A stretch of 63,916 bases of DNA, counting the filler, from Candidatus Sysuiplasma jiujiangense (GTDB lineage: Archaea > Thermoplasmatota > Thermoplasmata > Sysuiplasmatales > Sysuiplasmataceae), in assembly GCA_019721075.1 (NCBI GenBank). It is 4 parts of 3 records of this genome, joined end to end, with 100 filler letters (N's around TTAATTAATTAA, not from the genome) between each part and the next. Parts side by side here need not be neighbours in the genome. Positions count along the whole stretch, not along the records: positions 3,500 to 29,865 come from JAHEAD010000010.1; 3 more parts are not named here. One strand, given 5' to 3'. Of the stretch, positions 1 to 63,916 are shown in pieces. Position 1 is the stretch's first letter. Each line of letters opens with the position of its first letter. Below the pieces are notes generated by a model that did not search any database, had not been told where the DNA came from, and saw nothing but the letters and a program-made list of their open reading frames with translations. The position numbers and the translations under genes are program-made.

Positions 1-99
1 CACGGCTGACACTGCTCCTGCAAGAATGGAAGGTCGGTCATGTTTCAGAAGCTGATGTATCTGCGGCACTCATTGCCTAACCCTTTATGTCCGCCATAG
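1..99 (+). mobile_element. End of an insertion sequence (putative transposase C-terminus plus terminal sequence), family unassigned
   Basis: Bases 2-99 are the exact reverse complement of 29768-29865, and both copies lie at contig or window edges. Frame +3 reads RLTLLLQEWKVGHVSEADVSAALIA* and is followed by CCCTTTATGTCCGCCATAG, after which the flanks diverge. Confidence 0.7.
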
Positions 100-788
100 C
101 TGAATGACGGGCATCTCCTGCGTCTACGCCGTTGCGTAAATGCACGGAGACGAAAAACGGAAACGATCCGACATCCAAATATATGTCCCATCATTCCCCG
201 GACAGTTGTCGTTACATTAAGGTTGCTTTGCGCTTTATGTTCCGGCAGGCAATAAAACAGGTGAGTGACAGAAACACGGTTATTCCTGCGCGTTCAAGTT
301 GAGTAGGCTGAATCCGTTATCATCGCAATATTCCAGCGGTGTAGACCTGAGAAACGGGAAACACATCTTAACAATTGACCTGTTGACATCTTCATACACG
401 CCGTCTTCCTCATCATCCTGTGTATCTCTTCCCATGGTCCGGGCACGGGGCACCGCAGGCTTTTTCCGGCGTTCGATTTACAGAACGGTCTGTCATTCGG
501 GGACACAGCAGTTGCAATATCCCTTTATGGAACGCTGTGCAACGGTTTGGATATAAAACAACATATTTCGGAATAACTGATGATATCAGACCCCTCCCAC
601 GTTGTTATTCATTACCGCCTGTCTTGACCGGTTGTCCGCCTCAATCGGAATTCACTTTTTGACGCCAAAATCTGTGCCTGCCTGTATCACATCTATCGGA
701 CTGCATTATGTTATTTTCCTTCAGCAATATTGTGTGTCCAGTCTGTGCACTGCATAGCACGGGCGATACCTTTTCCAAGCATTCCGTT

Positions 789-1184
789 TCAAATTCCGCC
801 AACCATCTTTTCAAAATTCCGGCTGAAATTTGAAATAAGCAGGTCGAGGGCTGCCACCATTTCCCTTACATCGCCATCCACTTTCCTCCTTATCTGTTCG
901 GTGTCGACCAGGCCGTAGACGTGATAATAGCCGCCTCCGCGAATTCCTTTCTTTGTCCTGTAGCACATTCCGAGGACCAGAAGTTTTGAGAGGCTCCTGT
1001 GCACGGTGCTTCTGTCCCTCGAAAGGGCGGCGGAGAGCTCATCAAGGGACGACTCCTCCTTCGATGCCACTGCGCGCAGTACGGCGATATCACCCTCCCC
1101 CAGATCGTAGAGGCAGGAGAGGAGGCTGGAACATTCGCTGCCCGGACCGAGTAGAGATTTTATGCCTTTCATGCTGGCGGACAT
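789..1184 (-). CDS. Winged-HTH transcriptional regulator (archaeal COG3355/TrmB-like)
   Basis: LDELSAALSRDRSTVHRSLSKL helix-turn-helix and GGGYYHVY wing; divergent from the DUF302-thioredoxin genes; start uncertain (1184 or 1172). Confidence 0.8.
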   Translation of the reverse strand: MSASMKGIKSLLGPGSECSSLLSCLYDLGEGDIAVLRAVASKEESSLDELSAALSRDRSTVHRSLSKLLVLGMCYRTKKGIRGGGYYHVYGLVDTEQIRRKVDGDVREMVAALDLLISNFSRNFEKMVGGI

Positions 1185-1204
1185 ACAGGTCACAGGCTAA
1201 TAAA

Positions 1205-1227
1205 GTATTGCATAATATTGGCAATAC
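1205..1227. promoter_or_regulatory. Inverted repeat GTATTGC-N9-GCAATAC, probable operator
   Basis: Perfect 7-bp arms in the short divergent intergenic region, next to the TATA-like TATTTATA at about 1234-1241. Confidence 0.6.
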
Positions 1228-1272
1228 CATCAAATATTTATACTTGAAAAATCTCTCGACATCAGGAGCAGA

Positions 1273-1677
1273 ATGAAAACAGAAAGTCAGCCTGACATAC
1301 AGTTTACAGCAAGAACCGGACTGCCCCTGACAGCGACAGTCGACCGGCTGAGTGAGCGCCTGAAATCAAGCGGTTACGGCGTCCTCTCTACCATCGATGT
1401 GGGCAGAACGATAATGGAAAAGACAGGAAAGGACACGGGTGAAATGATCGTGCTGGAGGTGTGCAAACCCGCTCATGCCCTGACGGCGATTCAGGGCGGA
1501 GGCCCCGGAATGCTTTTGCTTCCGTGCAGGATTACACTGCGTGCAGAGGGAGATCACACGGTCGTTTCCACAATAAGTCCGCGGTTGATGATAAAGATGG
1601 TCGGAGACAGAGGGCTTGAGGAAATGGCGGGAAAGGTAGAGGAAGATCTCAGACAGGTGATGGCAGACATTGAATGA
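1273..1677 (+). CDS. DUF302 family protein
   Basis: GYGVLSTID, LEVCKP and LLLPCRI motifs typical of DUF302. Confidence 0.85.
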   Translation: MKTESQPDIQFTARTGLPLTATVDRLSERLKSSGYGVLSTIDVGRTIMEKTGKDTGEMIVLEVCKPAHALTAIQGGGPGMLLLPCRITLRAEGDHTVVSTISPRLMIKMVGDRGLEEMAGKVEEDLRQVMADIE

Positions 1678-1690
1678 GGGTGTTGAAACA

Positions 1691-2116
1691 ATGGATTTCG
1701 ACAGCGAGATAGAGGAGATCAGAAAAAGGAAACTGCAGGAGATGATGAACACCAGCAGGGAGAGCACTGCGAAGCCGGCACAGCCGAAAGGCGTTACTGT
1801 CCTCACAGACACCACCTTCAGGCCTTTTGTACAGGGTAACAGTGTTTCACTCGTCGATTTCTGGGCACCATGGTGCGGTCCCTGCAGAATGGTATCCCCG
1901 GTAGTGGAGCAGCTCGCAGTTGAATATGACGGCAGGGTAGCGTTTGGAAAATTAAATGTTGATGAAAATCCCGGTACTTCCGCTCAGTTCAACATAATGG
2001 GGATTCCAACGCTGCTGATTTTCAGGAAGGGCAGAAATGTGGATTCCATCGTCGGAGCGCAGTCGAGAGGAGCTATTGCTGCCAGGCTCAACAGGGCGAT
2101 CAGCCTTCCCGGCTGA
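1691..2116 (+). CDS. trxA: Thioredoxin
   Basis: VDFWAPWCGPC active site, GIPTLL, and the archaeal N-terminal EIEEIRKRKLQE helix. Confidence 0.95.
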   Translation: MDFDSEIEEIRKRKLQEMMNTSRESTAKPAQPKGVTVLTDTTFRPFVQGNSVSLVDFWAPWCGPCRMVSPVVEQLAVEYDGRVAFGKLNVDENPGTSAQFNIMGIPTLLIFRKGRNVDSIVGAQSRGAIAARLNRAISLPG

Positions 2117-2167
2117 GGTGCCGGCAGGGGAATGACGGCAGTTGCTGTGTAGCTGAAGGCAGTTGAA

Positions 2168-2752
2168 ATGCGCATGACAGAGACACCGCATGACAGGCAT
2201 CCGCCTCCCCGCCTTTTTGATCTCGGTATACGCAAGCTTATGGAAAGGCAGAGTGCGTTTGACGCATATATTCACAATGGAGACAGTGTGGCCGACATAG
2301 GATGCGGACCAGGATACTTCACTATTCGCTTCTCCAGGCTGGTCGGCCCTTCCGGAAAGGTCTATGCAGCCGATACAGGCTTGAAGGCAATTGAAATACT
2401 GAAGAAAAAAATCAGTGAAAACAGCATACGGAACATAGAGTGTTACACGGATTCAGCGGCTGATCTCAGGGGAATACCGGATTCGAGCATCGATTTCCTC
2501 CTGTCCCACAGGGTAATTTGCTGCATGTCCGACCACAGAAGGGCGATTTCTGAGATAAGGAGGGTCCTGAAAAAAGAGGGTGTGGCGTTTCTCAGCGTAA
2601 CCTCCTTCGGCAGGAGGGGGGACAGCAGACATGTGGGCGCCGCAGAGTGGGAGGACCTTCTTTCAGGATTCAGGATTGTCAAACACGGGAAAACGCTTAC
2701 CGGAAGATGGTCACTTGTATCCTTTCCCCGGGAAGTGCAGGAGACGCGTTAA
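2168..2752 (+). CDS. Class I SAM-dependent methyltransferase
   Basis: [11 protein letters not shown] motif I and RRVLKKEG post-motif. Confidence 0.85.
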
Positions 2753-2861
2753 ATTCAATTCGGCCCGGAGGAAGCCGGACTGCAGGCAACTTCCTTACTG
2801 CCATCCGCGCCAAATGCGCAATTTCTATATATGGATTGCAACTCTGCTCAACAGAATCCAA

Positions 2862-3011
2862 ATGGCGAAGTTCAAAGAGGCGGAAGCGAGACTTCTGAAC
2901 AAGAAGGTATGTATGAACTGCTCTGCAACCAATTCTATCAGGGCCACCAGGTGCAGGAAATGCGGTTACACAAAGCTGCGCATAAAGGCAAAGGAAATCA
3001 GGAAGGTATAA
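2862..3011 (+). CDS. rpl40e: 50S ribosomal protein L40e
   Basis: [45 protein letters not shown], a 49-aa C4 zinc knuckle; it is the 3' part of track ORF 2631-3011. Confidence 0.95.
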
Positions 3012-3090
3012 TTCACGCCCGTTACCTCTGCGGCACAGGCTGGATTCCCAGCTGCTGAAAGCGTTGCATGTGGATGGTCTGCCGTAGATC

Positions 3091-3399
3091 CTAGCGAAAC
3101 GTCTTCTGTCTTATCGCTCTGCTGTCTTCACGTTTGCCTATCAGCCCTATCTGTGCTATGAGCGATTCAAGCTGTATTCTGTCGTTCCCCCCCTGAACGA
3201 CATGGAACTCTGTTTCACCTATCCTGCTTATTATCTCGAGGAGGGCATCCTCCGGGATGTCCATTTCGAACACTGTCCTGTGCATGGAGGATATAACATC
3301 GGGAGCGCTCATGCCCCTGTCGAAGAGAAAGGCGTCCAGAACGCTCCTTGCCTTGAGGAAATGACCATGGAGCGCGTACTCTATCAGCTGCTTCATTTC
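3091..3399 (-). CDS. rfcS: Replication factor C small subunit, C-terminal fragment (cut by contig end)
   Basis: IGETEFHVVQGGNDRIQLESLIAQI matches the RFC small-subunit C-terminal domain. Confidence 0.85.
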   Translation of the reverse strand, partial: EMKQLIEYALHGHFLKARSVLDAFLFDRGMSAPDVISSMHRTVFEMDIPEDALLEIISRIGETEFHVVQGGNDRIQLESLIAQIGLIGKREDSRAIRQKTFR

Positions 3400-3499
3400 N
3401 NNNNNNNNNNNNNNNNNNNNNNNNNNNNNNNNNNNNNNNNNNNTTAATTAATTAANNNNNNNNNNNNNNNNNNNNNNNNNNNNNNNNNNNNNNNNNNNN
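3400..3499. other. Artificial contig linker (N44-TTAATTAATTAA-N44)
   Basis: 100-bp spacer with stop codons; genes are truncated on both sides. Confidence 0.98.
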
Positions 3500-3631
3500 T
3501 TTGGGAACAGACCACGAAGGCATTGTTCCGCCTATTTCCAGACGGAAATCGTAATGCAGCGAGGTTGCCTGGTGCTTTTGCACAACGAATGCCAGTTCAT
3601 GGTTTCCTGAGATGTTTTCCCCCATATCCAT
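3500..3631 (-). CDS. DNA ligase D 3'-phosphoesterase (PE) domain protein, N-terminal fragment
   Basis: [30 protein letters not shown] is the LigD-PE signature (QxH...HYDFRLE...SWAVPK); truncated by the contig start. Confidence 0.9.
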
Positions 3632-3890
3632 CGCCCTGCTGGCGATACTGTCAGGAATCATGGGAATTTAAAGAATTGTTCGCCCACGTCGCCACTGAAA
3701 ACATCACCGCTCCGGAACAGGCACATACGCTCCTGCATTCTGCGACCTACCGCCCGTCAGTTGGTAAAACCTGCACCTTGTGGCTGCTTGCTCTCTTCGC
3801 CGCAGGCAGGCTGCCCGGGATGCTTCAGTGCAGGATTTTCAGGAACACACTTAAGAGCAGAGAACAATTACCCGTTGGCTGCTATACCGG

Positions 3891-4880
3891 GTGGACGTGA
3901 TTTCACTGTCGGCGGGCAGTTTAAAAGACGAAGACATCATGCAGTGGCTGCTTGAACCAAATCAGCCGTTTATAAGGTATCACGCACTGGTAGATCTTCT
4001 TGACCGTAAACCGTCTGATTCCGAGGCTGCTGAAGCACTTGGAAATGTTCCGAAAAGGGGCTGGGCGAAAGATATACTTTCATGCCAGACATCTCCCGGC
4101 TTATGGGAATCCGGCAGGGATCTATATCGCCCGAAATACACATCCACAATTTGGAGGTTCATTGTTCTATCCGACATGGGTGTGTCGGCTGAAGACAACA
4201 GAGTGAGGAAAACCTGTGAACTGTTCCTAAGGGATTATTCGCGCCCGGATGGTGGACTCGACTCACCGGGACCTGGCAGTGAGGTTTGCGTTACAGGCAA
4301 TCTTGCCAGGGCGCTAATTCAGTTCGGTTATGCAGAGGACCCGAGAGTCCGGTCAGCTGTGAGATGGCTGATCGAACATCAGATGGATGACGGAGGATGG
4401 CACTGTTTCCCCCGGATTGCGTTTGGCAGGGGAACACTTGACTGCTGGGAAGGCCTTAGCGCTTTCGCAGCCCTGCCTGAAAACAAATGGACTGCGGCCA
4501 TAAAACGCTGCGTGGACAGGGGTGCAGAATTTTATCTCGAACATGAGCTGTTCAAACAGGGCAGGAACTACCTGCCCTGGCTAAGGTTTCACTATCCTGT
4601 ACACTATTACTATGATATTCTGATAGGCCTCGACCTGATGACGAAATTCGGCTATTCTGATGACAGGAGACTCCGGCCCGCATTCGATATTTTGCGCAGG
4701 AAGAGGAGACCTGAGGGATTCTGGCTGATGGATGCAAATCATCCGGATCTGGGAAGAGGCGCTGGCTATCGCATGAAAAAGAGCAATGTGAAGCCGTTCA
4801 TACTCGAAATGGCTGGTGCTCCCAGCAAACTGATTACCCTCAGGGCGCTCGGCATCCTCAAGCGTGCAGAAGAAACCTGA
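3891..4880 (+). CDS. Uncharacterised prenyltransferase/squalene-cyclase-fold (alpha/alpha toroid) protein
   Basis: QW-like repeats (QMDDGGWHC, RRPEGFW), YRPKYTSTIW, FHYPVHYYYDIL and PSKLITLRAL; no DXDD cyclase motif seen; start uncertain. Confidence 0.7.
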   Translation: MDVISLSAGSLKDEDIMQWLLEPNQPFIRYHALVDLLDRKPSDSEAAEALGNVPKRGWAKDILSCQTSPGLWESGRDLYRPKYTSTIWRFIVLSDMGVSAEDNRVRKTCELFLRDYSRPDGGLDSPGPGSEVCVTGNLARALIQFGYAEDPRVRSAVRWLIEHQMDDGGWHCFPRIAFGRGTLDCWEGLSAFAALPENKWTAAIKRCVDRGAEFYLEHELFKQGRNYLPWLRFHYPVHYYYDILIGLDLMTKFGYSDDRRLRPAFDILRRKRRPEGFWLMDANHPDLGRGAGYRMKKSNVKPFILEMAGAPSKLITLRALGILKRAEET

Positions 4881-5003
4881 GGGGAAGACCTGCCTCGTCC
4901 GGCAGCGTGAATAGCGCCTTCCTCATCCGCCGACCAGTACCGCCCGTGAATGATCTGTGTTGAATGTCCGCTGCTGCAACGGTCCTGGCCAATTTGCGGG
5001 ACA

Positions 5004-5879
5004 TCATTTGCCGGCAGATAAAACAAATATTGCATTCGGCACAATGGAAACCTCGGCAGGTGCATTGCCGACAGTTTCGCCGTCCATTTCCATTGGAATA
5101 GATTCGCCGGAAATGCGCACATTTTCCGCAGAAAAGCTTCGCACCTTTGGATCTTCGAGATAGCTGCCGTCGCGCAGTTTCGAAAATTTCCTCATAAGGC
5201 TTATGCGTGAAATTGCATCAATCGCATGAACATCCAGCCTGCCGTCAGAGATCGACGAATTTTTTGATGCGAGCATTCCTCCGCCGAAGTACTTCCCGTT
5301 CGCAACGACGATTTCAGTGAAAGGGCCGGCGGTCGAAAGGCCGTCATGTTCCAGCTCTACGGCATAGCTGCGCAGGTTCAGCATCTCCCTCATGACTGCG
5401 GCGTTGAACACATTTCTGCCGTGACCCTTTCTGCCCGCGTTCACCCTGGCCATCACCTTTGCTCCGAAGCCAAGTTCGAGTATATTCACAAAGTATCTGC
5501 TCCTGCCGCCCCATGCAACCCTGCCCAGATCGGCTCTGGAACGACTGCCTTCCTTCATAAGTTCAACAGCCTGATCTGCCGAACGGATACCGGTGGTTCT
5601 TGCAAAGTCCGAGCCTGTTCCTGCCGAAATCGCTACAAGGACTGTCTGCCTGTTCGCCAGCGACTGCACAGCTTCATTGATGGTTCCGTCGCCGCCGACA
5701 CACAGAAGATAGTCAAATTCCTCTTCCACCGCACGACGCGCCAACGCCGCCGCGTGCATTGGGCCGGAAGTGAATTCGAATGAAAAATTCAGCCCGCCGA
5801 GGCTCTTCATTGTCCTTGGCCAGATTTCAGACGCCAGGCCGCCTCCTGCCTGCGGATTTATCAGCGCGAATACCTTCAT
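5004..5879 (-). CDS. Diacylglycerol-kinase-family (YegS/DgkB-like) lipid kinase
   Basis: NPQAGGG, VGGDGTINE, GTGSDFAR, NGKYFGGGM and MDGE motifs. Confidence 0.92.
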   Translation of the reverse strand: MKVFALINPQAGGGLASEIWPRTMKSLGGLNFSFEFTSGPMHAAALARRAVEEEFDYLLCVGGDGTINEAVQSLANRQTVLVAISAGTGSDFARTTGIRSADQAVELMKEGSRSRADLGRVAWGGRSRYFVNILELGFGAKVMARVNAGRKGHGRNVFNAAVMREMLNLRSYAVELEHDGLSTAGPFTEIVVANGKYFGGGMLASKNSSISDGRLDVHAIDAISRISLMRKFSKLRDGSYLEDPKVRSFSAENVRISGESIPMEMDGETVGNAPAEVSIVPNAIFVLSAGK

Positions 5880-7240
5880 TTCAGCACGCTTCCAAAGTGC
5901 TTTTCCAGGGCGGCTTCAATTTTGCCCTTCTCCGATTCTCCGAGATCTTCGGAATAGATGGAAAGACCGAATCTCCTTCGCGCAATATCCTCGAAGGTCA
6001 TCGCACACTCGTACATGATGGAATAATCATAGGGATTGTCCCCAATCCCCTGCCTGACGTAGTCGACGACTGGCAGCCCCTTTGTCCTGATCTTGATGCC
6101 CGAGGCGCGTGCCAGCACCGATGCAACCTTTCTCGAGGCACTCCTGTAGTCCGTTAGCTTGCCGCCAAACACAGATATGAATTTGCCATGAACACTCACG
6201 GAAAATTCGCGTGAAACACTGCCGGCGCTCCTTCCCCGTCCGAACAGCGGTCTGATGCCGGCATAGCTTGTAAGTATGCTTTCATGCGTTACAGAAGGAA
6301 AAAGCCTTGCGGCACTCCGTATTATGTAGTCGGTGTGTTCCTCAGGTATGGAAAAATCGTCGGGTCTGTCGACAAATTCATCCGTTGTCCCAATGATTAC
6401 CACCCTTCCCCTAGGTATAACAAACATCTGTCTCCTGTCCAGATGCGAACGGAAGACAACCGCATCCTGCACCGGAACGACATTCCTGGCAACTACAATG
6501 TGGACGCCTTTGCTCAGACGGAATTCGCCGCCCTCCGTTATGCCGCACATTTCAGCGACCTTCATTGCCCAGGGACCGGCGCAATTGACAACGGCATCCG
6601 CCTCAATGGCGATTTCCCCGCCCGTGAACCTGTCCGCGAGTCGCGCAGTGAAACCCCGGCTGTTCTTGGAAACAGCTTTCAGCTCTGTATAGTTGAGGCA
6701 TCTGGCCCCGTTCTTCTGGGCAGAAGCAATATTGTGTATGACGAGAGATGCGTCGTCGGCCACCCCGTCCCAGTACGAGAAATACCCGCTGACTTTGTCA
6801 GGATATTTTCCGTTGTTTCTGTTCCATCTTGGTATACCTGGATGGCTACCCAGAATTCCATACAGTAACAGGCCTGCGCGGATAGAAGCCCGCCCCCATG
6901 AATAATCGTCCACAATTATGTCGAAATTCAGTTTCTTGACAAGATCCGTTTTGCGAAGCAGGTAATTTCGTTCCCTGAGCAGTTCCCTGACTAGCATGAA
7001 TTTGCCCTGGGAAATGTACCTCAGACCGCCATGGATGAGCTTGGAGGAGCCGGAACTGGTTCCGGATGCAAAATCTCCCTTTTCCACCAGCACGGGCTGC
7101 AGGCCGTTCTGCGCAAGTATGTTTGCAACGCCCGCACCGACTATGCCGCCACCGACAATCAGCACCCTCACCCTGGTTCCGGCAATTTCACCCAGCTGAA
7201 GTTTTCTGGTCCTGTAGGAAAATTCATTCACTGTGCTCAC
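5876..7240 (-). CDS. glpD: FAD-dependent glycerol-3-phosphate dehydrogenase/oxidase (GlpD/GlpA family)
   Basis: IVGGGIVGAG, DFASGTSSGSSKLIHGGLRY, SKGVHIVV, IGTTD, AGIRPL and GGKLTDYR. The likely start is GTG 7240, overlapping the upstream stop (GTGA); the track's 7480 start lies inside the upstream gene. Confidence 0.9.
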   Translation of the reverse strand: MSTVNEFSYRTRKLQLGEIAGTRVRVLIVGGGIVGAGVANILAQNGLQPVLVEKGDFASGTSSGSSKLIHGGLRYISQGKFMLVRELLRERNYLLRKTDLVKKLNFDIIVDDYSWGRASIRAGLLLYGILGSHPGIPRWNRNNGKYPDKVSGYFSYWDGVADDASLVIHNIASAQKNGARCLNYTELKAVSKNSRGFTARLADRFTGGEIAIEADAVVNCAGPWAMKVAEMCGITEGGEFRLSKGVHIVVARNVVPVQDAVVFRSHLDRRQMFVIPRGRVVIIGTTDEFVDRPDDFSIPEEHTDYIIRSAARLFPSVTHESILTSYAGIRPLFGRGRSAGSVSREFSVSVHGKFISVFGGKLTDYRSASRKVASVLARASGIKIRTKGLPVVDYVRQGIGDNPYDYSIMYECAMTFEDIARRRFGLSIYSEDLGESEKGKIEAALEKHFGSVLK

Positions 7241-8742
7241 CGGCCGGCAGAAAGAACCGGGTCCGCCAGGGTGCCGGCCAGTCTCTTCTTTCCTTCGTCC
7301 AGATAACCCGAAAGGAAGGAGCCAAGGCCATGGTGATGTGTTATCGAGCCGCCGTTTTCCATGAAACACCTGATGAGACCGTTTCGCACCGCCAGAAGAT
7401 CCTCTTCCTCGTTTCCCGACTTCATAATGATGGTGAAATACAGGCATCCGCCCGTTGTGTAGATATGTGAAAGATGACACATCATGGCACCGCGAAATCC
7501 CCTTTCACCGATTGCGTCTGAAAACCATTCCGATGCTGCGGCGTAAATGACAGGAATATCTTCCCAGCAGGCGGAGGTTTCAAGCGTATCGGTGACAATG
7601 CCCCTTTTCCACAGTTCGTTTGCTATGTACGGCCGCACGTAGCGTTCCCTGTACCACATGCGGGATGGGACAGGGCCTACCCATACAGAATCCGCAGGCC
7701 TTTCCTCAAGCGGCCTGTTGGAGACCATGACGAGCAAGGCGCCATTTTCAGCCCTTCTCATCTTGAGGTACCGCATGAGCAGTGATTTCCCGAGACTGCC
7801 GGAAGAACCGGCAAATCCGAACTTCGTCTCTAGTTCATCGGAGAGTCTGGCGACGGCTGGTATGGTCTTCATCTTTGAGAGTGATTCTACGCCTTCCCGG
7901 AATGTTCTGAAAACATATGCTGCAAAATGCCTGCGTTCTGGAAGAGGGAATACCTTCATTGAAACTTCAGTGATGACGCCGAACCTCCCCTCGCTCCCGG
8001 CTGCTATGTCCTTTGCCATAACACCGGCGGATTCTCTCGGCGATATCCTGTCCTGATATACGCCGTCGGATCTGTGAAGTTTGACTGAAAGCAACAGATT
8101 CTCAATATCCCCGTATTCATTGGATTCCTGTCCGGACGATTTTGTCGCAACCCAGCCACCAACGGTTGAAAAATCAAGTGATTCCGGGAAATGGCCTGCT
8201 GTAAATCCATGCCTGTTCAATTCATGCTCGATTTCAGCTCCTGTCAGACCTGCACCAAGAACAGCATAATTCCGCCTGAGTTCCATTTTCTTCATCCTGC
8301 CGGTATCAAGTGAAAGGACGTATCCTTCGCCTCCGAAACGGAGTCCTCCGGTGACGGAAGTACCGCCGCCGTAAATGACAATGCCAATGCCGTTTCTTCT
8401 TGCGGCTTCAAGCAGCCTGCCTGCATTCCCGCTATCTGGAAAGACAACCGCGTCCACGATTTTAGGGATCTTACCGTTTTTCAGTCCTAGCAGCTCTATG
8501 GATGATTTCCCCACCGAATGCATCAGCCGCACTTCGGCGGAATAGCTCACTTCAATGCCCGGCATCTCCGTTTCCAACAGTTTCTTCAGCCTGGGATCAG
8601 GCGGCTTATCATTGACGTCTGTCATTCCGTCCCAAACTGCTGTATTCCACGATGTGCCGGTGAGTTCCTCCAACATTCTGGCGGCATCCGCGGCCACCCG
8701 ATATCCCCTGCCGCCGCCGTAGAGGACGTTTACTCTGCCCAT
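7237..8742 (-). CDS. Alkyl-dihydroxyacetonephosphate-synthase-like FAD oxidoreductase (VAO/PCMH family)
   Basis: YGGGTSVTGG, GHFPESLDFSTVGGWVATKSSGQ, GSEGRFGVITE, DTLETS, CHLSHIY, CLYFT and GGSITHHHGLG. Confidence 0.88.
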   Translation of the reverse strand: MGRVNVLYGGGRGYRVAADAARMLEELTGTSWNTAVWDGMTDVNDKPPDPRLKKLLETEMPGIEVSYSAEVRLMHSVGKSSIELLGLKNGKIPKIVDAVVFPDSGNAGRLLEAARRNGIGIVIYGGGTSVTGGLRFGGEGYVLSLDTGRMKKMELRRNYAVLGAGLTGAEIEHELNRHGFTAGHFPESLDFSTVGGWVATKSSGQESNEYGDIENLLLSVKLHRSDGVYQDRISPRESAGVMAKDIAAGSEGRFGVITEVSMKVFPLPERRHFAAYVFRTFREGVESLSKMKTIPAVARLSDELETKFGFAGSSGSLGKSLLMRYLKMRRAENGALLVMVSNRPLEERPADSVWVGPVPSRMWYRERYVRPYIANELWKRGIVTDTLETSACWEDIPVIYAAASEWFSDAIGERGFRGAMMCHLSHIYTTGGCLYFTIIMKSGNEEEDLLAVRNGLIRCFMENGGSITHHHGLGSFLSGYLDEGKKRLAGTLADPVLSAGR

Positions 8743-8816
8743 CGCCCGTGTATTGGTATTCCAGCTTATAATACCGGCATTGTATCAGCGCTGCGCTTGC
8801 TTCTCACCATGCCGCC

Positions 8817-9245
8817 TCAGCCGGCAAGTTTCCTTTCGGCATCCCTTACGCAGGGAAAAACCATTGTGTGCTCCTTCTGGAAATGGTTTCTGAGAAATTC
8901 GGACAGCCCGGCGGAGAGTTCGGCGACATTTGCATTCGCTGCATCAATGGACTTTTTCAGTTCCTTTATGAGGCGGTCGATGTCCGCATGCTCCTGAAAG
9001 ACCTCAATGGATTCCCACGCTCCTTCACGCCCGAATGCCCTGATAAGCTCTCTGAGCAGCGTCGCTTCCTCGTCAAGCATGTGCTGGATAAGCGTTTCGT
9101 CCATTCCCCTTATCAAGTCCATTGCCTTTTCCGTCTCACCGGATTCCAGCAGCACGCCCAGTTCGACAAGTGTGGAGCGAATCCTCTCGTGCTCTGTTTC
9201 GAGGAGAGCGATTAGCTCATTCATGTCAAGATCCCTTGGCCTCAT
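8817..9245 (-). CDS. Hemerythrin/HHE cation-binding domain protein
   Basis: EHERI...HMLDEEATL...EHADI...HFQKEHTMVFP pattern; start taken at MRPR (9245). Confidence 0.85.
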   Translation of the reverse strand: MRPRDLDMNELIALLETEHERIRSTLVELGVLLESGETEKAMDLIRGMDETLIQHMLDEEATLLRELIRAFGREGAWESIEVFQEHADIDRLIKELKKSIDAANANVAELSAGLSEFLRNHFQKEHTMVFPCVRDAERKLAG

Positions 9246-9364
9246 ACAGCCGAATAATGAAGACTGAACTATTATTAATTTGACACAGCAGCCGGCAAGT
9301 GATACAGAAGTGATTCCTGAAAAGGAGGGCAAACATTATGGTGAGTTCAGAGTAATGGTGGAAC

Positions 9365-10585
9365 ATGCGTATCATCATCTACACCGGCAAAGGCGGTGTC
9401 GGCAAAACATCGGTGTCGGTCGCGACGGCAATGAAATGTGCGGAGAGGGGCCTCAGAACAATAATCATAAGCACTGATTCGGCTCACAGCCTCTCCGACA
9501 GCGTTGATTTCCAGATCGGACCTGCAATCAAGAAAATATCTCAAAATCTTGATGGTCTGGAGATAGACATACTCAGGGAACTTGAGGAGAACTGGAACGA
9601 TATCAGAAAATATATTTTTTCGTTCTTTTCGTCGCAGGGAATGGATGAAATATCGGCAAAGGAAATGGCCATATTTCCGGGAATGGAATTCATTGCCGCA
9701 CTTTTCTATCTCGGGCGTTTTTACGCCAATGATGAATATGATGTTGTCATAGTCGACACCGCCCCCACAGCCGATACGCTCAGGCTGCTCAGCTTTCCTG
9801 ATGTTGCCGACTGGTACTTCCAGCATTTCTACGGGCTGATGAAGAATTTCATACGGCTGGCAAGAGTAACGGTAGGCAAAGTCGTATCGATACCTCTCCC
9901 CCCAGAACAGGTGATGCAGGAATTCGAAAGGTTCAACTTGAGAATCAAGAACGTGAGGCAGATACTCACGAATCCTGAGATAACATCGGTGCGGCTCGTC
10001 ACCAATCCTGAAAAGATGGTTATAAGCGAGACAATGAGGGCTTACACCTACCTTTCGCTCTACAATCTCACAGTGGAAGCACTCATAGTGAATAGGGTTT
10101 ACAAAAAAAATACGTCTGAAAGCAATTCGATCAAGCTGAAGGAACAGGAGAACTACATCGATGTCATCGAGAGTGCTTTCCAGCCTATGAAGATTTTCTA
10201 CTCCAGGCTGTTCCCGCATGAGGTTGTCGGAAAGGAGGCGGTGAAGAAGCTTGGCGACGAGCTGTTCGGCGACACCGATCCGTCCATCACCTATGCAAAG
10301 GAAAATCCGATGAAAATCATATCAAGGAAGGGAAACACAAGCATTCAGCTCAGGGTTCCATTTGCAAATGCAAGCGAGCTAGAGTTATATACGACGAGAG
10401 ACACTATCATAGTTGGTGTCGGCCAGTATCGGCGCACAATTGCGCTTCCGCTCGGATTGTACGGAAGAGAGATTGCATCTGCCGAGATATCCGGCGGCAC
10501 ACTGACGGTAAAATTCAGGGAGGATGAAGATGGAGGAAGAAAAAAAGAGCGAAGTTTACGAAGAAAAGGCAAAGGAAATGATTGA
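9365..10585 (+). CDS. ArsA/GET3-family ATPase with C-terminal HSP20/alpha-crystallin-like domain
   Basis: GKGGVGKT, STDSAHSLSD, DTAPTADTLRLL and NPEKMV; C-terminal beta-sandwich (LRVPF...IIVGVGQYRRTIALP...GTLTVKF). Confidence 0.9.
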   Translation: MRIIIYTGKGGVGKTSVSVATAMKCAERGLRTIIISTDSAHSLSDSVDFQIGPAIKKISQNLDGLEIDILRELEENWNDIRKYIFSFFSSQGMDEISAKEMAIFPGMEFIAALFYLGRFYANDEYDVVIVDTAPTADTLRLLSFPDVADWYFQHFYGLMKNFIRLARVTVGKVVSIPLPPEQVMQEFERFNLRIKNVRQILTNPEITSVRLVTNPEKMVISETMRAYTYLSLYNLTVEALIVNRVYKKNTSESNSIKLKEQENYIDVIESAFQPMKIFYSRLFPHEVVGKEAVKKLGDELFGDTDPSITYAKENPMKIISRKGNTSIQLRVPFANASELELYTTRDTIIVGVGQYRRTIALPLGLYGREIASAEISGGTLTVKFREDEDGGRKKERSLRRKGKGND

Positions 10586-10820
10586 ACATTTCTATAATGC
10601 AGGCAAGGGCTCCATAGCCGCTTTCAGGGCAATGGTTCCATCTGTTCCACCAGGCTCAAAGGCAATAAAGGAATTCAAGAGAGCGCAAAGGGAAATGCTG
10701 CTCGCAGCCAGATCGTTCATTGACGGGCAGATTGCATTCATAGACAGCCTGGAATTTGATTTTTCCAAATCCAGGGGAAAGAGGAGTCTCAGAAAAGTCG
10801 ACGTCAAAGAGAAGAAGTGA
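10530..10820 (+). CDS. Small helical hypothetical protein overlapping the ArsA 3' end
   Basis: Overlaps arsA by about 55 nt; amphipathic helix EFKRAQREMLLAARSFIDGQIAFID and a basic tail. Confidence 0.7.
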   Translation: MEEEKKSEVYEEKAKEMIEHFYNAGKGSIAAFRAMVPSVPPGSKAIKEFKRAQREMLLAARSFIDGQIAFIDSLEFDFSKSRGKRSLRKVDVKEKK

Positions 10821-10933
10821 ATCAGGTTCCGGACGTCTGGTACAGACACCGGATCATCCGGACGGGCCAGGAACACTTGGCCAGTACATCCTGCATGTGT
10901 TTTTTCTCCCTGCCAGTTGTGAACATCGCATCT

Positions 10934-12190
10934 TCAGAGGCTGAGCAGGTAATAGGCATTAAATGCAATGATGACAAGCGCCGCAGCTACCGCCAGGACG
11001 ACGGTATACTTTCTGTTCACGAATTCACCCATTTTACTCTTCTGCGAGGTGTATATTATCAGCGGTATCATTGGCAGGGGTATCATGACGCTCAGTATCA
11101 CCTGGCTGTAGAAGAGTATGAAGAACGGATTCAGGCCGATGAGTATTGCAATCGTGGTCGGAATGACGTTCACAAATCTTGTGACCAGCCTTCTTTTCCA
11201 TGGATTGATCTTCCGGCCAAGCATTCCCTCCATTACTGACTGGCCTGCAAGCGTTCCAAGTGTGGAGGCGGAAATGCCGGAGGACAGAAGGGCAGCGACG
11301 AAAACGTATCCTGCCACCTTGCCAAAGAGCGGAACCAGGGTGAAATAAGCGTTGTTTATTGTCTGCACGTCGTTGAGTCCGCGGGCGTGGAAACCTCCTG
11401 CAGCCATTATGAGCATGGCCGCATTGACGAGTGATGCTGCCCCGAGAAATATGATGGTGTCCTTTCTGTGGTAACTGAGTGTGGCTCTCTTTGTCTCGAT
11501 GTCGTTGCTCTTCAGTTTCTGCCTGACAAGATCTGAATGATAGAAGAGCACGTGCGGCATTATTGTTGCGCCGATGATGGACACTATAAGGACAATGTAT
11601 GCCTGGTGAACAGAAGGCACTACTGAGTAGTAGACTGCCGAGTGCAGATCCGGTTTAACGAGAAAGAGCTCGTAGACATAGCTTACCCCGATCATGCCGA
11701 CAAAAAGGAAAAATGCCTTTTCCAGTTTCCTGAAACCTTTTTGCGAAAGGTAAATCATCAGGAAAACGTCGAAAACAGCGATATAGGTCGCTTCGAGATA
11801 CGGAACGCCAAAGAGAAGATTCAGCGCCAGCACGGTTCCCAGAAATTCGGCGAGATCAACTGCCGCGGCCGCAGCCTCGGCTCCCAGCCAGTACGGGAGT
11901 ATGTATTTCCTCTTTTTCAGGGATGCGGAAATCAGTTCAGGCAGGGAGTTACCCGTAGCGAGACCCAGCTTGCCGGAAAGATACTGGAGCAGCATGGCCA
12001 TCATTCCGGCAAGCCAGACAGCCCAGAGAAGTACATACCCCGTGGTCGCACCGGACTCTATATCGCTTGCAAAATTACCAGGATCGATATAGGCAATGCT
12101 GACAATAAGCGCAGGCCCCATGTAGGCTATGAGCTTCAGGATCTCCTTCCGGCTGTATTTGCCGGCGGCTGCATTCTTCGCATCGAACAT
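10934..12190 (-). CDS. mntH: Nramp-family Mn2+/Fe2+ transporter
   Basis: AYIDPGNF, GATIMPH and GTLAGQSVMEG motifs; about 11 transmembrane segments. Confidence 0.95.
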   Translation of the reverse strand: MFDAKNAAAGKYSRKEILKLIAYMGPALIVSIAYIDPGNFASDIESGATTGYVLLWAVWLAGMMAMLLQYLSGKLGLATGNSLPELISASLKKRKYILPYWLGAEAAAAAVDLAEFLGTVLALNLLFGVPYLEATYIAVFDVFLMIYLSQKGFRKLEKAFFLFVGMIGVSYVYELFLVKPDLHSAVYYSVVPSVHQAYIVLIVSIIGATIMPHVLFYHSDLVRQKLKSNDIETKRATLSYHRKDTIIFLGAASLVNAAMLIMAAGGFHARGLNDVQTINNAYFTLVPLFGKVAGYVFVAALLSSGISASTLGTLAGQSVMEGMLGRKINPWKRRLVTRFVNVIPTTIAILIGLNPFFILFYSQVILSVMIPLPMIPLIIYTSQKSKMGEFVNRKYTVVLAVAAALVIIAFNAYYLLSL

Positions 12191-12243
12191 TTTCCGACCG
12201 CTATCTTCCGAGCTGCTTGCTTTCCGCTGTTTTCATCAAGCGC

Positions 12244-12594
12244 CTATGCGGTGCGTGCCTCTATGCTGTCCCGCAGCCACTCCACAAGGAAATCCTTCAT
12301 CGGCGGGCCAAGATCGATTCTCAGCTTTTCCAGCGCCTTCACACCTTTGCTGGTCGTTCTGTAATACTTGTGTATCCTGCCGTGTTCTATCCTCGGCTCC
12401 TCAGTGAGAAGACCGTCGCTCATCAGCTTGTGGAGCACGGGATAGAGCTTTCCGGGACTGAGGACATGCTGGTGCATCTTTTCGGCATCCAGCAGATCCA
12501 TCCCTGAAATCTGAGACTTGGAACATTTCCAGAGCACATAGGGCCTGAACAGCCCTCTCTCAAGGTACTTTGTCATTTCTTCCATTTCAATCAT
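12244..12594 (-). CDS. PadR-family transcriptional regulator
   Basis: SPGKLYPVLHKLMSDGLL...HKYYRTTSKG; start re-assigned to about 12594 or 12585. Confidence 0.85.
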   Translation of the reverse strand: MIEMEEMTKYLERGLFRPYVLWKCSKSQISGMDLLDAEKMHQHVLSPGKLYPVLHKLMSDGLLTEEPRIEHGRIHKYYRTTSKGVKALEKLRIDLGPPMKDFLVEWLRDSIEARTA

Positions 12595-12610
12595 CCTGGT
12601 AATATCTATT

Positions 12611-12645
12611 ACAGATAACTGATATTGATATCTGTTACTGATATT
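12611..12645. promoter_or_regulatory. AT-rich repeat cluster upstream of padR-mntH, candidate operator
   Basis: ACAGATA-N11-TATCTGT inverted repeat (12611-12635) and an ACTGATATT direct repeat (about 12618 and 12637). Confidence 0.4.
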
Positions 12646-13039
12646 TATTACATTCCGCCCGGATGCATTCCCCCAGTCTGCAGGGGCTGTGAGCCGGGAT
12701 GCGACATAAATTACACTCACTATCGCACAGGGATAAGTGTCATTGCCGTCACCATAAGCACTGTTTTCCGATGGTTGTGTTCAGCATTTCAGATGAAGCC
12801 GAAACAGGAACAGAAGACTTGCGGTCGAACATGTTAGAGTGTGGTCTGCTGATGAGTTGAAGCAGAGGAGGAAATAGCCCCGGCTGTTCGATGCCGGGAA
12901 TAAATCTGCGTATGGCGCAGACAATTATGCCGATGCCATGGAATTTGCAAAAATTCATATTCTGTCTTTATGTCCTTAGTCTGAGTCTGCAAAAAAACTG
13001 TCCGGGCGAAAAAATCGTGCAGGCCAGCGATGGGCGATT

Positions 13040-14488
13040 ATGGAAAAACGCAACTTTGTGCTGTCGAGCGTGCTTATCGGGACGCTGATGTCGGCCATAG
13101 ACACAACGATCGTCATACTCGCCCTGCCGACGATCACGGACGAACTTCATTCGACACTTTTCCTTTCAATTTGGATTATAATCATCTACCTTCTTGTTGT
13201 TGCTGTATTTACAACACAGCTGGGAAGACTCGGGGATCTTTTCGGAAGAAAGAATATATTCAATTTCGGCTTCGTGGTATTCATCACCGGTTCTGCGTTA
13301 TGCGGTTTTGCGACGGACATGGACATGCTGATAGCGTCCCGTGGGCTCCAGGCGTTCGGGGCATCGCTGATGCAGTCAAACAGCAATGCAATTGTTGCCG
13401 ATAATTTTGGAGCGCACGAAAGGGGGAGGGCATTTGGGTACACGACAATGGGATGGAACGTCGGAGGCACACTGGGAATAGTGCTGGGGGGCTTCATAAC
13501 CACATTCATCGGCTGGCGGTATATTTTCTTCATAAATGTGCCCATAGGGCTTGCAGGACTTGCACTCGGTATGAAATACATCAGGGATACTGAACGCAAA
13601 TCCACAGGACTGGACATCGGCGGAATGGCACTTCTCGGCATCCTGCTCGTCCTGATCACATACGGTGCAACAGATATTGCAGGCTCGGGCCTGGATTTAT
13701 TCAATCTTTCACTGATCGTGGTTGGCCTCCTGATGCTCATACCTTTCATAATCATGGAGAGGAGAGCGAAAAGTCCGATAATGAACCTCCAGGCATTCAG
13801 GGTCAGGATCCTTTCGTATTCGCTGATAGCCTCCTTCACACAGGCACTGGGCTACCTGTCGGTTGTATTCCTCCTGATAATGTACCTGCAGGGAATCCGG
13901 GGTTACAGTCCACTGAAGGCTTCACTCATTCTCGTTCCGGGTTATGTGATAGCAAGTCTGCTGGCGCCGGGAATGGGCCGCTTTTCTGACAGGTTCGGGC
14001 CGCATATTGTTGCAAGCGCCGGCATTGTGATGATGGCTGTGGCTGTCATAGTCTACACAACGCTCACAGCTGCAACCGACGTTTTCCTTGTGATTATACC
14101 GGCTTCACTGGTTTCCGGTGTCGGAGGGGCGATGTTCTGGCCGGCTAACAACAGCGCAGTAATGTCAAGTTCGCCAAAGAACATCTACGGTTCCGTATCA
14201 GGTCTTCTCAGAACACTGTCAAGCATAGGAACGCTTTTCAGTTACGTTCTTTCAATTTCGATAGCCTCGGTAAGCGTTCCCAGGTATATTGCGTTCGAGG
14301 TTTTCCTTGGGACCGGCACACTGAGAGGTGGCATTTCTGGAACGTTCCTCCAGGGAATTCATACTGCATTCTTCGCAAGCTTTGCGCTCCTGATCCTTGC
14401 CGGAATTTTCTCGTACTTCAGGGGAACGCATGGAAGTGTAAAGGCTGTCCCAGCGACACAGCCGGCTGTTGACGGAGGCAACAAATGA
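13040..14488 (+). CDS. MFS transporter, DHA2/EmrB-like (14 TM)
   Basis: DTTIVILALP, GRLGDLFGRK, RGLQAFG, ERGRAFG and WRYIFFINVPIG. Confidence 0.92.
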   Translation: MEKRNFVLSSVLIGTLMSAIDTTIVILALPTITDELHSTLFLSIWIIIIYLLVVAVFTTQLGRLGDLFGRKNIFNFGFVVFITGSALCGFATDMDMLIASRGLQAFGASLMQSNSNAIVADNFGAHERGRAFGYTTMGWNVGGTLGIVLGGFITTFIGWRYIFFINVPIGLAGLALGMKYIRDTERKSTGLDIGGMALLGILLVLITYGATDIAGSGLDLFNLSLIVVGLLMLIPFIIMERRAKSPIMNLQAFRVRILSYSLIASFTQALGYLSVVFLLIMYLQGIRGYSPLKASLILVPGYVIASLLAPGMGRFSDRFGPHIVASAGIVMMAVAVIVYTTLTAATDVFLVIIPASLVSGVGGAMFWPANNSAVMSSSPKNIYGSVSGLLRTLSSIGTLFSYVLSISIASVSVPRYIAFEVFLGTGTLRGGISGTFLQGIHTAFFASFALLILAGIFSYFRGTHGSVKAVPATQPAVDGGNK

Positions 14489-14722
14489 GCGCCTGGGAAG
14501 ACGCCGTATCATCAGAAGGGTTTTGAGCGTTCCGCGACAGCCGCACGTCATGCATCGGAGCATACACATCGTACTGGAGAAGTTGTTGCGGCGCTACAAG
14601 GCATCTGACATAAACACCGAAACGGCGCTGCCCTGACATCAACCTGTCCTGCCCATTCTGCCGATGCCTGAAGCGGGGAGAAAATTCAACGAATTGAGAA
14701 AAAGTTTCGCAGCGCCGAACGG

Positions 14723-15079
14723 TCAGAACATGCTTTTCAGCGATTCCACGCCCTCTCTCCACTCCTTCCTGAAGGTATCTACATCCCGGATGGAATTCAC
14801 ACCGCTTTCAGTGATTGTATACAGAAACTTTGGCCTGTCACCCTGCGCAATTGATTTTCTCTGTATAAGGTGCATTCTCTCGAGATCCGCCAGAACAGGA
14901 TAGATGGCTCCAGGCCCGGGCTTCCAGAAACCGTTTGTCCGCCGTTCAATTTCCTGCATCAGTTCATAGCCGTGCATTGGTGTTTCATGCAGGATCATCA
15001 GTATAAGCGGCTTCAGGAGACCGGTCGGAATCAAGTTGACTCTGAACGGGCCGCAGCTGCAACAGCATCCTTGCTTCAT
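14723..15079 (-). CDS. PadR-family regulator with Cys-rich N-terminus
   Basis: PMHGYELMQEI...WKPGPGAIYPVLADLE...YTITESG; N-terminus MKQGCCCSCG. Confidence 0.9.
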   Translation of the reverse strand: MKQGCCCSCGPFRVNLIPTGLLKPLILMILHETPMHGYELMQEIERRTNGFWKPGPGAIYPVLADLERMHLIQRKSIAQGDRPKFLYTITESGVNSIRDVDTFRKEWREGVESLKSMF

Positions 15080-15196
15080 ACTGTTCACAGGATTAGTCCT
15101 TCAACATATTTTACTGTCTGCACAAACAGGATATACGGTATGGTGACGGATGGCACGACGGCGCGATACCCGCCGGCACCAGCGGAACATCCTGCG

Positions 15197-15409
15197 CTAA
15201 ACCGACTTCGTGTCCGTACCTTTGACGGATTTGATTTGTTTCTCGAGTTCCAGCAGCTCGCTTTCCAGCTCCTGCTTGTACTGTTCAAGTTCCGCAACGA
15301 CGTCCTTTCCGGTTCTCCAATGAGTCCGTTCCATTGAATGCGACTCGCCGCATCCACAACCACATCCACAACCGCATTCACAGTTATTTCTCTCGTAATG
15401 ACTATGCAT
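15197..15409 (-). CDS. Small Cys-Gly-repeat plus coiled-coil protein (DUF5320-like C-terminus)
   Basis: MHSHYERNNCECGCGCGCGCGESH...ELEQYKQELESELLELEKQIK; same strand as and upstream of padR. Confidence 0.75.
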   Translation of the reverse strand: MHSHYERNNCECGCGCGCGCGESHSMERTHWRTGKDVVAELEQYKQELESELLELEKQIKSVKGTDTKSV

Positions 15410-15459
15410 TTGCCTCACATTATCACGGAGACAGGAATATCTTTGCTATGATATATAGT

Positions 15460-15475
15460 TTACGATATATCGTAA
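15460..15475. promoter_or_regulatory. Perfect 16-bp palindrome TTACGATATATCGTAA, probable PadR operator
   Basis: Exact palindrome about 50 bp upstream of the Cys-rich gene, with a degenerate adjacent copy (TATGATATATAG) at about 15447-15458. Confidence 0.7.
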
Positions 15476-15649
15476 GTACATATGGCATGGTTAACATCAT
15501 TCCTGCAGACTGATGAACCTGATGCAATAGTAATGCATTCATGAGGTGTGGAACAATGGGTTAAAGCGGCAACATTTCCCCTATGGCGGCTTACCGGCAA
15601 TCACGCCGGAAGGAGAAACGTAACCTGGGCGAAAACGACTTGAAGAGAT

Positions 15650-16597
15650 TTAGAGAAATTTGTGTTCTCGGAGGAGTTCGACATCCTTCCTGACTGCATT
15701 CGCACTTTCATTCAGTGCAGCCGATTCCTCAGCGGAAATCTGCAATTCAATTATTTTCTCCACGCCTTTGCTTCCGAGAATCACAGGCACACCCGTGAAG
15801 ATGTCCCTTATACCGTATTCTCCGTTCAGGTAGGCTGAACAGGGAAGTATCTTCTTCTCATTGAGGGCCACAGATCGAACCATTTCGTAAATTGAGGACG
15901 CAGGGGCATAGAATGCGCTTCCTGTCTTGAGAAGATTGACTATTTCGTCGCCGCCCATCCTTGTCCTCCTGACAATTTCATCGATCTTTGCCCTGGGCAT
16001 AAGGCCGGTCAGCGGAACCCCGCCAACACTTGTGTTGCTGACGACCGGAACCATCGAAGGACCGTGACCTCCAAGCACAAAGGCAACCACCTGGGACGGA
16101 TACACGCCCAGTTCCATCGACACAAACGTGCGGAATCTCGATGTGTCAAGGACGCCTGCCATACCGACCACTCTGTCAGGCCTGAAACCCGTTTTCCTGA
16201 AGAGCAGATATGTCATTATATCCATAGGGTTGGTTACAACTATGACAAATGCCCTCGGGGAATATTTTTTAATGCTCTCGCCTACGGAGGAGAGTATCGA
16301 AGCATTCTTGTCAAGCAGATCGGATCGCGTCATACCCGGCTTTCTGGCAAGGCCCGCGGTTACCACAATTATGTCGGAATCAGATATTGCCGAATAGTCG
16401 TTGCTGCCGGAAATCTTTGTATTGAAGCCCTCCACGGGGGCAGACTCCATCATATCAAGAGCCCTCCCCTGAGGAAGGCCGTCCACAACATCGACAAAAA
16501 CAAGTTCGTCCGCGATATCATGCTCGGCGATTTTCTGTCCAGCGGTGGCGCCGACATTTCCGGCCCCTATCATTGAAATTTTGCTTACTCCGGACAA
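15650..16597 (-). CDS. mdh: Malate dehydrogenase (LDH-like)
   Basis: IGAGNVG, TAGLARKPGMTRSDL (Arg specificity residue), VTNPMD, LDTSRF and LGGHG. Confidence 0.95.
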   Translation of the reverse strand: MSGVSKISMIGAGNVGATAGQKIAEHDIADELVFVDVVDGLPQGRALDMMESAPVEGFNTKISGSNDYSAISDSDIIVVTAGLARKPGMTRSDLLDKNASILSSVGESIKKYSPRAFVIVVTNPMDIMTYLLFRKTGFRPDRVVGMAGVLDTSRFRTFVSMELGVYPSQVVAFVLGGHGPSMVPVVSNTSVGGVPLTGLMPRAKIDEIVRRTRMGGDEIVNLLKTGSAFYAPASSIYEMVRSVALNEKKILPCSAYLNGEYGIRDIFTGVPVILGSKGVEKIIELQISAEESAALNESANAVRKDVELLREHKFL

Positions 16598-16841
16598 TTT
16601 TTCACTTCCGTTCCTTTGAATAACGTTCTATTCTACATATATATTCGGTTCCCCGGGAGAAGAAGAGCGGTGCTTTGAACGTCCGGAGGCGGCAGCAGAC
16701 TTTAGACCCTGAAAGCATATTGCCCGGCTTGCGAAAATAGACAGGCTGAAGAGTTTGTAAGAATTTGCTCTGCCTGCGCTGAAGCATTGCGCTGAAAGCA
16801 TTTAAGCCACCTTTATTTACTATCCAGTTCGAGGATGTGTT

Positions 16842-18134
16842 ATGTCGGAAGCATTCGATCTTATCGTTGTCGGGGCCGGACCGGCAGGAAGCACAGCGGC
16901 GTATCAGGCGGCGAAATCCGGATTCAAGGTGCTGCTTCTCGAAAGGGGGAAGTTGCCGGGTCAGAAAAATGTGTTTGGAGGTCGCATATATGCACATATG
17001 CTTCGACGCATTTTCAAGGATTTTCCATCCGATGTGCCGTACGAGCGCTTTGTCGTTAATGAATCAGTAAATATCATGGACGATAACAGATGCGCCACAC
17101 TGTCGTTTTCAGATCATCACGGAGCGCCTGAAACGGCAGACAGCTTCGTGGCCAGACGGAGCAGATTCGACAAATGGCTATCGGACAAGGCTGAAGAAGC
17201 GGGCGCAATTGTTGTGCCCGGCACAAGGGTCGATGAACTCCTGATGGAGGATCGCAAGGTTAAGGGGATCATGGCCGCAGGTGACAGGATAGAGGGCAGG
17301 TGCGTCATCGACGCGGAGGGTGTCACAGCGACACTGTCGAGGCTGGCCGGGACAAGAAGTGATATCACGCCAGACCAGTTTAAAATCGGTGTCAAGGAAA
17401 CGGTGGAGATCGGGAAGGATGCAATTGAATCGAGATTCGGCCTTGGGGAAAATGAGGGGTTTGCAGGCGTTTATGTCGGATTTCCAAGCAGATACATGCC
17501 TGCCGGCGGAGCGTTCATATATACCAACAGGGAAAGCCTTTCAATCGGAATTGTGGTCGAGCCGAAGGGACTTGCCGGGAGTAAACTTGAGGTTCAGCAG
17601 CTTGCGGAGTCGTTCAGGCTCCACCCGCACATCAGAAGAATGATCGGCGGAGGGAAGGTGATAGAGTATTCTGCACACATGATACCCAATTCCGTTCCGA
17701 TGGAAACAGGCAATCTTTCCGGCGACGGCTTCATGGTCACCGGCGATGCTGCCGGTTTCTTCATAAACAACGGTTACACGTACCGGGGAGTGGATCTTGC
17801 AATCGCATCAGGATACTGCGCTGCAAACACGTTCATCGAGGCATCGAAAGAGGGGAAATTTGACGCTTCCGCACTTTCAGGTTACAGAAAAAGGCTGGAG
17901 GAAATCGGCCTGATGTCTGAGATTGAAAGGTTTAGTGGAAACGACAGGATTCTGCACAATGAAAGAATATTTTCCGACTATCCGCCACTGGTCCTGAATT
18001 TGTTATCCGAGATGTTCTCAGTGAAGGGATTCGGTAAAGAAAAGCTCTCTACTGTTTCGAAACGTGCCATGTCCGGAAATATTTCGAGACTGAGACTCCT
18101 CCGGGATATTTACAGCATCTACAGGCTTATGTGA
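16842..18134 (+). CDS. FixC-like FAD-dependent oxidoreductase (ETF:quinone oxidoreductase/GGR superfamily)
   Basis: VVGAGPAGS, KNVFGGRIY, RSRFDKWL, IGVKE, EYSAHMIP and GDAAGF...RGVDLAIASG. Confidence 0.85.
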   Translation: MSEAFDLIVVGAGPAGSTAAYQAAKSGFKVLLLERGKLPGQKNVFGGRIYAHMLRRIFKDFPSDVPYERFVVNESVNIMDDNRCATLSFSDHHGAPETADSFVARRSRFDKWLSDKAEEAGAIVVPGTRVDELLMEDRKVKGIMAAGDRIEGRCVIDAEGVTATLSRLAGTRSDITPDQFKIGVKETVEIGKDAIESRFGLGENEGFAGVYVGFPSRYMPAGGAFIYTNRESLSIGIVVEPKGLAGSKLEVQQLAESFRLHPHIRRMIGGGKVIEYSAHMIPNSVPMETGNLSGDGFMVTGDAAGFFINNGYTYRGVDLAIASGYCAANTFIEASKEGKFDASALSGYRKRLEEIGLMSEIERFSGNDRILHNERIFSDYPPLVLNLLSEMFSVKGFGKEKLSTVSKRAMSGNISRLRLLRDIYSIYRLM

Positions 18135-18221
18135 AAAGAGGGCAGTGCGCTATTTCATCCTGCCTGCTGCATTGGATTGCCCAGCTTCCCGAGATTACAT
18201 AAGCCGGCAGAATTCATCGGA

Positions 18222-19268
18222 TCAGCTGACACTCATCATTACCTTTCCCAGACGCCCATGCTCATCGAGTCTCCGTAGTGCTTTCGGCAAATCCCCGAAA
18301 CTGAAAGAGGAATCGACAGCGCCCCGCAGTTTGCCACGTCCCATCAGGGAGATCACAGCATCCATGTCTGACCTGTTTGCGCTCGTTGAACCGATTAGCT
18401 CAATCTGCATCGAATAGAGGCGGAGTATGCTCAATTCCGCCTTTGGTCCGGTGAGAATGCCGCATGTAGCATATCGGCCCATAGGCGAAAGAGAGTTCAT
18501 GCTGGACGAAAGCGTAGCTGAGCCCAGCGGATCGATGACTACATCAACACCCCTGTTTCCCGTGAGCTGCATGACTGCCTTCTGGACATCCTCTCTGTTC
18601 CTGTCAACAGCGTAATCCGCACCGATGCGCGAAACAAATTCAGCCTGGTTGTCATTGCCTACCGCAGCAATGACTTCACAGCCTTGCATTTTCAGTAACT
18701 GTATGGCAAATGTGCCCACACCCCCTGTCGCACCCATAACGAGGGCGCGCTCCGCCAGCTCCGGCCTGCATCTTTCGACTATATGCCATGCGGTTGTCCC
18801 GTCGACTGGAAGTGTTGCAGCCTGTTCGAATGAGACATCGTCAGGGATCTTTACGGCGTTGACTGCCGGAACTGTTGAAAATTCACTCCAGCCGCCATTT
18901 CGCTGAAGTCCGATGATATATGGCGCCGTGTCCATATGCTCGTTTGCCAGGCATGCACTCTCCATGCCGCGGAGACAGTAACTGCATTTACCGCAGTAAA
19001 TCTTTGGGAATACCGCCACACGGTCACCTCTGGAAAGCCAAGTGACAGCGTTTCCTGTTTCGACGACCTCGCCTGCAAATTCCGCGCCTGGTATGTGAGG
19101 CTTCGATACCCATGGAAAACGACCTGTTATCACTGACCTGTCGATGGGGTTTATGCCGGCGGACGCCACTTTTATCCTTACCTCGTTTTCACCGGCAGCC
19201 TGATCAGCGGCAGCGCCGAGTTTAAGTCTGTCGTAATTTCCGAACTCGTCAAAAAACCATGCTCTCAT
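18222..19268 (-). CDS. Zinc-binding alcohol dehydrogenase/MDR-family oxidoreductase
   Basis: GINPID, IPGAEFAGEV, structural-zinc CGKCSYC...C, GATGGVG and GKVMM. Confidence 0.9.
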   Translation of the reverse strand: MRAWFFDEFGNYDRLKLGAAADQAAGENEVRIKVASAGINPIDRSVITGRFPWVSKPHIPGAEFAGEVVETGNAVTWLSRGDRVAVFPKIYCGKCSYCLRGMESACLANEHMDTAPYIIGLQRNGGWSEFSTVPAVNAVKIPDDVSFEQAATLPVDGTTAWHIVERCRPELAERALVMGATGGVGTFAIQLLKMQGCEVIAAVGNDNQAEFVSRIGADYAVDRNREDVQKAVMQLTGNRGVDVVIDPLGSATLSSSMNSLSPMGRYATCGILTGPKAELSILRLYSMQIELIGSTSANRSDMDAVISLMGRGKLRGAVDSSFSFGDLPKALRRLDEHGRLGKVMMSVS

Positions 19269-19394
19269 ATTTTCGCCGGCTCAGTTTACCGCATTTCACG
19301 ATTTAACTTTTTGTTATGCGGTCAATATGCGGCGGAGCGCAACAACGATAATATACCAATTGCGAACTGGTTAATTCATATTCAGAGGGTTCCG

Positions 19395-20159
19395 ATGCAG
19401 CAGACAGCGTCCGGGCAGAACGGAGAACATGATCCCGCCGAAAAGAGATCAAAATGGGAGAACGTGGAAAAGGACATAGAATCGATTCAGGAATATTACG
19501 ACAGGGCGGCTTCAATCATCTCCTTCGGCCTGATGGACAGGTGGAGGAGGCAGGCCGCAAAGGAAACGGATGACGGAATGCGCGTTCTTGAAATCGGAAG
19601 CGGCCCTGGTTCTTTCTCCAGGCTGCTTCAGGGAAGCGAAATTGTTCTCCTTGAGCCGAACAGCAAAATGCTCAGGGACTCTGTCAGGGAACGGCTTCGC
19701 ACTGATCATTATGTTCCAGTAATAGGTGTGGCCGAATACCTGCCGTTCGTGGAAGGCACTTTTGACAGGGTTATGTCTGGATTCTCATTCAAGAACCTGA
19801 TCGACAGAGGAAAGGCGCTGGAGGATGTAAGGCGGGTGCTGAAAGGCGGAGGGAAGCTTGTAATCATCGACATCGCATCGCCCGACACGCGTCTCAGACG
19901 GGCCTTCATGGAATTCTACATGAAACATGTACTGTATCATCTTGCCTATCTTGCGGTTCCAAGAAAGGTGCGCAAGGAATGGGGCAGGAATCCATGGAAA
20001 CACCTGAGCTTTGCGTACATGTCGCTCGGCGATCCGGTTGTGCTCTCAAGCGAACTGAAAAAATACGGATATGACGAAACGAGCTTCAGGTATCTTTCCA
20101 CACGCGGTGTTGCCATCGTGATGGGGAAACGCCCGGAGGCGGGGAATAGCACGGGTTAA
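19395..20159 (+). CDS. UbiE/MenG-like quinone methyltransferase
   Basis: YDRAASIISFGLMDRWRR, LEIGSGPG, LPFVEGTFD and RVLKGGG; upstream of two menA-like genes. Confidence 0.8.
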   Translation: MQQTASGQNGEHDPAEKRSKWENVEKDIESIQEYYDRAASIISFGLMDRWRRQAAKETDDGMRVLEIGSGPGSFSRLLQGSEIVLLEPNSKMLRDSVRERLRTDHYVPVIGVAEYLPFVEGTFDRVMSGFSFKNLIDRGKALEDVRRVLKGGGKLVIIDIASPDTRLRRAFMEFYMKHVLYHLAYLAVPRKVRKEWGRNPWKHLSFAYMSLGDPVVLSSELKKYGYDETSFRYLSTRGVAIVMGKRPEAGNSTG

Positions 20160-20207
20160 TTTGTTAAACAGCATGATTTTAATTACATTGCCCTTATGAT
20201 TTGCGGA

Positions 20208-21095
20208 ATGGACAGAAACAAGGTAAATATCATACTCTTCAGGATAATATTTGAGCCTCACCTGCTGATATCGCTTCTTTACGCCGTACTCGGAACGCTG
20301 ATAGCCTTCAGACAGGGAATATATTCCGCACCGCTATTCGTACTGACCGCAGTCGGCGCCGTCTGCTCTCAGATCGCAGCCAACACCTATGATGAATACT
20401 TCGACTACAGATTCGGCACAGACCTGCTCACAACTAAAACAGCCTACAGCGGAGGAGGACGGATAATCTTCGAAGGCGGGCTTAAGCCTGATGAGGCTTT
20501 CAGGATAGCAACTTCGGCTCTGATTCTTGCGTTTTTCATAGGCGTCTATCTGTCTGTGATAAGCGGATGGGAACTGATCCCGCTATTTTTCCTCGGGGGC
20601 TTCGCTGGCACGTTCTATTCAACCGTCTGGCAGAGGAGAGGGCTCGGCGAATTCATGCTCTGCGTCATCGGGCTCATAGTCATGGGCGCCTATTTCGTTC
20701 AGACACATTATTATTCTCTCAGCGCTGTCTACATCTCCATCCCCTCCGGTCTGCTAATCGCGAATCTTGTGATAATGAATGAAGTTCCGGATGCTGAAGC
20801 CGATGCGAAGACCGGGAGGAAGAACGTTACAACTACACTCGGCAGGGAGAACGCAGTAAGGGCATATGCGATCTTTGCGACGGTAATTTACGCAATGATC
20901 GTCGCCGGCGCACTCCTGCACATAGTGGCTGAATTGACGCTGATCTCACTCCTTTCCGCACCGCTTATCTACAGCGCATACTTCTACGGAAGACGCGGAC
21001 TGGGACGGATGGACTACCTTGTCAGGGCACTGAGAAACAACATCATAGGGATGTATGTATTCATCATACTGCTTGTCGTTGCATACATCATATGA
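20208..21095 (+). CDS. menA: 1,4-dihydroxy-2-naphthoate prenyltransferase (MenA/UBIAD1-like)
   Basis: NTYDEYFDYRFGTD, SGGGR, RGLGE and NEVPDAEADAKTGRKN. Confidence 0.85.
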   Translation: MDRNKVNIILFRIIFEPHLLISLLYAVLGTLIAFRQGIYSAPLFVLTAVGAVCSQIAANTYDEYFDYRFGTDLLTTKTAYSGGGRIIFEGGLKPDEAFRIATSALILAFFIGVYLSVISGWELIPLFFLGGFAGTFYSTVWQRRGLGEFMLCVIGLIVMGAYFVQTHYYSLSAVYISIPSGLLIANLVIMNEVPDAEADAKTGRKNVTTTLGRENAVRAYAIFATVIYAMIVAGALLHIVAELTLISLLSAPLIYSAYFYGRRGLGRMDYLVRALRNNIIGMYVFIILLVVAYII

Positions 21096-21144
21096 CAAGG
21101 CATGCGGCAGTTAATTCAGTTCAGACGCATTACAGAGGAAGTCA

Positions 21145-22044
21145 ATGACAAAACCGGGCGTGGTAATCAGGGGATTGCGCATCCCGATGTACTGGGCATC
21201 GGGCGGTCCCATACTGATTACAGCAGCGCTGGCGCTCTCCCGTGGCGAGATGAAATTCCCGGTGCTCTTCACGCTGGGTGCTGCTGCTCTTCTGATTTTC
21301 GAGGTGGGCGTCAACATAATGGCGGAAATAGCGGACAACGCCGAATCAGTCATGATAACACAGGAGGAGACGTGGATCCCGACCGGACCGTACCTGGTGA
21401 AATACGGCGGGAAAAGCGCTGAGCAGCTTACAGGATACGGCATATTCACGCTGCTCCTCGCGGGAATTATCGGCCTTTATATTGCGGCCTCCACGGGTTT
21501 CGTCGTAATAATACTCATAGGCATGTCCGGGCTGGCCATGACATTCATTTACGCATTCCCGCCGATGGAACTCGGGCTGAGGGGGTTTGGCGAGCCTGTT
21601 GCCTTTTTCTCTTTCGGTCCGCTGCCGATGCTTGCGCTGTACTTCATAGCGTCGGATCATATTAGTGCGCTGCCGATCATCTTCTCACTGCCTACCGCTT
21701 TCTGGGTAACTTCTATAAGATACGCACATCATCTTCCTGATGCCGGAATGAGGAGAGGTGCAAGGTATGCGGCTGCGCATGCTTTCAGGTTAAAACATGC
21801 CATGGCATTCATAACACTCTTCAGCATGCTTGCACTTGCTTCCGTCGCTTCGCTCGTAATTATTGCCGGCTACTCGATGCTCGTTCCGCTTGTGTTTTCA
21901 CTGCTGCTCACAGCATATATTCTTCTCGTAGTGAGGAGGAACTGTTCGGATGCGACGTGTTTTTCCAGGCAGACAGCACATCTTCTCCTTCTCCAGTTTG
22001 CAGGAACGGTCCTCATCGCTGCGGCACTGCTGGCAGCGCACTGA
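21145..22044 (+). CDS. Second MenA-like UbiA prenyltransferase with degenerate Asp motifs
   Basis: YAFPPMELGLRGFGEP and FGPLP are MenA-like; the Asp-rich motifs read NIMAEIADNAES and HHLPDAG. Confidence 0.7.
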   Translation: MTKPGVVIRGLRIPMYWASGGPILITAALALSRGEMKFPVLFTLGAAALLIFEVGVNIMAEIADNAESVMITQEETWIPTGPYLVKYGGKSAEQLTGYGIFTLLLAGIIGLYIAASTGFVVIILIGMSGLAMTFIYAFPPMELGLRGFGEPVAFFSFGPLPMLALYFIASDHISALPIIFSLPTAFWVTSIRYAHHLPDAGMRRGARYAAAHAFRLKHAMAFITLFSMLALASVASLVIIAGYSMLVPLVFSLLLTAYILLVVRRNCSDATCFSRQTAHLLLLQFAGTVLIAAALLAAH

Positions 22045-22082
22045 CATAAAGTTAAAAATCCTGCATCTGATCAATTCAGACG

Positions 22083-23249
22083 ATGATCTCGGTAAGAACG
22101 ATACCGTTTGGATACCAGGCGGAAAGCCATTACACGGATCCGGCCCTGGCTGACGACTGCTCTCTTTTGATCACAATAGGAGGTGACGATCTGAAGCGCG
22201 CCGATTCAGACGGCCTTGCAGAGATGCTGGCGTTCAGGGAGCATATGACAATACGCTCTCTCGTCGCAGGGGAGGATGTGGCCCTGCTAAGGACGACAAG
22301 GTCTGCCATAATGAGAATCGCTGATTCGAGAGATGTGGAGGAGGAGTCCGATATAATATCAAAGATCAGCAGTGCTGTCGAAAACTACATGTCCGGAGGC
22401 ATAAGGACCATAAAATGCAAGAGCTTCACGATTGACTTTACAGGCACGAGAATCATGGGTGTGCTCAATGTAACCCCCGATTCATTCTCCGACGGAGGGA
22501 AATATTTCAACAAGGAGACTGCGGTGTCCAGGGCGGCACAGATGGAAGAGGAAGGGGCCGATATTGTAGACATAGGCGGAGAATCCACAAGACCCGGCGC
22601 CGCGCCTGTCACACCCAGTGAGGAACTGAACAGGATCATTCCAGTCATCAGGGAGGTGCACTCGAAGATTGACATACCGATTTCTGTTGACACATATCAT
22701 CCAGAGGTTGCAAAGGCCGCTTTGCGGGCGGGCGCTTCAATTGTGAACGATGTAACCGGCCTGCGTTCGCCGCAGATGAGACGCCTTCTCGGCAGGGAGG
22801 ACTGCCCGTTCGTTCTGATGCACATGAAGGGAAATCCGCAGACCATGCAGGCCGGACCGGTCTACGAAGACGTGGTATATGAGGTAATCAAGTTCATAGC
22901 AGGCAGCCTTCAGACTGCGGAGGACGATGGCGTGGACACATCGAAGGCAATAATAGACCCGGGCATCGGCTTCGGCAAGACTTACCAGCACAATCTCACG
23001 ATATTGAACAGGCTGGACGAATTCCGCTCCCTAGGCCATCCTGTCCTTGTGGGAACCTCGAGGAAATCATTCATAGGGCACATCACTCAGGAGAGCGGCA
23101 AAAGAAGACTTGAGGGGAGCATCGCCTCTGCTGTCTGCTCCATGATAAAGGGGGCAGGAATGCTGAGGGTGCATGATGTTCTTGAGACATCCATGGCGAT
23201 ATCGGTTGCCAGAAGCATAGCCTCCGGAAGGATGCACGTGAGGCGCTGA
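22083..23249 (+). CDS. folP: Dihydropteroate synthase with N-terminal extension
   Basis: MGVLNVTPDSFSDGG, DIGGESTRPGA, SVDT, DPGIGFGK, GTSRKSFIG and RVHDV. Confidence 0.95.
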   Translation: MISVRTIPFGYQAESHYTDPALADDCSLLITIGGDDLKRADSDGLAEMLAFREHMTIRSLVAGEDVALLRTTRSAIMRIADSRDVEEESDIISKISSAVENYMSGGIRTIKCKSFTIDFTGTRIMGVLNVTPDSFSDGGKYFNKETAVSRAAQMEEEGADIVDIGGESTRPGAAPVTPSEELNRIIPVIREVHSKIDIPISVDTYHPEVAKAALRAGASIVNDVTGLRSPQMRRLLGREDCPFVLMHMKGNPQTMQAGPVYEDVVYEVIKFIAGSLQTAEDDGVDTSKAIIDPGIGFGKTYQHNLTILNRLDEFRSLGHPVLVGTSRKSFIGHITQESGKRRLEGSIASAVCSMIKGAGMLRVHDVLETSMAISVARSIASGRMHVRR

Positions 23250-23277
23250 TGGCAGGATGCAGGGCGGACTGCCGCCG

Positions 23278-24300
23278 TCACACAAAAAATCTTCTGAATG
23301 AATCCCATCTGGCAGCATCGACGTATTTTTTTCTAACTCCTTCGGAAAGCGGAACTTCAACGATCTCTGTTCCCCTTACTGCGACCATTATTCCAAACCT
23401 TCCGCCTCTAGCGGCGTCAATTGCCCTGAGACCAAGGAGAGAAGTCATCACCCTGTCGTAGGCATCAGGCGGAGTGCCCCTGATGGTGTGGCCCAGCACG
23501 GTGGCCCTGGTCTCGAGACCTGTCTTCTCCTCAATCAGCCTTGCAAGATATGAAGCGTTGCTTTCCCCCTGTGCCTTTGCAATGAGCTCATGGCCGAATT
23601 CGTCCTTCTCCGAAACACCTCTCGATGCGAATTTCACTCCTTCTGCAACAACGATGGTGCTGCCTTTCCCCTTCCTGTGGCGCAGCACGACTGTCCGTGC
23701 GATTTCATCGATGTCTGCCTGAAATTCGGGGATTATTATGAAATTGGCGCCAGCGGCGATGCCGGCGTAGGAGGAAATCCAGCCCGCATCGCGCCCCATT
23801 ACCTCCACAACCATCACCCTGTTATGCGATCTGCCTGTGGTTTTCAGGCTCTCTATCATACGCATTGCTTCATCTACCGCAGTGAAGAAACCAAACGAAT
23901 AATCGGTTCCGGCGAGATCGTTGTCTATCGTTTTGGGGACGCCGATAACATTTTCTCCAGCCTTTGAAAGTTCCGAAGCCACTCCGAGCGTGTCGTCACC
24001 GCCCACGGCTATCAGTGCGTCAATTCCCAGCACCCCGATATTTCTCCGCACGGTTGCGATGCCATCCTTTCTCTTCGCCGGATTTGTCCGTGAGGTCCCG
24101 AGGACTGTTCCTCCCGTGCCGCCAAGATCCTCGAAATCGCCATAACTTATTTCCGAGGCATCCGGCTCAAGGAGCCCTGCCCATCCGTTCCTTATCCCCA
24201 CGACAGCTATACCGAACTCTTCCGCGCCTCTCAGAACGCCCCTGGTCACCGAATTCAGGCCGGCGCAGTCTCCGCCGCCGTTAAGAATACCGACCTTCAA
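23278..24300 (-). CDS. PfkA-family 6-phosphofructokinase, probably PPi-dependent
   Basis: GGGDCAGLN, GGTVLGTSR, GGDDT, PKTIDND, EVMGR and LGHTIRG. Confidence 0.9.
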   Translation of the reverse strand: MKVGILNGGGDCAGLNSVTRGVLRGAEEFGIAVVGIRNGWAGLLEPDASEISYGDFEDLGGTGGTVLGTSRTNPAKRKDGIATVRRNIGVLGIDALIAVGGDDTLGVASELSKAGENVIGVPKTIDNDLAGTDYSFGFFTAVDEAMRMIESLKTTGRSHNRVMVVEVMGRDAGWISSYAGIAAGANFIIIPEFQADIDEIARTVVLRHRKGKGSTIVVAEGVKFASRGVSEKDEFGHELIAKAQGESNASYLARLIEEKTGLETRATVLGHTIRGTPPDAYDRVMTSLLGLRAIDAARGGRFGIMVAVRGTEIVEVPLSEGVRKKYVDAARWDSFRRFFV

Positions 24301-24304
24301 GCCA

Positions 24305-25078
24305 TCACGCCGTTTTCAGCTGGTGCCCGGCCTTGCCCTCTATGACCAGCGAGTTCAGCTTTCCGGAAAGGCCCAGCGGATCATCGCTCTGCCATACGTT
24401 GCGCCCGACCGCGAGGCCGGCGGCGCCGGCAGCAACGCAGTCGGCAGCCTGCTGGAGAAAGTCGGCCTCATCCTTTGTCTTCTTGCCGCCCGCCATATAA
24501 ACAGGTATCTTCCCGGCGGACTTCACGGCCCATGAGAAGGTCTTCCTGTCGCCCGTGTACTTGATCTTGGCCGCATCCGCCCCGAGTTCAAGCGCTGTCC
24601 TGGCGGAATAGGCCACAAGTTCAGGCGACGTGTCATTTTTCACGTATTCCCCGCGCGGATATATCCACAGGACTGCCGCCAGTCCGATGCTGTGCGCCTC
24701 TTCCTCTATTCTCCCGAACTCGGCCATCATTTCGCCTTCGAATCTGCTGCCTATGTATATCGTATAACCGATGGCCGAAGCACCGAGTTTACCTGCATAA
24801 TCCACCGAACAGTTCTGTCTCGCAACCGGGTCCCCACCATAGACTGCCGTTTTGCCGTTTACCTTCAGCAGGAGCGGCACATCTATCAGCTCATGATAAT
24901 TCTCCGCAATTCCCTTCTGGCATACAAATGCATCGAACCCCCCCCTGTTTGCTATATCTATGACATATGCAGGATCGACATTCTTTTCGTTGAAATCTGT
25001 CGGACCGTGTTCAAGTCCCTGATCGTATGCAAGTATAAGCGAGTGTCCGTTCCTCATAAATCTGCTCATTCTTCCCAA
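24305..25078 (-). CDS. fba: Archaeal class I (DhnA-type) fructose-bisphosphate aldolase
   Basis: AYDQGLEHGP, WIYPRG, ELGADAAKIKY (Schiff-base Lys) and AVGRNVWQ; GGAGAGG RBS before the TTG start. Confidence 0.92.
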   Translation of the reverse strand: MGRMSRFMRNGHSLILAYDQGLEHGPTDFNEKNVDPAYVIDIANRGGFDAFVCQKGIAENYHELIDVPLLLKVNGKTAVYGGDPVARQNCSVDYAGKLGASAIGYTIYIGSRFEGEMMAEFGRIEEEAHSIGLAAVLWIYPRGEYVKNDTSPELVAYSARTALELGADAAKIKYTGDRKTFSWAVKSAGKIPVYMAGGKKTKDEADFLQQAADCVAAGAAGLAVGRNVWQSDDPLGLSGKLNSLVIEGKAGHQLKTA

Positions 25079-25241
25079 TGTAACCTCTCCTTTGTCTTCC
25101 TGTTAAAGATTGGATTACCTGTTATAATAGGTTTCTTCTACTGCAGGTATTGCCCAGGCGATACCAGGAACTGACGCAGGACACTCCCGGCGCGGCCGGA
25201 GCCAATAAGATTTATAAAGCACCGACAGGTTTGTCAAAAAT

Positions 25242-25457
25242 ATGGATGACGGGGAATTGGCCCGGAAATTAAAACTCGCGGGCTCCGTTGTAATGATGAT
25301 CGTGGGCATTTCATTCTACTATGGCTACGCTGTAACCTACGGGGAGTGGAACATACTCCAGAAGGGGAATGAGGGTGTCTACTCGATCTTCCTTTTCTTC
25401 TTCGGCCTTGGTTTCCTGGGTTTTCTGCTTTTCAGAAAGAAACCTGTGCGCAGTTGA
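25242..25457 (+). CDS. Small two-TM membrane protein
   Basis: Two hydrophobic segments, basic C-terminus and an upstream TTTATAAA box. Confidence 0.65.
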   Translation: MDDGELARKLKLAGSVVMMIVGISFYYGYAVTYGEWNILQKGNEGVYSIFLFFFGLGFLGFLLFRKKPVRS

Positions 25458-25481
25458 TCTATCCGTGCTATGCCGCTCCGG

Positions 25482-26882
25482 CTACATCGTCCTGGCAACA
25501 ATGGCTACAGTGTCCGAATCTCTGCCGCATATGACGCACTTGCCGTGGGCCGCTTCTTCCCCTACTGGCGTACCCAGAAGACTTGCACCGCTTCTCTCTT
25601 CTATCTTCCTGCCGCAACCTTCCTCTCCGCACCAGTGCATCCTGTTGTAGCCGTCCCGGATATTTTCCGGGGAATCCACTTCGAATTCCATCCTTGAAAC
25701 TTCATCCTTCGCCTTTTCCAGTATGGACAGAGAAATGTCTGCTAACACGGAGGAAAGTTTTCTGCCCAGGACGGGGATCGAAATTTTGAATTTTTCTCCT
25801 GTATCCCTTCTGACGGCAGTGACGCAATTTTCCTCCAGTTCCCTGCGGCCCACCTCGAGCCTGAGCGGTACCCCCTTCCTTTCCCAGTAATAATACTTGT
25901 TTCCAGGCCGTATATCCCTGTCATCGATCTCGACCCTGTAACCGAGCCGCCTGATCTTTGAGTATACCTTCCTTGCCCCGGCAGTGATAGATTCGGCCTC
26001 CCCCTTCACCGGCACAGGCACTACAAGTATCTGGACAGGCGCAATCGAGGGCGGCATAACGAGCCCGGCGTCATCACCATGTATTGCGACGACGGCACCG
26101 AGCATTCTTTCACTCATGCCATAGGTTGTCTGGTGCACGGGCTCCCTGCTTCCGTCCGCCTCTTCAAAATATATGCCGTATGGAACGGAGAAGTTTGTCC
26201 TGTACTGATGAATGGACGCAATCTGAAGTGCCCTGCCGTCAGGGAGCATGGTATCTATTCCGTACGTGTAGAATGCGCCAGGAAACTTGTCCCACTCCGT
26301 TCTCCTTATTATCCTGAAAGGGAGACAGAGCTCATCGGCTATACACTTCATTATTTCCAGATCTTCCCTTATCTGTTCCTCCGCTTCCTCAAACGTCGCA
26401 TGGCAGGTATGCCCTTCGATAAACTGTATTTCCCTGACCCTGATGAACGCGCGCGTCTGTTTTGTCTCATACCTGAATGTATTGACTATCTGGTAAACCC
26501 GCAGCGGCAGATCGGCGTGCGAGCGGATCCATACCGAAAAAATGGGATACATCGCAGTTTCGCTTGTCGGTCTGAGCAGCAGCCTGATGTCGAGGTCGTT
26601 GTCGCCTGCCCTGGTTACCCAGAAAACCTGAGCGTCGAAACCCTTGATGTGCTCCTTTTCCTTCTCAAACTGATCCTCAGGAATCAGAAGAGGAAAATAA
26701 ACCTCCTGATGCCCGCGTGAATCGAATTCCCTTCGAACGACCGAGTTGATGGCGAGCATCGTTTTCCAGCCGTAGGCGGGCCAGACATTCATTCCCTTGA
26801 CAGGGTATCGCTTGTCTGTAAGACCGCTTTCCTCGACAACCTCGTTGTACCACTCGCCGAAATTCTCAGATTTCTTCAACAT
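25482..26882 (-). CDS. proS: Proline--tRNA ligase (archaeal/eukaryotic type)
   Basis: RPTSET, FRYETKQTRAFIRVRE, QTTYGMSER and a C-terminal zinc domain. Confidence 0.97.
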   Translation of the reverse strand: MLKKSENFGEWYNEVVEESGLTDKRYPVKGMNVWPAYGWKTMLAINSVVRREFDSRGHQEVYFPLLIPEDQFEKEKEHIKGFDAQVFWVTRAGDNDLDIRLLLRPTSETAMYPIFSVWIRSHADLPLRVYQIVNTFRYETKQTRAFIRVREIQFIEGHTCHATFEEAEEQIREDLEIMKCIADELCLPFRIIRRTEWDKFPGAFYTYGIDTMLPDGRALQIASIHQYRTNFSVPYGIYFEEADGSREPVHQTTYGMSERMLGAVVAIHGDDAGLVMPPSIAPVQILVVPVPVKGEAESITAGARKVYSKIRRLGYRVEIDDRDIRPGNKYYYWERKGVPLRLEVGRRELEENCVTAVRRDTGEKFKISIPVLGRKLSSVLADISLSILEKAKDEVSRMEFEVDSPENIRDGYNRMHWCGEEGCGRKIEERSGASLLGTPVGEEAAHGKCVICGRDSDTVAIVARTM

Positions 26883-26959
26883 ATTACGTCTTCCGTAGGA
26901 ACCGTTGCCTTATTCACAGATTTAGAACGCATACATAATCATGCCGAGAGCAGAAATGC

Positions 26960-27829
26960 CTATAATTTCACCTCAAAAAGGTGTTCCGATATGAGCGGTG
27001 CGACAGAAACCTTTGAAGCATCGGTTTCTATGGTGTCGGTAGAAATCACATCCCTGGCATGCTTCATAAGGGTCGGAAGGGCATTGTTGGTGAACTGACC
27101 GTGAGTGCAGCCTACGTAGATTCCTGCTGCGCCGAGTTCGACAAGTCTTCTGATTGCAGCGAGCATTGAGCTTCCGGTGGCAATGATATCGTCGACAATC
27201 AGAACGGATTTTCCTGCCACATCCACCTTCTTCGGATATAGCCTGACGTTGTTGGAGTCGATCCTCTCCTTCAGGAAATAGTCATATTCGCAATCCAGTT
27301 TTTTTGCCGCGATCTTTGCATATTCGACAGCCCTGCTTCCACCGTCCGGAGAGATTACAGTGTCTATATCCATCTTCCTGTAATATCCGGCAATCAACGG
27401 GGACGCGACGAAATTCCTTACCTTTGTCTTCTTGAAATAACGCGAAACACCTTCCGCGTGAAGGTCGACGGTCATTATTTCATCAAACCTTCCGTCAAGT
27501 ACGCCGGCCACAACCTCAGCACTTATCGATTCGCCGTCCTTGAACAGTTTGTCCTGCCTCTGGTACCCGTAATACGGTATGAGCAGCCTGACCGAATTTG
27601 GGTTTGAGCGCATCACGGCGTCGTGCAGCAGTAGCGTCTCGATTATACCGGAATCGGGGTATGTCGCGGAAACAATCACGACATCCTTTCTGTTCACGTT
27701 CGTAATGACCCTGACGTATTTCTCGCCGTCAGGAAAATTTCTCAGCTCGGTGGATGCGATATCACTGTCAGTTTCGGCAGCAAGATGCTCTGTCAGCAGT
27801 CTGTTGCTGGTGCCTCCGACTATTATCAC
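26960..27829 (-). CDS. prs: Ribose-phosphate pyrophosphokinase
   Basis: FPDGEKYVR, PYYGYQRQDK, VDLH and IVDDIIATGSS. Confidence 0.96.
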   Translation of the reverse strand: MIIVGGTSNRLLTEHLAAETDSDIASTELRNFPDGEKYVRVITNVNRKDVVIVSATYPDSGIIETLLLHDAVMRSNPNSVRLLIPYYGYQRQDKLFKDGESISAEVVAGVLDGRFDEIMTVDLHAEGVSRYFKKTKVRNFVASPLIAGYYRKMDIDTVISPDGGSRAVEYAKIAAKKLDCEYDYFLKERIDSNNVRLYPKKVDVAGKSVLIVDDIIATGSSMLAAIRRLVELGAAGIYVGCTHGQFTNNALPTLMKHARDVISTDTIETDASKVSVAPLISEHLFEVKL

Positions 27830-27913
27830 GCTGGAGTTGTAATTTCTTTTCTCTCTTATTACTATCGGTTTTCATCGACTTGAACAGGCAGATCATGCGC
27901 AGAGCGGCCGATG

Positions 27914-28417
27914 TCAGGTTTTCCGGCTGCCCGTTTCACTTTCCCTGAGCTTCTTTTCGAGTGAATACCAGTCTATTATCCGCTGGATGATCTTTCTCGT
28001 TCCGTCAAGATCGAAACTGTCGTAACTCATTTTCGAAAGTCTGACTATCCGTATATGACCAAGACCTCTGGATTCCAGCTGTATTTTAAGCTCCCTTTCA
28101 TCAAACTTCTGATCGAATCCCAGAGCAATGATGTCCGGTTTCTGCTCTTCTACTGTCTTAAAAATATCATCTTCATGGCCTAGCACCGCAAAATCGACCG
28201 GCTTGAGCGCCTTGACAAGCTCGACGCGCATCTTGCCGGGTGTTATCGGCTCATGCTTCATTTTCCTGACCGTGCTGTCAGTCGCGACAACGACAAGAAG
28301 TTCATCTCCGAGTTTTCTTGCCTCTTCCAGGTAGTGGACATGACCGAGATGTATCAAATCGAAGACGCCGGATGCCATTACCCTCACATGTTTCTTTTCA
28401 GCCAAAACGGGCACCAT
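27914..28417 (-). CDS. ribL: Archaeal FAD synthase (cytidylyltransferase family)
   Basis: SGVFDLIHLGHVHYLEEARKLGDEL and KPDIIALGFDQ. Confidence 0.85.
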   Translation of the reverse strand: MVPVLAEKKHVRVMASGVFDLIHLGHVHYLEEARKLGDELLVVVATDSTVRKMKHEPITPGKMRVELVKALKPVDFAVLGHEDDIFKTVEEQKPDIIALGFDQKFDERELKIQLESRGLGHIRIVRLSKMSYDSFDLDGTRKIIQRIIDWYSLEKKLRESETGSRKT

Positions 28418-28618
28418 CAGACTGACGGTTACAATTACTCATATAATAGACTTGATGGTTCCGCCGGGAGCCCGTTGCCTGAAAGGTTGACAGCCGCGGC
28501 ATTATTTCATGGACAGGGTATCGCTGCAGGGAACCCGGTTTTGGTCTCCCGCATGCATACATAGCGTCTCTTCGGCCGTCTAGCAGCGGTAAAATATGCG
28601 TAATTCACTTCACTCCGC

Positions 28619-29683
28619 ATGAACAGTACTGACATTGACTCGGAGGAGACATTCAGGTCAATTGACAGATCCGGCATGATCAAATCAATCATTTCGCTTC
28701 CTTTTCAGCTGGAGAAAGGCTGGGAGATAGGAATCGGCAAGCCTGGAATTTCATCATTGTCCAATCCAAGATCGTTCGTAATTTCCGGAATGGGCGGATC
28801 GGCAATAGGAGGGGACATTTTCAGAGACATTGCAGGGCAGCTCACAGATTTTGATGTGATTACCAACAGAAACTACTCGCTTCCAAGGAACGTCGGGAGA
28901 GAGGCACTGCACATCGCGATCAGTTATTCCGGCAATACGGAGGAAACAGTATCGTCGCTGAAGGATGCAATCGGGCGCAAAATTCCAACCGTTTCCATTT
29001 CTTCGGGTGGCGAGGTCGAGCGCATTTCAGCCGAAAACGGAATTATGCATTACAAAATTCCGGGAGGACAGCAGCCCCGGGCTGCTGTAGGCTTTATGCT
29101 GTCCTGCATTATTGCCATCGCCGACAGGCTTTCCGTTTATGATTTCAGGCCGCTGATGATGGATGCCATTCAGAGCGTCAGGGAGCGGATTGCGGCCATG
29201 TCTCCCGAAGTCCCGTCGGAAAAAAACGAGGCAAAGACACTCGCCAAATGGCTCTCCGGATTCACGCCCCTGGTGGTCACGACACCGGGAGTTTACTCGA
29301 TTGGTGAAAGAATGAAGACACAGTTCAACGAGAATTCGAAGAAGTTTGCCTGGCTTATGGTTCTGCCAGAACTGAACCACAACGACTGGATTCCTCTTTT
29401 CGAGGATCCCACTGTGTCGAATTACAGGATGGTGCTCCTGACAGAAGCGGACATGAATCCGATGATGAGGAGGAGGATAGGAGTCGTTACTGATTTGCTA
29501 AGGAGGAGAATAGAGATGAAGACATTTACCTGCAGCGGAAAAAATCTTATTGCGGGTTATCTCGGCACAATGGCTGTCGGAGATATGGCAAGCTACTACC
29601 TTTCAGTGCTGGAGGGCAGGGATCCGTCTCCCGTTGCGCCTATCGAAGAACTGAAGCGTGAGATCGCGTCCAGACCGCTTTAA
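28619..29683 (+). CDS. Bifunctional phosphoglucose/phosphomannose isomerase
   Basis: GMGGSAIGG, SYSGNTEET, QPRAA, QFNENSK and PELNHN. Confidence 0.93.
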   Translation: MNSTDIDSEETFRSIDRSGMIKSIISLPFQLEKGWEIGIGKPGISSLSNPRSFVISGMGGSAIGGDIFRDIAGQLTDFDVITNRNYSLPRNVGREALHIAISYSGNTEETVSSLKDAIGRKIPTVSISSGGEVERISAENGIMHYKIPGGQQPRAAVGFMLSCIIAIADRLSVYDFRPLMMDAIQSVRERIAAMSPEVPSEKNEAKTLAKWLSGFTPLVVTTPGVYSIGERMKTQFNENSKKFAWLMVLPELNHNDWIPLFEDPTVSNYRMVLLTEADMNPMMRRRIGVVTDLLRRRIEMKTFTCSGKNLIAGYLGTMAVGDMASYYLSVLEGRDPSPVAPIEELKREIASRPL

Positions 29684-29767
29684 GGTGATGATACAGGAAA
29701 ACAGTCTGCCATCTGTTTTAAACCGGGCATACATATCGCATTTCTCATGCAGGACACAGGCGACGAC

Positions 29768-29865
29768 CTATGGCGGACATAAAGGGTTAGGCAATGAGTG
29801 CCGCAGATACATCAGCTTCTGAAACATGACCGACCTTCCATTCTTGCAGGAGCAGTGTCAGCCGT
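29768..29865 (-). mobile_element. Second copy of the IS end seen at 1-99
   Basis: 98-bp exact reverse-complement match to 2-99; runs into the contig end. Confidence 0.7.
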
Positions 29866-29965
29866 NNNNNNNNNNNNNNNNNNNNNNNNNNNNNNNNNNN
29901 NNNNNNNNNTTAATTAATTAANNNNNNNNNNNNNNNNNNNNNNNNNNNNNNNNNNNNNNNNNNNN
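29866..29965. other. Artificial contig linker
   Basis: 100-bp N-TTAATTAATTAA-N spacer. Confidence 0.98.
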
Positions 29966-30626
29966 TCGTGTGTACACCCGCAGTGAGCGCGAGATACTGG
30001 AAATCGTGTTTCCTCACAGTGCTGTCAGGGAACAGGGACAGCTCCCTGCCGCTCTCTTCCTTCCGTTCCTTCCTCTGTTCAGAGCGCCTGCTCTCATAGT
30101 TGACCTTGACGGTGGAGGGGTCGCCGCTGCCGTCTGCGGCAAATGTGTTCTCGTTACCGTTGCCCATCTCATTGGTTATGCGTAACACCTCCTCGAGTAT
30201 GGGTGTGACTCTGCCAGGATCGTAGCCTCTCTCAATTGTTTTGTACGAGAACTCCGATGAAATGTGCAGCTTCTCGCCAAACACGCGTACGAGTCCCGCA
30301 GCAACCCTGTTGCCCGCTCCGAAGTAGCTCTGGAGCATCAGCGCCTTCGCAAGGTCGCATGCAGGCACCTGCGGCCTTCCCGGACCCGTCTTCACTTCCG
30401 GCGGGCGTTCAGCAATTCTCGCGCATGCCTCATCCACGATATCCCTGATGGAATTGAGCATGTCCGCGAGTTCGTTGATCTGTGCCTCGTCATATGTGGC
30501 CCAGTCCACCGACTTCTTCGGCCTCGCTTCATATGTGAATGTGCCGTTCCTGACCGAGGATGCCACCGCCCTCAGTTCCTTCGACCGGAGATGCCTCCCT
30601 TTCCTGATACTGCTGTCTTCACTCAA
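29966..30626 (-). CDS. DDE transposase, N-terminal part (truncated by contig start)
   Basis: DWATYDEAQ, GPGRP, FSYKTIERGY and AADGSG (probable first catalytic Asp). Confidence 0.8.
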
Positions 30627-30768
30627 TGAACAGGGTAATGAGCAAAGGCCCTTTTCTGCTTTGTGAATGGTTTATTCACAAACGTTAAATTTTCGAGTGC
30701 ATACGTGTGCTCATTGCCGCCGGTGCGACCCGTTTCTGCCGGGCTTCTGAGGAATTTTGTACCAAAAC
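29966..30768 (-). mobile_element. Partial insertion sequence (left end plus 5' part of a DDE transposase; IS5-like/ISNCY-like)
   Basis: Homologous to 57014-57381 through the ORF and leader, ending at GAGGAATTTTGT(A/C)CCAAA(A/G)C, where homology stops. Confidence 0.8.
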
Positions 30769-30921
30769 TGTCGTCGGCTTATCAAGGCTGAAAAGAAAAA
30801 CTGCGAAGAAATACCCATCGGACAAGCAAATTTTAAGAACCCGTCTAATGTATGAGTCAGCGCGGCGCGTTGCCGTCCAGTCTGAAAGCAATACTCAATG
30901 AAAGGATGCACAGTGGTTAAA

Positions 30922-31413
30922 ATGTCGGAAGATAACAGAAAGGACATGGAAGACGGGATCCAGCTCCTCAACGAGGGCAGGGCAGAGGAAGCGGTCAGGA
31001 AATTTGCAAAGGTGATTAAGAACGACCCGAAAAACGCGGAAGCATATTTCTGGAGGGCGGAGGCGTCTCTCGCACTTGCCCAGGTTTCCATAGACGAAAT
31101 ACTCGTGCTTTACAAGAAGGCGATAGAATTTGACCCGGGAAATGCCTATTACCAGAGTTCACTCGGTTTCTTTTGTGCCGAGAACGGGAGATTCAACGAC
31201 GCTGAGTCCGCCTACAACAGGGCTGCGGAACTTGATCCTGATTCCTCCTCGCAGTTCTATTCCGAATTTGCCGCCGAATATGCCAAAAAGGCACCCGTCT
31301 TCATGGAAAAATTTCTGGACGACAAGACGAGAGAAATGATACAGAGGAAAGCGCTGAAATACGCACTTAAATCCATAATGATGGATGAGGAAACTGCAAA
31401 GAGGCTGCTCTAG
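30922..31413 (+). CDS. Tetratricopeptide-repeat protein
   Basis: Three TPR-like units (DPKNAEAYFWRA, DPGNAYYQSSLG, AYNRAAELDP). Confidence 0.88.
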   Translation: MSEDNRKDMEDGIQLLNEGRAEEAVRKFAKVIKNDPKNAEAYFWRAEASLALAQVSIDEILVLYKKAIEFDPGNAYYQSSLGFFCAENGRFNDAESAYNRAAELDPDSSSQFYSEFAAEYAKKAPVFMEKFLDDKTREMIQRKALKYALKSIMMDEETAKRLL

Positions 31414-31444
31414 GAAACGGTTTTAGCCACGAGGAAGTGCTGAA

Positions 31445-31585
31445 TTGAATCTGGAGGGGCTTTGCCACATCTGCGGAAAACCGTCTTTCACTTCATGCAG
31501 AATGTGCGGCAGGATAACCTGCGCCGAACATCTGTCCTCGGCAGGGACCATATGCACCTCCTGCAGGAGCGGAAGGAGGATCTGA
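31445..31585 (+). CDS. 46-aa zinc-finger micro-protein (below the track's size cutoff)
   Basis: TTG start after GAGG; MNLEGLCHICGKPSFTSCRMCGRITCAEHLSSAGTICTSCRSGRRI* has a CxxC/CxxC/CxxH/CxxC pattern. Confidence 0.8.
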   Translation: MNLEGLCHICGKPSFTSCRMCGRITCAEHLSSAGTICTSCRSGRRI

Positions 31586-31615
31586 AAGCCGGGCATCCCT
31601 GACTCCTCGCCCGGT

Positions 31616-32314
31616 TCAGACTTCGAAACCGAGCCACCTCAGGCCATCGACAAAACCAGCACCGTTTACCTTTTCCGATACATACGAAGCTGTTTCCTTC
31701 ACGCCCGGAGGAGCATTACCCACAGCTATGCCGAAACCGCATCCCTGAAGCATCTCAATGTCGTTTTCACCGTCTCCAAAGGCGGCGAGTCTTTTCGTGT
31801 CGATGCCCATCTGCGCAGCCACCTTCTGCAGCGCGCTGAATTTACTGTGATTCCTGCCCTGAATATGAATGGCGAATCCACTGAATTCAACATTGACGTC
31901 AAATGATTTGAGAATATGCCTGATCCTGTCAGGATCTGCACCCGGCTCCAGTGCAATCTCCGTTACCCTCCATCTGTCGGTGAAGAGTCTTTCAACCCTC
32001 ATCTGTTTGCGAAGGAAGTCATAAGCTCTCTGCGGTTCCTTGATGCTGTTCAGGTACTCCACCTTCTGATTGTAATATAGAATTCCGCCGTTCTCGGCGA
32101 TAATGGGTCCGTCCAGCCCGATCATTTTCAGGAATGAATAGGCAATAGGAAGCACATTTCCTGTTGCAAATATTATCCTGTAACCTTCCGAATGGACTTT
32201 CCTGAGCGCTTCAGCAGCCCGGAAATCCAGTTTCCTGTCATTCCCGGTAAGCGTGCCGTCAATATCGGTAACAATGCCCGATATCACTGTTAACCTCTTT
32301 CCCAAATCATTCAA
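31616..32314 (-). CDS. HAD-IIB phosphoglycolate phosphatase (TA0175-like)
   Basis: DIDGTLT, ATGN, IAENGG and FGDGENDIEM. Confidence 0.9.
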   Translation of the reverse strand: MNDLGKRLTVISGIVTDIDGTLTGNDRKLDFRAAEALRKVHSEGYRIIFATGNVLPIAYSFLKMIGLDGPIIAENGGILYYNQKVEYLNSIKEPQRAYDFLRKQMRVERLFTDRWRVTEIALEPGADPDRIRHILKSFDVNVEFSGFAIHIQGRNHSKFSALQKVAAQMGIDTKRLAAFGDGENDIEMLQGCGFGIAVGNAPPGVKETASYVSEKVNGAGFVDGLRWLGFEV

Positions 32315-32448
32315 TCTCCGCTTTGTTTACGGCCGATCGGCATTTCTTATGCAGGCTGTCGGCAAAAACAGCCCGGTAAGGCTCGAAATAATAAGGCAGA
32401 TATATATCGTTGTATCCTCTACTTCATTTGACAACGTTCAGTGATTTT

Positions 32449-32832
32449 ATGATACCGGGAATCGGCAGGGTTGATCCGCGGCAGATGAAGATTGCAATGA
32501 AGCGAATGGGCCTCCAGACCGAGGAAATGGATGATGTGACCGAGGTGATAATAAGGACAGCGTCGAAGGAATATCACTTTGTCAGGCCTTCAGTCGTGAT
32601 GGTCAAAGTGTCAGGACAGCAGATTTACCAGGTCACCGGGGAACCTACAATTTCGGAAGGCGGTGCCTCTGCTTCCGGACAACGGCAGAATGAGGGTCCC
32701 GTAATCAGCCAGGAAGATATCGAACTGGTAATGGGGCAGACGGGATGCACGCCGGATCAGGCGAAGCAGGCATTAATGAAAACTGACGGAAAGCCGGCAG
32801 ACGCCATCATAAAAATACTGACCGGCAACTGA
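32449..32832 (+). CDS. nac: Nascent polypeptide-associated complex protein
   Basis: MIPG...DPRQMKIAMKRMG and a UBA-like EDIELVMGQTG...AII. Confidence 0.93.
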   Translation: MIPGIGRVDPRQMKIAMKRMGLQTEEMDDVTEVIIRTASKEYHFVRPSVVMVKVSGQQIYQVTGEPTISEGGASASGQRQNEGPVISQEDIELVMGQTGCTPDQAKQALMKTDGKPADAIIKILTGN

Positions 32833-32889
32833 GATGAGAAGCTGCCCCTGTGCAGGTTAAATACCAGTGATGATTCTGCCACAACTGAA

Positions 32890-32975
32890 GCCCTGGTAGT
32901 GTAGTGGCCTATCATCCAAGCCTGTCGGCATCAGGCAGATAGCTTGGGACTCGGGTTCAAATCCCGGCCAGGGCG
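32890..32975 (+). tRNA. tRNA-Asp(GTC) with a 13-nt intron at 37/38 (32928-32940)
   Basis: GCCCTGG/CCAGGGC acceptor, CAAGC/GCTTG anticodon stem, GTC at 32924-32926 and GGTTCAAATCC T-arm; the intron forms a BHB (CTGT:GCAG helix, bulges CG|G and AT|A); no encoded CCA. Confidence 0.93.
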
Positions 32976-33547
32976 CAGCCTGGATTTCCGTGCTTATCTG
33001 TATAACAAAAAAGCGTTTCTAACGTCAACTTAGACGCAACGCAGTCGAACGCGGCGATAAACATCAGCTAAATTAACTGGCATGGCTTTTCCCGACGAAT
33101 ACAAGTCGTCTACAGCTTCGTGATAGTCTGATCGCCGGCATTGCAGTCATCGCGGAGATGAATACCGTGGTCATCGGTTCCGTATTCAATGCGGGCGCGA
33201 TCGCGGTAACGGGCAACTCTCTTCCCGCGCACCGCACTTGCCGGACGTCCTCCTCCGCATATTTATCCTGCGGTGTGTTGAATTTGCACATTGTCAGGGG
33301 ATGTGTCCATCCTGAAGACTCCGGCATCTTCCGTTCCACTGTTGGGACGCGTTTCAGGTTGAACAGTAGACAAAAGGCCGGTCAAAACGAATTGCCTCTA
33401 CATATCGCATTCTATTGCCCATATGTTTCATTCACATCCCATCTCCCTGGATTGGCGGTCCGTTCCGAAACTGTGCGGACTATTTCAGCTTTCGATAATT
33501 GTCAAATAAAATGCCTATAAGCCGGGCTAAGATTGGTTGCGAATACA

Positions 33548-34087
33548 ATGAAGGTAAAATTAATTGCAGTTGCAGCAGTGGTTCTGATAGCTGTCGCATC
33601 CGGCGGCTATGCGATTGCCTCCGGGATGTTCTCCCCCGCAAAGGGGAGTGCTGCCGTGTACATCAAGGATCCGCCTCCGGCCAACTGGAGTGCGATATAT
33701 GTCACCATTACCGGCATATCGATACACAATTCCACGAGCGGATGGCACTCTCTTCCGATGTCAACAAGCGGCATCTCTGTCGACCTCGTTAATGTTGCTG
33801 TAATGCCAGAACTTCTGGGCAGCGTCACTCTTCCACCCGGGCACTATCAGATGATAAGGCTGAACCTGAGCGGGACTGTCACGGGCACATACAAAAGCAG
33901 CACCGGCACAAGCACCTACACAATCCAACTTGTCAGTACAACAGTCTTCGTAGCGGGCCAGTTCGCGATAACCAAGGGCTTGACGACATCGATAACGCTC
34001 GACTTCGACAGTGCACAGTCCATACACGGCTCGCCGTCAACGGGTTTCACAATGACACCGGTAGTGGGAGAAACTGTGGGCAAATAG
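33548..34087 (+). CDS. Secreted or membrane-anchored DUF4382-like protein
   Basis: N-terminal TM/signal; YIKDPP, IYVTITGISIH, LPPGHYQMIRL and ITLDFD. Confidence 0.8.
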   Translation: MKVKLIAVAAVVLIAVASGGYAIASGMFSPAKGSAAVYIKDPPPANWSAIYVTITGISIHNSTSGWHSLPMSTSGISVDLVNVAVMPELLGSVTLPPGHYQMIRLNLSGTVTGTYKSSTGTSTYTIQLVSTTVFVAGQFAITKGLTTSITLDFDSAQSIHGSPSTGFTMTPVVGETVGK

Positions 34088-34356
34088 GCCCGGCAGTTCC
34101 TTTCCCGCTGTTCGCATCTGCAACGCCGGAGTCAAACATTCATCGTGGCATGTCGTATTCGACGTCGTAACACCGGGAAGGATGTCATATTCTGCTGTGC
34201 TACTGATGTCATGACGTAGGTGCGGTAATCCAGCGACTTTTCACAGGGCATCTGCTTTGCCTGCAAATTTGGCCTGACTGGGCACCGGCCGATATTGCCG
34301 TTACTGAAATGCTGTTGCCTGAAAGCTATAAATGTGCGGGGCGGATATAAGGACGC

Positions 34357-34659
34357 ATGGCCGAATTCAAGTGCTACCACTGTTCGAGACTGATGATCAC
34401 TGGCGACAAGTTCACCTTCACAAAAGGCGGACCAATCCATCTTGATTGTTTCATATCATCCAGAAGGATGAAAGTGAGCGAATCAAGAGTGGAAGAGCTG
34501 AGGCTGCTCTCATCTGTTCTGGAATCCGAACTGGAGCACCTTGTACTGCTCATTTCAAAGAAGACGGAGAATGAGCATCTCAACCGGCTGATTAAGTCAA
34601 AAATCAAGGAAGTTGAAAAAGCAAGCGGCGAAACAACCAGACTGATATCGGATCTCTGA
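34357..34659 (+). CDS. DUF2175-like small archaeal zinc-binding protein
   Basis: FKCYHC...GDKFTFTKGGPIHLDC. Confidence 0.75.
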   Translation: MAEFKCYHCSRLMITGDKFTFTKGGPIHLDCFISSRRMKVSESRVEELRLLSSVLESELEHLVLLISKKTENEHLNRLIKSKIKEVEKASGETTRLISDL

Positions 34660-34679
34660 GACCTTAGGCGCCTGTTGAA

Positions 34680-35672
34680 TCAGCCGACGATATCCCAGTA
34701 TTCTGAAAGAATACGAATCACATCAAGCAACTGCCTTCTGCCGGCACAGCTGGTATCATAAACTCTGTCGAATCGCGGCCTGAAATCGACGTTGTCGGCG
34801 GCGGAAACCAATCCGCAGACAACATCCGAAAGCGCATCCGGATGATAGCCACCTTCAAGTACGATCGCAACTGGCTTGCCGATGGCCTGAATCATGGAGA
34901 TGCATCGCAGGTATCCGGGTGTGGAAAGTGTGAGCGACGCAAGCGGATCCATATAGTGAGCATCGGTGCCCAGGCTGATCACTATAAAATCCGGATTGAA
35001 TCTGCTCACCACGGGAATAACAACATCCTCGAATGCTACGTCAAAGGTAGAGTCACCCGCCCCTGCGGGAAGAGGTATATTCACGTTGAAGTATTTCCCT
35101 CGGCCACTGCCAATTTCCTCCATACTGCCGGTTCCGGGGTATATACCCATCTGGTGAGTGCTGACGTAGAGCACACTGCCATCGTCATAGAATATTTCAC
35201 TTGTCCCGTTTCCATGATGAACGTCAATGTCCACGATTGCAGTCTTCATTCCCTGCCTGCTCCTTACCGCAACTGCCACGTTGTTGAAATAACAGAAACC
35301 GCCGCCGACGGATTTGCCGGCATGATGACCCGGCGGTCTTACAAGCGCCAGCGCCGTACTGCGGGTTGCCAATGCCTCGGAAACGGAGGAGATCGCGGCT
35401 CCCGCGGCGAAGGAGGCAATATGATATGTTGAGGGATAAACAGGCGTTTCGGGATCCAGACTTCCCACCGTTCTGTTCAAAATGCTCTCGACGTATGGTA
35501 ACGAATGTACGCTGAGAATTTCTGCAGTATCGGCACATTCAGGGACTCTGATGTTGTAAGCCAGCCCTTTCTTCTTCAGTGAATCGATTAACGGGACAAG
35601 TCTCTGCGGCGACTCGGGATGACCTGACGCGTGTCTGTGCTCCAGGAAAAGACTGTCAAAGTAGATGATCAT
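34680..35672 (-). CDS. Histone-deacetylase-family (AcuC/HdaI-like) deacetylase
   Basis: HPESPQR, RPPGHHA, GFCYFNN, DIDVHHGNGT and LEGGY. Confidence 0.95.
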   Translation of the reverse strand: MIIYFDSLFLEHRHASGHPESPQRLVPLIDSLKKKGLAYNIRVPECADTAEILSVHSLPYVESILNRTVGSLDPETPVYPSTYHIASFAAGAAISSVSEALATRSTALALVRPPGHHAGKSVGGGFCYFNNVAVAVRSRQGMKTAIVDIDVHHGNGTSEIFYDDGSVLYVSTHQMGIYPGTGSMEEIGSGRGKYFNVNIPLPAGAGDSTFDVAFEDVVIPVVSRFNPDFIVISLGTDAHYMDPLASLTLSTPGYLRCISMIQAIGKPVAIVLEGGYHPDALSDVVCGLVSAADNVDFRPRFDRVYDTSCAGRRQLLDVIRILSEYWDIVG

Positions 35673-35710
35673 TGTGCAGCTCAGACTGACAACTGCATCC
35701 TTTGAACTTA

Positions 35711-36331
35711 TTACTTTGCCCTGCGATAAAGCTCCCTTGCCAATTCGAGATCCTGCATCGTATCAACATCCATGAGCTCATCGGCGTCAGTCGCTATACA
35801 GACAACATTTTCTCTGTGTGCATTCATCAGGACTTTTGCACCCTTGTCACCCTTGAGTTTCAACAGTTCTGAGAAGCAGGAGGAGGGAAAAAGGGCAGGA
35901 TTCCTGGCTTCTCCATTCACACATGCAGCAACTATCTTTTCACGATCGCAGGCATGTTTTAAAATGATCCTGTTGAGAAGCGCTGAAGAAACCAGGGGCT
36001 GATCCGCCGCAAGAAGAAGCACTGCTCCGCAGCGCGGCAGTTTCTTCATTCCGGCTGCTATACTGCTGCTGAGGCCCTTCTCCGGTTCGCGATTGACAGC
36101 AAACATTACCCTTCCGCCGTAATCCTGCATTTCATCCCATATGATCCTTTTCAGATCTTTGTCGACCACAAACACTACCTGCATGCAAATTGAGCGCACA
36201 CTTTCCAGCAGAGCGTGCCTGAACAGATGCTTCCCGTCAAGAAGCTGAAGAAGTTTCTTATCCCCGTATCTTCTGGAACTTCCGGCCCCCAGAAGAATGA
36301 TGCATGTATCCGAAGCGCTGGATGCACTCAT
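35711..36331 (-). CDS. mocA: Molybdenum cofactor cytidylyltransferase (MocA-like)
   Basis: LGAGSSRRYGDKKL, GLSSSI, ADQP, NPALF, GDKGAK and DVDT. Confidence 0.85.
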   Translation of the reverse strand: MSASSASDTCIILLGAGSSRRYGDKKLLQLLDGKHLFRHALLESVRSICMQVVFVVDKDLKRIIWDEMQDYGGRVMFAVNREPEKGLSSSIAAGMKKLPRCGAVLLLAADQPLVSSALLNRIILKHACDREKIVAACVNGEARNPALFPSSCFSELLKLKGDKGAKVLMNAHRENVVCIATDADELMDVDTMQDLELARELYRRAK

Positions 36332-36340
36332 AGTACTTCT

Positions 36341-36781
36341 TCAGTCCTCAACTGCCTTCCGAAACGATTCCAGGAGCTGCTGAATATACTTGTCCGAAGC
36401 GTTCTGAACCAGTCTGCTCCCCATCGTGGCGGCAAGTCCGCCTATGGTCATGTCAACTTTCCAGCTAACAACCGTCATACCCGGGGCACTGGTTCCGAGG
36501 TCAATATATGCGTGAAAGTCAACGGAGCTTCCGGAACCGGAACCCCGGCCCGACAATTCAGCATGAGTGTTTGGATTTGCATTGAGCGCCGTCATCTTCA
36601 GATTGAATTTTCCCTTTATGAACGAAAGACCGACCTTCACGGACATCCTGATTTCTCCGTCATCGGAAATTTGCAGATTTTCAACATCGGGGACAAGTGA
36701 AGCCATCCTCCTTGCATCCATTAGGAATTCAAACACTTTCTTATCGCCTGCCCTGATTTCGAATGTTCCATCGAACTTCAT
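36341..36781 (-). CDS. coxG: CoxG/SRPBCC domain protein
   Basis: MKFDGTFEI...VFEFLMD...GGLAATMGSRLV. Confidence 0.85.
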   Translation of the reverse strand: MKFDGTFEIRAGDKKVFEFLMDARRMASLVPDVENLQISDDGEIRMSVKVGLSFIKGKFNLKMTALNANPNTHAELSGRGSGSGSSVDFHAYIDLGTSAPGMTVVSWKVDMTIGGLAATMGSRLVQNASDKYIQQLLESFRKAVED

Positions 36782-36960
36782 TGCTTGATCCGCTACAGCA
36801 AGGTCAAATGATATGATATATGTTGCGAAAACCAGACTGAAGTCACAGGCCAGTCAATATGCAGAATGCGACAATATTACAGGCAAGTTCATTTTCTCAG
36901 GGGGTTTGAGAACGGTTTCTGCGAAACAATTTATACAATCTGATGCTTGCAACGTTCGTA

Positions 36961-37785
36961 ATGAAAAATCTTGATTTCATCAAAAGACTTCATGAACTCA
37001 CGGATCAGGGAGTGTCCTTCGCTGTAGCAACTGTCGTCAGAATAGAAGGATCATCGCTGGGCAAACCCGGATTCAAGGCAATAGTGACGGGTGAAGCTGT
37101 CCTCTTCGGCAGCCTGGGCGGGGTTTGCCCCGAGTCTGCCATCGTCTCCACAGCAGAAAAGGTCATCGAAAGCGGCAGGCCAAGAACGGTGAGGATCTTC
37201 CTTGAAGAAGCGGGCAGAGCGATTGCAGGAATGGCAAAATCCGGCAGTGAAGATGAAATATATGTCGAAACCTTTTGCGGGGGGATGATGGAAGTGTACG
37301 TTGAACCTTATCTGCCTTCTGATAGACTTGTAATAATTGGCCAGGGGGGGAAGGATGAAGTGGAAGACGCACTCGTCCGAATGGGCCGTTTCCTTGATTT
37401 TGAAGTTGTCGTCATCGACAGGACACCAGTGCTTTCGGAGCAGCCGGATAAGATACTAAGGGACATAAAGGACGACCTGTCAAATTTCGAATTCAAACCC
37501 ACGGACTTTGTAGTTCTGCTTACCAAGGGCGCATACGATATTCCCGCACTCCTGGGCCTTTCTCCAAGTCAGGTGAAGTACGTCGGAATGCTTGCGAGCA
37601 GAAAAAGGATCAAGGAGGATTTTGAACAGCTCAGAGCCAAAGGGGTCCGGGAAGACTTCCTGGGAAGCATTCATTCCCCGATAGGCATCGATATTGGTGC
37701 GATTTCACCTGAGGAAATTGCACTCAGCATTGCAGCGGAACTCATAAGCGAGAGAAGACGCAAGTCATCGGAAGCAAAGAAATGA
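36961..37785 (+). CDS. xdhC: XdhC/CoxF-like Moco chaperone
   Basis: ATVVRIEGSS, GSLGGVCPE, CGGMMEVYVEP, YVGMLASRKR and PIGIDIGAISPEEIALSI. Confidence 0.9.
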   Translation: MKNLDFIKRLHELTDQGVSFAVATVVRIEGSSLGKPGFKAIVTGEAVLFGSLGGVCPESAIVSTAEKVIESGRPRTVRIFLEEAGRAIAGMAKSGSEDEIYVETFCGGMMEVYVEPYLPSDRLVIIGQGGKDEVEDALVRMGRFLDFEVVVIDRTPVLSEQPDKILRDIKDDLSNFEFKPTDFVVLLTKGAYDIPALLGLSPSQVKYVGMLASRKRIKEDFEQLRAKGVREDFLGSIHSPIGIDIGAISPEEIALSIAAELISERRRKSSEAKK

Positions 37786-37900
37786 AAATTTCTGAAGCAG
37801 GATGATTCTGACTGCGTCTGCGATAGACTGGAGTCAAGCTGCAGTCAGATCTGCACTGTAAAAATTTCCCTTATATACGTGGGCATTATTTCCCTAAATT

Positions 37901-38776
37901 ATGACTCCCAACTCGTTCGAATTTCATGCGCCGAAATCCATAACTGAGGCGATATCCCTTGCTGCCAGACTCGGAGAAGACGCAAAGTTTCTTGCCGGAG
38001 GACAGAGCCTGATTCCGCTGATGAAGCTGAGATTCGCGTCATTTCCCAGCATCATCGACCTTTCGCATATCAAAGAGCTGAAATACATAAGGCTTGAAGC
38101 GGACGGCCTGAAGATCGGGGCGATGACTACAACCGCGGAAATTGAAAAATCCGCAGAGGTGAAGAAACGGTTTGGCGCTCTTCACGATGCTGTTTCGCAC
38201 ATCGCCGATCCACTTGTGCGAAACATGGGCACAGTTGGCGGTAACGTCTGCCACGCGGACCCGGGGAACGATCTGCCTGCCGTCACAATTGCGCTTAACG
38301 CGGAATTCTCGATTGCCGGAAATGGAGGCACAAGAGTCGTCAGGGCGGCCGACTTTTTTATTGACACATTCACAACATCGATCAGGCCGGGAGAAATATT
38401 GAAGGAAATAATACTGCCCTTTGAAACCGGGAAACATGGAAGTGCATATATCAAACAGAAGCGCAGGGCCGGCGATTATTCAGTGGCAGGCGTGGCATGT
38501 TCCGTGATCCTCGACGATGGCGGAAAGTGTGTGCGATCCGGTGTTGCGATGACATCAGTGGGGCCCAAGGCAGCCAGAGCATCAGAGACGGAAAGATTCC
38601 TCGTCGGCAAAACAATTGACGGAAAGATCTCTGACGAGGCCGGAAAAATAGCCGCCAGGGAGGCAATGCCGGCAGATGATTTTTATGGAACGGCCGATTT
38701 CAAACGGAAGGTTGTCGGCTTGCTCTGTTCGGATGCGCTGCAGTTGTCTGTCAGAAGAGCCACGGGAGGAGTCTGA
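37901..38776 (+). CDS. Molybdo-hydroxylase FAD subunit (CoxM/CutB-like)
   Basis: LAGGQSLIPLMKLR and RNMGTVGGNVCHADPGND. Confidence 0.93.
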   Translation: MTPNSFEFHAPKSITEAISLAARLGEDAKFLAGGQSLIPLMKLRFASFPSIIDLSHIKELKYIRLEADGLKIGAMTTTAEIEKSAEVKKRFGALHDAVSHIADPLVRNMGTVGGNVCHADPGNDLPAVTIALNAEFSIAGNGGTRVVRAADFFIDTFTTSIRPGEILKEIILPFETGKHGSAYIKQKRRAGDYSVAGVACSVILDDGGKCVRSGVAMTSVGPKAARASETERFLVGKTIDGKISDEAGKIAAREAMPADDFYGTADFKRKVVGLLCSDALQLSVRRATGGV

Positions 38777-38777
38777 G

Positions 38778-39281
38778 ATGACCAGATGCCACATCGTGGT
38801 AAACGGCGAGGTCAGGGAGGAGGACATAGAGGCAAGAACACTTCTGGTTCATTTTCTTAGGGAAAATCTGGGTCTGACAGGTACTCACATCGGATGCGAT
38901 ACATCCAACTGCGGCGCCTGTACTGTCCTGCTTGACGGAGAAGCTGTAAAATCGTGCACTGTCCTTGCGCTTCAGGCTGACGGAAGAGAAGTGACGACGA
39001 TAGAAGGCATAGGTTCAGGAGGACTGCATGCTATTCAGAAGGCATTTATCGAGAAACAGGGATTTCAGTGCGGTTATTGCACCCCCGGCATGATAATAGC
39101 AGCCTTCTGGTTGCTCAAAAGAAACAGCCATCCCTCCGAAACGGAAATCAGGAATGCCATCAGCGGCAATCTGTGCAGATGCACTGGCTACAGAAGTATT
39201 ATCGACGCAATAAGGCTCGCTTCCGAAAGGATGAACGGAAATGAGGGAGACACGTCTGTAAGAGTTGATTCAAATGACTGA
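38778..39281 (+). CDS. Molybdo-hydroxylase 2x[2Fe-2S] subunit (CoxS/CutC-like)
   Basis: GCDTSNCGACTV, QCGYCTPG and NLCRCTGY. Confidence 0.95.
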   Translation: MTRCHIVVNGEVREEDIEARTLLVHFLRENLGLTGTHIGCDTSNCGACTVLLDGEAVKSCTVLALQADGREVTTIEGIGSGGLHAIQKAFIEKQGFQCGYCTPGMIIAAFWLLKRNSHPSETEIRNAISGNLCRCTGYRSIIDAIRLASERMNGNEGDTSVRVDSND

Positions 39282-41280
39282 AATTGAAAATCTTGTAACC
39301 GGTAGAGGTCGGTTTGTTGAGGACATAAAACTGAAAGGCACGCTCAGGATGGTTGTGATCAGAAGTCCATATGCGAGGGCAAGGATCCTCAAAATCGAAG
39401 GCGGACTTAACGGCCATGATATCATCGGAAGCATGAGCTCTGTCGGGGAAGGCGCAACAGAAGGGGAGCAGGAGCTTCAGGAGCCGATACTCTCCACCAG
39501 CATGGTGAACTATGTCGGGCAGCCCGTGGCTGCGGTATTCGCTGATGATCTGTATGCAGCCGAAGATCTGGTGGACTCCGTCGACGTGGAATATGAGCCG
39601 CTTAAACCTGTGACAGGAATTAGGGAAGCATTGAATTCGGATCCCATTCACAGGACAGCAAAATCGAACATTATGACTGACAGATGGCTTGGGAAGGATT
39701 TTAAAATAGACGCCCCCGTTGTCCTTGAGGACAGTTTTGTAAACAGGAGAGTGGCTACCAACCCCATAGAGGCGAGAGCAGTATTGGCGGATTACTCGAA
39801 CGACCGCCTGACAGTATGGATTTCCACTCAATCCGTACACAGCATCAAGGAAGGACTGTGTGAAACAATGCATCTTCCGCCTGAAAAGGTCAGGGTGATT
39901 CAGGCAGATACAGGGGGAGCCTTTGGCCTGAAGGGGGGCATATACCCTGAATACGTGATCGCGGCATATGCCTCAATGAAATTCAGGAAGCCTGTCAGGT
40001 GGATTGAGACCAGGAGGGAACATCTTTCAGCCAGCCACCCCGGCAGGGGTGCCGAAGCAAAGATGAAGCTGTTTGCGGACAGATCCGGAATGGTCCTTGG
40101 CTTGAAGGGGGAGGTATTCGTTGACGGAGGCGCCTATGCAGGCGGCATGGGAGAATTTGCACCGGGATTCATAGGATACCAGATGACCGGACCGTATGCA
40201 ATAGCCAACGCACACGTCAGGACTGCTTCCGTATTTACGAACAAGCCGCCACTGGGACCGTATCGCGGTGCCGGAAGACCGGAGGCTGCATTTTTCGTTG
40301 AAAGGATGATGGACCTTCTCGCCGATGAGCTGCACCTGGACGCGGCAGATGTTAGAATACTCAACTCTTCAGCCGAGCCGTTCAGATCCCCGCTCGGAAT
40401 GAAGATAGATGCTTCCCGCGATTTCATCAGGAGGGCCGTGGATGAGCTTCAGTACAGGAAGAAGACGAAGGAACAGAACGCGGGATTTGCCTGCTTTGTG
40501 CTTGTTCCCGCAACGCAGCCGGGTGAAAGTGCGAGGATATTGGTGAAAGACGGCAGAATAAAAGTCTGGCTTGGCGGCAATTCGCATGGCCAGAGACATG
40601 ATTTATTCGTAAAGAAACTCCTCAGTCAGGAACTGGGTGTTCAGGAAGACTTGGTGGAACTTGAGCCGGGCGATACAGACATGCTTGAATCAGGCGTCGG
40701 TGCGTGGGGAAGCAGATCTGCAATGATGGCAGGGACGGCGCTCATAAGGGTGGCAAGGAAAATCAGGGACCAGACGGAGAAGGAATTCGGAAAGTACTCA
40801 CCGCAGCTCCTGCTCTCCAACGAATATGACGAATTCCACTTTGAGAAATACAAAGATTCCCTCAATTCGTTCGGTGCAAATCTCGCAACTGTCAAAACAG
40901 ACAGATACGGTAATATCAGCGTCGAAGAGTGCTGGAGCTACTATGATGTAGGAAATGCGCTCAGCAGGGATGTCGTGATTGGCCAGATAATCGGCGGTTC
41001 CGTACAGGGAATTGGACAGGCACTCTATGAGGAAATCGCGTACAGCGAAGACGGGCAGCTCCTGACCGCATCAATTTCAGATTCGGGCCTGCAGACGGCC
41101 GTCGGCATTCCCGAATTCAACATTAAGCTGGCAGAGAACAGATCCACACTTCCCCATGGCGCAAAGGGGCTTGGAGAAAGCCCGACCATCGGCGTGCCGA
41201 GCGCTGTTGTCAGGGCGGTTGAAAAGGTAACGGGAAAACGCATACGTGAAACACCGGTGAAGCCGGAGCACATACTCTGA
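39274..41280 (+). CDS. Molybdo-hydroxylase large subunit (aldehyde oxidoreductase/CutA-like, not form I CODH)
   Basis: GGAFGLK, PYRGAGRPEA, GAWGSRS, GQIIGG and KGLGE. Confidence 0.9.
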   Translation: MTEIENLVTGRGRFVEDIKLKGTLRMVVIRSPYARARILKIEGGLNGHDIIGSMSSVGEGATEGEQELQEPILSTSMVNYVGQPVAAVFADDLYAAEDLVDSVDVEYEPLKPVTGIREALNSDPIHRTAKSNIMTDRWLGKDFKIDAPVVLEDSFVNRRVATNPIEARAVLADYSNDRLTVWISTQSVHSIKEGLCETMHLPPEKVRVIQADTGGAFGLKGGIYPEYVIAAYASMKFRKPVRWIETRREHLSASHPGRGAEAKMKLFADRSGMVLGLKGEVFVDGGAYAGGMGEFAPGFIGYQMTGPYAIANAHVRTASVFTNKPPLGPYRGAGRPEAAFFVERMMDLLADELHLDAADVRILNSSAEPFRSPLGMKIDASRDFIRRAVDELQYRKKTKEQNAGFACFVLVPATQPGESARILVKDGRIKVWLGGNSHGQRHDLFVKKLLSQELGVQEDLVELEPGDTDMLESGVGAWGSRSAMMAGTALIRVARKIRDQTEKEFGKYSPQLLLSNEYDEFHFEKYKDSLNSFGANLATVKTDRYGNISVEECWSYYDVGNALSRDVVIGQIIGGSVQGIGQALYEEIAYSEDGQLLTASISDSGLQTAVGIPEFNIKLAENRSTLPHGAKGLGESPTIGVPSAVVRAVEKVTGKRIRETPVKPEHIL

Positions 41281-41761
41281 ACCATTCCTGCCCCAGGATT
41301 GCTGTTTATTGGTCATGCCTCCTGCAGTTTCGGCTGAATTCTGGGCGGCTAATTTACCGGAAAACAGCGTATCACGACGGCAACAAACACGCATCTGCCT
41401 GACACGCCATCGGAGAACATTATGCGCTGTAACAGCTGCGTCCAATATCCTCGTTTGCGTCCCGCCGAATGCCGCTCCTTGGCTGATGGCGGCGATGCCG
41501 TCACAATTGAAAAATAAATCGCACCGTCTGCAGTCGTGAATCCATGCACAGGACATCATTTGAAGGAAGCGCAATCGAGCAGATGCAAATGCACTGAGAC
41601 GCCTTACGGCGAGTTCAAAAGTCGATAATTGCATTCGCCATTCCTGTTTTCCTGCAGAATCACATGCCTTCTGTGCAAAATAATAGATATAACCTCGTGG
41701 ATTTTGCGTTCTGTAATTAATGAGGGGAGGAAGTGAGGTCAGGTTGCGCGGCAGTGCCAGA

Positions 41762-42736
41762 ATGATGATGTCGAGGACGCCGTTGAGGATCAGTTTTCTC
41801 GGAGGCGGTACGGATATCAGGGAATATTATCTCAAACGCGGCGGTGCAGTTGTTTCGGCTGCAATAGACAGATACATTCACATAATCGTCAACAGGAAGT
41901 TCGACGACAACATAAGGGTTTCATACTCAAAGACCGAAATTGTTGACAGCGTCGAAAAGCTGGCTCATCCGCTTGTAAGAGAGGCTCTGAAATTGCTTGA
42001 CATAAGGAAGGGAATTGAGATTGTCAGCATATCTGACATACCCTCCGAGGGGACAGGACTTGGATCTTCAAGCAGCTTTACGGTTGGTCTGCTCAATGCA
42101 CTGCATGCATGGCTCGGCGAGCACACACCTGCAAAACAGCTCGCCGAGGAAGCATGCAGGATCGAAAGGGATATCGTCAGAGATCCGGGCGGAATGCAGG
42201 ACCAGTACATTGCTGCATTCGGCGGACTGAGAATGTTCGAATTCAGGACAGACGGCGATATACACGCCCATCATGTTCTCATGAACGACGGAGGAAAGAG
42301 AGCTCTTGACGACAGCCTGATGCTGTACTATACGGGAATTACGAGAAGCTCCTCATCCATACTGAACAGCCAGATTGGTGATATCACAGGCAAGATGGAA
42401 TACTATGACAGGATGAGGGAAATGGCTTACAGGTGTGCGGAACTTCTTGAGAAATCCGATATCGGTGGCGTTGGCCGGCTGCTTGACGAGGGATGGGCGG
42501 TCAAGAAATCATTGAGCAATGGCATTTCCAACGACCGGATAGACAGAATCTATGAGAGAGCAAGGAAAGCAGGCGCATATGGCGGCAAAATCACGGGCGC
42601 CGGCGGAGGCGGATTCCTTCTCCTGCTGGCGGATCCTGCAAGAAAAGAAGCTGTTGCAAACGCCCTTGTGGATCTCAAGAGGGAAAACATATCCATAGAC
42701 GCCATGGGTAGCAGGATAGTTTATGTCGGCGACTGA
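41762..42736 (+). CDS. GHMP sugar kinase (HddA heptose-7-phosphate-kinase-like)
   Basis: PLRISFLGGGTD, GTGLGSSSS, GMQDQY and GGKITGAGGGGF. Confidence 0.88.
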   Translation: MMMSRTPLRISFLGGGTDIREYYLKRGGAVVSAAIDRYIHIIVNRKFDDNIRVSYSKTEIVDSVEKLAHPLVREALKLLDIRKGIEIVSISDIPSEGTGLGSSSSFTVGLLNALHAWLGEHTPAKQLAEEACRIERDIVRDPGGMQDQYIAAFGGLRMFEFRTDGDIHAHHVLMNDGGKRALDDSLMLYYTGITRSSSSILNSQIGDITGKMEYYDRMREMAYRCAELLEKSDIGGVGRLLDEGWAVKKSLSNGISNDRIDRIYERARKAGAYGGKITGAGGGGFLLLLADPARKEAVANALVDLKRENISIDAMGSRIVYVGD

Positions 42737-42908
42737 AAGAATGACGGACAGACATGGCGATGCGCCGGGTACACTTCCGTGCGTCTAATTATATACATGA
42801 TGTGTCTATTCGATTTCTGTTATCGCATGGCGGTGGAAATTGCACGGCCATGCAGAGCAATCCCGCCCGTAAAGACAGCGGGCAAGACCTGATTTGCGGA
42901 GAGAGTGA

Positions 42909-43778
42909 ATGCCCAGGAGAACAATCAGCGAGCTTGACAGAGCGGAAGAAAAGTACTCTGCATTAATCGAAAAGAGAAACATGCTCAATGATGACGCTGC
43001 GGAAATAAGAAAAGCAAGGGACATGCTGAACGACCAGAAAGAAAAACTTTTCGACGAAGTGCTCGAAATCAAGAAGCAGAAGGATGAAAAAGCCGCTGAA
43101 ATGCGTTCACACAAGCTGCTGAGAAATGAGCTTAACGCAAGGGCAAAGGAACTCATACAGCTCAAGAGGGAACTTTACAAGAATGCGCCTGACAATGATA
43201 TTTACCGTGAAATTGACAGGCTAAACAGGGAATTTGACAGACTCGAAAGAAAACAGCAGACTGAAACGCTCACGATACCAGAGGAAAATGAAGTCATACA
43301 GAAGATGAGAACAAATCTTGCGGAGAGGAACAGGCTACTCTCGGTCTCCCACAAGGGAGAACAGATCGCCGGCAAACTATCGGAGCTCAACGCACAGATA
43401 GATTCCATTTTTGAGCAAGCAAGGAAGGAGCATGAGTTTGTGATTTCGCTTTATGCGGAAGTGCAGGCATCCGGAGAACAGATGTCGTCAAAGCTCGCCG
43501 AAGCTTCCATTCTGGTAAGTGAATCAAACAAGAGGCACAAGGAATATCTGGAGAAGCGTGGAGAGGCCGACAAATGTCACGCAGAGGCGATGGAAATGAG
43601 GGGGCTGATACTGGAGAGGAGACGTGAACGCAGGGAGAAGGTAAACGAAAGCAGGCAGGCCCTCAGGGAACAGAATCTCAGTGTCAGGAAAACCCTCTTC
43701 GACGAAAGGGCGAGCGAGGAAGAGGCGGAAAAGCAGCTGCAGGAACTTCTGAAGAGGGGTAAGGTCAGCCTGAGGTGA
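42909..43778 (+). CDS. Archaeal coiled-coil protein (COG1340-like)
   Basis: Long heptad helices, LERKQQTETLT..EE and a C-terminal LLKRGKVSL. Confidence 0.8.
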   Translation: MPRRTISELDRAEEKYSALIEKRNMLNDDAAEIRKARDMLNDQKEKLFDEVLEIKKQKDEKAAEMRSHKLLRNELNARAKELIQLKRELYKNAPDNDIYREIDRLNREFDRLERKQQTETLTIPEENEVIQKMRTNLAERNRLLSVSHKGEQIAGKLSELNAQIDSIFEQARKEHEFVISLYAEVQASGEQMSSKLAEASILVSESNKRHKEYLEKRGEADKCHAEAMEMRGLILERRRERREKVNESRQALREQNLSVRKTLFDERASEEEAEKQLQELLKRGKVSLR

Positions 43779-43782
43779 GCCA

Positions 43783-44880
43783 ATGAGGGCCGTAGTTCTT
43801 GCCGGCGGAGAGGGCACCAGGCTGAGACCACTCACTGAAAATATACCCAAACCGCTGATTCCGGTAGCAGGCAGACCGTGTGTTGAGTACGCACTCCGTT
43901 CGCTGGTCAAGAGCGGTTTCAATTCCATCGTGGTCACCACAGGTTACCTTTCTGACCGCCTGATTAGAAGAATTTCAGACGGAAGACAGATAGGCGCGTC
44001 CATCCTTTATTCGTTTGAGCCTGAGCCGGCGGGTACGGCTGGCGCCGTCAGGATACTTTCGCCATTCCTTGACAGGACATTTGTTGTGATGAGCGGTGAC
44101 ACGCTGATGGATCTTGATGTCAGATCCATTTACGATGACCATGTAAGGAGCGGCGCCTCCGTAACGATGGCGGTAACCGAGGTCGATGATCCATCTGAGT
44201 TCGGCGTCGTGGCAACCGACAGGGAGGGATTCGTCACAAGATTTCAGGAGAAGCCGAAAAGGGAGGAGGCATTTTCAAAACTCATAAACGCCGGAGTCTA
44301 CGTGATAGAAAGGGATGTGATGGAACTTGTCCCCGAGAGGACTCAATATGACTTTGCAAAGCAGCTTTTTCCCCTCCTGATGAAGGAGGGAAAAAGGATC
44401 AAGACACACAAGGTGAACGGCATCTGGCTCGATATCGGCAGGCCTGCGGATCTTCACAGGGCGAATCTGGCGATAGTCGATGCCGAGGGCAGGGAGCCTG
44501 AAATAGAAGGGTGCGAGGCATCGGGCAGGATGATACTGATTGAAAAGCCTGCCTGTGGAAACGACGTGGAGTTCCGGGGAAGGTGCTACGTGGGCAGAAA
44601 AGTCAGCCTTGAAGACAGGAATACGATAATCGACTCATGCCTCTATGACGGCGTGCGCATAGGTTCGGAAACAAGAATTTCCGGAAGCCTTCTCCTTGAC
44701 GGCACGAGGATCGGTAAAGGATGCGACATATCCGGAACCATTCTCTCCCCCGGCTGCAGGGTGGGAGACAATGCCAAAATCGAGAAGTCAGTTATAGGGG
44801 AAGGTGTATTCATAAAGTCGAATTCCAGCCTGATAGGAGCCAACATATCTCCGCGCATCCATCCGCAGAACAGCGGATAG
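43783..44880 (+). CDS. Sugar-1-phosphate nucleotidyltransferase (NDP-sugar synthase) with LbH domain
   Basis: LAGGEGTRLRPLT...PKPL, GTAGA, FQEKP, INAGVY, WLDIG and hexapeptide repeats. Confidence 0.92.
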   Translation: MRAVVLAGGEGTRLRPLTENIPKPLIPVAGRPCVEYALRSLVKSGFNSIVVTTGYLSDRLIRRISDGRQIGASILYSFEPEPAGTAGAVRILSPFLDRTFVVMSGDTLMDLDVRSIYDDHVRSGASVTMAVTEVDDPSEFGVVATDREGFVTRFQEKPKREEAFSKLINAGVYVIERDVMELVPERTQYDFAKQLFPLLMKEGKRIKTHKVNGIWLDIGRPADLHRANLAIVDAEGREPEIEGCEASGRMILIEKPACGNDVEFRGRCYVGRKVSLEDRNTIIDSCLYDGVRIGSETRISGSLLLDGTRIGKGCDISGTILSPGCRVGDNAKIEKSVIGEGVFIKSNSSLIGANISPRIHPQNSG

Positions 44881-44897
44881 GGTCCGGCAGGCAGCGC

Positions 44898-45998
44898 CTA
44901 CAGAATGCCCGCCTGGGTCAGCTTTTCCGGCAGGTATGTGTCGGTGACATAGTCCAGCCCGTATTTTGCGAGAGCCTGCTGTTCCGCCTTCTTCCTGTTC
45001 TGAAGCATTGTTTCGATCTCCGACTTCCAGAACGGATCGTTGAATCGCGGATCGGTGAGTTCCGCCTCCAGCGCTTTGATATCCACGTCGGAAAGCTTGT
45101 CCGTCGGCAGATCGTAGTTCAGTATGTCCGATGCCGTGATACCGACAAATTCGGCGGTTGGAGTGGCGAGATATTCGGAAATGTGGGCCGTCTTTATTGC
45201 GCCGTAGGCAATCGAGGCGTGTATCCTGAAAGACCATGGATCGCCATCGGTAAACGTGACAACCGGAAGTTTCTGCTCCTCGTTGAGGCGCTTTATGAAT
45301 CTCCTGGTGCTCCTGGCCGGCTGCCCTTTCAGATGAACAAGTATTGCCCTGAATTGTTCATCAAAACCGTTCTCAACCAGCCTGTCAAACATACCGCCTG
45401 TTTCTATCGCAATCACGAAATCCGCATCCGATGACAGGAGCTTTATCTTGTCCTCCTCCACGTTATACGGTATGCTGTAGCCGGAGTCGCCGACGTCGTC
45501 CCTGCAGTTTATCTTCTTTATCTTTCCCTTCCTGTCCTTCTCCTGGACAGTGAGATTTCCAATAACTCTCGCACCGTCCTCCTCGGGCCTGAGTTTGAAA
45601 TCCTCCCTGAGGCACTTTGTTATGATTTCCAGATCCTCCGCCAGTTTGTCCGATTCATCCTGCGAATTGAACTTTGCCTTTCCCCAGCCTTCGGAAATGT
45701 AATACATCTCCCTCAGCGTGGAGGACTTGGATTCGGTGATCATCTGCTCTATGAACTCAAGCATGTGGACTGTCCTGAGCAGCATGTAGGCACCGACCGC
45801 TTTTTTAGCGCTGCGTATACCCATCGCCCTGCCGTACTTCCATACGCTTGCCTTGCTGTCGAATCGTATATTGGCCTTTGTCCTGAGGGGAAGTACCATT
45901 TTCGGTATCTCCCCCTGATCAAGCTGGTCGTAGACCTCGCCCGCAATCTCGATCAGCTTCTGTCTCGCTATCGTTGTGTGACCTTCATCACTCTTCAC
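44898..45998 (-). CDS. top6A: DNA topoisomerase VI subunit A
   Basis: STLREMYY (catalytic Tyr), AIETGG, KGQP, DGDPW and KAEQQAL. Confidence 0.97.
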
Positions 45999-47973
45999 TC
46001 AGCTCCCCTCCCTCCTCATCGTAGTCGGCATCGCCTGAATCCTCCTTTTCCTCTTCGAATTCGAATGTCTTGATCCCCCAGTCGCCCGGCAGGGGCTCGG
46101 CTCCTATCACCATCGCCGGATTTATTTCGCTCACGTATATCTCATTCTCCGTATAGTCTTCCCTTTCAACATCCCTGATCGGAAGACTTATCTCAATTGT
46201 CTCAAGTGTCTGAAGCTTTGCAATTTCCCAGCTGATTTTCCCGTCCTCAGTTATCTCGGTGGGCTGCGGAACTATGGACTTTATGTCGATGTTGACTGAA
46301 GGGACCAGTGCATGCAGCTTCAGGCTCTGCTTCTTCGAGGTATAGTTTCTTATCCTGATGGAACCGGTTGCAATCTTCTTCCTGGCATCGTATTCGACCG
46401 AGTCCTCGACATAAATGACATTCATTATCTTGGTAATGGTCTTGGATATATCCGGAACAGGCTTCCCGAGCACGGCCGAGGTCTTTTCCGCAATCTTGGG
46501 TATTATTTCAGTGACTATGTCGAATTTGACCGCCGCCTTGCTTTTTGTCTCCTTCTTATTCAGATGCGATTTCAGGTTCCTTGCGCATATTTTCAGCGCA
46601 AGATCTATCTCCTGCATTATCTCCGGAATGGCCGCGACCGCTTCCTTGGATTCCGATGTGAAAGGCACCTTCGTCGAAAGGACATGGACGAGAACAACAG
46701 CGGGGCCGTACGGTATTCCTGTCCCTCCCCTCTGCTCAAGGCCGTACCTCCGCCAGTCAACATTCTCAATAGCCTGGGTAATCGCGCATGCTCCCTGCTG
46801 ATAGAGCAGCGGAACGCGGTTGGCATAGCGCATTATTGACACCGGCTGATCCGGGGGGAGTTCCCCCCCGTAAACTATTCCTACTTCCACCTGAAACGGG
46901 TTTCCGCCGTAGACTGCCGGCAACCTGGTGACCGGTTGTGCATAAAACTCCGGTCTGAGGCTGCCGAGTACATTCTTCAGTCCTCTCTTTATAAGGGATT
47001 CGCCAATCGGACTCAGACAGTCTGTCTGTGGAGCCATTATCCTGGTCTGAGAAATGGCGTTCAGAAGAGCCTTTGCCTGTTCCAGAGTGATATCCTTCGG
47101 CCTTCTTTCCTGGGATATCATCGACTTTTCGCATATTTCCTTCGCAACCCTGTCGCTGATGCGTGAAAATTCATTCCGCAGGAAGGAGGACAGCCTCTTC
47201 TCCTGGGTGTAAGCCAGCATGTTGATCAGCGTGCCGATTTCCAGACCGTAGGGGTGCGGCTGTATCTCAACTGCTTTTGGGGGCATCGTCTGTGTTGCGC
47301 GCTCAAACCTGAATACCCTGCCTTCGGGATCTCTGTAGGTGATCAGTGCATGCGGGTTTACGACTGCAGTGCTTCGCAGATATTCCATTACGGACTGTTT
47401 TCCGGTGACATACCTTCCCACCATCGAAAATTCCAGTTCCGTGCCGTGTTCCACCCTTTTTCCATCCTCCTCCCAGATCAGATGGTCTTCCCTCAAGACT
47501 ACTGGCTTGTTCTTCTTTGTATCTATAGTCAGATCAATATCATTGGCAACGTCCGATTCGGATATTTTTGAACGTATGTGCGTCGCCTGGCCCGTCGTCA
47601 GCTGCGAATACATCACGACAGCGGAAATGCCTATGCCCTGCTGTCCACGCGACTGCCTGATGGCATGGAATCTCGAGCCGTAGAGGAGCCGGCCAAAAAC
47701 ATTTGGAATCTGAGTTCTCACAACACCGGGTCCGTTGTCCGTCACCGAAACCCTGTATTCGTTCTGATTCAGGCGCGATATCGAAACGTAGATTTCAGGC
47801 AGTACCATTGCCTCTTCGCAAGCGTCAAGCGAGTTGTCTACCGCCTCCTTGACAGCGACAATGAGTGCCTTGACTGTGGAGTCGAAACCAAGTATCTGCC
47901 TGTTTCTCTCAAAGAATTCAGAAACAGAAATTTCCTTCTGTTTTCTGGCCATTTCCTCTGCGATTGTAGCCAT
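45988..47973 (-). CDS. top6B: DNA topoisomerase VI subunit B
   Basis: [34 protein letters not shown] and [10 protein letters not shown]-terminal extra domain and acidic tail; start at MATIAEE. Confidence 0.97.
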
Positions 47974-48529
47974 CCCATCCGACCTTGACTGCACGGTGCA
48001 CATTACCATGCTTTTTTCGGGTGAAGTAGATGAAACATCATATATATATGCCACGCCGGGAGTTCAATGGAAGCTCGTGACCCGAAAGATGCTGAGACAC
48101 ATGTTTTTATGCGCCGTGGTCTCACGTGCTTTTCCGCGCATTGTCACACAGTCGTTGTTTATCTGAGTGCTTGTAACTATTCATGCATATACGGGCAGGA
48201 TGCATCGACGATCGACCGTTCCAGTGCATCGTATGAGCAGCAGTCGCTGTATCCTGTCAGTCATTGCCGCAACTGCCGCAGCAGGTCAATAATCGGATAC
48301 CATGTTCACGGATGCAGCAGGCCTGATAAGCGAACGTCGGAAGTGGTTAACAAAATCTCCTGAAAAACGACGGTTTTAGCTTCGTCCTTCGGCAAATGCC
48401 ATTGTGCCTGGTTTGCGATCCATTTTCTAAGATGGGGTTGATAGCTACAATCTTCTTTCCAGCTCGTTCGTCAGCCTGACAGAATGTTTATAGGAAGCAC
48501 TGTGTTTCAAGCAACCTGTCGTGTGATTG

Positions 48530-49006
48530 ATGCCGGAAGGAACCAAAAATTTCAGGATTGAAAGTATCGGGGAAGGTTCCATCGCCATACTCCTTAGGCA
48601 CAGGGAGGCCATGTGGAGAGAAATAGGCGACTACACAGAAGAACAGATAAACAAATCACAGACAAACTACGAAAGATGGCTTTTGAAGAGGCTGATTTCG
48701 GGCGAAGTCGTTGCATTTGCCGCAGTAGACGGAACAGGAAACATTTTGGGCAGCGGGTCCCTGTGGTTCCAAGATTCAAGACCGACACCCCACAATCCTG
48801 AAGGCACCATAGCTTATCTCATGTCCATGTACGTCGAACCGCAGAACAGGAGAAACGGCGTTGCCTCCGCCTTACTAGGAGAGGCGATAGAATTCACGCG
48901 AAAAAGCGGATGCAGGCGAATGGTGCTGCACGCCTCAAGGTTTGGCAGAGGACTGTACGAAAGAGCCGGCTTCATAGAGACAAACGAGATGAAACTGGAC
49001 ATCTAA
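48530..49006 (+). CDS. GNAT N-acetyltransferase
   Basis: MYVEPQNRRNGVAS and LHASRFGRGLYERAGF. Confidence 0.9.
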   Translation: MPEGTKNFRIESIGEGSIAILLRHREAMWREIGDYTEEQINKSQTNYERWLLKRLISGEVVAFAAVDGTGNILGSGSLWFQDSRPTPHNPEGTIAYLMSMYVEPQNRRNGVASALLGEAIEFTRKSGCRRMVLHASRFGRGLYERAGFIETNEMKLDI

Positions 49007-49058
49007 CACCAGGTGTTGTATTACATCGCCGAAGGCGTGCCGGCTCCATCACGTTGTA

Positions 49059-50084
49059 TCAGTCGAATTTCTCGCCGCAGTTGCTGCAAACCTCGGCATC
49101 GGGGGGGATTTCGGCACCGCAGGAGCTGCAGACCCACTTCTCCTTCTTGACCGTTTTTTCCGGAGATTTGTATGCTTTTGCTCCACTGTGCCGCCCCGCG
49201 ACGCCGGCTTTCGCCGCAACGCTCCTGTCAGCAGGCTGCGATTTGCTCTTCATTGCGAGAATAGCGTCCTTCCTTCTGTTGTTCTGCCTTATCAGCAGAA
49301 ACACAAAAACCAGTCCAAAATAGAAAATACCTACAAAAATAAATGTGCCGACGCTGTCCGAAATTATTATGCCTGAAGACATGAGTGCCAGGTATGTGGC
49401 TGCGGGTGATGCGGTGGATACTGTGGAAACGGACGTTTTGATCCATGACCCTGAATAATTTTCTTCGAAATAGTATATGTATACGTAATCCGGTGAAAGT
49501 GTTGTATTGTAAACGTACGCTGTGAGCACCTTGCCTCCGACTGATGGCGTATTTGACACCGGAACCATGCTGGAATTGAGATATACGCCCAGCCCCGAAA
49601 GTTTCAAAACAACCAGACGAATCTGATTTGAAGAAGAATTATTCACTGCAGACAGAACATGGGCATTGAATCTGAAAAGTGTATTGGAACCTCCCAGATA
49701 TGGCGTCACGTTTCCCCCCTGAAATGATGGGGCTGTTGATGAAATGGCACCGCTTTCCACTACACCGTGCGTTGAATAGATGACATTGGAGTAGCTGACA
49801 TCTGTCATCAGCGCCACAACGAGCAGAAAGAGAAGGCCCAGAGCGAGTATGTTGCGTATCCTCCTGTTGCCCATGTAGTAGGGAAGAGCGAACGCAACAA
49901 CAGGGATCAGCAGGTAAGTGAGTATGAAAAACGGAGCGATGAACAGCATTACCGCAGTGAACGCGATTGTCATTACAATCGAAAGCAGTATGCCGGACCT
50001 CTTTCCTTTCAGTTTGCTGAGTTCAGCGGCGAAGCTGCCATAGAGCCCCTTGTGGCCTTCGCCGGAATGCGGCACGTTTTCCAT
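49059..50084 (-). CDS. Membrane protein with extracellular domain and C-terminal zinc ribbon
   Basis: N-terminal TMs, an S/T/N/Y-rich loop, a further TM, then WVCSSCGAEIPPDAEVCSNCGEKF. Confidence 0.8.
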   Translation of the reverse strand: MENVPHSGEGHKGLYGSFAAELSKLKGKRSGILLSIVMTIAFTAVMLFIAPFFILTYLLIPVVAFALPYYMGNRRIRNILALGLLFLLVVALMTDVSYSNVIYSTHGVVESGAISSTAPSFQGGNVTPYLGGSNTLFRFNAHVLSAVNNSSSNQIRLVVLKLSGLGVYLNSSMVPVSNTPSVGGKVLTAYVYNTTLSPDYVYIYYFEENYSGSWIKTSVSTVSTASPAATYLALMSSGIIISDSVGTFIFVGIFYFGLVFVFLLIRQNNRRKDAILAMKSKSQPADRSVAAKAGVAGRHSGAKAYKSPEKTVKKEKWVCSSCGAEIPPDAEVCSNCGEKFD

Positions 50085-50498
50085 CAGACACTTCTCCGCT
50101 GCATTTCTTCACATATTAACACAATATAACTATTTACTGGCGGTGTTGTGATGCGTTCCGGTTTAACTGAAGGAGGCCCGTGCGGTCTGCAAAGATGCGC
50201 AGATTCGACGGTCTCAGGGAAACATCTGACCTACGGGGCACCTCTTCCCCAGACTGTTCGATGCTCTTCCACCCGCCGCAGTTTGTCTCTCTGCTGTTGT
50301 TCTGTTCCGGCACATGCTGCGGGCGAAATGTCCTGCGGCACGCGACTGCGACTATAGTGGTGCATGCCGGGCTGTCGGTCATCCTGCCGACTGTGCGGGT
50401 TCGACCGCGTGACAGCTCTCCAATCTGCGGGGCAAGGCAGCCGAAGAACGGATTTAAGTAGGTTCGCCGCAGTCGTAGGAGGGCGGGTCACAGATAAG

Positions 50499-51599
50499 AT
50501 GGCCAACGTAGAGGAGCAGATAAGGGAAGTCGAGGAGGAAATCAAGAATACCTCCTACAACAAAAAAAGCCAGCATCACATAGGCATACTCAAAGCAAAA
50601 TTGGCCAGACTGAGAATGGACTCTGAAAAAAGGAAATCTGCCGGCGGCTCATCTGAAGGCTACGCAGTGAGGAAGAGTGGAAGCGCCACAGTCGCGCTGG
50701 TCGGCTTTCCCTCCGTAGGGAAGTCCACGGTGCTCAACAGAATTACCAATGCGCAGAGCGAGGTTGCTGACTATGCATTCACGACGCTGACTGTCATTCC
50801 AGGTCTGCTTGAATACAAAGGAGCAAAGATCCAGGTACTTGACCTTCCAGGACTGATCAAGGATGCGTCCAAGGGCAAGGGAAGGGGGAGGGAGGTTATT
50901 TCCGTTGTCAGAACGGCCGATCTCATTATTCTCATGGTAGATGTATTTGAAAACAACTTGTCCGTACTGCTCGATGAACTTTATGCGAGCGGCATCAGGG
51001 TCAACACGTCCAGGCCGAACATTTCCATAAGCAGGAGGAGCAGGGGCGGGGTGACGGCCAGCTTCACCGTCAGAAATACCCATCTGACGGAGAGGGACGT
51101 TAAATCGATTCTCGGTGAATTCCAGATTTATAATGCAGATGTCGTCATCAGGGAGGATGCGGATGACGACAGGCTCATTGATGCACTGACCGACAACAGG
51201 ACATATGTCAGGGCGTTCGTCTGCATCAACAAAGTGGATCTCGCAGGCGAGAAGTTTGTGGGAGAACTCATCGGCAGATTTTCTGAATTCGATCCGATAG
51301 CAATCTCAGCTGAAAAGGAGATCGGTTTAGAAGACCTGAAAGCCAGAATATACAACAAGCTGCGTTTCATAAGAGTGTACCTGAAGCCGCCGGGAAGGGA
51401 GGCGGATATGAAGGAACCGCTCCTGATAAAGGGGGGCAGCACCATCGGTGAGGTATGCGACTCCCTTCACCGGGATCTCAGAAAAAAATTCAGATATGCG
51501 CTGGTATGGGGACCAAGCTCCAGATTTCCGGGTCAGACTGTTGGACTCGACCATGATCTGGAGGACGGAGACATACTGACGATAATCGCCCGCAGGTAG
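50499..51599 (+). CDS. DRG/OBG-family GTPase with TGS domain
   Basis: GFPSVGKST, YAFTTL, DLPGLI, GKGRG, NKVD and a C-terminal TGS domain. Confidence 0.95.
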   Translation: MANVEEQIREVEEEIKNTSYNKKSQHHIGILKAKLARLRMDSEKRKSAGGSSEGYAVRKSGSATVALVGFPSVGKSTVLNRITNAQSEVADYAFTTLTVIPGLLEYKGAKIQVLDLPGLIKDASKGKGRGREVISVVRTADLIILMVDVFENNLSVLLDELYASGIRVNTSRPNISISRRSRGGVTASFTVRNTHLTERDVKSILGEFQIYNADVVIREDADDDRLIDALTDNRTYVRAFVCINKVDLAGEKFVGELIGRFSEFDPIAISAEKEIGLEDLKARIYNKLRFIRVYLKPPGREADMKEPLLIKGGSTIGEVCDSLHRDLRKKFRYALVWGPSSRFPGQTVGLDHDLEDGDILTIIARR

Positions 51600-51606
51600 C
51601 CGGGGC

Positions 51607-52869
51607 CTAAAACGACAGCGCCGCAACCGTGAGAAGAAGTGAAACGAGTGTTATCGGAATACCGTACTTTGCAAATTCTGAAAGCGAGATATGAATTCCC
51701 TGCTTCGACGCCGCCCTTGCCACAATCACGTTGGCCGCCGCCCCGATAATCGTTGCGTTTCCGGCAAATGTCGAGCTGAGAGCCAGCGTCAGCCACATCC
51801 TGGTCGTCGGTGCGATGTTCTGAACGACCGGAGCAAGAAGCAGAACGGCGGGAACATTGCTCGTCAGGTTTGAAAGTATCGCCGTGAGCACTGTCATCCC
51901 GGCAACTGTGCCCGCGGAGCCACCGGATGCATTCTGGAAATACCCAACTATCGTTGACAGCAGGCCGGACGACTGGACGCCGGAAATCAGTATGAACAAT
52001 CCAATGAAGAAGAGTATGATGCCCCAGTCAACCTTCTGCAGTATCTGCTGGTTCGTGGCATCAGACATGAAGGGTACTGCAACAAGTGAGACTATTCCGC
52101 CAATCAGCGCAGTCATTGCAATGGGAAAGTGCGTAAATGATGATGCGTAGAATCCAGCGAACACAGCCGAGACTAACAGAAGCATAAATTCGATTGGTCC
52201 CTTGCGGATGACAATTTCACCTTCAGTCCTGTCTTTCGCTGAAAAATCCGAATTGCTGAAGTGAACCTTTCCGATGAAAAGTGCGATAATGATCGCGGCA
52301 ACAAGAGAAAGAACGGTTGGAGGAAGAGCAAGGATCGTAAAGGTGTGAAACGGCACGGTCGAAACGCTTGCTATGTACGCATTCTGCGGATTGCCAACTT
52401 CCGTAGCGGCACTGCCTATATTTGCACTCATCGCCTCCATTATAAGGTAAGGCACGGGGTTCACGCCCATCCTTCTGGCAGTGAGTATGACGACAGGGCT
52501 GAATATTAAAACGACAGCATCATTCAGTATCAGTGCGGATAGGAGCGCAGTCACGGCGCAGACGACGACAAGCAGTTTCGCGGGACTCCTCGACCTGGAG
52601 ACAATGGAGGCAACCCAGACGAAGAATCCTGTGGCATCCATTGCCGCAGCAATGAGCATCATTCCAAGTATGAGAATTATGGTGTTCCAGTTGATGCCGG
52701 CCAGCGCGGCGGAAGGTCTGACAATGCCGAAAATGAGCATAAGCGCACCACCGATCAGCGCGGCAGCAGGGAGTTCTACCCGGCTTTTCCCCCTGCGGTT
52801 GAACGATATCAGCGCATATGTGAAGATGAAAACGCCGAGCGCAATAGTTTCCGGAATCCCGCCTGACAT
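51607..52869 (-). CDS. ArsB/NhaD (IT superfamily) anion permease
   Basis: LNDAVV, NIGSAATEVGNPQN, SNLTSNVPAV and STFAGNATIIGAAANVIV. Confidence 0.88.
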   Translation of the reverse strand: MSGGIPETIALGVFIFTYALISFNRRGKSRVELPAAALIGGALMLIFGIVRPSAALAGINWNTIILILGMMLIAAAMDATGFFVWVASIVSRSRSPAKLLVVVCAVTALLSALILNDAVVLIFSPVVILTARRMGVNPVPYLIMEAMSANIGSAATEVGNPQNAYIASVSTVPFHTFTILALPPTVLSLVAAIIIALFIGKVHFSNSDFSAKDRTEGEIVIRKGPIEFMLLLVSAVFAGFYASSFTHFPIAMTALIGGIVSLVAVPFMSDATNQQILQKVDWGIILFFIGLFILISGVQSSGLLSTIVGYFQNASGGSAGTVAGMTVLTAILSNLTSNVPAVLLLAPVVQNIAPTTRMWLTLALSSTFAGNATIIGAAANVIVARAASKQGIHISLSEFAKYGIPITLVSLLLTVAALSF

Positions 52870-53015
52870 TAACGGCCTGCATCGGTATACCTGCTAAATA
52901 AGATTCCATGCCCCGGGCAGCATTTTGACTGATGCCCTGTCCAGTCGATTATGGCGATGGGGTTGCACGACCGACAGCGCTTCATTTAAATATGACCGAA
53001 CGGTGATTAAACCGC

Positions 53016-54275
53016 ATGATCCAGCGTCTCAGGGGAACCAGAGATTTTACGCCTGAGGAGATGACAAAGAGAAGGACTCTGGAGGCTCTCCTCAGAAAAA
53101 TTTCAGCGGAATACGGTTTCAGGGAGATACAGACGCCTGTTATGGAAAGCTCTGAACTTTTCGTGCTGAAGTCAGGGCCGGGTATATTGGAAGAGATGTA
53201 CTCATTCGAGGACAAAGGCGGAAGGCAGATATCCCTGAGGCCTGAGCTGACCGCGCCGATTATCAGATTTTTTGTCAACGAACTGTCCAACTACCCTCTG
53301 CCGCTCAAGATATTCTGTATTTCGGATGTCTTCAGGTATGAGGAACCGCAGAGCGGAAGATACAGGGAATTTGCTCAGTACGACGTGGAAACAATCGGAT
53401 CTGATACGCCGGAAGCGGATGCAGAACTCCTCATCCTGGCGAATGATCTGTGCACCAGACTTGGTCTCAAAAACATAAAGATCAGGATAGGACATGTCGG
53501 AATTATAAGGGAAAAACTCGATCTTGCAGGGGTTCCGAAGGAAAGGCAGGCGGATTTTCTCCGGCTTATTGACAAGAAGAAAAAGGAAGAGGCATTGAAG
53601 CTGCTTCTGACCCTCGGAACAGATGCCTCAAAATCCAGGGAGCTGATCGAATTGTGTGAAACCACGGGAAACGGCGAAATACTCGGAAAGCTGGGCGGCA
53701 TGAATGCCGAATATCTGCGAAAGGTGATCTCATTCCTGGAGGCAACAGGCACCGTTTCCTACGAGATAGATTTGGGCGTCGTAAGGGGCCTCGACTACTA
53801 CACGGGAATCGTGTTCGAGATTGACGCCAATGATCTTGGGGCCGAAAAGCAGATCTGCGGCGGCGGTTCCTATGAACTGTCACGCCTCTTTGGCGGGAAT
53901 GCAGTTCCCTCGACGGGGTTCGCGTTTGGTTTCGACAGACTTATCCTTGCAAGAGAAAAGGCCGGCTGGAAATATGACCTGGATTCTGTGGACTGTTTTG
54001 TGCTTGCTGTTTCCAGCGTAGAGAAGATCGAGATGCTGAAAATTGCAACGGCGCTCAGGAAAAAAGGCATCAGCACGGAGATGGATTTGATGGGTAGAAA
54101 CATCAGCAAGGGCCTGAAATATGCTTCTTCAAGACATGCGAGATTTACAGTCATGGTTGGAAACAAGGAATTAACGTCCGGGAAACTGACAGTGCGTGAC
54201 ATGGAGACGGGAAAACAGGAAGAAGTCCCTGCAGAGTCAGTTGCGGAGTACCTGTTGAACAGGACACGGGCCTAG
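53016..54275 (+). CDS. hisS: Histidine--tRNA ligase
   Basis: RGTRDF, LRPELT, RYEEPQSGRYREF, VRGLDYYTG and GFAFGFDR. Confidence 0.97.
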   Translation: MIQRLRGTRDFTPEEMTKRRTLEALLRKISAEYGFREIQTPVMESSELFVLKSGPGILEEMYSFEDKGGRQISLRPELTAPIIRFFVNELSNYPLPLKIFCISDVFRYEEPQSGRYREFAQYDVETIGSDTPEADAELLILANDLCTRLGLKNIKIRIGHVGIIREKLDLAGVPKERQADFLRLIDKKKKEEALKLLLTLGTDASKSRELIELCETTGNGEILGKLGGMNAEYLRKVISFLEATGTVSYEIDLGVVRGLDYYTGIVFEIDANDLGAEKQICGGGSYELSRLFGGNAVPSTGFAFGFDRLILAREKAGWKYDLDSVDCFVLAVSSVEKIEMLKIATALRKKGISTEMDLMGRNISKGLKYASSRHARFTVMVGNKELTSGKLTVRDMETGKQEEVPAESVAEYLLNRTRA

Positions 54276-54282
54276 GCGCGCG

Positions 54283-55158
54283 TCAGCTCCTGAAGCTCGT
54301 TTTTCCTACTTTGCGGAGAAACTCAGTCCCCTTCTCAAGGAGTATTGAATTGAACAGCGAGCGTGCCTCGCTGCCTGCTCCTGAAGGCAGTTTGATGCCT
54401 GCGACACCTTGAAGCTGGAGAAGCTTCCTGGTAAAGGCAGCCGACGCAACAATGGATGCTGCAGCTACGGCAATTTCCCTTTCTCCGTGCGCAAGAGGGA
54501 TAATTTCAATTCCACCGGCGGACGATTGCAATTCGCCTGCCCTCGACTCCGGAAAGAACCTGTCCACCACAGCAGTTCTGCATTTGTTCTTCCCTGAAAG
54601 ATTCAGTATTACCTTACTGTGCGCCCATATGAGGACATCGTTCATGTTCTGCATTCTGTCATACATTCTGTTGAATGTTTCAGGCGAAATCGATACGACT
54701 TCTACTCTATTCCGTGGAATCAGTGTTTCTATCACCTTTGCCATTTTCTCTATTTCTGAATTTGCGAGTCTTTTTGAGTCGGTCACGCCGGATCTGAACA
54801 GCATTGCGGCCATTTCTGCGTCCACGCAGACACCCGCGACAACCAGCGGACCGAAATAATCCCCCTTTCCCGCCTCATCGGTGCCGATCCAGCTGTCCCG
54901 GAGCCTGAGACCCAGAGAAGCATCCGCGTACGCGGTGTAATCAAACCTGAAGTTTTCAAAATAATGCTTCAGTGTTTTGGAATACTGATCCGGACCGAGC
55001 TCACATATCACCGTGCCCGTCGAATAAACGGAGACAGTGATTCCTTCTCTCCTTAGCACCGTCACGTAGGGTTGCCGCGACACGGCGAAACCGAGACCTG
55101 TGATGAACCCAACCGCTTCCAAGACACCGGACTCTGGAATTCTGTAACGAAAACGCAC
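54283..55158 (-). CDS. rnhC: Ribonuclease HIII
   Basis: IGTDEAGKGDYFGPLVV, DSKRL, VDRF, HGE...VAAASI and LPSGAG; N-terminal domain with VSVYSTGTV. Confidence 0.85.
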   Translation of the reverse strand: MRFRYRIPESGVLEAVGFITGLGFAVSRQPYVTVLRREGITVSVYSTGTVICELGPDQYSKTLKHYFENFRFDYTAYADASLGLRLRDSWIGTDEAGKGDYFGPLVVAGVCVDAEMAAMLFRSGVTDSKRLANSEIEKMAKVIETLIPRNRVEVVSISPETFNRMYDRMQNMNDVLIWAHSKVILNLSGKNKCRTAVVDRFFPESRAGELQSSAGGIEIIPLAHGEREIAVAAASIVASAAFTRKLLQLQGVAGIKLPSGAGSEARSLFNSILLEKGTEFLRKVGKTSFRS

Positions 55159-55274
55159 ATTAGCTGATGGGCATCAATGATTAAGAAATTTGCATAAGTC
55201 CATTCGCCCCAACTCCGTTTAAGATGGTGGGGCTGTCCGTCAAACAGTGGATATGCGGAGACCGGCAGAGGGCA

Positions 55275-56192
55275 TCAGCTGCCACTGTCTGCAGTCTCGC
55301 TGCTCCTGCCTTCGCTGAAGGAAAGGGTGCACAGGGAAGCCCCGAAAACAGCAAGAAACACAAGTAACACCGACGAGAAGGTGAGTGGTATCGAGATGAA
55401 CGCAGCGCTCAGCAGCAGCGTGAACACAGGTATCATAGACATCAGAATGGAGGAGAGAGTGAATCCGGAAATTTTGGAAGCGGCAAAGAACAGAAAGTAG
55501 CCGCCGAACATTGATGTCACCCCGATTACAACGAGAACGAGGAGTTCGATGGGGTCAGGGATGCCGATGTAAAAAACTGGATAAAGAAACAGGAAGACCG
55601 GAAGAGAAATAAGCGATGCAACAAGAAAAGTGGGAGCGAGTATGCGTGCCATCCCATCAATCATTATTCTGCCGTTCAGGTATACATAGAAAAGGGATAT
55701 CAGAATCGGATCCGCTACAATCAGCACCAGGCCCGCTAGTGAATGGACTGCAAATCTTCCTCCATAAGCAGAAAGCACGAACGCCGAAATAACAAGAACC
55801 AGCAGACCTGGTATAAAAAGGGAGAATCTGGGTATGAACCTGTTTCTGCCCAGTGCGAAAATGATAAGAGGCGACAGTATGGCATCGCCGACAAGGACAA
55901 ATGTGGAAGTCAGGACCCCGCCGTTGATCCTGGCTGAAAATATAATTACGATTTGAGAAAAGAGATATCCCAATGCCGGGATCAGCAAGTCTGCCCTTCT
56001 TCCTGGCAGACTGATATTTCCCTCAGACATAAAACCGTACAGCACAAAGAGAAAACCGCCTACAAGAGACGGATATATGAAAACGGTAAACGCGTCAGCG
56101 CCGCCGATCATATGAAGAAAAATATAGTATGTTGACCAGAAAAATGCCGCCATGACCGCAAGCGACGATCCTGCGAATATTCTGGCATTCAT
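55275..56192 (-). CDS. DMT/EamA-family transporter
   Basis: About 10 TM segments in two repeats; AAFFWS and MIPVFTLLLS. Confidence 0.75.
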   Translation of the reverse strand: MNARIFAGSSLAVMAAFFWSTYYIFLHMIGGADAFTVFIYPSLVGGFLFVLYGFMSEGNISLPGRRADLLIPALGYLFSQIVIIFSARINGGVLTSTFVLVGDAILSPLIIFALGRNRFIPRFSLFIPGLLVLVISAFVLSAYGGRFAVHSLAGLVLIVADPILISLFYVYLNGRIMIDGMARILAPTFLVASLISLPVFLFLYPVFYIGIPDPIELLVLVVIGVTSMFGGYFLFFAASKISGFTLSSILMSMIPVFTLLLSAAFISIPLTFSSVLLVFLAVFGASLCTLSFSEGRSSETADSGS

Positions 56193-56334
56193 CCGACCTG
56201 CCTTTATCATTCTGATTTAAATCCTTTGTGTTATTCCGAAGGACTGTGCAATGGATGGAAAATTACGGAATCCGCGGATGCCACAGCCTCGGCCATGTCC
56301 CGCATGAACGACACTGTTCAGGCAGACAGCAGAG

Positions 56335-56913
56335 TCACAAATCGCGGGGTGAAATTTCCTGCGTTCGAAGCATGTCAGTATTGTCCTCCCTTTTCCTGAT
56401 GAGCCTCGCCCTGCCGTTCGAAATCATTACCTCAGAGGGGAGCGGCCTGCCGTTATACCTGCTCGCCATTGAAAATCCGTACGCTCCGGCATTCATTATT
56501 GCGAGAACATCCCCTGCTTCCACATGGCAGATTTTCCTGTCCTTTGCCATCACATCCGTATTTTCACATATCTGGCCTGTTATGTTCACCCTTTCAGTCA
56601 GGGGAGAATCCATTTTATTGGCGACAAGTATCTCATGATAGGCGCCGTACAACGCTGGTCTGAGCAGCACGTTCATTCCGCCGTCGCAGCCGATAAAGGT
56701 TCTCCCCGAGTGTTTGACGTATGTAACTGTGGAAAGGAGAACAGTGGAATCGGCTACCAGATATCTTCCCGGCTCAATAATCAGCGTCGGATTGCCGAGG
56801 CCCCTGCAGGATGAAAGTGCCCTGTCGAATACATCGACGACACCACGCGCAACCTTCTTTATGTCGAGTTCATTTTCCCCCGGTTCATAAGGAACACCCA
56901 GGCCACCTCCTAT
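56335..56913 (-). CDS. lysA: Diaminopimelate decarboxylase, C-terminal part (truncated)
   Basis: Frame open to the contig end: IGGGLGVPY, EPGRYLV, RPALYGAYH, GQICENTD and AGAYGFSMASRYNGRP. Confidence 0.93.
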   Translation of the reverse strand: MGGGLGVPYEPGENELDIKKVARGVVDVFDRALSSCRGLGNPTLIIEPGRYLVADSTVLLSTVTYVKHSGRTFIGCDGGMNVLLRPALYGAYHEILVANKMDSPLTERVNITGQICENTDVMAKDRKICHVEAGDVLAIMNAGAYGFSMASRYNGRPLPSEVMISNGRARLIRKREDNTDMLRTQEISPRDL

Positions 56914-57013
56914 NNNNNNNNNNNNNNNNNNNNNNNNNNNNNNNNNNNNNNNNNNNNTTAATTAATTAANNNNNNNNNNNNNNNNNNNNNNNNNNNNNNN
57001 NNNNNNNNNNNNN
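56914..57013. other. Artificial contig linker
   Basis: 100-bp N-TTAATTAATTAA-N spacer. Confidence 0.98.
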
Positions 57014-57381
57014 CCGGCGGGCGTTCAGCAATTCTCGCGCATGCCTCATCCACGATATCCCTGATGGAATTGAGCATGTCCGCGAGTTCGTTGATCTGTG
57101 CCTCGTCATATGAGGCCCAGTCCACAGACTTCTTCGGTCTTGCTTCATATGTGAATGTGCCGTTCCTGACCGAGGATGCTACCTCCCTCAGTTCCTTCGA
57201 CCGGAGGTGTCTCCCTTTCCTGGTGCTGTCTTCACTCAATGAACGGGTAATGCACAAAGGCCTTTTTCTGCTTTGCGAACGATTCATTCACAAACGTTAA
57301 ATTTTCGAGTGCATACGTGTGCCCATAGCAGCCGGTGTGACGGCCTGTTTCCGGGCTTCGGAGGAATTTTGTCCCAAAGCC
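57014..57381 (-). mobile_element. Diverged second copy of the IS left end with transposase start (ORF 57014-57239)
   Basis: Aligns to 30398-30768; the first 99 bp are identical, then substitutions and a one-codon indel follow; terminus GGCTTTGGGACAAAA on the minus strand. Confidence 0.82.
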
Positions 57382-57580
57382 TAGTGGTCTGACTTGCGCC
57401 TTATTGTCCTCTGGCAATTCGGCAGCGGCATTTGTTTATTCTCCGGCGGTATCCGGACGATAAATCGGAGCAGTGCGGACTGCTGTTTGCCGATTCTGTG
57501 AGTCCGCACATAAAATTCTGTCCCCTTCAATCAGGTAAAATGTTTAACCACTGCCATAAGACTCCCGCCTCCGGAACGTG

Positions 57581-58900
57581 TCAGCAGGGTGAGGCAACAG
57601 CGTCACTGTTCCAAAGCCTGTCCCTGTCCTTCCTGGGATGGAATCGCTCCAGCAGTCCGCGGCCCGCGAGCTGCCCTACCAGATATGCCGAATATGCCGG
57701 TGCTCCCGTCGCCCCGGGTGAATTGTAGTTCAGTATGTGCAGCGATTCTCCGCCTTCTAACACGACTGCCTCGGGAACGAAACCGTTTCTGTCAATCAGG
57801 TTGCTCCTTATGCCTCCAAATCCTCTGTCTCCGAGCATGCCGGGTTCAAGAAGCGGAATGAATTTCCTCACCCGTTCGCACATGGCATCCTTTGAAAGTG
57901 AGCTCCTCCATTCCGATCTTGCAAGTGAAACGAATTCCCTGCTGATCGCAAGTTTTGCCTTCGGGAGGAGCGGTCTCTCGAACGCCTTTGAAATCAGCTG
58001 CCTGAATCCTGCGGTCATGCCTGCGTACTGATAGGGTCCGGCAACCATTGCGGCGTTGGGGCCGATTTCTCTTCCTCCGTCATGCCGTATGACAAAATGC
58101 GGATCAAGGAATGGAAATTCCGAATGTTCGGGCACAGCGTATATGTTATGCCTTACTGACGGCAGCCGTCCCGGAAGAACCTTCCAGTAATCTCCCCTGA
58201 AGTGAAGATCCGTGTATTGCATCCCCGCCCCCATCCAGTGCGCAATGTCCACCGCATTTCCGCCGGCTGCATTGATGAGCAGATCTGATGTGATAATCGC
58301 ATCACCGCCATCCCTCCTGAGCGAAAGAATGGTTTTGCCTTCACTGCTGTGAACACCGGTCAATCTGCTGTTCAGCAGGAGGCGGAGTCCGTTTCCTTCG
58401 CTTATTGACTTCACCGCCGCTGTGAAGGCACCGTAGTCGACAGCAGTATCAGTGATGCACAGAAGCGCTGCCTCGCACTTCACATCCGGTTCGATGGCGC
58501 CCGCACCATTTCTGTCAAGAAGAAGAAGTTCCCCCTCCTTCATTCCATTTGCCATGCCCCATTTCATGTAGCGTTCGAGTCCCGGTACGCCCTCGCTTCC
58601 AGGGCTGACCTCGAGCGTTCCATGCTGCCTCCAGGGCAGGGAGGCGATTTCAGACAGCCGCTTCCACATTCCGTAGGATTTCTGTGCAGAAAGGGCAAAG
58701 ATCCTCTTCCTTGCAGGGTCGAGATAGAATGGCCTGTGGACAACACCGGTGTTGCGTGAAGATGCGTGAACCGCAACATTTGCCTCCATTTCCACCAGCG
58801 CAACGCTGCACTCAAAAAGCGATGTCAGCCAGTAGGCAATGCATGTTCCAAGGACACCTCCGCCTACGACAGCGACATCGAAATGCCTCTCACCCTGCAC
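57581..58900 (-). CDS. FAD-dependent oxidoreductase, L-2-hydroxyglutarate oxidase (LhgO)-like
   Basis: VVGGGVLG, HASSRNTGVVH, FRGDYW, FPFLDPHF, IGPNA and NSPGATG. Confidence 0.85.
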   Translation of the reverse strand: MQGERHFDVAVVGGGVLGTCIAYWLTSLFECSVALVEMEANVAVHASSRNTGVVHRPFYLDPARKRIFALSAQKSYGMWKRLSEIASLPWRQHGTLEVSPGSEGVPGLERYMKWGMANGMKEGELLLLDRNGAGAIEPDVKCEAALLCITDTAVDYGAFTAAVKSISEGNGLRLLLNSRLTGVHSSEGKTILSLRRDGGDAIITSDLLINAAGGNAVDIAHWMGAGMQYTDLHFRGDYWKVLPGRLPSVRHNIYAVPEHSEFPFLDPHFVIRHDGGREIGPNAAMVAGPYQYAGMTAGFRQLISKAFERPLLPKAKLAISREFVSLARSEWRSSLSKDAMCERVRKFIPLLEPGMLGDRGFGGIRSNLIDRNGFVPEAVVLEGGESLHILNYNSPGATGAPAYSAYLVGQLAGRGLLERFHPRKDRDRLWNSDAVASPC

Positions 58901-58947
58901 GATAGGCGAATTGTCCCTCCAATATAGATTGATTGCCGGGGCGTGTT

Positions 58948-59655
58948 TCAGATCGCAAAATAGGCATTTCTCACTGAATCGTTCTCTTCGGCTTCCTCCT
59001 TCGTTCCCGAAAATACTATCCTGCCATGATCGAGGACGAGCAACCTGTCGGCAAGTCCGGCAAATTCGATATTCTGTTCCGAAACAAGCATCGGTAACCC
59101 CTCCTTCTTCAGGGTGGAAAGCACTTCAATGATCTTTTCGGTGAACAGCGGAGAGAGACCGCTTGACGGCTCGTCCATTACAAGCAGTTTCGGTTCCGCA
59201 ATGATTGCCCTTGCAACCATCAGCATCTTCCTCTGACCGCCGCTCAACGCCGAAGCCCTCTGCCTGTCGAATGCCAGGAGATCCGGAAACAGTCCGTGCA
59301 CCCTTTCGATCTTCTCGCCGAATCTGCTGCCGCTTCTCAGCGAACTCATCAGCAGGTTTTCCCTTACTGTCATGGACGGATAGATGCTGCTGTCCGATAC
59401 GTACGACAGGCCGAGTCTGGCCCTCCTGTAGACGGGAAGCTTCGTCACATCCTCCCCATCGAACATAACCGATCCTGAAAAAAGGGGGAGCATCCCTGCA
59501 ACGGCCTTCAGCAGCGTTGTTTTCCCTGACCCGTTTGAGCCCAGAATGACAACTGTTTCCCCGGCCCCTACGCTCAATGTGCAGTCCCAGGTGACCTGTA
59601 TTGCACCATAGCCGGAGGAGACACCTCTAATTTCCAACAGTTCTTGATGCTCCAA
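58948..59655 (-). CDS. livF: Branched-chain amino acid-type ABC ATPase (LivF-like)
   Basis: GSNGSGKTT, LSGGQ, DEPSSGLSP and SEQN. Confidence 0.9.
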   Translation of the reverse strand: MEHQELLEIRGVSSGYGAIQVTWDCTLSVGAGETVVILGSNGSGKTTLLKAVAGMLPLFSGSVMFDGEDVTKLPVYRRARLGLSYVSDSSIYPSMTVRENLLMSSLRSGSRFGEKIERVHGLFPDLLAFDRQRASALSGGQRKMLMVARAIIAEPKLLVMDEPSSGLSPLFTEKIIEVLSTLKKEGLPMLVSEQNIEFAGLADRLLVLDHGRIVFSGTKEEAEENDSVRNAYFAI

Positions 59656-60382
59656 GATAGACCTCCATTACCCTTTCGTCATGCACCGCATCCTCGAAAC
59701 TTCCTTCGAAAATCTTCCTGCCCGCATCAAGCACCACGACGTCGTCCGTGACTCTCCTGATGAAGCTCATTACATGCTCGACAACAACCACCGCATCGAT
59801 ATTCTTTGCAATTTCCCTGAGGAGTTTTACGACGCTGTCCATCTCCGACGCACCGAGACCCGCCGCAAGCTCATCTATGAGCAGCACACGCGGATTCGTT
59901 GCCAGCGCCTTTGCAAGGTCAAGCATTTTCTTCTGACCGGTGTTCAGTGTTTCCGCTTTCTTCTCTGCGAAGGATGAGAGGCCGGTAAGTTTCAGTATCC
60001 CCTCCACGGCGGACTCCATGTCCCTGCCGGTCGGATCCCGCTTTCCCTGACCGAAAAGGACAGCAATCTCAACATTTTCCATTACGGTGAGTCCGCCGAA
60101 CGGATGGGGTATCTGGAACGTCCTGTTTATTCCGAGGTGCGATCTTCTGTGCGGCGGTAGTGACGATATATTTTTCCCCTCGAAAAGAATTTCCCCCTCG
60201 TCCGGAAAAAGCAGACCGGAAACGATATTGATGAGCGTCGTCTTGCCGGAACCGTTCGGGCCTATGAGTGCAAGTATTTTCCCCTTTTCGACGCCGACAT
60301 GCACATTGCTCAGTGCCTCCATCTTTCCGAATGTCTTTGTTATTCCCCTGGCTTCAAGCAGAACAGTGCTGTTTTCCTTCAT
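59627..60382 (-). CDS. livG: Branched-chain amino acid-type ABC ATPase (LivG-like)
   Basis: GPNGSGKTT, RTFQIP, DELAAGL, VEHVM and EVYLG. Confidence 0.9.
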   Translation of the reverse strand: MKENSTVLLEARGITKTFGKMEALSNVHVGVEKGKILALIGPNGSGKTTLINIVSGLLFPDEGEILFEGKNISSLPPHRRSHLGINRTFQIPHPFGGLTVMENVEIAVLFGQGKRDPTGRDMESAVEGILKLTGLSSFAEKKAETLNTGQKKMLDLAKALATNPRVLLIDELAAGLGASEMDSVVKLLREIAKNIDAVVVVEHVMSFIRRVTDDVVVLDAGRKIFEGSFEDAVHDERVMEVYLGASRTVGN

Positions 60383-61332
60383 GAAATGCCTCCGTAATGT
60401 TTGCGTATTATGGGGACAATTCCATCCGGTATGAACAGTATCAGCAGCACAAGCAGCAGACCGAATATTATGAGCAGCAGATTGCTGAAATAGAGTATGA
60501 GCACCTCATAGACGGCGAACAGTATTATTGCGCCTATTACCGGGCCGAATGCCGTCCCCCTTCCGCCGAACAGAACAAAGACTATGATGAGCACAGAATA
60601 GTCGGTAAGCGAAAATACCGCTTCAGGATAGAAGAAACCGAGGTACCAGCCGAACAGGCCGCCTGCAAGTCCCGAAAAAAATGCTGAGAGCAGCCATGCA
60701 TAGTTTCTGTAACGCAGGCTGTTTACGCCTGCAAGCTCGACAGCAAAACGATCTTCCCTTATCGCCTTCAGTGCAATTCCAAAATACGATCTGGCCAGAA
60801 GCACCACTGTGAGTGCAGACACCACAGCAACAGCCGCGGTCACCGCATAGTCCACATTGGGCGAATATGCCTGAATGAATGAAATTCCATATGGGCCCCC
60901 TGTAATGGAGGTCAGCGACGTGTTGCCGATTGCGAGATAGAGGACCTCGAACGCTGCAAGGCTTGCTATGGCAAAATATGCTCCGGACAGCCTCAGGAGC
61001 GGCGTGAAGACTAGTGCAAGGACGCAGGAAAGAAATGTGCCGACGAGCAGCGCAATTCCCACCGGGAACGAATAATGCGCTATCATTATTGCCGTTCCGT
61101 ATGCGCCGACAGCAAAAAACGCACCGAATCCAAACGGCAGATAACCGGTGAAGCCGTAAACGATGTTCAGCGCGTCGGCAAGTATGACAAAGACAGCGAG
61201 TTCCATCAGTATGCTCTGGTTGCCTGTCACAACCGGACCGAGCGTGAAGATCGCCGCCAGCGGGACAGCTATTTTGACCGCATCCGTTTTGATGCCCCTT
61301 CCTCCGGAGAGAAAAAATCCCCTAAAATTCAC
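60379..61332 (-). CDS. livM: ABC permease (LivM-like)
   Basis: GFTGYLPFG, LRLSGAYFAIAS, AIRED and GGRGTAFGPVIG; GTG start after a GGAGG RBS. Confidence 0.9.
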   Translation of the reverse strand: MNFRGFFLSGGRGIKTDAVKIAVPLAAIFTLGPVVTGNQSILMELAVFVILADALNIVYGFTGYLPFGFGAFFAVGAYGTAIMIAHYSFPVGIALLVGTFLSCVLALVFTPLLRLSGAYFAIASLAAFEVLYLAIGNTSLTSITGGPYGISFIQAYSPNVDYAVTAAVAVVSALTVVLLARSYFGIALKAIREDRFAVELAGVNSLRYRNYAWLLSAFFSGLAGGLFGWYLGFFYPEAVFSLTDYSVLIIVFVLFGGRGTAFGPVIGAIILFAVYEVLILYFSNLLLIIFGLLLVLLILFIPDGIVPIIRKHYGGIS

Positions 61333-62203
61333 GGACCTTCCTCCCGAGAAGGCCGGTAGGCCTGACAAGTATTATTGCTATGAGCACAACGAACGGGACC
61401 AGGGACGAGATGTTGGGCAGATAGAGTTCGGTGTAGCCGTACGCAAAGGCAAAAACCACTCCACCGGCAAGCGTTGCCAGCGGATTACCCAGTGCACCGA
61501 TGATTATGATGGCAAACGAAATGAGCGTAAAGGTTGCGCCTATGTCCGGGGAGGTGGGATAACTGATGAACGAGGAAAACGCCCCGGCAATTGCAGCGAG
61601 CGTCACTCCCGTGGAAAACGCAATCGCCGAAACTGTTCCTGCATTTACGCCATTGGCTGCGGCCTCATCCCTGTTTATCATAAGTGCCCTTGTCTGCAGT
61701 CCGAGTCTGGTGTGGTAGAGATATGCGTAAATTACCAGTATGAATAAAACTGAAACTGCCGCAGTGACAACCCATGCAAAGGGGATTGTGCTTCCTGCAA
61801 TGCTCACGTGCAGCGGCCTGAACGAGCTGTAGGGAAGGGTCCTGTAATCAACACCGAAAAACTGAATCGCCAGCCCTTCCATGATGAAGGAGAGGCCGAA
61901 GAAGAGGATGAACGAACTCATTTCGGGATCTCCTGATTTGCGGAGCCTGGGGATGAGAAGATAATAGAGCGGTATGCCTGCGAGGAAGAAAACAGGCACA
62001 ATGAAAAGCAGTGCCATGAGCGGATTGACCGAATAGCTTGACAGCAGCAGAATGGCGGCATAAGAGCCGAACACAATGAACTGTCCGTGCGCGAGATTCA
62101 CGATCCTCATCACACCGAATATGAGATTGAGACCCAGCGCCGCCAGCGAAAAGAAAGCGGCGTAAATCAGCGACGTGATGAAGGCGTCAAGGAACAGCTG
62201 CAT
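61322..62203 (-). CDS. livH: ABC permease (LivH-like)
   Basis: GLNLIFGVMRIVNLAHG, TRLGLQTRA and RPTGLLG. Confidence 0.92.
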   Translation of the reverse strand: MQLFLDAFITSLIYAAFFSLAALGLNLIFGVMRIVNLAHGQFIVFGSYAAILLLSSYSVNPLMALLFIVPVFFLAGIPLYYLLIPRLRKSGDPEMSSFILFFGLSFIMEGLAIQFFGVDYRTLPYSSFRPLHVSIAGSTIPFAWVVTAAVSVLFILVIYAYLYHTRLGLQTRALMINRDEAAANGVNAGTVSAIAFSTGVTLAAIAGAFSSFISYPTSPDIGATFTLISFAIIIIGALGNPLATLAGGVVFAFAYGYTELYLPNISSLVPFVVLIAIILVRPTGLLGRKVREF

Positions 62204-62239
62204 GTCAGAGGCACTTTATCCGAAATTCGAGCCCTGAGT

Positions 62240-63688
62240 TCAGGCACCGTTCACACGAGAATCCTCCTTTGCCAGCATCAGCGCCGGAAACTGTTCCAGT
62301 CTGAAGGAGTCCCGGTGCTGCATCGGAGAGCCGGAATAAGCATTCGTTGCCTGGACCGCCGAATTGTCATTTGCCGTCACGACTCCTGGCGCAGGATATA
62401 TGGCCGTACCTGTTGCCACGTTTTCCGGGTATATTACTACCGGATTAAGGCCAGACGGGCCGGGCTGGTACTGCATGAGGTCCATAGGCATTCCCAGCTG
62501 TGCGCCTGTGGACGTGTTAATCACAAAAGGTCCCTCGAGCGTCGTCGTGTTGCCCGAAAGCTGGTTTGCAGCGTGCCTGAGATCAAGCTGGTTCAGATTT
62601 CCGGCCACCGAAATAGTCTTCCCTATCAGCAGTCCTGCATTGTAGCCTGCAATGTCATTGAAGTTTGGCACCGTTCCGTACAGCGATTGCCAGTCAGACA
62701 CGAACTGGGAGGTTGTAGGGCCGAGCGTAACGTTCGTGTACTGCACAAACGGAGGTGAGGCATATGTGTAGGTGTAATTGAGACTCCCCGAAGGTGACTG
62801 AGAAAGGACTGCCGAATATGAAAGTCCGGAATATATGGTGAACACGAAGGGGAAATGGATGCTGTCTGCCGCCATCGCACTGTAGAACGATATGTCATTG
62901 TCCAGGTAGCCCAGTTCTATGACTGCCTGGGGGGATGTCGCATTGATGGACTGGAGCAGTGTGGAATACTCCGCTGCGCTGCTGGCGGAAGTCGACTGGT
63001 AGTAGACAGGCGTTATGCCGACGGCCGTCAGCTGGCTGTCGATGGTGCTTGCCTGTGCAGCCGTGAATGCCTGATCCGTGTAGAGTATTGCAATCCGGGA
63101 AATGGATGTCCGGTGGGTTATGAGGTACTGCGAAAGGACAAGCGGCCATTCGGAGGAAACTAGTATCGACAGATCCACAACATAGGGATTTGAAGCAGTG
63201 AAAAACCCGGGTGTCGAAGCAGTCGGATCAAAGAGAAGGACATGGTGCTCCTGTGCAATGGAGATTGCGGGCGCAGTCAGCGTTGAGCCGAAATCTGCAA
63301 CCAGTATGTTGACATGGTTGACGGTGATGAGATTCGTGTAATCGGTCGTCGCAGTTGTCGTGCTGCTCTGATCATCGTAGGTGACAAGCTTGAGCGGCAG
63401 CTTCTTCCCATAGCTTGAGACATATAAGCCTCCTGCCGCATTCGTCTGGTTTATCCAGAGCTTGAGTCCGGAAAGCTGATATCCGGAAAGCTGCGCGAAT
63501 GAACCGGAGCTTGCATACAGCGTCCCTATGAGTATGTCGTTCGGTGCCGTCTTTTTGCCTGTCTGCAGCACGGCGTAAACTGATACCGCAGCTATAATCA
63601 GGATTACAACGACCACGATCGCAATCAGGGCATTTCTGTGGGACGGTCTGGAGGCACTCTGTGGCGAACCTGATACATTCGAACTCAT
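62240..63688 (-). CDS. Membrane-anchored ABC substrate-binding protein (LivJ/K-like)
   Basis: N-terminal TM anchor; GLKLWINQTNAAGGL...LVTYDDQS type I periplasmic-binding fold. Confidence 0.88.
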   Translation of the reverse strand: MSSNVSGSPQSASRPSHRNALIAIVVVVILIIAAVSVYAVLQTGKKTAPNDILIGTLYASSGSFAQLSGYQLSGLKLWINQTNAAGGLYVSSYGKKLPLKLVTYDDQSSTTTATTDYTNLITVNHVNILVADFGSTLTAPAISIAQEHHVLLFDPTASTPGFFTASNPYVVDLSILVSSEWPLVLSQYLITHRTSISRIAILYTDQAFTAAQASTIDSQLTAVGITPVYYQSTSASSAAEYSTLLQSINATSPQAVIELGYLDNDISFYSAMAADSIHFPFVFTIYSGLSYSAVLSQSPSGSLNYTYTYASPPFVQYTNVTLGPTTSQFVSDWQSLYGTVPNFNDIAGYNAGLLIGKTISVAGNLNQLDLRHAANQLSGNTTTLEGPFVINTSTGAQLGMPMDLMQYQPGPSGLNPVVIYPENVATGTAIYPAPGVVTANDNSAVQATNAYSGSPMQHRDSFRLEQFPALMLAKEDSRVNGA

Positions 63689-63916
63689 GTTTTCCCCTCT
63701 TTATATTTTAAAAGATTTTCGGGTGTTCCTGCGCGGTCCATGGCATCCAGGAGTAAAATACGTTTCCCTCACCGATGAGGTTAAACGGTGATACAGTGCG
63801 CTGCGCTTACTGCAGCCGTATCTCCGAAGACGATCGTAACAGAAGTACTAGGATCGAATGAGTATATATAAGGAAAACAGGAAAAGCCAGCATTACACGC
63901 AGCCTCATCGACTCGC

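Follow-up and report, generated by a model that had tools for sequence, protein, structure and literature searches.

An operon for an AGPS-family flavoenzyme, a GlpD homologue and a lipid kinase in Candidatus Sysuiplasma jiujiangense, with a possible role in alkylglycerol breakdown

The acid-mine archaeon Candidatus Sysuiplasma jiujiangense carries a single operon in which a flavoenzyme of the alkyl-DHAP synthase (AGPS) family is encoded together with a GlpD-type FAD-dependent glycerol-3-phosphate dehydrogenase homologue and a soluble lipid kinase. Homology places this operon in a widespread, putative prokaryotic glycerolipid module that is not peculiar to archaea. The AGPS-family flavoenzyme and the soluble DAGK-type kinase form its fixed core, and a GlpD that looks generic is usually recruited between them. 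What the three genes do together is suggested here only tentatively: we lean, with somewhat less than even confidence, toward a pathway that breaks down or salvages alkylglycerols or other 1-O-substituted glycerols through alkyl-DHAP.

The operon and its products

The window, that is, the whole 63,916-nucleotide stretch of DNA analysed, contains three co-directional genes on the minus strand: the AGPS-like FAD enzyme (7237..8742; 501 aa, ATG start), the GlpD homologue (5876..7240; 454 aa, GTG start) and a kinase of the soluble YegS/Rv2252/BmrU (DAGK_cat) family (5004..5879; 291 aa, ATG start). ORFs, translations and the sequence itself bear out the two 4-nt overlaps of the original prediction, a GTGA at 7237..7240 (GlpD GTG 7240-7238, AGPS TGA 7239-7237) and an ATGA at 5876..5879 (kinase ATG 5879-5877, GlpD TGA 5878-5876). 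An alternative GlpD frame of 534 aa in the ORF listing begins within the AGPS gene; the overlapping GTG is the likely start, because relatives align to the 454-aa protein from residues 2-6 and the FAD-binding GGGxxG motif lies from residue 30. A TATA-box-like TATTATAA can be read on the minus strand at 8766..8773, its centre some 27 nt ahead of the AGPS start codon; by the general position rule for archaeal TATA boxes it is a candidate promoter, from which the operon transcript would be leaderless or have a short leader. Upstream of the trio are a hemerythrin-like gene, an ArsA/Get3-like ATPase, MntH, a PadR regulator and an MFS transporter, and downstream are a weak squalene-cyclase-repeat protein and a methyltransferase; as originally noted, no glpK, glpB or glpC is adjacent. 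The operon was probably acquired laterally by this genome from a neighbouring Thermoplasmata family.

The first gene product has the Pfam domains FAD_binding_4 and FAD-oxidase_C. A phmmer search of the PDB matches it to Dictyostelium AGPS (2uuu, E 3e-61) and guinea-pig AGPS (4bby, 4.7e-50), against 3.8e-10 for the best match outside AGPS, and its predicted structure (pLDDT 86.3) fits AGPS 4bc9 with a VIA Z of 38.3 (rmsd 2.2 over 483 residues), compared with 30.8 for D-lactate dehydrogenase. The N-terminal part of the model is aligned by AGPS chains only (4-501, versus 48-500 for lactate dehydrogenases). Grouping with D-lactate/glycolate dehydrogenases, which the original prediction had named as the contrary outcome, was thus not found, and sequence and model together indicate a true AGPS-family member. 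All four AGPS motifs reported earlier are present (VARLSD at residues 297-302, CHLSHIY at 422-428, CLYFT at 433-437 and GGSITHHHGLG at 464-474), and an alignment of 19 homologues, 10 archaeal and 9 bacterial, shows no variation at R299, D302, H423, S425, H426, Y428, Y435 and H469-471.

The likeness to eukaryotic AGPS/ADPS (EC 2.5.1.26) includes the fold over nearly the full length with its N-terminal part, the FAD-binding PCMH domain, the HHH loop (His469-471), the catalytic Tyr (Y508/Y578, here Tyr435) and the first Arg (R352/R419, here Arg299). However, identity is only about 25%, the N-terminal extension is missing, and the second Arg has shifted: the position of Dictyostelium R447, listed as catalytically important (PMC3509576), is occupied by Ala, with an Arg four residues earlier, a replacement that counts against breakdown. 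The archaeal enzyme also lacks FAR and GNPAT partners, sits instead with GlpD and a lipid kinase, and may work in the opposite direction. Non-redox AGPS chemistry fits, because no iron-sulfur or ETF partner is found in the neighbourhood of the AGPS-like gene.

The GlpD-like protein, encoded by the sole copy in this genome, has a Pfam DAO domain (167 bits), DAO_C not being found by Pfam; it scores 254 bits against NCBIfam G3P dehydrogenase PRK12266, under the cut-off of 360. Its PDB matches include 3da1 (E 1.9e-54) and E. coli GlpD 2qcu (9e-44), and it is identical to the latter at R54, H233, R254, R317, R332 and K354, positions that we take to bind glycerol-3-phosphate. GlpD-type enzymes are expected to be specific for the sn-3 series, so that bacterial or eukaryotic 1-O-alkylglycerols would fit better than archaeal G1P isoprenoid ethers. 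The trio-linked GlpDs form no separate clade; they are mixed with other orthologues in a 32-row clade (SH-aLRT 99), and these others, from AGPS-less genomes, occur singly or next to GDPD or a phospholipase-C-like PF04185 phosphoesterase. The window's GlpD itself is sister (support 93) to two of these orthologues from AGPS-less genomes. The interleaved tree and these neighbourhoods point to free glycerol-3-phosphate as the substrate, which speaks against breakdown; by phylogeny this GlpD is not a dedicated lipid enzyme, which weakens the earlier interpretation.

The kinase, likewise the sole copy, has the Pfam domains DAGK_cat and YegS_C, exceeds the TIGR00147 cut-off (122.1 versus 118.65 bits) and matches DgkB/BmrU/YegS chains in the PDB with E values of 5e-15 to 2e-09.

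Distribution and known relatives

Among 401 genomes sampled from the same class, the AGPS-like gene is present in 76 and the kinase in 73, with both in 66; ten have AGPS without kinase and seven the reverse. Six of the ten have an AGPS-like gene from a distinct, deep branch (f15), and two belong to one genus (g63) of family f10. The order AGPS, GlpD, kinase on one strand recurs at 46 of the 76 AGPS-like loci, which makes the arrangement more than chance. AGPS is directly followed by the kinase at 14 other loci and by GlpD at four (three cut by contig ends), while 11 have neither and one is arranged otherwise; GlpD was not found in three AGPS-bearing genomes. The synteny extends to bacteria: at 43 of 80 actinobacterial loci the kinase is directly downstream of the AGPS-like gene and GlpD is upstream on the opposite strand, and a single Calditrichaeota protein is an AGPS-like enzyme fused to GlpD in operon order.

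The framing of the trio as an archaeal pathway is weakened by this, and the operon is not new as a kind, since a similar cluster has been published for Pseudomonas aeruginosa (PMC8151288). This cluster, PA3026-PA3025-PA3024-PA3023, is controlled by the AraC regulator GliR/PA3027 and assigned by its authors to glycerolipid metabolism (PMC8151288); its genes run in the same direction and encode an AGPS-like oxidase and, after it, a GlpD homologue and a YegS-like lipid kinase. Compared by its description, it adds an FGGY kinase and the AraC activator, both missing from the window's operon, and it is co-regulated with phospholipase C (PMC8151288), echoing the GlpD/phosphoesterase pairs in our class genomes. 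According to the same paper, deleting the operon had no phenotypic effect on the media used (PMC8151288), an observation on the side against breakdown.

The mycobacterial parallel drawn in the original prediction proved to be real. In the region that we take to be Rv2249c (glpD1)-TetR-Rv2250A/Rv2251 flavoprotein-Rv2252, the same three families are neighbours, and locus L152 of a Mycobacterium sp. has an AGPS-like gene and kinase that overlap by 4 nt and, divergent to them, GlpD and TetR genes, with TetR lying between GlpD and AGPS-like. Unlike the window's operon, this version has a divergent GlpD with a DAO_C domain and an intervening TetR, and identity is about 33-35%. In the archaeal families f25, f22 and f10, the AGPS-like proteins fall into one group with those of actinobacteria (75 rows, SH-aLRT 99).

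Substrate and direction of the pathway

From what was observed (protein families, operon structure, conservation, and which genes occur together and side by side), we infer a scheme of activation, oxidation and then cleavage. The kinase would phosphorylate the free primary hydroxyl to give alkyl-glycerol-3-phosphate, and the GlpD-type enzyme, if it accepts a 1-O-substituted substrate, would oxidise C2 to alkyl-DHAP, passing electrons to the quinone pool. The AGPS-like enzyme would then run the second AGPS half-reaction in reverse: the Tyr base would take the C1 proton, a flavin-N5 adduct would form, the HHH loop would help to expel the alcohol, and water would free DHAP for glycolysis. Against this, AGPS is described as practically irreversible. 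Its mechanism is ping-pong, with the alcohol joining an intermediate that is bound to the flavin (PMC3509576), and reversal of that half-reaction would free the alcohol from alkyl-DHAP. The long-chain alcohol would be carried by SCP2 and oxidised by Fe-alcohol and aldehyde dehydrogenases. As a functional analogue only, alkylglycerol monooxygenase (AGMO) would act on the same substrate class, likewise with a subsequent fatty aldehyde/alcohol oxidation step; it is an oxygen- and tetrahydrobiopterin-dependent membrane hydroxylase without homology to the trio genes, and a 2021 review calls it the only known alkylglycerol-degrading enzyme (PMC7911779).

The breakdown direction originally proposed gains circumstantial support from neighbouring genes and from the acyltransferases missing in this genome (see below). 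Families f18, f19 and f34 have 33 loci between them, and 22 of these show SCP2 and/or Fe-alcohol dehydrogenase within 7 kb, the arrangement taking at least four different forms; aldehyde dehydrogenase is found at ten loci (nine in f18 and the tenth, L084, in f22), 2-hydroxyacid dehydrogenase at seven and a TPP enzyme at six. This genome has an SCP2-FeADH-ALDH operon on a separate contig (C6), where genes for acyl-CoA ligase and acyl-CoA dehydrogenase adjoin it. On the other side, the SCP2 module occurs in 104 of the 401 genomes, 50 of them AGPS-less, and is linked to AGPS-like genes at none of 43 loci of families f25, f22, f10 and f15 and none of the 80 actinobacterial loci.

Database pathway maps read the same genes in the synthetic direction, and so do the authors of the P. 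aeruginosa paper (PMC8151288), who favour alkylglycerone phosphate synthesis and propose a route to it from glycerol for PA3024-PA3026. GlpD would supply DHAP, an acyltransferase would make acyl-DHAP, the AGPS-like enzyme would put a fatty or isoprenoid alcohol in place of the acyl group to form alkyl-DHAP, and the kinase would recycle the backbone. On this view, the archaeon would produce some ether lipids of the bacterial (G3P) type, or would join alcohols that it has scavenged to new glycerol. The retained fold and catalytic set (Tyr, HHH, first Arg) agree with this, and Fe-alcohol dehydrogenase could in principle make alcohol from aldehyde. However, neither PF01553 (PlsC/GNPAT) nor PF02660 (PlsY) has a match in this 97%-complete genome, so that the classical substrate acyl-DHAP is without an evident source. 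The aldehyde dehydrogenase beside the alcohol dehydrogenase drains aldehydes to acids, a normal archaeal GGGP synthase is present, and the TetR of the actinobacterial version is a repressor type more typical of inducible breakdown operons. The usual biosynthetic partners FAR and GNPAT, not found near the window's gene, occur fused to a distant AGPS (P0124, 26% identity). In Myxococcus xanthus, a bacterial AGPS homologue (MXAN_1676) lies in a lipid operon with a FAR-GNPAT fusion protein, not with GlpD and kinase, and genetics there are reported to show ether-lipid synthesis, a point in favour of the synthetic reading; on the contrary side, the same preprint, on plasmalogen origin, states that no evidence of the plasmalogen pathway was seen in Archaea (bioRxiv 10.1101/2025.10.10.681575). 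Synthesis thus seems unlikely here.

We give similarly low odds to a non-lipid role, in which the AGPS-like enzyme, perhaps as a dehydrogenase or lyase, has as its substrate a small, phosphorylated compound that resembles glycerol, stands at the DHAP level and is prepared by the kinase and glycerol-phosphate dehydrogenase, with the DAGK-type kinase replacing an FGGY kinase. The f15 branch of AGPS-like genes keeps the HHH, H.SH.Y and R..D motifs in six of six rows; at its loci L101-L103, the next genes encode a CCG Fe-S protein, a GlpA-like dehydrogenase carrying a BFD domain, Pyr_redox_2, DUF1667 and an FGGY kinase. This company suggests small soluble substrates or redox chemistry, at least in that branch, and also counts against alkylglycerol breakdown. 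The apparently generic GlpD and the pairing of FGGY and YegS-like kinases in P. aeruginosa (PMC8151288) point the same way. So does the lack of glpK: none exceeds the cut-off in this genome (best 27 versus 590 bits), and by profile search the genome does not encode ordinary glycerol catabolism through glpK and glpD. The earlier argument from glpK stands to that extent but loses weight, as a strong glpK is absent from seven of ten GlpD-bearing class genomes checked, with or without AGPS. Against a non-lipid role, no Fe-S or ETF partner occurs in this operon or in the 46 loci of the same order, SCP2 adjoins the cluster in three families, and the kinase follows AGPS rather than GlpD, as the 14 loci without an intervening GlpD and the three GlpD-less genomes illustrate. 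Moreover, lipids are the known substrates of the DAGK_cat/YegS family, the mycobacterial Rv2252 being reported as a diacylglycerol kinase (Owens 2006, cited in PMC3229680).

That report, which also counts against alkylglycerol breakdown, is in keeping with membrane-lipid recycling, whereby the kinase re-phosphorylates diacylglycerol- or archaeol-like lipids, GlpD burns glycerol phosphate and the AGPS-like enzyme clears stray acyl- or alkyl-DHAP, under co-regulation and not as a linear pathway. GlpD orthologues beside GDPD and phospholipase-C-like genes, and activation of phospholipase C PlcA by GliR (PMC8151288), are likewise compatible. That AGPS-like and kinase genes are near-obligate companions and neighbours across two domains, with 4-nt overlaps, argues for a tighter functional tie, and we regard mere recycling as quite improbable. 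If alkylglycerol breakdown, our tentative preference, is the true job of the trio, the module would degrade rather than make ether-linked glycerol lipids.

Layout of the operon and its surroundings

The operon consists of three minus-strand genes packed together by overlaps of 4 nt: a gene for a protein resembling alkyl-DHAP synthase (AGPS; 7237-8742, 501 aa), a gene for a protein resembling GlpD (5876-7240, 454 aa), whose GTG start overlaps the TGA stop of the AGPS-like gene, and a kinase gene (5004-5879, 291 aa), whose ATG overlaps the TGA stop of the GlpD-like gene. Reading of the sequence thus confirms the gene limits and overlaps of the trio described in the original prediction. An alternative 534-aa frame for the GlpD-like gene begins within the AGPS-like gene; the 454-aa form is likely, because relatives align from its residues 2-6. 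About 27 nt 5′ of the AGPS-like ATG there is a TATA-like TATTATAA (8766-8773, minus strand), a candidate promoter element; the archaeal TATA box of a leaderless transcript sits at about that distance from the start codon.

Domain scans of the window region indicate that the flanks of the operon are unrelated to glycerol: upstream are genes for hemerythrin-like, ArsA/Get3-like, MntH, PadR (12244-12720, 3.5 kb from the operon) and MFS proteins, and downstream are a weak cyclase-repeat protein and a methyltransferase. No FGGY kinase and no AraC or TetR regulator was found in the scanned region around the operon. The ArsA/Get3-type ATPase (9365-10585, plus strand) has a C-terminal HSP20-like domain and is divergent from the hemerythrin-like gene (8817-9332). 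The cyclase-repeat protein (3891-4880, plus strand; 329 aa) is convergent on the kinase gene, and its match to the squalene-hopene-cyclase C-terminal repeat is weak (27.7 bits). Elsewhere in the window, an 87-nt tRNA-Ala(GGC) (32890-32976, plus strand) with its anticodon at position 38 is over standard length and may contain an intron; in Rfam, no family reaches its gathering score in the window.

The genome (2.29 Mb in 55 contigs, 97% complete) carries the operon on contig C2 of 93,765 bases. The window is made of concatenated contigs with 264 N, and 57014-63916 is contig C30. The stretch is present in 20 DNA runs of 7 studies, with no RNA run listed; these come from metagenomes of mine drainage, of mine tailings and of sediment, apart from one run that is labelled only 'metagenome'. 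The closest homologues bear Thermoplasmataceae and Oxyplasma names.

The three proteins

From its sequence and modelled fold, the first protein of the operon is assigned as a true member of the AGPS family (EC 2.5.1.26). It matches PF01565 (83.9 bits) and PF02913 (54.9 bits), each above cut-off, corresponding to a PCMH-type FAD-binding domain and a FAD-oxidase C-terminal domain. In a phmmer search against all PDB chains, the E-values were 3e-61 for Dictyostelium AGPS, 4.7e-50 for guinea-pig AGPS and 3.8e-10 for the best non-AGPS chain. An AlphaFold model built from alignment A1, which comprises 10 archaeal and 9 bacterial homologues (19 rows; pLDDT 86.3), retrieved AGPS chains at all of ranks 1-37 in Foldseek (TM 0.77-0.86). 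By VIA-align it was superimposed on AGPS over 483 residues (model residues 4-501; Z 38.3, rmsd 2.2) and on D-lactate dehydrogenases over residues 48-500 (Z 30.8), so that N-terminal residues 4-47 align to AGPS alone. Clustering with D-lactate/glycolate dehydrogenases had been named beforehand among the outcomes that would tell against the original prediction, and both the search and the superposition place the protein with AGPS.

The four AGPS motifs on which the original prediction was based are all found in the translation. Residues R352, Y508 and R447 of the Dictyostelium enzyme are listed as important for catalysis (PMC3509576), and they correspond in the phmmer alignment to R299, Y435 and A374, the Dictyostelium numbers being the aligned chain numbering plus 3. 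Y435 in CLYFT, equivalent to the catalytic tyrosine base (Dictyostelium Y508, guinea pig Y578), and R299 in VARLSD, equivalent to Dictyostelium R352 and mammalian R419, are each invariant in 19/19 archaeal and bacterial rows of A1. The HHH loop (H469-H471) is likewise invariant in 19/19 rows; the pattern [ST]HHH is shared by 107 of the 115 AGPS-like rows versus neither of the two GlcD-like outgroup rows. The arginine corresponding to R447 is not kept. At this site A, G or S is found in each of the 10 archaeal rows of A1, and an Arg stands four residues before it; the canonical Arg is present in each of the 9 bacterial rows, which lack an Arg at the earlier place. This shift is limited to one group of the AGPS-like tree (group A, described below). 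Both places face the same side of helix 370-379 in the model, and the shifted Arg may be a compensating relocation. A predicted complex of the AGPS-like protein with the kinase (alignments A1 and A3) had a score of 0.03 and a mark of 0.32, which speaks neither for nor against binding.

The kinase has the two domains DAGK_cat (PF00781, 83.4 bits) and YegS_C (PF19279, 110 bits), and it passes TIGR00147, the model for YegS/Rv2252/BmrU lipid kinases, with 122.1 bits over 118.65. Its mycobacterial homologue Rv2252 has been reported as a diacylglycerol kinase (PMC3229680).

The GlpD-like protein matches PF01266 (DAO) with 167 bits, and in the PDB 3da1 (1.9e-54) and E. coli GlpD 2qcu (9e-44). It stays below the NCBIfam equivalog PRK12266 (254 bits versus a cut-off of 360), the match stopping at profile position 378 of 508, and no match to DAO_C (PF16901) was found in it. 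The phmmer alignment has identical residues at E. coli GlpD R54, H233, R254, R317, R332 and K354, which we take to be the substrate site. Which substrate is then to be expected? Orthologues 46-54% identical to this GlpD are found in genomes without AGPS. Eight such loci were scanned: in three (L201, L206 and L215) GlpD adjoins a glycerophosphodiester phosphodiesterase (GDPD), and in two (L202 and L203) a single unannotated gene of about 195 aa separates it from the gene for a protein of the PF04185 phospholipase-C/acid-phosphatase family. A tree of 83 GlpDs has a 32-row clade (support 99) in which the trio-linked copies interleave with GDPD- or phosphoesterase-linked and stand-alone copies, and the window GlpD is sister (support 93) to both phosphoesterase-linked ones. 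Therefore, the same enzyme serves several contexts, all yielding glycerol phosphate, which favours free glycerol-3-phosphate as a substrate, perhaps among others, over a dehydrogenase specialised for lipids. GlpD holds its place in a conserved trio, but by phylogeny not as a dedicated lipid enzyme, because the trio-linked copies form no separate clade. The lack of a neighbouring glpK, pointed out in the original prediction, extends to the genome itself, with nothing over cut-off (best 27 bits versus 590), but this is not special to the trio: among 10 other genomes, glpK is strong in two (both far from the trio), gives a 363-bit match in one and is absent or weak in seven. The genome has one copy each of GDPD, GGGP synthase, GlpD and the kinase.

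Distribution, neighbourhoods and origin

The class was sampled with 401 genomes, the present one included, and AGPS-like proteins were collected at E <= 1e-40; as related genomes are dependent, all counts are descriptive, with no statistical test. AGPS-like genes are present in 76 genomes, the kinase in 73 and the GlpD-like gene in 110. AGPS-like gene and kinase occur together in 66 genomes, the former only in 10, the latter only in 7 and neither in 318; all three genes are found in 63, and GlpD without an AGPS-like gene in 45. The three window proteins were aligned to the regions 7 kb each side of all 76 AGPS-like matches outside the genome itself. The order AGPS-GlpD-kinase on one strand recurs in 46 of these 76 loci, in families f18, f19, f25, f22 and f10. 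A further 14 have the kinase adjacent to the AGPS-like gene with no GlpD between, four have AGPS-GlpD with no kinase in the locus (three of them cut by a contig end), 11 have neither partner and one is rearranged. From co-occurrence and synteny together, AGPS and the kinase can be regarded as a fixed pair, of which GlpD is a frequent third member. Two AGPS-like genes, L052 (G260:C1:1670211-1671440) and L043 (G161:C25:20848-22347), are broken by an in-frame TAA and TGA, respectively, and may be pseudogenes or sequencing errors; in genome G260 a GlpD match is also absent.

A bacterial scan with one genome per species, using the bacterial-only alignment A2, gave 80 loci, all in Actinomycetota. 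In 43 of them the kinase directly follows the AGPS-like gene and GlpD lies upstream on the opposite strand (Mycobacteriales 26, Propionibacteriales 5, Kitasatosporales 4, Streptosporangiales 4, others 4). Both GlpD and kinase are missing from 27, of which 23 are in Thermoleophilia, and the remainder have GlpD only (6), the kinase only (2) or GlpD elsewhere in the locus (2). The mycobacterial parallel drawn in the original prediction is real: in a Mycobacterium sp. locus, GlpD and TetR are followed by AGPS-like and kinase genes that are divergent from them and overlap by 4 nt. The mycobacterial neighbour GlpD has DAO_C, unlike that of the window. Thus, in both archaea and bacteria an AGPS-family enzyme that retains its catalytic machinery is linked to a lipid-type kinase, and usually to a glycerol-phosphate dehydrogenase as well.

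In-frame fusion of AGPS and GlpD was found in none of the 52 class loci with both genes on one strand, where the long open frames come from frame overlap. When the whole database was searched for longer proteins, only two emerged, each a single sequence and weak evidence, and possibly an assembly or gene-calling error: P0123, a 1127-aa protein from a Calditrichaeota MAG in which an AGPS-like part (33% identical) is fused to GlpD in operon order, and P0124, a 2461-aa chain of ACBP, DegT, FAR, acyltransferase and a distant AGPS (26% identical).

Trees were quick IQ-TREE runs (LG+G4, SH-aLRT only) with several long branches flagged, and the AGPS-like tree was rooted with the genome's own GlcD-like paralogues. 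Group A comprises families f18, f19 and f34 and the window (34 rows, support 100). A 75-row clade (support 99), whose internal order is unresolved, holds f25, f22 and f10 with all 40 actinobacterial rows, and f15 is a deep branch. As archaeal and actinobacterial rows fall in one clade, the module crossed the domain boundary at least once, in either direction. The window protein lies in a 20-row clade (support 100) with 19 f18 rows, and neither the AGPS-like gene nor the kinase occurs in any of 9 other genomes of its family, or of 3 of its genus. The simplest reading of these trees and counts is that the operon would have been gained laterally from an f18-like lineage; alternatively, the genes may have been lost in the relatives. 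Composition (GC 0.53 for the operon, 0.47-0.54 for the window) does not stand out and thus gives no support for a recent transfer.

For the wider neighbourhood, all ORFs of 77 loci were clustered and recurrent clusters were scanned against Pfam. Within 7 kb, an SCP2 lipid carrier is found in 21 loci, an Fe-alcohol dehydrogenase in 20, an aldehyde dehydrogenase in 10, a 2-hydroxyacid dehydrogenase in 7 and a benzoylformate-decarboxylase-like TPP enzyme in 6. Among the 33 loci of f18, f19 and f34, 22 have SCP2 and/or Fe-alcohol dehydrogenase, in at least four arrangements (same strand upstream, same strand downstream, convergent, and SCP2 alone divergent); none of the 43 loci of f25, f22, f10 and f15 or the 80 actinobacterial loci has either gene. 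The genome itself has an operon for SCP2, Fe-alcohol dehydrogenase and aldehyde dehydrogenase on contig C6 (L219:5953-11615), 56-61% identical to the counterparts in genome G133. Genes for a 2-hydroxyacid dehydrogenase and the TPP enzyme, divergent from it, border this operon at one end, and homologues of acyl-CoA ligase and acyl-CoA dehydrogenase border it at the other; the whole is reminiscent of a route of alpha-oxidation or mandelate type that handles hydrophobic acids. Of the 401 genomes, 104 have the SCP2 gene; 54 of these are among the 76 AGPS genomes, and 50 are not. Being wider than AGPS, it belongs to a general module often beside AGPS and kinase and is no private part of theirs.

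A different association is seen in f15, whose AGPS-like gene keeps the HHH, H.SH.Y and R..D motifs in 6/6 rows. In the three loci long enough for the order to be read (L101-L103, in G196, G114 and G085; e.g. L102:6920-14408), the genes after it encode a CCG iron-sulfur protein, a GlpA-like dehydrogenase with BFD [2Fe-2S], Pyr_redox_2, DUF1667 and an FGGY kinase, and the cluster is an analogous association from non-orthologous parts.

Possible function and meaning

Modules of this kind are already in print for Pseudomonas and visible in mycobacterial annotation. The P. aeruginosa operon comprises PA3026 (oxidase), PA3025 (GlpD homologue) and PA3024 (FGGY kinase), and next to it comes PA3023, for a YegS-like kinase; GliR activates this operon along with the phospholipase C PlcA, its deletion had no phenotype on the media tested, and the authors propose a path from glycerol to alkylglycerone phosphate, calling the function open (PMC8151288). 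Like PA3026-PA3023 and Rv2249c-Rv2252, the window clusters an AGPS-like gene with a GlpD homologue and a YegS-type kinase; unlike them, it shows no FGGY kinase and no AraC/TetR regulator in the region scanned. For Rv2251, titles and abstracts disclosed no functional study. A Black Sea study mentions archaeal Agps matches in a single sentence (PMC11868695), and a 2025 preprint reports no evidence of a plasmalogen pathway in Archaea (bioRxiv 10.1101/2025.10.10.681575). Searches found no literature joining alkylglycerone phosphate synthase, archaea and glycerol-3-phosphate dehydrogenase, and none pairing an AGPS term with a Thermoplasmatales name among the matches listed; section 11 of a paper on archaeal G3PDH (PMC11962113) does not mention the trio. 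The operon can therefore be filed as belonging to a known but uncharacterised kind of gene module. New here are the counts across the class, the recognition of AGPS and kinase as a core that recruits a generic GlpD, the SCP2/alcohol/aldehyde dehydrogenase linkage, the moved Arg of group A and the likely lateral origin in this genome.

What does the module do? We tentatively prefer a reading in which it breaks down 1-O-substituted glycerols. The kinase would activate such a glycerol, GlpD would make a carbonyl at C2, rendering the C1 proton acidic, and the AGPS-like enzyme would reverse the alcohol-adding half of the ping-pong AGPS mechanism (PMC3509576), water completing this step to give DHAP and the alcohol. 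So costly a route would exist because ethers cannot be hydrolysed. It would explain why a lipid carrier and alcohol and aldehyde dehydrogenases gather beside operon-type loci, why no acyl-DHAP-forming enzyme is needed and why an electron-accepting partner is missing beside the AGPS-like gene. Its weak points are that GlpD looks generic, that the canonical AGPS reaction is held to be irreversible, that the mycobacterial kinase homologue is reported to act on diacylglycerol, and that the FGGY/Fe-S versions in other lineages hint at small or redox substrates. With the last point in view, the AGPS-like protein might instead be a non-lipid DHAP-level enzyme, which seems unlikely for a partner of a lipid-type kinase. 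Loose lipid recycling appears quite improbable for a fixed AGPS-kinase pair.

A further alternative is biosynthesis of alkyl-DHAP, the domains of P0124 being the biosynthetic set. Against this alternative, the typical partners, DHAP acyltransferase and fatty acyl reductase, were not found near the operon, and PF01553 and PF02660 acyltransferases have no match in the genome; PF07993 matches are unspecific, with control matches in 14/14 genomes. We consider this direction, too, unlikely.

As to which glycerols would be broken down, a GlpD-type enzyme is expected to take the sn-3 series, which makes alkylglycerols of bacteria or eukaryotes more probable substrates than the G1P ethers of archaea. 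Of the proposed archaeal ether-lipid pathway, the breakdown of ether lipids is thus retained as the preferred reading, but archaeal ethers as its target are not favoured.

To our knowledge, oxygenase-free degradation or recycling of ether lipids by microbes is an open question. Alkylglycerol monooxygenase, which depends on oxygen and biopterin, was called the only known alkylglycerol-degrading enzyme in a 2021 review (PMC7911779). An AGPS-family enzyme linked to a kinase in two domains, and in some lineages to alcohol and aldehyde oxidation, is a concrete candidate for an oxygenase-free route, testable with three recombinant proteins. The fuller claim is rather doubtful: that the operon and the SCP2/alcohol/aldehyde dehydrogenase genes constitute the first oxygen-independent cleavage of glycerol ether lipids, in which kinase and GlpD would convert alkylglycerol to alkyl-DHAP and a reversed AGPS-family enzyme would convert this to alcohol and DHAP. 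If it is true, Thermoplasmata, actinomycetes including mycobacteria, and pseudomonads could use ether lipids of neighbours or hosts as food, or recycle the chains of these lipids; if the module instead builds G3P-type ether lipids in an archaeon, it bears on the lipid divide. The module is found in about a fifth of the sampled genomes of the class and in many actinomycetes, and for its AGPS-like proteins the database label alkyl-DHAP synthase may mislead.
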